Shown here: piece by piece, positions 1-35,306 of the stretch
Layout: each line of letters begins with the position of its first letter
Numbering within the stretch: the stretch's first letter is position 1
Position numbers and translations under genes: made by a program
Notes under the pieces: generated by a model
What the model was told of the DNA's origin: nothing
Seen by the model: the letters and a program-made list of their open reading frames with translations, nothing else
Databases searched by the model: none
IMG/VR virus record: IMGVR_UViG_3300030419_005747
Location: 1-35,306 of that record
Length of the DNA stretch: 35,306 nt
Origin: a virus
Lineage: Duplodnaviria > Caudoviricetes
Reading direction: 5' to 3' (one strand)

Positions 1-169
1 CTGGGTTGTCTTTGTTCTTATGCCTAAATCTCAAAAGATACTTCAAGATGTTCCCGAGCAAGTAGCCAATGAATCCCTGGTCCCCGATCCCCGCTTCAAT
101 AACATCAATCACTTCCATTCCACCTTGATTATAATGCGGTGGGTGGTTGACCATATCCTCCTTGCTCAT
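1..169 (-). CDS. DUF3310 family protein (T7 gp1.7-like nucleotide kinase family), partial, runs off the left edge
   Basis: Not in the ORF track. Manual translation MSKEDMVNHPPHYNQGGMEVIDVIEAGIGDQGFIGYLLGNILKYLLRFRHKNKDNP... has the VNHPxHY...GNxxKYxxR..HK signature. The ATG overlaps the TAA of the upstream gene (TAATG). Confidence 0.85.
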   Translation of the reverse strand, partial: MSKEDMVNHPPHYNQGGMEVIDVIEAGIGDQGFIGYLLGNILKYLLRFRHKNKDNP

Positions 170-375
170 TAACCGCCTCCGGCCTTTTCCCATTCCCCGA
201 TTGCTTGGGCGGTGCAGTGCGTATCACCTTTTTTGACCCTATTAACAAACCAATCGGCAAAACCGTCTTGGTGTTCGTCAAACCATTTTATAAACTCCGG
301 GTCATAGCGTTTAGTGTGTACGCCCTCAACAAAAGGTCGGGTTGGGTTCATACGTCGCCATCTTTTTATCTTCAC
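169..375 (-). CDS. hypothetical phage protein (68 aa)
   Basis: ORF coupled to both neighbours (GTGA overlap upstream, TAATG downstream). Confidence 0.65.
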   Translation of the reverse strand: MKIKRWRRMNPTRPFVEGVHTKRYDPEFIKWFDEHQDGFADWFVNRVKKGDTHCTAQAIGEWEKAGGG

Positions 376-641
376 TGTGTCTCCTCTCTCGTAAACACCG
401 GGGTTTGTTTGCCCACATAGGCCCCGGTCACATTAAATTCCATGTACTCCACGGCGTCCTCGTAATCCATGTCTCTTTCCAGTACTTCAATGCACTTGTC
501 ATAACTATAGACCGCCCTCGGTGGTCCCCACTCCAAAGACATACCTATAAAAGCCTCTTCAAAACCGTCCGCTAAAAGCGCGGATTGGTCCGTTTCCTCA
601 AGGTAGCGGGTCCAGTCCTTTAATCGCGTTTTACCGTACAC
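372..641 (-). CDS. conserved hypothetical phage protein (~89 aa)
   Basis: LLADGFEEAFIG...AVYSYDKCIEVL...EDAVEYMEFNVTGAYVG..TP is a motif set I recognise from marine phages. GTG at 641 follows GGGAGGA. The track start at 791 overlaps another gene. Confidence 0.75.
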   Translation of the reverse strand: MYGKTRLKDWTRYLEETDQSALLADGFEEAFIGMSLEWGPPRAVYSYDKCIEVLERDMDYEDAVEYMEFNVTGAYVGKQTPVFTREETQ

Positions 642-642
642 A

Positions 643-825
643 CTATCCTCCCGTCGTTGGGGTTGGGTAGGTGTTCTCGGGACGTTGATAAGAATTTTTC
701 TCGACCTCCTGGATAAGTTTCCTAACTTTTTTCCCCAGTTTAGCGTCATTGGGGTAATCGTAGGCCAGCGCTTTAAGTTCTTTAAGTCCAAGGGACTGAT
801 GTTCTTTGTTTCTTATTCTAATCAT
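643..825 (-). CDS. small hypothetical phage protein (60 aa, YPND.xLGKxVR motif)
   Basis: ATG preceded by GAGAAGGT; abuts the next gene. Confidence 0.65.
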   Translation of the reverse strand: MIRIRNKEHQSLGLKELKALAYDYPNDAKLGKKVRKLIQEVEKNSYQRPENTYPTPTTGG

Positions 826-1010
826 ACCTTCTCTCGATAAAGTGCCCCATTGTCTATAAGTGGTTTCTAGGATTAAAGCACGTCCCCACCAATAGACTAT
901 CGAACTGGGGCGTACCCGTATTTCAACAGACGTGCTTTTTCCATGGTCTAGTCGCGCATACTCTCATAGGGAACGCGGTCCACGACCAGACTACGAGTAG
1001 GAAGACCCGA
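826..1010 (-). ncRNA. candidate structured RNA / leader element
   Basis: 185-nt intergenic gap with a perfect 10-bp inverted repeat (875-884/929-938) and a 9-bp stem (946-954/983-991) that needs a G-U pair on the minus strand. Further crossing complementarities occur at 844-849/906-911, 852-863/886-897 and 834-839/898-903. Confidence 0.5.
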
Positions 1011-1226
1011 TTATGAAAAACCGCGTTCTTGAATCTCGTACATGTAGTCACTCTTAGCGTCAAGGTGAGCCTCCATCGCTTCGCCGTTCTCGATGTAATC
1101 ATTTTCAATATACGTCAAGAACAGTTCTTCGATAGACACATCCCGAGCTAAAGCGGCGGTCCTGGCCTTACCAAAACTCTCCGCATTAAGAGACAATCTT
1201 ATTATTTGTTTTTGTTTTCCTATCAT
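1011..1226 (-). CDS. putative ribbon-helix-helix DNA-binding protein (71 aa)
   Basis: MIGKQKQIIRLSLNAESFGKARTAALARDVSIEELF fits a beta-strand plus helix-helix pattern. Start chosen at ATG 1226 to avoid overlap with the upstream gene. Confidence 0.55.
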   Translation of the reverse strand: MIGKQKQIIRLSLNAESFGKARTAALARDVSIEELFLTYIENDYIENGEAMEAHLDAKSDYMYEIQERGFS

Positions 1227-1263
1227 GTCCCATAAGGTTACATAAAAGGACGCAAAAAAGCAA

Positions 1264-1530
1264 CTAAAAAATGTCGCCAACGTCTTTTCCTCCTTGGTCC
1301 CCGGACTCAAAACTATCGATCATGGCGTCAATCGAAGCCGCGCCTTCCTTCTGTCGAACGCGTTTCCATTCCCGACTTATTAACCGCCGGACAAACTCAC
1401 TGGAACTGCGCCACTGTCTTCGACTCATAATGTCCAGGTTCCTTTTTTCAATGGACGTGAGCCGGATATTTATTTGCGTGTCCTTTTTATCCTTTTGCTT
1501 TGGTGTTTTTTGTTTTACTTCCCGAACCAT
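1264..1530 (-). CDS. ribbon-helix-helix (CopG/MobC-like) transcriptional regulator
   Basis: KDTQINIRLTSIEKRNLDIMSRRQWRSSSEFVRRLI matches the RHH pattern; GGGGAGG RBS. Confidence 0.7.
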   Translation of the reverse strand: MVREVKQKTPKQKDKKDTQINIRLTSIEKRNLDIMSRRQWRSSSEFVRRLISREWKRVRQKEGAASIDAMIDSFESGDQGGKDVGDIF

Positions 1531-2960
1531 TGTCGTACCTCCCCTAAAACCTCGTTGGAAATGTCTATTTTCTTCTTCAGCGAAGCTAAAATTTTCTCGT
1601 CCACCGTGTTTTCACACACCAGATCAATATAAGTACAACTTTTGTCTTGTCCAATGCGGTGAATCCGGTCCTCTGCCTGTATTCTTAGCTCTAAATCATA
1701 GCTGTTGGAGTAAAAAATCATGTGAGAAGCCGCCGTTAAGGTTAGTCCACGGCCCCCGGTGTGCGGATTAGAGACAAAGAATCGAAGCGGGTGGTCCGGG
1801 TCTTGAAAGTTATCAAGAATAGTTTCCCGGTCCTTTTGTGAGGTCTTCCCGTAATAAGAAGCCACGCTGTCGTCCCCATAAACCTCGGCTATTTTCTTGG
1901 TCAACTGCTCTATGTCTGTTTGAAATACCGCAAAAACTACAGCCTTACCACTGATTTCTTCCAATATATTAAGCGTTTCTCCTATGCGGTTGTTCTTGAG
2001 CACCTGGACCTCCCCCGAAGGTGCGCGCAGACTTCCCGCAACAATTTGTTGCAGTCGCATTAACTGAGTCAGCACCGTTTGAGTGGTGTACACTTCGTCC
2101 GCGATAATCATTAGCGCTTCTTTTCTCATCTGCTCATAGGCTTTTTTCTGTTCATCACTAAGCTCAACGCTTCGTTGCATGTAAACCTTTTCCGGTAGAT
2201 CTAAACATTTGTCCTTGGTGTAGCGAGCAGAGAACTCTTTGAGCATGCCTTGCAGTTCGTCCATTCGATGATACCCAACGATTTCTTGAAAACTGTTGTG
2301 GCCCATGCGCCGCATTTTAGTAATCGCATATCTTGCTTTGAACGCATAATAACTTTTGAACCCTAATAATAAGGGATTAAGGAAAGCGCATTGCGCGTAT
2401 AGATCAAGAGGTGTTTTGGTCACAGGAAACCCGGTCAGTATTCTTTTATAGGAGGCTTCTCGGGACAACCCCAATAAGTTTTTGGTGCGCTTGGCTTTAG
2501 GGTTCTTAATTAAGGTGCTCTCGTCCACGGCAATCATGGTTTCGTGCCCTAAAACAAAAGCTCGCGCAAATTTAAGCCCTTTTTCCGTGGAAAATGCTTC
2601 AACATTCATCGTCATAATCTCTAATCTTTCCGGGTGTTCCTCTAAAACCAGGCCGCAATAGGCTTGTTTCCACTTCTGCGTATGGTTGGGTTGCCACACC
2701 ACCACTTCCCTCTCGATTCGTTCGGGCAAATGCTTTGGTATTTCGTTCTTGTCCCAATTCCTTAAGTTTCCTTTCGGTGTTATAATTAACACCGCATTTA
2801 TTTTGTCGGCCTCAAAAAGCACTGCGGCGTTGTCCAGGAGAACTTTCGATTTGCCAAGGCCCATCTCTAAAAAGAGGGCAAACTCTTTGCGAAAGGCTGA
2901 ACGAGCCAATGTCTTCTCTTGGTGCTTGTAAGGCTCCGTTTGATACTTATAGTTTTTCAT
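1515..2960 (-). CDS. SNF2-family (SF2) helicase/ATPase
   Basis: Motifs EMGLGKS (I), VDES (II), LTGFP (III), GGRGLTL (V) and QAEDRIHRIGQ (VI). Start placed at ATG 2960 (MKNYKY). Confidence 0.92.
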   Translation of the reverse strand: MKNYKYQTEPYKHQEKTLARSAFRKEFALFLEMGLGKSKVLLDNAAVLFEADKINAVLIITPKGNLRNWDKNEIPKHLPERIEREVVVWQPNHTQKWKQAYCGLVLEEHPERLEIMTMNVEAFSTEKGLKFARAFVLGHETMIAVDESTLIKNPKAKRTKNLLGLSREASYKRILTGFPVTKTPLDLYAQCAFLNPLLLGFKSYYAFKARYAITKMRRMGHNSFQEIVGYHRMDELQGMLKEFSARYTKDKCLDLPEKVYMQRSVELSDEQKKAYEQMRKEALMIIADEVYTTQTVLTQLMRLQQIVAGSLRAPSGEVQVLKNNRIGETLNILEEISGKAVVFAVFQTDIEQLTKKIAEVYGDDSVASYYGKTSQKDRETILDNFQDPDHPLRFFVSNPHTGGRGLTLTAASHMIFYSNSYDLELRIQAEDRIHRIGQDKSCTYIDLVCENTVDEKILASLKKKIDISNEVLGEVRQWFGK

Positions 2961-3012
2961 TCTTATATTAGTCCTTCTATCGTATAACAATTCTTCTTAT
3001 TGTTTTTTATTG

Positions 3013-3042
3013 TTGACAATAAAAGTATATCCGGTATATACT
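3013..3042 (+). promoter_or_regulatory. sigma70-type promoter for the rightward replication arm
   Basis: TTGACA (3013-3018), 18-nt spacer, TATACT (3037-3042). Confidence 0.75.
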
Positions 3043-3052
3043 TCTCCTGCAA
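3024..3052 (-). promoter_or_regulatory. sigma70-type promoter for the leftward arm, overlapping the rightward promoter
   Basis: On the minus strand TTGCAG (3052-3047), 17-nt spacer, TATACT (3029-3024). The two -10 boxes lie in the palindrome AAGTATAT-N5-ATATACTT (3023-3043). Confidence 0.6.
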
Positions 3053-3102
3053 CCTGAAATTGGAGAAGAAGTTGCACAACAATTTTATACGAGGAAAAAC
3101 AA

Positions 3103-3345
3103 ATGAACGAAACGTTGAAAGCATTAATAACTCTGGCTCTACAGTTATCCGAAGCGGAAAGAAAGCAATTCTCCGCGATCCTAACCCTAAGTACCCTTAG
3201 TCTAATGGCAGTCGAAGACACCACAGACGAAGCTCTTTTGCGCGCAAAAGAAAAACAAGAAGAACTAGACCAACTAGACGAGCCTTGGAAAATACGCCCT
3301 ATTACAACAGAGATCGCAGACATTGGTCCTGGGGAGTGGGACTAA
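3103..3345 (+). CDS. hypothetical early protein (80 aa)
   Basis: GAGGA RBS at 3091; first gene after the promoter. Confidence 0.7.
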   Translation: MNETLKALITLALQLSEAERKQFSAILTLSTLSLMAVEDTTDEALLRAKEKQEELDQLDEPWKIRPITTEIADIGPGEWD

Positions 3346-3605
3346 TGAGCGATAAATGTGAAGTAGAACAAAACGAACACCACGTCAGGATTAAGGTGGG
3401 CTGTATGGAGATATACGCAGAAAGTAATGACATGCACGACCTCATTACAGTTTCTCATACAGACGACAGTCCACTTAGGTTCGAGGACCAAAAGATTGTG
3501 GACATTGCTAACGGAGAAATATTTGATCTAAGCAAGAATCTTAGCATCGTGGACAAAGAACTAATAAAAGACTTAACGAAAGAGGTGGGCAATGAAACTA
3601 TCTAG
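3345..3605 (+). CDS. hypothetical protein (86 aa)
   Basis: ATG coupled to the upstream stop (TAATG) with GGGGAG upstream. The track start at 3285 is less likely. Confidence 0.7.
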   Translation: MSDKCEVEQNEHHVRIKVGCMEIYAESNDMHDLITVSHTDDSPLRFEDQKIVDIANGEIFDLSKNLSIVDKELIKDLTKEVGNETI

Positions 3606-4404
3606 TCTTCGTAAAGGAATGGTTTTTGAAAAGGCCAAGTCGAAGGACGCTTACGCGGTTATCGACATCATCACTGACTCTGTAAGTGGCTTCTCAAGGG
3701 AAGTCATTACTCTTGGCAACCTATCCAACAGAAAAGCAGAGGTTGCCACGATAAGTGAACTTAACAACCCTAAGCAGTGGATACCAACGGAGGGCTCACA
3801 GGTTCAAGAGAGGGTCATTGTTGAGCAAGTTATTGTGTTGCCGGACAACTCCGAGGTTGTTCTCCATAAAGAGGTCAAAACCAGTTCCCCGACAAAACAG
3901 AAACCTCCCACCAAAACACCCGTTGTTGAAACCGAGAACGTTCTTATCGAGGCAAAAAAACGCGCCCAACTCCTCCATCAACAAAATGGAGGGAACGCCA
4001 TGACGGCTGCTTTCGCAAACGCCAGTGTGGCCGAAAAAGAAGCGCCTATGTCATTTGCACTTGAAACACAACTCTTTCGAGACCTGATGTCCTGTAGGTA
4101 TGACGATCTAACGTATATAGGGATACGCACTAAAAACAGCCCTACGTCAAGAATGAGTATGACAACAGTGCCCAGGGGCAAAATGAAACTAATCTTAAAA
4201 CAAGAGTGGGACGCCTTTAAAGAAGACGGTTTGTCTTTGCACGAGGTAAGAAAGATGGGGAACCGACTTAAAGCACATACGCCCGATCAAGTAGGCCGCC
4301 CTGTTTCTTTTCAAAGAATCGTGCAACGGCTGATGCAGGAGATCTACCACTTTGGCACAGAAAAAGAAAGAGAAGCAGCACAGATATATAAGGGAATACA
4401 CTAA
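3592..4404 (+). CDS. hypothetical protein (270 aa)
   Basis: GAGGT RBS, long ORF within the operon, Pro/Lys-rich central linker; no family recognised. Confidence 0.75.
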   Translation: MKLSSLRKGMVFEKAKSKDAYAVIDIITDSVSGFSREVITLGNLSNRKAEVATISELNNPKQWIPTEGSQVQERVIVEQVIVLPDNSEVVLHKEVKTSSPTKQKPPTKTPVVETENVLIEAKKRAQLLHQQNGGNAMTAAFANASVAEKEAPMSFALETQLFRDLMSCRYDDLTYIGIRTKNSPTSRMSMTTVPRGKMKLILKQEWDAFKEDGLSLHEVRKMGNRLKAHTPDQVGRPVSFQRIVQRLMQEIYHFGTEKEREAAQIYKGIH

Positions 4405-4994
4405 TGACAAAGAAAAAAGAAGACAACATCATCGACCTGTTTGAACAATCGGTTGAAAAGAAAGTCACAAAAGTTAAGGACCAGGACCTTGGTTCCCTGT
4501 CCAAAGACATGAATGATATGCTCGAGATCGGTGGCCTTATTGGCAACGCTGAGGAAAAACTTAAGCGTTTAAAAGAACAGTACCGACAGTACAGCGAGGA
4601 AACTATCCCGGAGAAGATGAAGGAACTTGGAATCAGCGATCTGCGCATGGACGACGGCTCGCGTATTTCAGTTGATCCTTTCTACTCTGCACGGATCACG
4701 GAACAAAATAAGGAAGAAGCGCACCAGTGGCTAAGAGACAATGGTCGTGGCGACCTTATAAAGAACGTCGTCAGCATTAATTTCGCGGCAGGCGAAGACG
4801 ACGAAGCAAAAAAGACAATGGACACCCTGGCAAAACAGGGGCTAGAGCCTATGCAAAAGGAGGCGGTCCACCCATCTACGCTCAAAGCCGAAGTAAAGGC
4901 GCTTATTGAGAGTGGCGAAACCGCGTTTGACAGTGGCACACAGAAATTATTTTCCGTGTACACAGGACAACGCACAAAAGTAATAAAGAACTAA
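4404..4994 (+). CDS. conserved phage replication-module protein of unknown function (196 aa)
   Basis: Coiled-coil N-terminus plus IPEKMKELG...AHQWLRDNGRGDLIKN...VHPSTLKA, which I recognise as commonly upstream of the SSB-like gene in PolA-encoding phages. Confidence 0.75.
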   Translation: MTKKKEDNIIDLFEQSVEKKVTKVKDQDLGSLSKDMNDMLEIGGLIGNAEEKLKRLKEQYRQYSEETIPEKMKELGISDLRMDDGSRISVDPFYSARITEQNKEEAHQWLRDNGRGDLIKNVVSINFAAGEDDEAKKTMDTLAKQGLEPMQKEAVHPSTLKAEVKALIESGETAFDSGTQKLFSVYTGQRTKVIKN

Positions 4995-5014
4995 ATATAT
5001 AAGGATGAAAGTAT

Positions 5015-5815
5015 ATGGCTAGTAAAAAAGCGAATGGTAGTAGCTCTACTAAGAAGACCGACCTTACCGCATTGTTTGAAAAACATGCCGGAAAAGGCTT
5101 CGGAGAAGTGGGCGCGGACGATTTAAACACTCCGCGAATACAAATCATACAGGCGTTATCCCCTGTTCTGAACAAAACAAAACCGGAGTATCATGCTGAT
5201 GCAAGTGCCGGGGATTTTCTGTTCACAGGGAACAACTCTGTCATCGACGGACAAGAGGGATTTTTATTCCAACCTTGTTGGTACGATAGAAACTATGTTG
5301 AGTGGCGACTCAGAGAAGACGGAGGCGGTTTAGTCTCTGTTCACCCTGCCGACACCGAACTGGTTTATCAAGCAGAACGGGACCCGCAGTACCGTGACAT
5401 CTTGACTAAAAGCGACGGTTCTAAAACTCAACTGGTCAACACTGGAAACCATTACGGACTGTTGCACCTTAACGATACAACCTATCGTTGTGTGATTAAC
5501 ATGTCTGGTTCTCAGTTAAAGCACTCAAGAGCATGGAACAACATGGTTGTGACCCAAGTGGTTAAAGGCAAGAAAGGCACGTTTACACCGCCTTCCTTTG
5601 CTCAACTGTACCGCATAAACATCAAAGAGGAGTCCAACGCAAAGGGCACCTGGTTTGGTTTTAATGTGGCCATGGAATCATTACTGACTGACGCAGAACA
5701 ATTCAACGAAGGACAAAGCTTCGCTGACTTCTGTGAAGAAGGAGGTATGTCTGCCTTGGGTAAACCTGCCAGCAAGGGCGCAATAGAAAACCAATCTGAA
5801 AAGGATTGGGAATAA
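5015..5815 (+). CDS. putative single-stranded DNA-binding protein
   Basis: DLNTPRIQIIQALSP and ESNAKGTWFGF motifs, acidic/aromatic C-terminal tail (SEKDWE), position before the primase. Confidence 0.65.
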   Translation: MASKKANGSSSTKKTDLTALFEKHAGKGFGEVGADDLNTPRIQIIQALSPVLNKTKPEYHADASAGDFLFTGNNSVIDGQEGFLFQPCWYDRNYVEWRLREDGGGLVSVHPADTELVYQAERDPQYRDILTKSDGSKTQLVNTGNHYGLLHLNDTTYRCVINMSGSQLKHSRAWNNMVVTQVVKGKKGTFTPPSFAQLYRINIKEESNAKGTWFGFNVAMESLLTDAEQFNEGQSFADFCEEGGMSALGKPASKGAIENQSEKDWE

Positions 5816-5825
5816 TTGTTGTTAG

Positions 5826-5878
5826 CTTAGGGACTCTATACTTTTAACGCAAGGGGAGTATGGGGTCCCTTCTCTAAG
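5826..5878 (+). promoter_or_regulatory. long intergenic RNA hairpin (terminator/attenuator or RNase III-type processing site)
   Basis: AGGGACTCTATACTTTT (5829-5845) pairs with GGGAGTATGGGGTCCCT (5854-5870) using several G-U pairs. Confidence 0.6.
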
Positions 5879-5885
5879 GGGCACC

Positions 5886-7490
5886 ATGAAAGAAATAGCA
5901 TTGGAACTTATGTCGATTTTCGCGGGACTTGACCGCGCTTACGGCATTTACACAATAGAAGGGACAAAGCAGACAGCAAAAGGCACAAAGAAACAAGGCA
6001 AAGGCCGAACACTGCAAGAACCACTGTCCCTGGTCCAATGGCAACAACACTTAAACGGAGAAATTTCTCTCGGGGTCATACCGATCACCGATGAAGAGAC
6101 GTGTAAATGGGGGTGTATTGACGTGGACGAATACCCGGTTGACATAGACTACCTACAAAAACTCATTAAAGACATGCAACTGCCCTTGGTCCCCTGTCTG
6201 ACCAAATCGGGTGGGGTGCATTTGTTTCTCTTTACCAAAGAACATGTGCCGGCAATCAAAATTAAAAGCAAACTGGAAGAAATTGCCGCGGCTATGGGTC
6301 GAACGGGAGACGAGATCTTTCCTAAACAATATCAATGGAGCAAACAAGAAGAAAAGCAGGGAACAAAACAAACAGGGAACTGGTTGAACATGCCTTATTT
6401 TGGCGGAGAGGAGTCCGCGCGTTGTGGCTTAAGTAAAAAGGGAGAGTCCCTCAGCCCAGAACAATTCATTAGAACGGTCAAGCGAGCCTCTATCACAGAG
6501 GAAGAGCTTGATGAAATTAAACCAATAAAGAAAAGCCGAAAGGCTAACGGGGAGGGTTTGAAAGAGTCCTTCTGGGACCAGGCACCACCGTGTTTGGTAC
6601 ACATGAAGCTAAACGGGATACCTGAAGGCACCCGCAACGACGCTCTTTTCTCTTACGGCGTGCTGTTTAAAAAACTGCACCCGGAAAGCGATGAATGGCG
6701 CGACAAACTTCAGGAGGTGAACAAAACAGCGTGTCACAAGCCCCTGTCACACACTGAGTTGAACGCCTTAATGAATAGTCTTGAGAAATCGGACTATCGT
6801 TACAAGTGTACCACACCGCCCTTGGTAAACCATTGCCAAAGTGGTGTTTGCATAACTAGGCGATACGGGATTGACCCTTCTGAACAAGAGGTCATTCCCA
6901 CTAGCCTCAGAAAATATCTGACGGACCCTCCCTTATGGCACTTAGACATAGACGGCAAGACATTGATTCTCGAAACACGGGAACTCCACAGCTTTGCGTT
7001 ATATCAACAGCGCTGCATGGACGTGTTGAACCAATGTCCTCCCGATATAAAGAAGAAAGACTGGGTGGCACGACTCAACCACCTTCTCCAAAACGTACAG
7101 GAAATCGAAGTGCCTCCCGATATGACAAAATCCGGGTTGTTGCAAGACGCTATCGCAGAGTTCTGTAAAAACACAGAGTCTTCTGCAAAGGTCGCCCTTT
7201 TAGCGAGTGCGGTTTATCGAAACGAGGAAGAAGACACGCATGAATGGTGGTTTCGTGGCAGAGATTTGGTAAAATATATTCGAGATTTCAAAGGCATGAA
7301 AGGGATTAAAGAAGCCGAAGTCTACAGCGAACTAAAAGCACTAGGGGCCACAACAGCGGTAAAGTACATCGACAAAAGTGCAGGAAACACTTCTGTCTGG
7401 GTTTTAAAAACCGAGGACAATACAGCGCTGAACGTGAGTGCAGACGATTTTAAACTGAACAAACCAAAAAAGGATTGGGAAGATGAGTAG
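5886..7490 (+). CDS. archaeo-eukaryotic primase (AEP/prim-pol) with PriCT-like domain
   Basis: AEP motifs WGCIDVD (DxD), TKSGGVHLF and GNWLNMPY; PriCT-like GTRNDALF; Cys cluster CTTPPLVNHCQSGVC. Confidence 0.85.
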   Translation: MKEIALELMSIFAGLDRAYGIYTIEGTKQTAKGTKKQGKGRTLQEPLSLVQWQQHLNGEISLGVIPITDEETCKWGCIDVDEYPVDIDYLQKLIKDMQLPLVPCLTKSGGVHLFLFTKEHVPAIKIKSKLEEIAAAMGRTGDEIFPKQYQWSKQEEKQGTKQTGNWLNMPYFGGEESARCGLSKKGESLSPEQFIRTVKRASITEEELDEIKPIKKSRKANGEGLKESFWDQAPPCLVHMKLNGIPEGTRNDALFSYGVLFKKLHPESDEWRDKLQEVNKTACHKPLSHTELNALMNSLEKSDYRYKCTTPPLVNHCQSGVCITRRYGIDPSEQEVIPTSLRKYLTDPPLWHLDIDGKTLILETRELHSFALYQQRCMDVLNQCPPDIKKKDWVARLNHLLQNVQEIEVPPDMTKSGLLQDAIAEFCKNTESSAKVALLASAVYRNEEEDTHEWWFRGRDLVKYIRDFKGMKGIKEAEVYSELKALGATTAVKYIDKSAGNTSVWVLKTEDNTALNVSADDFKLNKPKKDWEDE

Positions 7491-9030
7491 TGTTGATAAG
7501 TTTTTTGGCCCTCCCGGCACAGGCAAAACCACCACCCTACTAAAAAAGATAGAAGAACACCTCGACCAAGGCACTGCTCCCGATCGCATAGCCTTTATTT
7601 CTTTTTCTGTTAAAGCCGCGGAAGAAGGAAAGCAAAGAGCCCGTAGTCGTTTTGGTTTTGCTAAGGAAGACCTTGTTTATTTTTGCACAAGCCATGCCTT
7701 TTGCAAAAGAGCCATGGGCATTACTCGGGTTATGGAAGGCATAGATGTTAAAGAGTTTTTAGAAGCGTATAGTTTTCCTTTAACCCAACACTATCACGGG
7801 AACACCCATAAGTCTTTGGAAGCCATGTTGGAAGACCCCTACTTTCAGATCATTGAGAACGCTAAGGCAAACTGTAGGTCGGTCAGCACTGAACGACTTA
7901 AGACCCCGGTTAAACAAAGACAAAAGATTGTTCCTCCCATGCTAGAAGCTATTGATAGAGCCTGGGCTCAGTACAGAGAAGAACAAGGGATCTTTTCCTT
8001 TGCCGATATGATTAATGAGTTTCTCAACAAAGGCAAAGTACCGCCCTTAGATGTTTTAATTGTTGACGAGGCCCAAGACTTAGCGGAACTGAATTGGCGT
8101 TTGATAGAAAAACTTATGTCCGTGGTCCCCGTTTCTTACATCGCGGGCGACGATGACCAAGCCATCTATGAATGGAACGGAGCAAGGCCCGATCGCTTTA
8201 TTGACATGCAGGGTAGGACCGTGGTCCTCGATCAGTCTTTCCGTGTTCCTAAAAAAGTGCACACTGTGGCTGAGAAAATTGCCGGACGTATCGAGCGCCG
8301 CCAAAGAAAAAACTATTTGCCTAGAGATGAGGAAGGAAGGCTTGAACACCTGCCTTCTGTGAATGTATTGCCTATGGACAAGGGAGAATGGTTGGTTCTA
8401 GCCTCTTGTGACTACATGCTTAACGGAGACAGCGAAGGCTATGACATTCGTAAAAGACTTATTGACCAGGGGATTCCTTTTTCACACAACACCTTTCGCT
8501 ACATTCCTTTGTCCATGGTCAGAGCCATAGATGGGTGGAAAAAATTAAACAAGAAACGAACCAATATAACTGTAGGAGAACTGGAAAACGTTTATAGATA
8601 CCTAACGAAGAACGAAGTAAAAAGAGGCTTTCTTTCCGCCCCAGGGAAAGAAGAAGACAAAGAAAGAAAACTAACGAAGAAAAAAGTGTTAAGCATCTTT
8701 GGACTAAAGGAAGACTGTATAGGGCTTCCTTGGGAAGAAGTGTTTGCAAAGAAAATTAAAGAAGAAAAAAGAGCCTTCATTAAGAAAGCTCTAAAAAACA
8801 ACGAAGATTTAAGCGTTGAACCGCGGGTGGCTTTATCAACAATACATAAGGCCAAGGGAGGCGAAGCGGACAATGTAGCAGTGCTGTTGGACCTGTCTCC
8901 TGCACAGAAACTAAACGCTATGCTCGACTCTGACAGTCTCCACCGACAGTTTTATGTTGCCGTGACCAGAGCCCGAGAAAATCTTTTCCTTATTAACGCA
9001 CAAAATGAGAGCTTACAATATGCCATATAA
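7483..9030 (+). CDS. UvrD/Rep-like superfamily 1 DNA helicase
   Basis: GPPGTGKTT, VDEAQD, GDDDQAIY, STIHKAKGGEAD, YVAVTRARE. Confidence 0.92.
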   Translation: MSSVDKFFGPPGTGKTTTLLKKIEEHLDQGTAPDRIAFISFSVKAAEEGKQRARSRFGFAKEDLVYFCTSHAFCKRAMGITRVMEGIDVKEFLEAYSFPLTQHYHGNTHKSLEAMLEDPYFQIIENAKANCRSVSTERLKTPVKQRQKIVPPMLEAIDRAWAQYREEQGIFSFADMINEFLNKGKVPPLDVLIVDEAQDLAELNWRLIEKLMSVVPVSYIAGDDDQAIYEWNGARPDRFIDMQGRTVVLDQSFRVPKKVHTVAEKIAGRIERRQRKNYLPRDEEGRLEHLPSVNVLPMDKGEWLVLASCDYMLNGDSEGYDIRKRLIDQGIPFSHNTFRYIPLSMVRAIDGWKKLNKKRTNITVGELENVYRYLTKNEVKRGFLSAPGKEEDKERKLTKKKVLSIFGLKEDCIGLPWEEVFAKKIKEEKRAFIKKALKNNEDLSVEPRVALSTIHKAKGGEADNVAVLLDLSPAQKLNAMLDSDSLHRQFYVAVTRARENLFLINAQNESLQYAI

Positions 9031-10879
9031 AACATTTCAGCCTCCAACAGAATGGACGCCACCCGATACTTTTCCCGTAAAAAAACTACTTGACGCAGAC
9101 GAAATTGCGATTGACCTCGAGACTCGAGACCCTAATCTTAAGGAAAAGGGTCCTGGTTATATTAGAGGTGACGGAGAGATCGTTGGCATATCTGTCGCTT
9201 GCGATGGGTACGCGGACTATTTTCCCTTTGCCCATGAAACAGGATTTAATTTCCCTAAGAAAAAGGTCTTAGAGTTTACTAAAGACATTGTGTCTGGGAA
9301 CAGCGACAAAATATTTCATAACGCTATGTATGATGTTGGTTGGTTAAGACAAGCAGGGGTTGATGTTAAAGGCCGAGTCATAGACACCATGGTTGTTGCT
9401 CCTTTAATTAATGAAAACATGTATTGGTACACACTAAATGCTCTGGGCATAGAGTACCTACAAGAAGGTAAATCAGAGGCAGAACTAAGACAAGCGGCAG
9501 AGGAGTGGGGAATTGACCCTAAAGCAGAGATGTGGAGATTGCCCTCAGCGTACGTTGGGACGTATGCCACGCAGGACGCGGCCCTTACACTAAAACTTTG
9601 GAACCACTTTAAGATTCTTCTCGAAGAACAAAACCTATGGAATATTTTTGAACTAGAAACAAACCTGTTCCCCGTGCTGTTCAACATGAAGACAACAGGG
9701 GTGAGGGTTGATTTGGATAGAGCCGCTCAACTAAAGAAACAGTTAATAGTAGAACAGAAAAAAATAACCAGAGAAGTAATCAAAGAATCTGGGGTAAAGG
9801 AAGTAAGGGTTTGGGCAGCGAAGTCTGTTGCCAAAGTCTTTGATGCCTGCAAGATACCCTACAACCAGACCGCTAAAGGCAACCCTAGTTTTACTAAAGC
9901 GTTTTTAGCTAACCAAGAACACCCTGTCGCTAAGAAAATTATGAAGATCAGGGAACTGGACAAAGCCCACAGCACCTTTATAGACACTATTGTTAAACAC
10001 GCACACAACGGCAGGATTCATGCGGACATTAGACAGCTTAAAGGAGAGACTGGAGGCACCGTTACCGGACGATTGTCGATGAGTAACCCGAACCTACAGC
10101 AAGTCCCGGCTAGAGACAAAGAATTGGGCCCACTTATTCGTTCTTTGTTCTTACCGGAAGAAGGACAGAAGTGGTGTTCAGCAGATTTTTCACAACAAGA
10201 GCCTAGAATACTGACTCATTTTGCTTATCGCTCAAAGTATGAGGGAGTTGACCCTGTTGCCGAAGCCTTTATAGCAGGAGAAGCAGACTTCCACCAACAG
10301 GTAGCCGAGCTTGCAGGCATTGATCGTAAGACAGCTAAGACCATTGGCCTTGGTATTATGTACGGTATGGGTAAAGGGAAGCTCGCCGACCAGTTAGGTG
10401 TGGACGTGGACGAAGCCAGTGATATTTTAATGCGGTTTAATACTTATGCCCCCTTCGTTAGACAAATGGCAGACACCGTTATGCGTAGTGCAACCACACG
10501 AGGATACATCAAAACTCTACTTGGTCGTCGTTGTCATTTTGATATGTGGGAACCGCGTCAATACGGCACCGGAAGACCCTTAAAATACAAAGAAGCCATG
10601 CACGAATACAACGGGGACATAAAACGTGCTTTCGTTTATAAAGCGTTGAACAAGTTGATACAGGGGTCAGCCGCAGACATGACTAAAAAAGCGATGCTGG
10701 ATTGCTACAATGCGTCCTATGCCCCTTTGCTACAGGTACACGATGAACTTGTTTTTTCAGTCTCGGACAAAAGGGAGGTTGAAGAAATAGCAGAGATCAT
10801 GGAGAATGCGGTAAAACTAGAAGTTCCCAATAAAGTTGATGCAGAACTAGGCAAAAATTGGGGAGACTCAATGACTTAA
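9020..10879 (+). CDS. polA: family A DNA polymerase with 3'-5' exonuclease (alternative start 9005)
   Basis: ExoI DLETRD, ExoII FHNAMYD, ExoIII YATQD; TGRLS, PNLQQ; motif A ADFSQQEPR, motif B RKTAKTIGLGIMYG, motif C QVHDEL. Confidence 0.95.
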   Translation: MPYKTFQPPTEWTPPDTFPVKKLLDADEIAIDLETRDPNLKEKGPGYIRGDGEIVGISVACDGYADYFPFAHETGFNFPKKKVLEFTKDIVSGNSDKIFHNAMYDVGWLRQAGVDVKGRVIDTMVVAPLINENMYWYTLNALGIEYLQEGKSEAELRQAAEEWGIDPKAEMWRLPSAYVGTYATQDAALTLKLWNHFKILLEEQNLWNIFELETNLFPVLFNMKTTGVRVDLDRAAQLKKQLIVEQKKITREVIKESGVKEVRVWAAKSVAKVFDACKIPYNQTAKGNPSFTKAFLANQEHPVAKKIMKIRELDKAHSTFIDTIVKHAHNGRIHADIRQLKGETGGTVTGRLSMSNPNLQQVPARDKELGPLIRSLFLPEEGQKWCSADFSQQEPRILTHFAYRSKYEGVDPVAEAFIAGEADFHQQVAELAGIDRKTAKTIGLGIMYGMGKGKLADQLGVDVDEASDILMRFNTYAPFVRQMADTVMRSATTRGYIKTLLGRRCHFDMWEPRQYGTGRPLKYKEAMHEYNGDIKRAFVYKALNKLIQGSAADMTKKAMLDCYNASYAPLLQVHDELVFSVSDKREVEEIAEIMENAVKLEVPNKVDAELGKNWGDSMT

Positions 10880-10886
10880 TTTATCG

Positions 10887-10915
10887 TTGCTATTGATCTT
10901 ATACTTTTATATAAT
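10887..10915 (+). promoter_or_regulatory. sigma70-type promoter
   Basis: TTGCTA (10887-10892), 17-nt spacer, TATAAT (10910-10915), in an AT-rich gap before an AAGGA RBS. Confidence 0.7.
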
Positions 10916-10943
10916 CTAACAGAATTTAATATAAGGAACCCAC

Positions 10944-11099
10944 ATGGACACAACTAAATGGAAAAGCGTAGCTATACGCACAGACATTGTTAAACTAGCA
11001 GACAAAATTTCTAAGAAAACAGAACGGCCCAAGAGCTATGTTTTTGCTTACGCTATTAAACGATTAGCGGAAGACATTGAAAAAGGCGTAGTGCAATAA
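10944..11099 (+). CDS. small ribbon-helix-helix DNA-binding protein (51 aa)
   Basis: Not in the ORF track. MDTTKWKSVAIRTDIVKLADKISKKTERPKSYVFAYAIKRLAEDIEKGVVQ; AAGGA RBS; strand-helix-helix pattern. Confidence 0.75.
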   Translation: MDTTKWKSVAIRTDIVKLADKISKKTERPKSYVFAYAIKRLAEDIEKGVVQ

Positions 11100-11100
11100 A

Positions 11101-11286
11101 ATGGTTGGCGGTAAGGAAAAGGAGTTTAAGGTCAGAGGCACATACCGATTGGTTAAAAGAGGCGGCTCAAAAAACTACGAAGCTGTCGATAAACACGGAC
11201 ATGGTGTCAAGTTAGGAACAAGCAGCCTTAAACTAGCTAAGAAACGAGCCGGACTGGCCATAAAGAAAATGGAAGAAACCAAATGA
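11101..11286 (+). CDS. small basic hypothetical protein (61 aa)
   Basis: Tightly packed in the operon; ATGA overlap with ahpC. Confidence 0.6.
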   Translation: MVGGKEKEFKVRGTYRLVKRGGSKNYEAVDKHGHGVKLGTSSLKLAKKRAGLAIKKMEETK

Positions 11287-11795
11287 TTAGTGTAGGCGAT
11301 TCATTCCCTGATTTTTTTCTAACAGGGGTTGACAAAGACAACAGTATTATAGACGTAAACTTCGACAGTTTGTCTGAGCATTGGAGTGTGTTTTATTTTT
11401 ATCCAAAAGACTTTACCTTTATCTGTCCCACCGAGATAGCTGAAATGGACAGGTTGGTGGACGAAGACGTGAATGTTATAGGGGTTAGTGGAGACAATGA
11501 GTTCTGTAAACTTAATTGGAAGCTGTCCGAACCTCTTATCGGAAGAATTAGACACGTTTTAGCTGCGGACTGTGGTTTATCCTTATCTGATGAACTTGGT
11601 ATCGTTGACCAACAGGAGGGGGTTTGCTTGAGAGCCACCTTTATTCTGGATCCAGAAGACATTGTTCAACATGTATCGGTCAATGCTTTGGACACAGGAA
11701 GAAACGTAGATGAAGTTATAAGAACGCTGAAGGCCCTACAATCAGGGGGCCTTACAGGTTGTTCTTGGTCCCCTGGCGATGAGTTTGTTGCATGA
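11283..11795 (+). CDS. ahpC: 2-Cys peroxiredoxin (AhpC/TSA family), auxiliary metabolic gene
   Basis: FYPKDFTFICPTE peroxidatic motif, RATFILDP, GRNVDEVIR, C-terminal resolving Cys (LTGCSW). Confidence 0.93.
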   Translation: MISVGDSFPDFFLTGVDKDNSIIDVNFDSLSEHWSVFYFYPKDFTFICPTEIAEMDRLVDEDVNVIGVSGDNEFCKLNWKLSEPLIGRIRHVLAADCGLSLSDELGIVDQQEGVCLRATFILDPEDIVQHVSVNALDTGRNVDEVIRTLKALQSGGLTGCSWSPGDEFVA

Positions 11796-12541
11796 AGAAC
11801 GAGATTCTTTTTTCGTCTCCCTATGAATACGCTGAACTTTCCCGTGAGACCACGGAGAAGGGGCGTGTTTATTTAAACGGGGAAGAACGACTGAGTTCTG
11901 TTACCACGATTCTTTCTAAAACCAAAGCGGAGAACGACAGTCTACAACAGTGGATTGAACGGGTGGGCAAGGAAGAAGCTGAACGCATACGAAACGAAGC
12001 GGCAGCTAGAGGCACCGAAATGCACGAGATTCTTGAAAGACAGTTAAAAGAAGGCAGCATTTGGGACTATTATCCAGAAACACCAGAGCAAAAGCGTGCC
12101 TATAAAATGGCCTGTACGATCATGGACCAAGGGTTTCCGTCCATTGACCAAGTGTACGGGTGTGAGATTCCTTTGTACTACCCAGGGAAGTATGCCGGCA
12201 CCGCTGATGTGATTGGTAGGCATTTAGGCGAAGAAGCTATCATGGACTTTAAACAAACCAACACACCTAAGAGACGAAGGCGCTATGTTTGGGATTATTT
12301 TCAACAACTCGCTGCCTATGCCATGGCACACAACGAAGTTTATGGCACCGAGATTAAGAAGGGTGTGATTATGATGTGCTCAGTAGATTGTTTTTATCAA
12401 GAGTTTGTTTTGGAAGGCAGAGAGTTTGAGCGCGCCGCAGAAGCCTGGAACACTCGGCTAGAAAAATTTATTCAGAGTATTCAGCCTCCTTCTCTCGAAC
12501 AATCTCAGCCTGAGGCTGAGACAGAAGAGGAAGGTTCTTAA
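11792..12541 (+). CDS. PD-(D/E)XK exonuclease (phage, MGME1/Cas4-like)
   Basis: SVTTIL, RGTEMH, YAGTADV...IMDFKQ, QLAAYAMA. Confidence 0.85.
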   Translation: MKNEILFSSPYEYAELSRETTEKGRVYLNGEERLSSVTTILSKTKAENDSLQQWIERVGKEEAERIRNEAAARGTEMHEILERQLKEGSIWDYYPETPEQKRAYKMACTIMDQGFPSIDQVYGCEIPLYYPGKYAGTADVIGRHLGEEAIMDFKQTNTPKRRRRYVWDYFQQLAAYAMAHNEVYGTEIKKGVIMMCSVDCFYQEFVLEGREFERAAEAWNTRLEKFIQSIQPPSLEQSQPEAETEEEGS

Positions 12542-15500
12542 AGTAATCATAGACTTCCACGAGAGCATCTATCGGAAAGAAACGCCCTGATGGCAATTGT
12601 TCTGCTTCTTCAATGGCCTCTGTTTGTTTATCAAAATCTTTTTTCAGGCTGGTTAAAGCAGCCCTGCTTTTAAGAGCAAGGTTTTCTTCGTTTCTAAGCA
12701 TCGCCCTTTGTTTGGCACTTAGTCGTTCTCTCTTGGTGTTGTCAAGAACAGCCTCCCTAATGTTTAATAGCTCTGCTGCTTTAAAGGTAGAGAAAATATC
12801 CTGATTAACAAAATAATTGGACTTCTGCATAGCAAGATAAGCGTCCAAGAGTTCTTGAGGAGTAACCGCTCCTTTGTTGTACACTTGTTTAGTAAAGATT
12901 TTTTCAGCGTCTCTTTGCTCGTTTAGTAGGTCCGTCAAAGCAAAACTTAAGCTGGAAGTAGGATTAACTCTACTGACTTTAATACCAAAGAAAGAAGCCA
13001 AGGCGTCTTCAAATTCTTGCTTGGTGCCAAAGCGATCGTAGGCTTTCTCCCCTTCTTGTGCACCACGAATCACTTTTTCAGTCGCTGACACAAAACCAGG
13101 AGCAACTCGGTCCCAGACATAATTAAGATAGGCCACGGACTCATCACCAACGCCGCCCAATGGTTTTCCTCTGCCCTCGGCCTCGTTCCAAATAGGTCGA
13201 CCAGTATTACTGTTTCTGTTTTGTGCTATGTCTAACATGGCTTGCATATAAATCGAAAGCTCCAGAAAAGGCTCAGAGAAATTCCCCATAGCCTCAGTGA
13301 TTCCAGAAACAACGGCATCCGACGTAGAGCGCCCTTCATCCATGGCTTTTGACGCTTCACTAAGAATAGTGGGAGCCATTTTTGCCAGATCGTCATAGAC
13401 AGCGATATAGCTTCCGTCAATAAAATCAAAACCACCGCCCTCTGCCTCGGTTTTTTTAGCGATTGGGATAATCAAATTGTTTTGTGCCCAATCCGGTAAG
13501 AACTTTCTTGCGGCCTCAATGTCCTCATCATCAATATCCGAAACAGCTTGTCCAATAGCTTGAGCCGCTGCACCTACTCCATACGCCGCTGTTCCATACC
13601 CTATAAATCGGGCTGCACCACGTTGTCTTATTGCAGAGTTGCTTGATTTCATTTCTATAAAACTTGTTTGTATAATATTGGCAGATGTTCTAACGATCTC
13701 CGTGGGAAAAGCAATAAAGTTTCCAAACACAGCAAGGGGTCCTGTTCTTAGTGTCTCTGCAAACTTACCTACATAGTCGTAGTTTGGAATGGTTTGTCTG
13801 ACATAAAACGCGGCCAACTCTTTTTGCGCCTGTTCAAAACTTTGCCTGTTGATTGTGTAAGACATGTCAAGGGCTTTAGCATGAGCTAAAAGCTGGTTAA
13901 AATCAGCTTCTGTAGGGAAAGCTTTTTTGACCGCCTGTAATTCAGACGCATAAGCCACCACCTTCCAAAAATCATCTGCCGCTGTATAAAAGTCTTCGGC
14001 CCGGCTGTACCACCGTTTAAGAGGGTTAGCTGTCGCAGCAACAAAGTCTCCTGGACCGTCAAAGATTCCGGAACTCGCCGTCCTCCAAGAGGCCAAAAGG
14101 TCCCCCAGTCTTACAGAAGTGTTCAATACACCAAGATCCAAAAGCTCTCGGTAAGTTTCTTGTGCGGCTTGTCTGGAAGTAATAGGTCTTCCTTGTTCAT
14201 CAACACCTTGTTTCCACAACTGATGGCCCACTACTTTCATGGCTTCTGGTAAATTTTTAAAGCCTATAAAGTGCCCATTACCGAGCACAAAAAGTGCCGC
14301 ACTTAAAAAGTTTCTAATTTGTGCCGGCGGACTTAAAACAATTTTCCCCAGTTGTATCCACGCTTTTGGAGCAACCACAAGGTTTCTCCAAACGCTGCTG
14401 TTGTTAAAACCTACAGCGGGGGATTCAGAAACAGCCAAAACTTCAGCCACTTCTTTGGTGGTGTACATACCTTCAAAAGGGTTATAGCCATCAGACGTAA
14501 CTTTAACTGTGAGACCGCTCTCTTTTGCAAACCAGTTGGGAGAGATTCCCTGAGTGTCTCCTTTGGGCACAGGCACCGGAGAAAATAAACGTTGACCAGG
14601 CATCGCGTTAAGCACAGCCATTCTCTGCCAAAACCGGTTGCTTTCAAGAACAGAAGACAAACGAGCAGTTGTGACCGCAGCAGCTTCTCCTGGGTTAGTT
14701 ATTTCTCCCATCAGAGCCCTAATTTCTTGGGGTATTCTGCGCCGTCTTTTTAATATTTTTTGAGTTGTGTCTGTAATCAAAGCCTCTTCTTCTGTTTGGG
14801 GGCTTCCTCTTCCAAAAATACCTCCCAATTCAGTGGCTTCTTGTTCTCCAATATAGCCTTGGCCTATTAGACGAATATCGTTTTCGATTTCGTCTTCGGT
14901 TTTTCCTCTTTTTCTTAGCAAAGCTCTAACGTCCGCAACTTTTTGTCGCATAACCTTTGCTGATTTAGTGGGCATTGTGCGGTTCCACCAACTCAAAGGA
15001 TCATACCCCCCGGCCGTTTCAAAAATTTGGTAAGAACGGGTCATATAAGAGCCGATGTTCTCTTCAATCACTTCTCTTAAAATCTTTCCACCTTTTTTAC
15101 TAGACAACACTTCTGCGGGAAGCTCTTTCAGCAAACGTTTGCTCATCATGTCAATAAAACTACGCAGTTCAATAAAAGGTTCTCGCAACGGCTCAGGAAG
15201 ATTGTTGGCCGCTTTGGAGGCACTAAGTTTTTTTATCTTACTGTAGTCCCCCTGTTGTTCTCCTATCATCTCCTCTATTTCTTTTAGGTCGCTTTCCCAA
15301 ATCATTAGTTGGGTTTCTTTGTTTCCTAAATTTTCTTTGGTGTTAAACCTTTGGAGCATTGCTTGTTGCGCTTCATTTAAGTTTTCGTATTTTATTTCCC
15401 CGCCCCTAAACAACGTTAAAAGGCTTATGTCCTTTTTAAGCTCTTTAATAGCGGCCTCCCTTTCTTTTCTTTGTTGTTTTAGTTCAGCTATTTCTTCCGG

Positions 15501-17846
15501 GGACCTTTTATACTTTATAAAGGTGCCTCTAAGTTGCTTGGTTATCGCCTTCTCCGCCTCTTCCTGGGTGGAATACATCCCTTTATCTACCGCGTGCGCA
15601 ATAGCAAGGTCCATAGTGGTCTTCATTTGTTCCGCCATTTTGTTCATGGCGCGAATCCGCCCTAGTCGGTCTCTTGACAACATGAAAGCTTCCCATCCTA
15701 ATGGTCCGCTTGGTGCGAACCAATATTTAAGGCCGCCCATTATGCCTCTAAAAAAATTAGCCGAACGAGACAGTTCCGGAGAAGCATCAAGCAGCAAGGA
15801 CCTAACTTGTGTATCTACTCGACCTTTATTTTTTGATTCTCTATATTTATTAAAAAGACCTGTGCCTCCAGTAACCTGTCCTTCTTTATTTGTTTTAATG
15901 TCTCTGGTTTCAAACCTAGTGTTGTCTCTGGTTTCCTGTACATTGTCGGTTTTGTTCAGTGTCTCATTGTCGTCTTCAAAAAAGCGTACGCCCACCGCTT
16001 CTCCCTCAATTCCGGTTTGTTCTTTTACATAATCTTCCCAAGTCTGAGGATTTGCTACGGCTTTTTGGGCCTCCTCAAACTTACCTTTTTCAACAAGAAT
16101 ATAGTTTCCGTCTTGGGCCAAGCTCATTGGACCCATTTTTTTAATTCGTCTTTTGGTTCTCCTTGAAAAACCTTGGCCCACCAAAAGATTTTGTAGCCTT
16201 TCGTTTTGCATGTTCATAGCAGTATCATGGTTCATAATCATTTGGGCCATTTCTCTATTAGTGGCTGTTTGTTTTTTTCCTTTTTTTCTAATGGAGGAAG
16301 CAAGTCCCCGTTTTTTAAGCTGTTTTTGAAGAGTCTTGCGGCCTTCTTCCTCTAACAGCCTTAGTCCTGCTTCGTATTCCGCTGTCTGTGCTGCGGCATA
16401 AACAATGGAGGCGCCCCCGGTCAACGCCCTGCTTTCAATTAGCTTTTGGTTAAGTATCTTATTAATAACTGCTTCTTTGTTGTCTTTTCTACTAACCTGA
16501 ATTAACCGTATTGAGGGACCATGCTCCTGTTCTAAAACAAAGCTCTTTGCTTCTTCTAATAATGCTTTTTCGTCTAGCTTTCTTAACTCCTCCCTATTTT
16601 TAGCCCGGTCTATTTTTTCTTTTGCCGTAAGGGCACCAAAGTTTTCTAGGTGATAGTTATGTCGCAATTGGGACTGTCTCTCTTGTACCTCATCCTCGGT
16701 CAAAAGATTTATAAGACTTTTATCGCTGGCGTTTTTTCTTGCTTTCAGGTTTCTACGTTCCGCTTCTTCTCTTAATTGTTCAGAAGACATTTTTTGCCAA
16801 GTTTCTCCTGCAACATTAACTTCTTTTTCCACCTGTTCTCTAATCTCGTCATATCTCTGTTTTACTTCTCGCTCACTTTTCTTTCTCTGATTAACACCGT
16901 ATTGACTGATGGCCCCGGACACACTACCTAGTGTTCCACCACCAATGCTTCCTAACAAGAAAGCGTTGAGCAAAGAACTTTGCAGTTGCCCTTCTTCACT
17001 GGCCAAACCGGTTGCGGCTTCAGCCATAAAGTCCTCGATCCCTTCTTGCGACGCTTCTGTGGCACCTTCCATTAAAGAAGCCTTCACCGCTTGCGCCACT
17101 GCCGCTTTAGCCACGCCCTTCTCTACCCCTTCGGCCACCAATTTATCGGTGACTTCTTTAAGGGTTGTTTTCTTTAAAAGAACCGGCATTAAAGGTTTAA
17201 GACCAAAGGCAATTGAAGCAACGTCTAGGGAAGCAACCATGGCTCCTCCTGCCATTGCTGCGCCAGGGGATTCAAAATCTTCCCCGGCTCTGGCTTTCAT
17301 TTCACGATCTACCTCACCGGTACTGAGTATAAAAGAAGGAAGGAAAGCACCCAAAGCACCGCCTAATAAACCACCAACCGCGGTTCCGGCGGGTCCAGCA
17401 AAGGTCCCCAAAGCGGCTCCCGCCTTGGCTCCCCCAATAGCTGTGGGCATAGAAACAGCAACGGAGGGAAGGATTTGTGCCATTCCTTGTTTAATAAAAG
17501 TCATGGCATCGCCCAAGTCTTCCACTTCTTCGGCAATCATGGGACGCCCACGTTTGGCTATTTGTTGATCGTTAAAGGCAACGCCGCGATTACCGGCATC
17601 AACTAATCTTTCTGAGTCGAACACTTCGCCCAACACACGCACGCCAGCCCAACCACTTGCTTGTAGTTCGTCAACTGTTCTACTTAATACGGAGCCAAAG
17701 CCCTCGTCTCTTGGGTCGCCGGAGATGGGAGTAGTTGTTTCCTCTAAAGGAGAAAAGGGATCATATTCTTGTTCTTCTAGTGCAACAAAAGGATCATAAA
17801 CCGACTCTTGTTCTTCTTCTAGCGCGGCAAAAGGATCATAAGACAT
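12468..17846 (-). CDS. large internal virion / DNA ejection protein (1792 aa)
   Basis: Last and largest gene of the late arm; Gly/Ala-rich hydrophobic N-terminal segments, helical charged body; occupies the podovirus ejectosome position. Confidence 0.7.
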   Translation of the reverse strand: MSYDPFAALEEEQESVYDPFVALEEQEYDPFSPLEETTTPISGDPRDEGFGSVLSRTVDELQASGWAGVRVLGEVFDSERLVDAGNRGVAFNDQQIAKRGRPMIAEEVEDLGDAMTFIKQGMAQILPSVAVSMPTAIGGAKAGAALGTFAGPAGTAVGGLLGGALGAFLPSFILSTGEVDREMKARAGEDFESPGAAMAGGAMVASLDVASIAFGLKPLMPVLLKKTTLKEVTDKLVAEGVEKGVAKAAVAQAVKASLMEGATEASQEGIEDFMAEAATGLASEEGQLQSSLLNAFLLGSIGGGTLGSVSGAISQYGVNQRKKSEREVKQRYDEIREQVEKEVNVAGETWQKMSSEQLREEAERRNLKARKNASDKSLINLLTEDEVQERQSQLRHNYHLENFGALTAKEKIDRAKNREELRKLDEKALLEEAKSFVLEQEHGPSIRLIQVSRKDNKEAVINKILNQKLIESRALTGGASIVYAAAQTAEYEAGLRLLEEEGRKTLQKQLKKRGLASSIRKKGKKQTATNREMAQMIMNHDTAMNMQNERLQNLLVGQGFSRRTKRRIKKMGPMSLAQDGNYILVEKGKFEEAQKAVANPQTWEDYVKEQTGIEGEAVGVRFFEDDNETLNKTDNVQETRDNTRFETRDIKTNKEGQVTGGTGLFNKYRESKNKGRVDTQVRSLLLDASPELSRSANFFRGIMGGLKYWFAPSGPLGWEAFMLSRDRLGRIRAMNKMAEQMKTTMDLAIAHAVDKGMYSTQEEAEKAITKQLRGTFIKYKRSPEEIAELKQQRKEREAAIKELKKDISLLTLFRGGEIKYENLNEAQQAMLQRFNTKENLGNKETQLMIWESDLKEIEEMIGEQQGDYSKIKKLSASKAANNLPEPLREPFIELRSFIDMMSKRLLKELPAEVLSSKKGGKILREVIEENIGSYMTRSYQIFETAGGYDPLSWWNRTMPTKSAKVMRQKVADVRALLRKRGKTEDEIENDIRLIGQGYIGEQEATELGGIFGRGSPQTEEEALITDTTQKILKRRRRIPQEIRALMGEITNPGEAAAVTTARLSSVLESNRFWQRMAVLNAMPGQRLFSPVPVPKGDTQGISPNWFAKESGLTVKVTSDGYNPFEGMYTTKEVAEVLAVSESPAVGFNNSSVWRNLVVAPKAWIQLGKIVLSPPAQIRNFLSAALFVLGNGHFIGFKNLPEAMKVVGHQLWKQGVDEQGRPITSRQAAQETYRELLDLGVLNTSVRLGDLLASWRTASSGIFDGPGDFVAATANPLKRWYSRAEDFYTAADDFWKVVAYASELQAVKKAFPTEADFNQLLAHAKALDMSYTINRQSFEQAQKELAAFYVRQTIPNYDYVGKFAETLRTGPLAVFGNFIAFPTEIVRTSANIIQTSFIEMKSSNSAIRQRGAARFIGYGTAAYGVGAAAQAIGQAVSDIDDEDIEAARKFLPDWAQNNLIIPIAKKTEAEGGGFDFIDGSYIAVYDDLAKMAPTILSEASKAMDEGRSTSDAVVSGITEAMGNFSEPFLELSIYMQAMLDIAQNRNSNTGRPIWNEAEGRGKPLGGVGDESVAYLNYVWDRVAPGFVSATEKVIRGAQEGEKAYDRFGTKQEFEDALASFFGIKVSRVNPTSSLSFALTDLLNEQRDAEKIFTKQVYNKGAVTPQELLDAYLAMQKSNYFVNQDIFSTFKAAELLNIREAVLDNTKRERLSAKQRAMLRNEENLALKSRAALTSLKKDFDKQTEAIEEAEQLPSGRFFPIDALVEVYDYFKNLPLLSQPQAEIVREKEAEYSE

Positions 17847-17847
17847 T

Positions 17848-20199
17848 TTATACCCCGCGCCATGCTTCTACTATAGTCCTACTCGTATGTTTTTTGTTGT
17901 TACCACTTCTATCTATAAACGTTGTTCCTATTAAGCTTCTATAAAGCTCAATGAAATTCATCTCTTTTCCTTTAATAGTTTTTGTTCCTTCTAAACCTGG
18001 GCCGAGAACGCCTTGGTCAAGTATATACTGAGCATTTACATCTCCGCCCAGCATCATAGTCTCGATTGCGTCTTCTTTGCTCACTGTGTCTTTCCCCCTG
18101 CTTTTCAAAAGGTCTGCCCAAATAGCCGCTGGCCTACTAGAACTCGGGTCTGCTCCACCAAGTTCAATTTTAAGTCTTTCAAGGTCCATGGCCATTTGGT
18201 TTTCAATTTGCGATTGAGCAAGAGCAGCTTCGGCATCTAACATAGACTTATCAATGTTTGAAAGAATCTCGTATTGCTTAAGCTTTATGTCATACAATGC
18301 TTTAACGTCTCGGTCACGTCTGGCTTCGGTTTCTTGTTTCCTTAAGTTCTCAAACTCTATTTTGTTTCGGTTGTTTTGTTGAAAACGATCCTGCTCAAAG
18401 CTTTTACGCAACAAGTCTTTCTTCACAGCCGTTGCTCCAGAGCCCACTGTCTGTGTAGGGGTACTAAGTGCCCTATATCTTGCTTGTTCCGGAATCCTTC
18501 GCTCAATGTCGTCAAAAATCTTTCGCATGTTTTCGTCTTGTTTCTTGGCATCTTCCCCGTAGTCTTTGATGCTTTGGTCTAAGATAGATGTTATGCCTTC
18601 AATACTTTTTTCCGTGGTTCCTTTTAATGTTTCCGCTTTTTCTTTTACACCGGCCAAAGGATCGCCTTGTTGCATGAGTCTAATAAGCTCAAGAGCCGTT
18701 TCCTCACTATACCCGGCTTGTTTCGCAGCGTTCAGTACGGCGGCTATGTCTTCCCCGGACCCTTGGAAAGAAAGACCTTGGTCCCCGGACCCTTGTCCTC
18801 CTGGTAAACCTCTTTTCTGCGCGGTAACTTCGATCTCTTCTATAGGAGACTCTTCTATAGGAGGAGCCATCATTTCTTGGTATTGGGTAACAATGGCCCT
18901 GGTCCTCGGATCTTTAAGTATTGAGCTTACTCCCCCGGTTTGCCCAACTTTAGTCATAAACCCTGATTTACGAAAACCTTCTGTGCCTTTAATAGCGTCC
19001 AAGAGTTCTTGTTTTGCTTTTTCTTCGGGGGTAATTTCTTTTCTGCGCTCTTCTAATAACTCTTCATAAGACAGCCCCTCTATTCGTCGTCGTTCTGCGC
19101 CCGGCAAAGAAAAGCCGCCTTTTTGTTCCTCAACTAATTTTTTTATTTGCGCTATATCGGGCCCGTATTTTTTAACCATAAGCTCTTCAGCGGTTTCCAA
19201 AGAAACGCCCTCGTTCCTTATGTCTTCATCTATCCAAGCCCATTCATCCGACACTTCTCCTCCGTCTTGATACCCTGGAATCAGTCCGCCGTTCTTCGCC
19301 ATTACAGCGGTGTCCATTAACGGTTCTTCGCTGCCCACTTCGGGGACTTGGAAAATAGCCACGAGTTCTTCACGATAAGGCATAAGATCATCGCTGCTGA
19401 TTAGGTTAGCGTCTGCCGGGACTTCTGGATACTTTTCCGTTATCTCGTTTTCAATCCGTCTTGCAGATCGTGCAAGATCGTCCATGCTGCTTTTAATAAT
19501 AAAGGAAGGACTGTTCCCGGTGGCCTCTTCCGCTTTAGCGGTGCTTTTTAATATGTTAAATTCTTCGTCTAAGCGGCCCTGCGCTTCTTGTTTTGCCATT
19601 GCCACGATTGGTTCATCGTCTTCAACTTCTTCGGCGTCCAAGGCCAGTTCAATAATACCTCTTTCGTTAGGCACATTTCTCTCAGGCATAGCTTCTGGCG
19701 CAGGCGCAGCGGAAACCGATGCAATACCTGGTCCTCCTTGTGCGGCCATTGCGTTTATCATTGGATTGGTTTCTACAATTTCTTCGCCTTCAAACAACTC
19801 AGGCATCATGCCGCCATTTTGTAGGCCGACGATGCCCCCTGTTCTCATTTTAGGTGCACCTCTTTGTGCCTCTATGGCTTTCGCCAAGTCCTGCATGACT
19901 TGTTCTTTAGGAACCTGGTGCCCACCGGCAATGTTCTTAGCGTGCCAGTGAATCTCCGACTCATAGTCTCTAGGCAAACGGAAACGATTCGGGTCACTCG
20001 ATGAAAAAAGACGCGCTGTTTTTTCTATTTCCTTTTGATATTCCGCTTCTTTAGCCAACTGTTCTTGTCTGTACGCAGGCATTTCTTCGACCACGCTTCC
20101 TTGCTCGTACCCAGGAATACCTTTAGGCATGCCCACAAAACCACCGCCCATCATGTTGTGGGGGTTTTTAAACAGTGGTCGTTGACTCCAGCCCGGCAT
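17848..20199 (-). CDS. putative ejection/internal virion protein (783 aa) with a TonB-box-like motif
   Basis: Position between pilot-like and large ejection genes; repeated xxGG motifs; IEEIEVTAQKR at 18811-18843. Confidence 0.65.
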   Translation of the reverse strand: MPGWSQRPLFKNPHNMMGGGFVGMPKGIPGYEQGSVVEEMPAYRQEQLAKEAEYQKEIEKTARLFSSSDPNRFRLPRDYESEIHWHAKNIAGGHQVPKEQVMQDLAKAIEAQRGAPKMRTGGIVGLQNGGMMPELFEGEEIVETNPMINAMAAQGGPGIASVSAAPAPEAMPERNVPNERGIIELALDAEEVEDDEPIVAMAKQEAQGRLDEEFNILKSTAKAEEATGNSPSFIIKSSMDDLARSARRIENEITEKYPEVPADANLISSDDLMPYREELVAIFQVPEVGSEEPLMDTAVMAKNGGLIPGYQDGGEVSDEWAWIDEDIRNEGVSLETAEELMVKKYGPDIAQIKKLVEEQKGGFSLPGAERRRIEGLSYEELLEERRKEITPEEKAKQELLDAIKGTEGFRKSGFMTKVGQTGGVSSILKDPRTRAIVTQYQEMMAPPIEESPIEEIEVTAQKRGLPGGQGSGDQGLSFQGSGEDIAAVLNAAKQAGYSEETALELIRLMQQGDPLAGVKEKAETLKGTTEKSIEGITSILDQSIKDYGEDAKKQDENMRKIFDDIERRIPEQARYRALSTPTQTVGSGATAVKKDLLRKSFEQDRFQQNNRNKIEFENLRKQETEARRDRDVKALYDIKLKQYEILSNIDKSMLDAEAALAQSQIENQMAMDLERLKIELGGADPSSSRPAAIWADLLKSRGKDTVSKEDAIETMMLGGDVNAQYILDQGVLGPGLEGTKTIKGKEMNFIELYRSLIGTTFIDRSGNNKKHTSRTIVEAWRGV

Positions 20200-21158
20200 T
20201 AAGTAACACCTAAGTTTTTAAAGAGCTCGGCAATAGTCGTAAAAGGACTGGGGTTCTGGTTTGGATTCCATACCGTACTGATCCCCGTTGTTGGCCCTTG
20301 TGGGAACATTCCCTGCATCATACTGGCAAGGAACTGCATTCTTTGGTAAGGCTCTTTGGCCAATTGAGAAGCAGCATCGTATTGTGAACCGTACATAGTG
20401 TCTTGTATGCCTCTGGCCGTTTGTCCGAGACCGCCTAGTGACGCCATTTGATTACGCAACAACTGTTGTCCCGTTTGTCCGAGGCCCATGATCCCTTGTC
20501 CAAGTTGCCCGTACATTTGTGCGCCTTGCATACCCAGTTGTCCTGCCTGTTGCATTCTTCGTTGTTGGTCAGCAAAAGCGTTTTGAGCTTGCTGTTGTGC
20601 TTGAGAGTATCCTTGTGCCCGCATTTGTCCGGCTGTGCCCGACATGCCTCTGCCTAATTGTTTAAAACGTTCTTCTGCCATGAGTCGTCCACGACCGCTG
20701 CCAAACGCACCGGCATCCACGGCTTGTGCCCTACTTCCTATGTCTTGTTGTGCCCAGTTCTCATACACGTCATCAAGCGACTTTTGCACCGCCATGTCTT
20801 CATAGGGGTTATAAAAAGCTTTGCCCATGCTTGGGTCATACGCTTGTGCGCCCATGTACCCGGCCTGTGTCCCTTGGCCCAGGGCCCCGAGCCCTTGTCC
20901 GTAAGCACCGCCCGCTTGTTGTAGGTAAGGTTGGAAACCGCCCAAACCCCCACTGAGAGCCCGCGCTTGCATTTCAAACGGGTCTAATCCGGCCACGCCT
21001 CGTTGTGGAACAGGCATAGGCTGACGGACCAGGTTCATTAAGTTATCAAAGAACCCGCGTCGATACTGCTCGACCCAAGGGGCTTCAAACCCTATCGTAC
21101 TTTGAGGCCCATAAGGTCCCGAAATATTAGGGTCTACATCATCATATCCGTTGCTCAT
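20199..21158 (-). CDS. putative DNA transfer/pilot (ejection) protein (319 aa)
   Basis: Gln/Gly/Ala-rich helical protein with FYNPY and GAFGSGR motifs typical of podovirus DNA-transfer proteins; TAATG coupling. Confidence 0.7.
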   Translation of the reverse strand: MSNGYDDVDPNISGPYGPQSTIGFEAPWVEQYRRGFFDNLMNLVRQPMPVPQRGVAGLDPFEMQARALSGGLGGFQPYLQQAGGAYGQGLGALGQGTQAGYMGAQAYDPSMGKAFYNPYEDMAVQKSLDDVYENWAQQDIGSRAQAVDAGAFGSGRGRLMAEERFKQLGRGMSGTAGQMRAQGYSQAQQQAQNAFADQQRRMQQAGQLGMQGAQMYGQLGQGIMGLGQTGQQLLRNQMASLGGLGQTARGIQDTMYGSQYDAASQLAKEPYQRMQFLASMMQGMFPQGPTTGISTVWNPNQNPSPFTTIAELFKNLGVT

Positions 21159-22255
21159 TATCCTATCCCCATTTGTTCTGCTTGTTTCATTAGTTTATAC
21201 AGTCTCTTTGCCCCTATATTATCCGTTGCTTTTTTAGTAAACACAAATTCTCCCGGTTCAAGGAAGGCTGGAGTGATGTCCCCATGACTTTTAAGGCCCA
21301 TAATTCCCCCTTGATTACCGCCCTCTATTTCTTCTAATAAAGGCATGCCCGAAACGTGTGTGGCTGCGGGCATTGTTGTTCCTTTTGGCATGGCGTATTT
21401 TTGCCCTTGAAGAATGTTTGGTCCTAGCCCCTGCATTACCATGCTTTCCTTGGAAGGCAAGCCCCATTGTTTTCCTATCGCGCTTTGTGCTGCCATTTGC
21501 CCAGTTGGGACCTTGTATTTATTATAGTCATCAATTGCTTTCTTAGATTTTACTATCTCAAACAATTTTTCAAACCAACTAAGCTCTTCATCGCCTCCAC
21601 CTAGCCCTTCCCAACCTAACAAAGAACCAAGACCCGCTATACCCCCTATACCAGATAAAATTGAGCTCCAGTCAATTCCCGACGACATCGAATCTGGTTG
21701 TGTTCCCGTGACCGTTATCTCTTCAATCGTTTCGTTATCAGCGGGAGTGCCTGGGCTTTCATCAGGGATAGCCTCCCAGCCATCACCAAGCCCCCAAACA
21801 CTCCAAACGTATTTTATGCCGTCCTTAATGACCTGCATTCCCTCTGTCGGATTTTCTGGAAACTTTTCAACAACGGTTATTTCATCTATTGTGTCTGTTC
21901 CTGTCTCTGTTCCTGTTCCTGTTATTTCTTCAATTGTTTCGTTATTAGCAGGACCTCCTGGGGTTGTCTCTGTTCCCGTGCCTGTGCTCGCTATGACATC
22001 TGCGTAACCACCAAGCACAGAATCGTCATTTTCTACGCCAGTAGTGTCATCAGCCCCTGCTTGAGCATATTGTTCTTTCCACAGGTCTCCGTATTTTATC
22101 CATTCTTCGGGACCCATTGGGCCTCTATGGCCCAATACGTCTATGATATATTTAGCAAACTTGATCGCGTCCATGGGCGTCATAGTTGCAGGCATACCTA
22201 AACTTTCAACTGTTGGTAGCTCGTTTTCAAAAGGGTTTGTCATTGCATTTGACAT
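21158..22255 (-). CDS. putative ejection/internal virion protein (365 aa) with repeated TonB-box-like motifs
   Basis: C-terminal GDITPAFLEPGEFVFTKKA...GAKRLYKLMK domain; three (E/D)TI(E/D)EIT repeats; one Gly-rich hydrophobic segment. Confidence 0.65.
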   Translation of the reverse strand: MSNAMTNPFENELPTVESLGMPATMTPMDAIKFAKYIIDVLGHRGPMGPEEWIKYGDLWKEQYAQAGADDTTGVENDDSVLGGYADVIASTGTGTETTPGGPANNETIEEITGTGTETGTDTIDEITVVEKFPENPTEGMQVIKDGIKYVWSVWGLGDGWEAIPDESPGTPADNETIEEITVTGTQPDSMSSGIDWSSILSGIGGIAGLGSLLGWEGLGGGDEELSWFEKLFEIVKSKKAIDDYNKYKVPTGQMAAQSAIGKQWGLPSKESMVMQGLGPNILQGQKYAMPKGTTMPAATHVSGMPLLEEIEGGNQGGIMGLKSHGDITPAFLEPGEFVFTKKATDNIGAKRLYKLMKQAEQMGIG

Positions 22256-22256
22256 A

Positions 22257-23276
22257 TTATCCTCCTCCCCACCACGGCGGTAATGTCCTTATGCCCAAAG
22301 GATTTTCCTGTCTAAACCGGTCTATTTCTTCTTGAGGTATTCTCGGTGCGGGAGCACCTACAGCGGTGCCGTGTTTTTGTATGTAGGGGGCTATTTCCTC
22401 CACAAAGTTTTTCGGCATACCATAGCTTGTGGCCAAGCTTGGCAAAGCATCAATCCCTGCTGCCCTTAATTCTTTTCCTGTTCCGTATACGCTGCCCATA
22501 CCAAAATTCTTTTCATAGCGATACTTTCTAAAATCTTCAGGTGTTCCGTACTTAGCTTTGTTTTCCTCTGCCGCCTTAATGGCCTCGGCTTCAGGCATGC
22601 CTTGGTCTATAAAGGTTTGAGGATCTATTAAGCCAGCTATTCTTTTCATTATCCTTTTAGTTTGTCGCTCCTCTTTACGCCGCATTCTTTGCATTTGGCC
22701 GTATCCGCCGCCTGCACCTTTTCCACCCCCTTTTCCACCAGGGAACCTACCAACACCTGAGTGCATTCTTTGTAAGTTCATCATGGCTGAGGGCCCCGCG
22801 TTTCTAAGCCTTTGTGCTGCTGCGCTGCTCACTTGTCGAGGGTTCATTAGTGCATTAACGACACCAGCCCCAGGTATCATATTACCAAGTGTTTTAAGTA
22901 GGCCACCTATTCCGCCTGGGACCCTTCCCCCGCTTTGAAACTCTAAGGGCCTCTCTACTCTGGGTGGGTTTAGTGTGTCTCTGGGCCCTGTTACTCTTCC
23001 TACTTCGTCCCCTTGTATTGGTCTTTGTACATCCCCGCTTTTTTCTTTATAAGGATCCCTTCTCCCTCTTTTGTCCCCCAGATTTTGTTTCTTCATCCAT
23101 TCTTCGTTTTCTCTGGCTTTTCTTTGAAGGAGCTTCTTGACTTTAGGGTTCTTTAGAGCCATCTGAACCATTTGAGGACCATATTTTTGCATCGCTTGCT
23201 GGGCACCTCTCATCATTATAAAGCGGCCTATTGCCATCGCAACAGGGGGAGCTAAAGGTGCTAAAAATAACGGCAT
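22257..23276 (-). CDS. putative internal virion protein (339 aa, basic, Gly-rich)
   Basis: GAGGA RBS; lies in the ejection cluster; FQSGG motif. Confidence 0.6.
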   Translation of the reverse strand: MPLFLAPLAPPVAMAIGRFIMMRGAQQAMQKYGPQMVQMALKNPKVKKLLQRKARENEEWMKKQNLGDKRGRRDPYKEKSGDVQRPIQGDEVGRVTGPRDTLNPPRVERPLEFQSGGRVPGGIGGLLKTLGNMIPGAGVVNALMNPRQVSSAAAQRLRNAGPSAMMNLQRMHSGVGRFPGGKGGGKGAGGGYGQMQRMRRKEERQTKRIMKRIAGLIDPQTFIDQGMPEAEAIKAAEENKAKYGTPEDFRKYRYEKNFGMGSVYGTGKELRAAGIDALPSLATSYGMPKNFVEEIAPYIQKHGTAVGAPAPRIPQEEIDRFRQENPLGIRTLPPWWGGG

Positions 23277-23321
23277 AGTTGTCCTCTTCCTATCTTTGGA
23301 TAATTACTTTACTTGTAGGCA

Positions 23322-23648
23322 TTATAGGATTGGGACCGTGGTTGCACCGTTTGTTGATACGGTTAAATCGCCAAGTTGTCCCGTGGCTTGCACGCCTTTT
23401 CCACTAGGCGAGTATAATGTTTGCCACTTCTTGCCATCAAAAACTTGCAGACTGTCTTCTGTCAGGTTCCAAATGACGTCTCCGCGACTAAATAAGTTTT
23501 GATCGCGGGTTGTGTTAGTATACTGATAAGTTGCCGTGGGATCAAAGCCTTGTAGGTTTAATTCTAGGATTCTTACCAATCTGTTAAATAAATCTGAGTC
23601 CACCTCTCCTAAAGCGGTGGGTAAACGTGTGTCTAATAGTCTTGCCAT
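23322..23648 (-). CDS. small virion structural protein (108 aa)
   Basis: Coupled to the tail protein gene; GDVIWN...LQVFDGKKW module typical of tail proteins. Confidence 0.65.
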   Translation of the reverse strand: MARLLDTRLPTALGEVDSDLFNRLVRILELNLQGFDPTATYQYTNTTRDQNLFSRGDVIWNLTEDSLQVFDGKKWQTLYSPSGKGVQATGQLGDLTVSTNGATTVPIL

Positions 23649-25540
23649 TATCTTCTCCCGTCTGGTCGAGTGTTGAGTCGCATGGCCCCGAGCCGCCAGC
23701 CCACGCCAAGCCTTACACCGGTTGACGCGTCATCGTCTGATTCTAAGCGAACCACGGCTTGTCGTGCTCGTCCTCTTAAATCAACCTTAGTCGTGCTCGC
23801 CGTTACTTGGTTGGTGCTCTTAGTGGTTAGTGTTTCGTTAGGAAAGTTTCTTGTTTTTAACACAAAATTCACCGCTTGATCTGAGCCTCCGTCCCCTAAA
23901 AACCGAACATCGGGTATGGCGTTTTGTATTTGGGTATAGCTATTGCCTATGGCATCCAGCGCAAAATCAGCCGATTCAATATAAACATTGTCCATGGGGG
24001 AGCCGTCCGCATCGTTTCCGGTTTCGTGTTTATAGACATAATTGTTTGTGTCTACTCCGGTTGCTCTCGGATAAGGCTGTACCCCTTCATCCAACCACGC
24101 ATAACGGACAAGCTCTCCATAATACCAAACCTGTTCTTGGTAGTTATAGACCACATAGCGATCTATTTCATCGGAGCTTCCCGAAGGATAAAACCATCCG
24201 ACCTCGTTGAACTGTCTGTTTAAATAGCCAAACGTTTTGAAAGACTGGTTTTGGTTAAAGTCATTAAACACATAGCTGTGCACACTACAAGGAAGTCTTT
24301 CGACCGTTCCGCTATATCTGTAAAAGCCCGAACGATCCATCCAAAAAACACCCGGAGGCGCGTTGACCGCAGCTTTAGGCGAAATCATGCCAACCCCTTG
24401 ATTAATTAGATTAACTCCAAAAGTGTAAGGAGGACCAATAAACTGCATACTGTAAAGTGCATCATCTGTCCAAATCAGTATTTCTTGCCGTGAGCGAAGA
24501 CCGCCGACAATTTGAGTTCCCGCCGAGAGCCTTAGTGAGCCGGCGGTGTTTGTAAGCTTAGGTTCCCACTGAGTAATATCTTCTTGGTCACACCAACAAA
24601 TAAACATGGGGTCAATAACACTTGTTCTAGCTGTTCCACCAGCATTTAAAGGGTCTGCGCCCAAACAAATAACGTGTCGGTCAATATCACTTACCAAGGT
24701 TTGCAGTGCCAGTGTTGGCGGCAAGTTGGCGCCGATAGACGAATCACTTAGGCTCTTGGCCCTGACGCTCGTTCCGTTGTCCTCGGTCCAATAAAAAATG
24801 TCCCCTGCTCTTGGATTCATAATAAGGTCTTCTCCAAAATTATCGTGTGTCCATAACCTTAACTGGTTGTTAAACGCCAGTGCGGAAGCCGAACCAAAAG
24901 TTCCGTCGCCCCATGTACTAGCGCCATAACCTGAACCAGACACATAATCATCGAGGCCGACATTAATCTGATAGGCCCCAACCACACTTGACCCACCATT
25001 ACCGCTGTCACTGCTGTTAGCTGTTACGGTGTCCCCGTCAGTGTCTTTGGCTTCAATGGTGTAGCTGTTAGCATTAACAATGGTTGCGATCTGATATTCT
25101 TGGTTTAAAACATTAGCAATAATATTGCCGCCCAAACTAGCGGCACCGCTAAAGGTGACAAAATCATTTTGGCTTGCGCCATGGGCCGTGTCCGCTACGG
25201 TGATCGTAGCGTCCCCGTTGCTCGCTGAAAACGTTACGTCCCCCGCCGAAGTCGTGGCTCTTATAGGCGTTATATCGTAGAAACTGGTTCCGTCTTTGAC
25301 GTAATACTTTAAAGTGGTTCCAAGCCCCAGATATTTGGTGCCGCCTAAAGACACCCAAGCATGGAGAGCACGTCCCGTTCCCAAATAAGTATCGGTTTGC
25401 TCTTTAGCCCAGCCACCTATTTTTTGAGGAAACCCTTTTTTAAACCGTACAAGATTACTGTCAAACCAGCCTCCCTGAGCGGAAAAGGCGGTTCCTTCTC
25501 GGTTTATTCCTGGGACCATTTCAAACTTAGCGTAAGGCAT
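23648..25540 (-). CDS. tail tubular B / DNA stabilisation protein (P22 gp10-like beta-propeller)
   Basis: PGINRE...GGW.D.NLVRF...P.KIGGW start, beta-rich repeats, WRLG..R...PDGRR end; podovirus gene position. Confidence 0.8.
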   Translation of the reverse strand: MPYAKFEMVPGINREGTAFSAQGGWFDSNLVRFKKGFPQKIGGWAKEQTDTYLGTGRALHAWVSLGGTKYLGLGTTLKYYVKDGTSFYDITPIRATTSAGDVTFSASNGDATITVADTAHGASQNDFVTFSGAASLGGNIIANVLNQEYQIATIVNANSYTIEAKDTDGDTVTANSSDSGNGGSSVVGAYQINVGLDDYVSGSGYGASTWGDGTFGSASALAFNNQLRLWTHDNFGEDLIMNPRAGDIFYWTEDNGTSVRAKSLSDSSIGANLPPTLALQTLVSDIDRHVICLGADPLNAGGTARTSVIDPMFICWCDQEDITQWEPKLTNTAGSLRLSAGTQIVGGLRSRQEILIWTDDALYSMQFIGPPYTFGVNLINQGVGMISPKAAVNAPPGVFWMDRSGFYRYSGTVERLPCSVHSYVFNDFNQNQSFKTFGYLNRQFNEVGWFYPSGSSDEIDRYVVYNYQEQVWYYGELVRYAWLDEGVQPYPRATGVDTNNYVYKHETGNDADGSPMDNVYIESADFALDAIGNSYTQIQNAIPDVRFLGDGGSDQAVNFVLKTRNFPNETLTTKSTNQVTASTTKVDLRGRARQAVVRLESDDDASTGVRLGVGWRLGAMRLNTRPDGRR

Positions 25541-25929
25541 TATTCTTTTTCCTCTTCTTCGTCCATTTCCTTATAATAGCCGACAATGTGCAGAACTTGT
25601 TCTAAATATCGGGTAATTTCACCCATCGTCATAGATAGATTCTCATACCCTTGACTGGTTAATCCATAATAAGCAACTCTAGGTTCTTCCCCCGCTTCTA
25701 TTGCGTCTAAATATTCTTGCATCACATCGGGGCTCAATATCCTCCACTCAATTGGAGCAGAATTAATTGCTTCGGGCAAGGGTGGATGATAAATAGGGGG
25801 TCGTTCAACCACACTAACCACTTCCACAGGCTTCACCTCTGGCTGCATTGCTGCCCTGTCTCCTAAAAGAGAAAAATTGGTGCAACCATTAATTAATAGT
25901 AGCGGTATTATCAGTAGTTTCTTCATCAA
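25540..25929 (-). CDS. o-spanin (Rz1-like outer-membrane lipoprotein)
   Basis: Signal peptide with lipobox LINGC, Pro-rich stretch, overlaps the i-spanin gene end by 41 nt. Confidence 0.75.
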   Translation of the reverse strand: MMKKLLIIPLLLINGCTNFSLLGDRAAMQPEVKPVEVVSVVERPPIYHPPLPEAINSAPIEWRILSPDVMQEYLDAIEAGEEPRVAYYGLTSQGYENLSMTMGEITRYLEQVLHIVGYYKEMDEEEEKE

Positions 25930-26323
25930 ACTGCTCTGGATTAGTTATTGCATTTAAATTTTCTATTACCCGCGCTGAAGCCTTGTTCACCTTGCCTTCT
26001 AAAACCCCTGGTTCAGTGAGCGCCATGCCCTCTAAATTAAAGTTAGCGAACTTGTTTCTCAGTTTAGCTACTTGAGCCATGCTCTCGTTGTATTGAGTAT
26101 TAAGGCTCTGTATTTGTTGGGCCGTCTTTTTGGCCTGTTCCAACGCTTTTTTAATCTGCTCGTTTTGTTGTTGGATGGTGTTCTCCAATACTTGTTGATT
26201 ATTAAGAGCCGTTTGTAGCTCTACCTCAAGTTTTTCCATCTGCGCTGCGGTTATTAAATAATAGCCCATAAAAGCAGAACCTAGCGCTAATAATAGAACG
26301 CCCAAAAAAAGAGCTAGTTTCAC
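25889..26323 (-). CDS. i-spanin (Rz-like)
   Basis: Single N-terminal TM helix followed by a long coiled coil; adjacent to the lipoprotein gene. Confidence 0.75.
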   Translation of the reverse strand: MKLALFLGVLLLALGSAFMGYYLITAAQMEKLEVELQTALNNQQVLENTIQQQNEQIKKALEQAKKTAQQIQSLNTQYNESMAQVAKLRNKFANFNLEGMALTEPGVLEGKVNKASARVIENLNAITNPEQFDEETTDNTATIN

Positions 26324-26712
26324 TCTTTATCGCCTTTAAAGCTCTTAGAAGACCCAGACGTTCCTGCATAGAGCCCAAACCAAGCTGCTCCCGCACCTAC
26401 AATAATAGATATAAGTCCAGACTGTTCAAAGGTTGGGTTCTCCAAGTCCATAAACCACATTACGGTGTAGTAAAGTAAAAAGATGTAAACCGTTAAAAAG
26501 GCTCTTGGAAAAATACGCCAGGAGTCCACAGCTTGCGCTAAAAAGATCCATCTCTGATGGGGGTTATTGTTCTTTGTGTCTTCTAAATCTCTTATTTTAT
26601 CTTTTAAAGCACCAATCTCTTCGACCATCGCCATGAATTTATTAAGATCCATTTCGACTTCGTTTCTATCCATGTCGCCTGCAAATCTGCCGCTTGGGTA
26701 TCCGTCATTCAT
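26320..26712 (-). CDS. putative holin (2 TM)
   Basis: DSWRIFPRAF...WFMDL.NPT.EQSGLISIIVGAGAAWFGLY; two TM helices; immediately upstream of the spanins. Confidence 0.65.
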   Translation of the reverse strand: MNDGYPSGRFAGDMDRNEVEMDLNKFMAMVEEIGALKDKIRDLEDTKNNNPHQRWIFLAQAVDSWRIFPRAFLTVYIFLLYYTVMWFMDLENPTFEQSGLISIIVGAGAAWFGLYAGTSGSSKSFKGDKE

Positions 26713-26720
26713 TTTTCACC

Positions 26721-27089
26721 TCAGTTCGCTAAAGGGTTTTCGTTTTTATTCTCAAGCCTGTTGACTTGATTTTCTATTGACTCTATTTTTGTCCCGGCTG
26801 TTGCTATATCTACATCAAGAACTTTAATCATGTTTTCGTTTTCTTGCACCGCGGGTAGTATGCTGTCGTCAATTGTTTTATTAATATAATTGACAGAAGT
26901 TTCTATGCCACTAAACCGCTCTTCAATTTCTTGTTGCGCGTCCTCTGTGCCCTCAATACGACCTACCTTTTTCTCTAGGTTCTCTATTCTGTTAATGTAT
27001 GTAGCGCCCTGGTACCCGAAGCCAGCCAATGTGCTGACAATACCTGCCAAGGCAATTAATTGTGTTGTTTTTGATTGAAACCAGTCCAT
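26721..27089 (-). CDS. membrane-anchored coiled-coil protein (122 aa, ends NPLAN)
   Basis: GGAGG RBS before ATG 27089; N-terminal TM helix then coiled coil. Confidence 0.75.
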   Translation of the reverse strand: MDWFQSKTTQLIALAGIVSTLAGFGYQGATYINRIENLEKKVGRIEGTEDAQQEIEERFSGIETSVNYINKTIDDSILPAVQENENMIKVLDVDIATAGTKIESIENQVNRLENKNENPLAN

Positions 27090-27097
27090 GTTTCCTC

Positions 27098-27232
27098 CTA
27101 ATAATATTTTGTTACTTTTCTTCTGTCGTTCATTACCGCACCACAACCCTTTGCAATGCCCGATTTTATTGGGCTTTTAGCCTTTCCTCCACGGGGCGTT
27201 TTCTTTCCCGATTTAACTGACTTTACTTTCAT
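27098..27232 (-). CDS. small basic peptide (44 aa)
   Basis: Not in the ORF track. MKVKSVKSGKKTPRGGKAKSPIKSGIAKGCGAVMNDRRKVTKYY; ATGA coupling to the upstream stop; fills the gap almost exactly. Confidence 0.7.
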   Translation of the reverse strand: MKVKSVKSGKKTPRGGKAKSPIKSGIAKGCGAVMNDRRKVTKYY

Positions 27233-29565
27233 AGCTTAGGCTGCATATCCATTAAATTTTTCATTCCAGTTAAACTTTCGCCATATAAACCAACAAATGC
27301 CGAAGTATTATCCGGTATGGATACATTACCATAAATTGCTTTTGGTTCATACCACTCGGACGCGTCCGCTAGAGTTACTTGCCTGTACGCACTAAAGCCA
27401 GGTACATAGCCCATATAGGCAACAAGTTGGCTGGAATCACCGTATTCCCCTGTTTCCTGCTGCTCTTGCTCTAGCTCTTCTTGTTGGTTCTGTATGTTTT
27501 GGGCCACAATTTGATCGGCAATCTGGTCTGCTTCACTTGCTGTCATGCCTCCTGAGACCGCCGTATCAATTTGACCCTGCATGTCTTGTACTTGTGCATC
27601 GGTGCCTGTTGTTTGTGCGCCCCCTACCGTTGGCATAAGGTCTACGGAAACAGAAGCATCGGCAGTAGAGGTCATGGTGTCCGTGGTCCCCGGTCCTTGG
27701 TCCGTGGTTGTTGTTTCTGTGTCCATGGTCCCCGAACCACTGAACGAGGAGCTCCCTGCATCAGCAGCGCTCATAGACAAAATTTGTTGTGTTTGCGCAG
27801 CCGAACTCGCAACCTGAGCAGAAATACTTGGTGAGTTATTTGTGCTTATAGAGCCACCGGATACCGAAGACACTACAGCGGTAGCTTGGGAACTAGAAAC
27901 GCTCGTAGAGCCGCCATAAGAGCCCCCAGACGAGGCTGAGGTTCCCGTTGCCTGTGCAGAAGTCCCAGAAGTGGTACCGCTTACACTGTTTGTCGCTGCC
28001 CTAATGGTATTAGCAACAACATTTAATTGTTCGGCTTTTTTGTTGTCCTTCTTGGTTTCATTCTCTGCGACAGCAATTTCGACAGCTTCTTCTCTGTCCT
28101 CGCTCTCTTCTTCAACTGCCTCCGTATCCTCCAATTCTCCATCTTCATCCTCAGATAAAGCAGCAATATTTTCAGCTTCCTCTTGCTCAACCCATTCCTC
28201 CAATTCTTCTATGGTTTCAAACTCTAAAAATTCAACGGCTTCCTCTTCAAAAAACTCTTCTATAAGCTCTTCGTGTTCAAAGTGGTCCAATAAAACGGTG
28301 TCTATTTCTGGAAGATCGTAGTCCACGAACAAAAGGTCTTCCTCATAAAACTCTTCAAAAATAAACACCTCTTCAACGTAGTCGAAGACAAGAGCCTCCT
28401 CTTCAAGGAAAGCCTCCAATTCTTCCACAAACACTGGTTCTTCAAAAAATGGCTCGAAATACTCCTCCTCAAAAAAAGGCTCGAAATACTCCTCTTCTTC
28501 AAAATAAGTCTCTATTTCCCATGGCTCATCAAGAAAACTATCCACTCCTTCATAGTAGTAATCCTCTTGGAAAAACTCGTCTTCATAGTACGAACCGTCT
28601 GCAAAATAAGTGCTTTCATCTTCATAACCATATTGGTCATAGTCGTCTTCATATCCATACATGTCCTCGTATGCGTTGTAAATTTCATACTCTACCACAT
28701 ACCCTGGACACGCGGGGGAGTGTTGTGAGTCCAAAGTACATTCATAATCAAATAAGTCGTCCCAATAATTAGGGCACTGAGTAGAATACAGTCCATCTAA
28801 ATCACATTGCTGTGTCAAGTACGCAGCAGCATATCCGGCACAAGCAGTGTTGTTTAAAGGGTTGCTACAATCAAGAGCGTTCCCAGAGCCTAGGCCATAT
28901 AAAGAACCGCCGTTTTCCAATAAAGTGTTTGCTGCCGTGGCGTTCCAATTGGTGTTGACACAAGTGCCTGCTACATTCGTTGTGCCAGTGCTACATTCGT
29001 CATGGAACAAGTAAGTGTATAGTTCGTCCGCTGCACCTTGTTCTCCAATTAATACATCGTGGTTAATAATATTAAGAGCGCCATAACGATACTCAAAGCT
29101 GTCATCTGCTTTCCACAACACAACTTCAAAACTATTATCTGTGTTGCTTCTGTTATATTCTCGTAAGTTATACCACCCAAAAACTGTTTTATCGGTAAAA
29201 TTCTTAGCTAAAACCTTTGATCCATTATCTCTTATTAAGTCAGTCCAGAAAGGATAGAGGGTATATGTAATTTCAGGTAAAGGATCAGGTGTGTAGTCAT
29301 TACAATAGCCTCCTGACGACCCAAAATGTAGGCACCCATTAGTAGCCATTCGTGCAGTAGTAAAATCCTCGCCATAAAAAGTAAACGTAAAATCTAGTGT
29401 AAAGGCTGAAGATACTTGGTCATCACCAACAGCCATATTAGTAGTGTTTTGCTCATTGACTAGATTAAAAAGGCTTTGATCTGCCTCGTATACATAAATT
29501 GCATTAAGTGTAGAAGCAAATAAAAGAGCCGATAAGCTAGCTGCCTTTATTAAACTCTTTAACAC
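27229..29565 (-). CDS. secreted multidomain protein (778 aa): nidogen(NIDO)-like beta domain, Cys repeats, acidic-aromatic tract, Ser/Thr-rich linker
   Basis: Signal peptide MLKSLIKAASLSALLFASTLNA; GDD...FTFTFYG...TNG...PFWTDL...FEVVL resembles NIDO-like domains; three Cx8-9CxxY repeats; E/D/F/Y-rich tract. Confidence 0.75.
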   Translation of the reverse strand: MLKSLIKAASLSALLFASTLNAIYVYEADQSLFNLVNEQNTTNMAVGDDQVSSAFTLDFTFTFYGEDFTTARMATNGCLHFGSSGGYCNDYTPDPLPEITYTLYPFWTDLIRDNGSKVLAKNFTDKTVFGWYNLREYNRSNTDNSFEVVLWKADDSFEYRYGALNIINHDVLIGEQGAADELYTYLFHDECSTGTTNVAGTCVNTNWNATAANTLLENGGSLYGLGSGNALDCSNPLNNTACAGYAAAYLTQQCDLDGLYSTQCPNYWDDLFDYECTLDSQHSPACPGYVVEYEIYNAYEDMYGYEDDYDQYGYEDESTYFADGSYYEDEFFQEDYYYEGVDSFLDEPWEIETYFEEEEYFEPFFEEEYFEPFFEEPVFVEELEAFLEEEALVFDYVEEVFIFEEFYEEDLLFVDYDLPEIDTVLLDHFEHEELIEEFFEEEAVEFLEFETIEELEEWVEQEEAENIAALSEDEDGELEDTEAVEEESEDREEAVEIAVAENETKKDNKKAEQLNVVANTIRAATNSVSGTTSGTSAQATGTSASSGGSYGGSTSVSSSQATAVVSSVSGGSISTNNSPSISAQVASSAAQTQQILSMSAADAGSSSFSGSGTMDTETTTTDQGPGTTDTMTSTADASVSVDLMPTVGGAQTTGTDAQVQDMQGQIDTAVSGGMTASEADQIADQIVAQNIQNQQEELEQEQQETGEYGDSSQLVAYMGYVPGFSAYRQVTLADASEWYEPKAIYGNVSIPDNTSAFVGLYGESLTGMKNLMDMQPKL
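28442..28495. repeat. 27-bp tandem duplication (EEEYFEPFF x2)
   Basis: Two units identical at 25 of 27 positions. Confidence 0.85.
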
Positions 29566-30712
29566 AAGTGCCTCTAGTTTTTCTAAGCCCCTCTTCGTTC
29601 AATGTACCTCTACATTTACTTACATAACTATCTTTAGCTTCTTTATAGTCCGGTCGGTCTTTAGGGTTAGCTGCCCAGGCTACCTTTGCCTCGTCGCCTA
29701 TCTTTCCAAAATAAGGACAAGGAGTGCCTGCCATCATCATAGATTTAAAAACTCGTGGGTCTAAGCACAGTACAGACACCGCCGCTACCTTCATTCCAGT
29801 GTCATAAAGATACTTAGAAAGCTTTAGCCTTTCACAGTTTTCGTCTCTAACTGTTCTACCCGCAGAGAGTCCAAAGACCTGTCCTTGAAAGGCTCCAGAT
29901 CGACCAACCGTACACAGATCCTGGCTGTAGCTCATAATGCTGGGCGCAATGGCTGAAGCAGGAGGCGCCTCGGTCTTAATGTTCTGATTAATGGTTTGTT
30001 CGCTCTTCGACTCATTAATATTTCTGTTTGTGTTGTCAGAGGTGTTTCTGTTCTCGTTCACGTTTTTATTGTTTGTGGTCACATTCGATTCAGAAGTCGA
30101 CTGATTTACATTCGTGTTTTTGTTCTCACTGGTCGAAGTATTTACATTCGTGTTGGTGTTGCTATTGGTACTTGTACTTGTACTGGTGTTGTTATTGTTG
30201 TTTGTGTTGGTACTTGTACTGGTGTTGTTATTGTTTGTTGAAACACTCGATGTTGATGTCGATGTGTTGGTGTTCACATTGTTATTGGTGTTCGTCGCTG
30301 TTGACGTCGAGGTGTTGGTGTTTGTATTAGTATTAGTATTCGTATTCGTACCAGTTGATGTGCTTGTGTTTACGTTTGTATTGCTATTGGTGTTTGTCGC
30401 AGTCGACGTACTGGTGTTGTTATTGGTATTGGTGTTCGTATTCGTATTCGTATTGGTGTTCGTCCCAGTCGACGTCGTGGTTGTCGTATTGGTGTTAGTG
30501 TTAGTGTTTGTATTAGTGTTAGTGTTAGTGTTAGTGTTCGTATTGGTGTTCGTATTGGTGTTGGTAGTCGTCGTGGTTGACGTGGTTTCTAAAGAGTTTT
30601 GCTCACAGTATTGGGACCCTGCTGTGCAGTCGCCGGTTTGATCCGCGCTAACATTCGTTGCTACAAGCAACAAACCTAGCCAAATCGCTCCAAAAATGCC
30701 CCATTTTTTCAC
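29537..30712 (-). CDS. secreted Thr/Asn-repeat protein with Cys-rich conserved C-terminal domain (391 aa)
   Basis: Signal peptide ending VSA; ~190-aa (TN)n/(ST)n region; C-terminal PPASAIAP...DLC...DENCERLKL...VLC...GTPCP. Confidence 0.8.
   Translation of the reverse strand: MKKWGIFGAIWLGLLLVATNVSADQTGDCTAGSQYCEQNSLETTSTTTTTNTNTNTNTNTNTNTNTNTNTNTNTNTTTTTSTGTNTNTNTNTNTNTNNNTSTSTATNTNSNTNVNTSTSTGTNTNTNTNTNTNTSTSTATNTNNNVNTNTSTSTSSVSTNNNNTSTSTNTNNNNNTSTSTSTNSNTNTNVNTSTSENKNTNVNQSTSESNVTTNNKNVNENRNTSDNTNRNINESKSEQTINQNIKTEAPPASAIAPSIMSYSQDLCTVGRSGAFQGQVFGLSAGRTVRDENCERLKLSKYLYDTGMKVAAVSVLCLDPRVFKSMMMAGTPCPYFGKIGDEAKVAWAANPKDRPDYKEAKDSYVSKCRGTLNEEGLRKTRGTCVKEFNKGS
30100..30585. repeat. coding low-complexity hexamer repeat (ACN AAY, Thr-Asn)
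   Basis: Runs such as gtgtta/gtattc/gtattg with synonymous variation. Confidence 0.9.
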
Positions 30713-30723
30713 TGTTTACTCCT

Positions 30724-31164
30724 TTATCCCGATAAAATTTTATCCCTCAATCTATTTGCACGGCCCTTAACCTGCACAGCCCAACGCGAGTCCATCATCT
30801 CTATAGCGGCTGTTTCGTAGTCTTTCTTCTCTAGCGCTGCTAAAAACTTCTTAAATTTCAACAGCCTAGTAAGACCAAGGTTAAATCCCATGTTTACTAG
30901 GACTCTTTGACGAACGTCATCAAGTTCACGCCACCAGGGAAGTGCCCTGTCTAAGTCGGCGCAAATGATGTCGATGTCTTTGTTTAGACATTCTAGCACC
31001 CTTTCTTCGGGTATAGAAGATCCAATAGGCAGACCACATTCAGGGTCTGAGTCTAGGACCAAATGACCTACTCCAAAAGTAGGGTTTCCCAAATGGTCGT
31101 TGTATATTTCGGTCTTGTATCCTTCGTCTCTAATAAGCTCTTTAATTAGTTCTCGTCTGTCCAT
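30724..31164 (-). CDS. endolysin, GH24 (T4-like) lysozyme
   Basis: DEGYKTEIYNDHLGNPTFGVGH (catalytic E-D-T), VNMGFNLG, MMDSRWAVQVKGRA. Confidence 0.92.
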   Translation of the reverse strand: MDRRELIKELIRDEGYKTEIYNDHLGNPTFGVGHLVLDSDPECGLPIGSSIPEERVLECLNKDIDIICADLDRALPWWRELDDVRQRVLVNMGFNLGLTRLLKFKKFLAALEKKDYETAAIEMMDSRWAVQVKGRANRLRDKILSG

Positions 31165-31171
31165 GGAGTCA

Positions 31172-31303
31172 TTAGAGCCATCCAAAAGAAGCAAAAGTGT
31201 CCCAAAGAACATAAGCGAAGCAAATCCAAAAGCCTTTTTTGTAAAAGTCATATTGGTTGTACAATTCTAGGGAAATCCTACCTTTTTGATATAGCTCCTC
31301 CAT
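31172..31303 (-). CDS. small membrane protein (43 aa)
   Basis: Not in the ORF track. MEELYQKGRISLELYNQYDFYKKGFWICFAYVLWDTFASFGWL; AAGGGGG RBS; fills the gap. Confidence 0.6.
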   Translation of the reverse strand: MEELYQKGRISLELYNQYDFYKKGFWICFAYVLWDTFASFGWL

Positions 31304-31310
31304 GGCCCCC

Positions 31311-31487
31311 TTATTTCTCGCCGGGCTTTTGTTTAGCTTTCCACACGTTTAAGGCCATCATGTCGATCAGTTTGTATAGTTTACCGATCCAAACATCATC
31401 CTTGGGAGTGGGAGTCACGGCAGCGATAATGCTGCTCACACTAATTATTGCCATTATTAAAGCGATCATATTTGCAAAAGTTTGCAT
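31311..31487 (-). CDS. putative holin-like protein (58 aa, TPTPKDD family)
   Basis: Not in the ORF track. MQTFANMIALIMAIISVSSIIAAVTPTPKDDVWIGKLYKLIDMMALNVWKAKQKPGEK; GAGG RBS. Confidence 0.75.
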   Translation of the reverse strand: MQTFANMIALIMAIISVSSIIAAVTPTPKDDVWIGKLYKLIDMMALNVWKAKQKPGEK

Positions 31488-31498
31488 ATTTAATACCT

Positions 31499-31678
31499 CT
31501 ATGTTGTGTAAATGTTAAAAATTATTCCCGCCATACTAAGGACGAGAGTGATTAATGTTATTAAAATAAACTGTTCAAGTCGAGTAACTCTGTGAATAAC
31601 CTCCAGCCAACGCTCCGCACAAACAGCTTCGTGCTTTTCTATTTTGGCGTTCACCTCAGCTATCGACAACCTACTCAT
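31499..31678 (-). CDS. small coiled-coil/C-terminal TM protein (59 aa; HEAVCAER motif, XhlA/holin-like)
   Basis: Not in the ORF track. MSRLSIAEVNAKIEKHEAVCAERWLEVIHRVTRLEQFILITLITLVLSMAGIIFNIYTT; ATGA coupling. Confidence 0.75.
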   Translation of the reverse strand: MSRLSIAEVNAKIEKHEAVCAERWLEVIHRVTRLEQFILITLITLVLSMAGIIFNIYTT

Positions 31679-32403
31679 GCCGCTTTCTCAACCTCCCAAC
31701 AATTCATATTGGAAGCAACTGTTCGTCTTTCGCCTTCGCCTTTAAATGGATAAACCATGTGCGAGAGCCAAGACGGGAAAATATATAACTTACCGACTTC
31801 GGGCTTTACTTCAAAACTTTGTGGCGGTCTAAGCCGTTCCACATTCATTATCTCGTTACGACCATAGTTAAAGCACAAGTAGCCATCACAAACCCCAGAC
31901 GCATTGTATTTACTATACAAGGAATCACCAGCAGTCGGTTGATCGAGTATCTGTTGTGGCACTTTTGTCCAACCCGTTGTCGATAAACCCATTATGGTTT
32001 TCGTGCCATGATCGTGAATTGGGTTGTAATCGCCCTCGTAACTATGTACCGACCATGTTTCATCCACTGCGACCTGTCTGTTCATTTTCAGGGCCTGTCC
32101 CGTGCTTTGCATAAAATGATTAATATAAGTAGCGCCTAGACTGGTTATAAACTTAGAATATTCCCTAACTTTTTCATGCTCTGGATCCATATTCAACTGC
32201 TCCCCCTGGGAGATCTGGCCTACTAGAGTACCTGCTAACGATTCTTTGTCCTCGGATTCTCGTAGTTCGTCCAAGTATTCGTTTAAATCATTAACCATTG
32301 ACTCTGGCATACGGGTTTCCAGGACGAAAACCGCAGGCATCGTCCAGATATTGACATCAATATCTGTCTCCTCGACAGGCTTCGCTTCCTTCTTTTTAGC
32401 CAT
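31675..32403 (-). CDS. putative 2OG-Fe(II) oxygenase
   Basis: W....GDYNPIHDH...YIFPSWLSHMVYPF...ERRTVASN double-stranded beta-helix motifs. Confidence 0.8.
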   Translation of the reverse strand: MAKKKEAKPVEETDIDVNIWTMPAVFVLETRMPESMVNDLNEYLDELRESEDKESLAGTLVGQISQGEQLNMDPEHEKVREYSKFITSLGATYINHFMQSTGQALKMNRQVAVDETWSVHSYEGDYNPIHDHGTKTIMGLSTTGWTKVPQQILDQPTAGDSLYSKYNASGVCDGYLCFNYGRNEIMNVERLRPPQSFEVKPEVGKLYIFPSWLSHMVYPFKGEGERRTVASNMNCWEVEKAA

Positions 32404-32405
32404 TT

Positions 32406-32726
32406 CTAGCTAGAAGGTACGGTAAAGGCTTCGTCTGGTACTGGATTGCTAGGCGGATTCGTAATTACTGAATCCACTTGACTCGCAAATACATCATCCC
32501 AATGTGAAGTCGGACACATTGCGGTCAAAGCTGCCAGATTAAACGAAGTTTTAGCTGCTGCGGTGAAATCACCATCGGCTGCTACGGCTGTGTGACTGAA
32601 CACAGTTTTGTAATAAGTCGCATCGCCTTCACTGTCGTTCTCGTAAGTCATTTCTAAATCCCACATTTGAGCCTTACTAGACTTCACATGGGGAATGGAC
32701 TTTGTTAGCTTTTTAGTTACTGCCAT
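32406..32726 (-). CDS. tail-fibre-associated hypothetical protein (106 aa)
   Basis: GAGGA RBS; directly downstream of the tail fibre gene. Confidence 0.65.
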   Translation of the reverse strand: MAVTKKLTKSIPHVKSSKAQMWDLEMTYENDSEGDATYYKTVFSHTAVAADGDFTAAAKTSFNLAALTAMCPTSHWDDVFASQVDSVITNPPSNPVPDEAFTVPSS

Positions 32727-32728
32727 TT

Positions 32729-35305
32729 TTATTCCTCTTTATTGTTATCGCACTTATCATGTGCCTTAGATTTTAATTCCTCAACTTGCGCTGAGAGTTC
32801 TTGAATTGCTTTGATAAGCGGTGTTATAAACATTTCTCTTGAAACAGCTTGACCATCTTGACCTTCTTCCCAACCATTAAAAGTTGTATTGCCTACAGAA
32901 TCCATTGCTTCTTTTACTTCTTGAGCAATTAGACCATGAATTAAGGTCTCAGTATCTTTTTCTCCTCTACCTATATTTACAGTTTCTTCTATAAAGTCAG
33001 GGTCGATTTCTGTGCTATGTCTCCAGTTAAAAGTTACAGGTCTTAGTTTGTTTATAAACTCTAAACCTAAAGTATCGGACTCTATATTTTTCTTTGTTCG
33101 CTCATCAGATACTTGTGTCCAAGTATTATTAACTGTGTATGAGTTCCAAACATAACCACCATCTGAGCCAAGATTTACTTTATTATCTCCATTAGATGTA
33201 AAATTATAACCAATTACAATTTGTTTCTCTGCGTTGGACGCACTAACATTGGTATCACTACCGATACAAACATTATATGTTCCAGTAGTTATTGTTGCAC
33301 CTGTATAGTTTCCTATACAAGTGTTCTTTGTGCCTGTAGTAATACTTTCTCCAGACCTTTGACCTGCTCCTGTATTAAACGTACCAGTCGTATTAGCTTC
33401 TAAAGAATCTTTACCAATTCCTGTGTTATAGGCTCCACTAGTTGTGCAGGCTGTTAGAGCATTTTTACCAACGGCTGTATTATCGCCTCCTGTAGTGTTT
33501 GCTGCTAAAGCAGAGTGTCCAACTGCTACGTTATTTGAAGCGGTGGTATTCGCGCCTAATGCAGAATTACCTATCGCAACTGTATTTGTTGCTGTTGTTG
33601 CGGCATCAAGTGTATTTACACCTATGGCAATACAATTATCTCCTGTGGTCAGTGCAGATAAAGCGTCTTTACCAATGGCTGTATTGTCTCCGCCTGTAGT
33701 AACATTGTCTAAAGCATCTTTACCAATCGCGGTGTTGTTAGATGCTGTTGTGTTTGCTTCTAAAGCACTTCTACCCACTGCGGTATTATCAGTTCCTGTG
33801 GTGTTTGCTGATAAAGCATTTACACCAATAGCTACGTTATCTGCTGCTGTGTTTACACCTAAAGCATCTTGACCTATTGCAACATTATAGTTTGTTGTCG
33901 TATTAGCATCTAAAGCACCATATCCTATAGCTGTATTACCAATTCCTGTGGTGTTTGCTTGTAAAGCCTTCGATCCTACTGCGGTGTTGTAACCGCCTGT
34001 GGTGTTTCCTCCTAGAGCATAGTAACCAAGAGCCGTGATATGTGAAGCTGTTGTTGTTGCTTCTGCTGCTTGATAACCAAGTATGGCATTTCTTTCACCA
34101 GTTGTTATTGCTTTACCTGCATCAAAACCGATCGCAGTGTTGGCAACACCTGTAGTATTAGCTGATAAAGCCCTTGTACCCACTGCCGTATTATCAGAAA
34201 CTGTGGTACTAGCGTCTAAGGCTAAGTAACCAATGGCTACGTTTTCATCGCCTGTGGTGTTTGATAATAAAGCATCTTTACCAACTGCTGTGTTGTTACT
34301 TCCGTTGAAGCTAGCTGATGAAAGTGCGCGATAGCCAACACCTGTATTATTTCCAGCCGTTGTTAGACCATCTCCAGCAAGAGAGCCAACAAAAGTATTG
34401 TATGCGCCTGTAGTGATGGCGCCACCAGCATAATTACCAATACCCACATTATCTGATGCGTCTGTTTGAAGAGTTAATGCGTTATAACCTAATGCTACAT
34501 TCCTACTCCCTGTTGTAAGAGTCAACAAAGAAGAAGCACCTACGGCTGTATTTGATACACCTGTCGTAATTGCCGTGGCAGCACTGTAGCCAACTGCCGT
34601 GTTGTCATTTGCAGTGGTGTTTGCGTCTAAAGAATAAGTACCTACAGCCACATTTCTTGTTCCTGTGGTGTTTGCTGCTAAAGCTGCTGAACCAACGGCA
34701 GTGTTGTTTGATGCGGTGGTGTTTGCTAATAAAGCGTTTTTACCCATCGCAGTATTGTTATCTGCTGTTGTATTAGCATATAAAGCCGCATAGCCAACCG
34801 CAGTATTACCATCACCAGTTGTATTACCACCAAGAGCCTCTTGACCAAATGCTGAATTATCACCACCAGTTGTATTAGCATCTAGTGATTGATAACCAAA
34901 AGCATTATTATTAGTACCTGTAGTATTTGCTATTAAAGCTGATCTTCCAACGGCTGTACTACCCGATGTTCCAGTTGTTACTGCTAAAGCACCAGCACCT
35001 ACTGCGGTGTTGTTTGAGCCAGTTGTATTTGCTTCCATTGCATCAGTACCAATAGCTGTGTTTGTTCCTCCAGTTGTATTAGCTTCCAAAGTACCAGAAC
35101 CTACTGAGGTGTTACTTGCTCCTGTGGTGTTTGCTCCTAAAGAATTAGAACCTATCCCTACGTTATTTGAAGCAGTTGTATTAGAGTCTAAGGCTTGATA
35201 ACCAACAGCAACATTATAATCTCCAGTGGTTAAAGAGGTTGCAGCAGAATAACCAACTGCCGTGTTTCCAACACCGCCATCGCTTGTTGTTAAGGCTGCA
35301 TGACC
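32729..35305 (-). CDS. tail fibre / receptor-binding protein with 14-aa beta-solenoid repeats and C-terminal peptidase S74 chaperone; partial
   Basis: Frame stays open to the right edge; roughly 45-50 NTAVGxxALxxNTTG repeats; SDERTKKNI...LRPVTFNW...GLIAQEV...LIKAIQEL. Confidence 0.9.
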   Translation of the reverse strand, partial: GHAALTTSDGGVGNTAVGYSAATSLTTGDYNVAVGYQALDSNTTASNNVGIGSNSLGANTTGASNTSVGSGTLEANTTGGTNTAIGTDAMEANTTGSNNTAVGAGALAVTTGTSGSTAVGRSALIANTTGTNNNAFGYQSLDANTTGGDNSAFGQEALGGNTTGDGNTAVGYAALYANTTADNNTAMGKNALLANTTASNNTAVGSAALAANTTGTRNVAVGTYSLDANTTANDNTAVGYSAATAITTGVSNTAVGASSLLTLTTGSRNVALGYNALTLQTDASDNVGIGNYAGGAITTGAYNTFVGSLAGDGLTTAGNNTGVGYRALSSASFNGSNNTAVGKDALLSNTTGDENVAIGYLALDASTTVSDNTAVGTRALSANTTGVANTAIGFDAGKAITTGERNAILGYQAAEATTTASHITALGYYALGGNTTGGYNTAVGSKALQANTTGIGNTAIGYGALDANTTTNYNVAIGQDALGVNTAADNVAIGVNALSANTTGTDNTAVGRSALEANTTASNNTAIGKDALDNVTTGGDNTAIGKDALSALTTGDNCIAIGVNTLDAATTATNTVAIGNSALGANTTASNNVAVGHSALAANTTGGDNTAVGKNALTACTTSGAYNTGIGKDSLEANTTGTFNTGAGQRSGESITTGTKNTCIGNYTGATITTGTYNVCIGSDTNVSASNAEKQIVIGYNFTSNGDNKVNLGSDGGYVWNSYTVNNTWTQVSDERTKKNIESDTLGLEFINKLRPVTFNWRHSTEIDPDFIEETVNIGRGEKDTETLIHGLIAQEVKEAMDSVGNTTFNGWEEGQDGQAVSREMFITPLIKAIQELSAQVEELKSKAHDKCDNNKEE

Positions 35306-35306
35306 A

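Follow-up and report, generated by a model that had tools for sequence, protein, structure and literature searches.

Does a tailed phage carry a TonB box of its own? The TonB dependence of phages has so far been ascribed to the box of the receptor. The question is raised by a 783-aa protein encoded on a 35,306-base linear virus fragment, about 57% complete, which was analysed at full length and is called the window here. An original prediction made from the DNA had recognized the peptide IEEIEVTAQKR in this protein as a TonB box, and had proposed that the protein is ejected from the virion and engages TonB-ExbBD of the host. The peptide, its gene, its relatives and its occurrence in other phages were analysed computationally.

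A TonB-box-like peptide in the 783-aa protein

The presence of the peptide in the 783-aa open reading frame (17848..20199, minus strand) was confirmed. Three features mark the site.

18811..18843, minus strand: TonB-box-like peptide IEEIEVTAQKR, residues 453-463 of the 783-aa protein (profile score, shuffles, synonymous change)
18835..18863, minus strand: 14-nt direct repeat with a period of 15, doubling the PIEE lead-in
18751..18867, minus strand: predicted disordered loop, residues 445-483, displaying the box (AlphaFold2: coil, pLDDT <50)

The surroundings of the peptide had been described as a low-complexity linker, which stands in the form of this loop, disordered in the structural model. 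The box had also been thought to be built partly from a 12-nt duplication. The unit CCTATAGAAGAG does occur twice, at 18861-18850 and 18846-18835 on the minus strand, as a portion of the 14-nt repeat, but only the leading PIEE is doubled. The duplication was ruled out as the origin of the box, since homologues have the box without it.

Likeness to receptor TonB boxes

A DNA-pattern scan with EE[IV]xVTA[QKR]KR, covering 1/64 of the GTDB collection, matched 121 loci. In 118 of these the Plug domain (PF07715) was found downstream of the pattern; the three others included one locus truncated by a contig end and one vWA protein. Nearly all 121 matches were located 25-80 residues from the start, directly after a signal-peptide-like stretch. 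The phage peptide has this same pattern, and its designation as a TonB-box-type sequence holds, both on this Plug context and on the profile score that follows.

A profile was prepared from 26 receptor boxes of the SAR86 order, picked by the Plug domain, the motif not being used for the choice. The boxes represent 26 of the 27 Plug loci in two SAR86-order genomes (13-14 Plug genes in each); one locus was omitted because of a broken frame, and orthologues repeat in the set. When the window was scanned with this profile, the 783-aa box scored 16.6 bits and ranked second among 10,569 positions (27 ORFs). The positions ranked 1-4 are all inside the 783-aa gene and a 365-aa gene of the same cluster. 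The score was matched by none of 1,500 whole-protein shuffles and none of 20,000 local shuffles, and the motif is thus above its shuffled controls (0/21,500). In leave-one-out scoring the receptor boxes themselves gave 10.4-31.0 bits, which puts 16.6 at the low end, still inside the range. As a background, 796 ORFs (233,268 aa) near phage AhpC genes were scored: three matches of at least 13 bits were obtained, two of them in the family of the 783-aa protein, against three with reversed sequences and 0.7 with shuffles.

Position 5 of the phage box is Glu, where all 121 GTDB boxes have Val, Ile, Thr or Leu; Glu was found at this position in 0/26 SAR86 boxes and in 0/147 receptor boxes overall. 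Since local structure governs box activity more than side chains do, according to section 4.2 of a review (PMC11658791), Glu at position 5 may tune TonB binding rather than abolish it. At the level of sequence, IEEIEVTAQKR is confirmed as a non-random look-alike of the TonB box.

The 783-aa gene in the ejection cluster

The 783-aa gene belongs to a minus-strand cluster whose products are, in order, the 630-aa hub and proteins of 108, 339, 365, 319, 783 and 1792 aa.

23648..25540, minus strand: 630-aa tail hub/stabilisation protein, gp10 slot, first in the cluster (phrog_3287, E 6e-70)
20199..21158, minus strand: 319-aa Gln/Gly-rich protein, gp7 slot (weak match to phrog_4287, DNA ejection protein, E 9e-4)
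17848..20199, minus strand: 783-aa helical protein, P22 gp20 slot, likely a periplasm-spanning ejection protein (gene order, helical model)
12468..17846, minus strand: 1792-aa large virion protein, gp16 slot, without a box (phrog_6958, virion structural protein, E 4e-31)

Relatives of the hub are annotated as stabilization protein, and the 1792-aa protein is absent from the top 15 profile scores in the window. The cluster of phage DSL-LC04 has the same layout, and its last gene is an annotated DNA transfer protein. In a pairwise comparison the 319-aa protein is 35% identical to the product of the syntenic 294-aa DSL-LC04 gene; tblastn of the 319-aa protein against cultured phages gave no match. 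With the tail hub upstream of it, the 783-aa gene is the second of the three ejection genes, and by this gene order (hub ... 319 - 783 - 1792 aa, as in DSL-LC04) it holds the P22 gp20 slot. By gene order alone, read on the P22 model, the 783-aa protein is likely to be an ejected virion protein.

Searches with the 783-aa protein gave no match in Pfam, PHROGs, PDB sequences or BFVD. With its family profile the PDB sequence search returned coiled-coil noise only, and a fold search of BFVD with its model returned 0 matches at E 0.001 or better. Comparison with the syntenic 645-aa and 1068-aa proteins of DSL-LC04 by profile and BLAST gave nothing significant, and an exhaustive profile search yielded 24 representatives, none annotated. 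The AlphaFold2 model consists of long helices (pTM 0.28), with the box in the coil described above. No signal peptide or hydrophobic N terminus was found in the protein.

The best matches of the DNA polymerase A of the phage are to HTVC023P-type podoviruses (49-54%). To judge from its replication and tail genes, podoviruses of the HTVC023P type are its nearest relatives in culture.

Box-like peptides in the 365-aa protein

Two genes upstream of the 783-aa gene lies the 365-aa gene, with the following features.

21158..22255, minus strand: 365-aa protein, likely ejected; its remote homologues have a LysM peptidoglycan-binding domain (PF01476 on many weak matches)
21698..21727, minus strand: second TonB-box-like peptide, IEEITVTGTQ, at residue 177 (20.2 bits, the best in the window)
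21905..21934, minus strand: degenerate copy IEEITGTGT at residue 108, lacking the core Val (9.7 bits)
21860..21889, minus strand: weak, doubtful look-alike IDEITVVEKF at residue 123 (9.3 bits)
21611..21685, minus strand: Gly-rich hydrophobic segment right after the second box (top hydrophobic 19-mer of the 365-aa protein, 1.26)

The residue-177 box and the two weak look-alikes had been overlooked in the original prediction. Acceptance of all three as good boxes was rejected, as only the one at residue 177 scores well. The look-alike at residue 123 may instead belong to a small beta domain, as one of its strands; it adjoins residues 141-163 in a low-confidence model of the protein (mean pLDDT 43). 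A Gly-rich hydrophobic stretch is present downstream of the box in five proteins of the 365-aa type and does not follow the 783-aa box. Judged by its composition, this segment could possibly insert into the membrane. The 365-aa protein has no signal peptide.

Conservation and patchy distribution of the box

Forty-seven homologues of the 783-aa protein were collected. Three of them were copies of the window protein, two were near-duplicates and two were short; the other 40 were aligned. The box is at the same place in 17 of the 40, down to 38% identity. In three homologues, which are 38-39% identical, the box is LEEIVVTAQKR, in agreement with the receptor consensus at every residue. With the profile, a score of at least 13 bits is reached by 15 of 44 homologues of the 783-aa protein, compared with 0.2% of shuffles. 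For the 365-aa protein the corresponding counts are 13 of 49 among close homologues and 0 of 71 among remote ones.

Among 10 box-bearing loci, amino acid identity is 83% for the box residues but falls to 23% and 19% for the 11 residues on either side, a contrast that is partly circular because these rows were picked by the box. The excess of synonymous change is less affected by this choice: of the 247 box codons that differ, 161 do so synonymously (45 non-independent pairs from the same 10 loci). Greater conservation of the box than of its flanks is therefore upheld among the homologues that bear it. As read from the coding sequences, the peptide is shown to be under selection.

Retention of the motif in the family is partial; the remaining aligned homologues do not have it, and some whole clusters are without a box. 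On the N-terminal tree of the 783-aa gene the distribution requires 10 box changes, of which starred branches force 8; on a quick C-terminal tree it requires 9. The two trees disagree, which indicates that the gene is mosaic. Ten distinct loci have both genes complete through the box sites, and in nine of them a box of at least 9 bits is present in the 783- or the 365-type gene. The exception, L483, has no box in either gene; L495 has weak boxes only, and L490 and L497 have the box in the 365-type gene and not in the 783-type gene. No box was seen in three partial loci of a sister subclade (L491, L496, L502), in 17 more distant loci, many of them partial (L010-L026), or in four relatives in culture, one of them the gammaproteobacterial phage DSL-LC04. 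Among relatives, the handle has thus been acquired or lost, or has changed place between two genes of the cluster. Its patchiness among homologues marks it as accessory, and since it is optional, TonB cannot be the essential entry engine for this family.

Recurrence in other phages

In IMG/VR the strict pattern was found at 14 loci and the reversed pattern at 2. Twelve of the 14 are in proteins of the ejection cluster, in proteins with a lysozyme or transglycosylase, or in tail-tip proteins, from six lineages, compared with 0/2 for the reversed pattern; the motif is thus enriched in virion-entry proteins over its control. Five loci are members of the 783-aa family (one a copy of the window protein) and three encode a 1656-aa lysozyme-bearing protein with 11 box copies. 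Single loci encode a 358-aa protein with three boxes, a virion protein adjoining the baseplate hub with two, a transglycosylase-bearing protein with two, and a protein of the T4-like tail-tube family whose box is N-terminal. The two loci that remain of the 14 are chance-like matches in head proteins. Within box arrays, codons differ from copy to copy.

The shorter pattern IEEIxVTG matched 68 loci, against 47 when reversed. Most of its matches are therefore due to chance, and it was rejected as diagnostic by itself. Tape-measure or ejection-type proteins account for 17/68 of the matches and 3/47 of the reversed ones (Fisher p 0.012, for loci that are non-independent and were sorted by hand, some calls being doubtful). 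A third pattern, which has no reversed counterpart, matched 30 loci; these include two additional tape measures and other proteins of the ejection type, and 9 of the 30 are one small unannotated protein. Boxes occur also in tape-measure proteins and T4-like tail-tube-family proteins. At the sequence level, unrelated proteins of the ejection, tape-measure and T4-like tail-tip kinds are shown to share a box-like motif, frequently as an array. Tentatively, and at slightly less than even confidence, tailed phages of TonB-rich bacteria may repeatedly have evolved TonB boxes on injected proteins, from podovirus ejection proteins to siphovirus tape measures and T4-like tail-tip proteins, and may use the proton-driven TonB-ExbBD motor in the manner of colicins to build their DNA channel. 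If so, this would be a general, undescribed host-powered entry step of tailed phages.

Host of the phage

The host clue is a gene on the opposite strand.

11283..11795, plus strand: AhpC peroxiredoxin, host clue (SAR86)

Chromosomal genes 64-70% identical to the phage AhpC are present in 3 of 151 genomes from the order to which a SAR86 genome belongs; in 401 genomes drawn from the whole phylum, identity does not exceed 51%. In a quick tree with 16 of 80 viral loci, the three SAR86-order chromosomal ahpC-type genes fall within the viral sequences, and transfer may therefore have been from phage to host. The earlier hint of a SAR86-like host, taken from the motif, gains independent and moderate support from this gene. 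SAR86 is favoured as the host with modest confidence, and the phage clade may infect other hosts too. To our knowledge, SAR11 is largely without TonB. Within the SAR86 order, one TonB type is shared by 60 of 61 genomes, and SAR86 is described as rich in TonB receptors in the consulted part of PMC3358033.

Proposed role of the box and alternatives to it

On gene order and the P22 model, the proteins of the gp7, gp20 and gp16 slots and the 365-aa protein would leave the head through the short tail after adsorption. In the periplasm, loop 445-483 is predicted to be exposed, and each channel would display several copies of it if the protein is, like P22 gp20, dodecameric; the latter is a channel spanning the periplasm, according to an excerpt of a preprint (bioRxiv 2026.09.03.749273). 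TonB's C-terminal domain would then grip the box by beta-strand addition, as it does with receptors and group B bacteriocins; judged by sequence likeness, the box quite likely binds TonB. In the last and least certain step, proton-motive force transmitted by ExbBD would draw the protein to the inner membrane and speed completion of the DNA channel. There is precedent in pyocin S2 and klebicin C, which are imported by TonB via their own boxes (PMC12927319, in part; PMC11658791 section 4.10). Whether such an energised pull is the role of the box, as an accessory handle helping ejected proteins across the periplasm, appears evenly balanced. Direct pulling of the DNA by TonB, also suggested at the outset, has no support here.

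It is possible, if unlikely, that the box is a passive tether, a TonB-bound periplasmic anchor near the inner membrane with no energised pull. The sequence evidence (Plug context, profile score and synonymous change) is identical for the two, a central and multicopy box would serve an anchor, and arrays of up to 11 copies suit avidity as well as ratcheting. The preprint on P22 channel assembly makes no mention of TonB or proton-motive force in its available portion (bioRxiv 2026.09.03.749273). However, all TonB-box engagements described in the consulted portions of PMC12927319 and PMC11658791 transmit force. The Gly-rich hydrophobic stretch after the box in the five 365-aa-type proteins also fits membrane-directed delivery, and is not decisive.

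That the peptide has no TonB role, being either a beta-strand that serves assembly inside the phage or a look-alike, neutral in effect, within an acidic linker, is distinctly unlikely. Its patchy presence and the Glu at position 5 would agree with this, and bulk scans do yield short acidic strand motifs by chance; yet none of the shuffles reaches its score, and synonymous change is in excess within the box. Exact receptor wording in unrelated podo-, sipho- and T4-like entry proteins would moreover be hard to account for by a phage-internal partner.

The delivered boxes might instead be a decoy that occupies TonB and blocks TonB-dependent competitor phages, bacteriocins or uptake, as the original prediction offered under the name of jamming. 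TonB-box peptides delivered to the periplasm do inhibit TonB function, and a consensus peptide lowered phi80 infection, but only above 100 uM (PMC9841981, in the part consulted). The 783-aa and 365-aa proteins have no signal peptide, so few copies, those delivered by virions, could reach the periplasm, which makes jamming quite improbable. P22 injects about 12-30 copies per ejection protein (PMC8402733, in part), and known exclusion at TonB receptors works through lipoproteins such as Llp (PMC9586334, in part).

Very improbable is a decaying fragment captured from a host receptor gene, which the mosaic 783-aa gene with its disagreeing trees and the existence of degenerate boxes might suggest; the flanks hold no receptor sequence and no Plug, codons differ between copies inside arrays, and amino acids are retained despite codon change, an excess of synonymous substitution by which such a relic is already disfavoured.

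Comparison with known systems

TonB-dependent transporters (FhuA, BtuB, the 121 GTDB and the 26 SAR86-order receptors) have the same pattern as the phage box, in a likewise flexible and exposed predicted setting; their box binds by parallel beta-strand addition to beta3 of TonB (PMC11658791 section 4.2). Unlike theirs, the phage box is central (residue 453 of 783), has Glu at position 5, and is in a helical protein with no signal peptide, plug or barrel. Receptor and bacteriocin boxes are near the N terminus, as stated in the consulted text of PMC12927319.

Group B colicins, pyocin S2 and klebicin C are likewise foreign proteins with their own TonB box in a disordered stretch. The entry channel of klebicin C is not a TonB receptor (PMC11658791 section 4.10), and colicin B is able to take single-stranded DNA along into the periplasm (bioRxiv 2021.05.11.443673, in part). 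In contrast to these bacteriocins, the 783-aa protein lacks a toxin domain, a receptor-binding domain and an immunity gene, as seen from the lack of Pfam or PHROG matches and from its virion-gene neighbours. Its box is disordered but not N-terminal and is dispensable among relatives, and the protein would enter through the tail channel of the phage itself. The 783-aa protein is neither a receptor nor a bacteriocin.

T1 and phi80 are tailed phages that need TonB and proton-motive force, but the box described for them is that of the receptor FhuA, whereas in the window phage it is phage-encoded. The FhuA box mutant I9P is still sensitive to T1 and phi80, and V11D or deletion of the box abolishes energy-dependent functions (PMC11658791, in the sections consulted, for T1 and phi80 throughout). 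In P22 gp20 and T7 gp15, which are helical, the gene has the same slot, between a gp7-like and a very large virion gene and downstream of a gp10-like hub, although no sequence or fold match of the 783-aa protein to them was found. Its 783 aa are within the 430-980 aa tabulated for ejection proteins of this type in PMC8954989, and TonB is not mentioned in the consulted portions of that paper or of bioRxiv 2026.09.03.749273.

The HTVC023P-type marine podoviruses have in common with the window phage the DNA polymerase A affinity (49-54%), the tail hub and the cluster layout. Their cultured members tested are without the box, whereas the window phage has AhpC and probably infects SAR86. In filamentous phages, the virion protein g3p reportedly contacts an envelope force transducer, TolA, directly; here the system is Tol and not Ton, the contact is made by a folded domain and not by a short linear mimic, and the phage is filamentous and not tailed.

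A literature search, with subscription papers and supplements largely outside its coverage, found no paper on phage-encoded TonB boxes. If the proposed role is true, contact with the motor shifts to the virion itself, which bears on how short-tailed phages power the assembly of a trans-envelope channel; bacteriocin-style mimicry would extend to tailed phages, and the motif would be a sequence marker for TonB-receptor-rich hosts such as SAR86. What appears new here, compared with these systems, is a TonB box encoded by the phage, which would act like the handle of a group B bacteriocin placed on a phage ejection protein.

Boxes in other phages and bacteria

TonB-box-like peptides (boxes) are present in three myovirus-like loci (L042:4980-5885, L190:2430-5364 and L038:721-2280), both at the termini of tail-tube-family proteins and within adjoining baseplate or lumen proteins. 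The 1656-aa protein at L036:716-5686 has a lysozyme at the N terminus followed by 11 tandem boxes, the codons of which differ. KEVEVTAEKK is seen close to the C terminus of an unannotated 112-aa phage protein family (L239 and 8 related loci); the likeness could be fortuitous, or the family could be a second kind of protein that bears boxes. A box-like peptide was also seen in a bacterial vWA-domain protein (L126), which is devoid of the Plug domain.

Phage AhpC, and TonB of the probable host group

The phage AhpC peroxiredoxin (window 11283-11795) is a member of a large viral clade with 119 IMG/VR relatives. Three chromosomal ahpC genes of the SAR86 order (L318-L320) nest inside this clade (viral loci L399-L478), and phage-to-host transfer of the gene into the order is possible. 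Two TonB paralogues are encoded in three SAR86-order genomes, each in its own exbB-exbD-tonB-TPR operon (L329-L336).

Putative ejection cluster and a pair of adjoining genes

Short GG-containing repeats (e.g. AKNGGLI, YQDGGEV, FQSGGRV) recur over the proteins of the putative ejection cluster (window 17848-23276) and are a possible shared packaging or cleavage signal.

27229-30712, minus strand: adjoining gene pair, both with signal-peptide-like starts

One gene of the pair encodes a very acidic 778-aa protein, and the 391-aa product of the other contains long Thr/Asn repeats. Neither protein had a match in a Pfam search, and both are possibly host-surface proteins.

The 365-aa protein

21158-22255, minus strand: 365-aa protein, with the top-scoring box of the window and two weak look-alikes
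21611-21685, minus strand: Gly-rich hydrophobic stretch after the box

In remote homologues of the 365-aa protein, LysM replaces the boxes. This suggests that one variable middle region of 365-aa-type proteins holds interchangeable envelope-gripping modules. A Gly-rich hydrophobic stretch lies about 10-15 residues or less past the box in five such proteins (window, L184, L199, L201 and L233), an arrangement that would resemble a handle plus a membrane-inserting segment.
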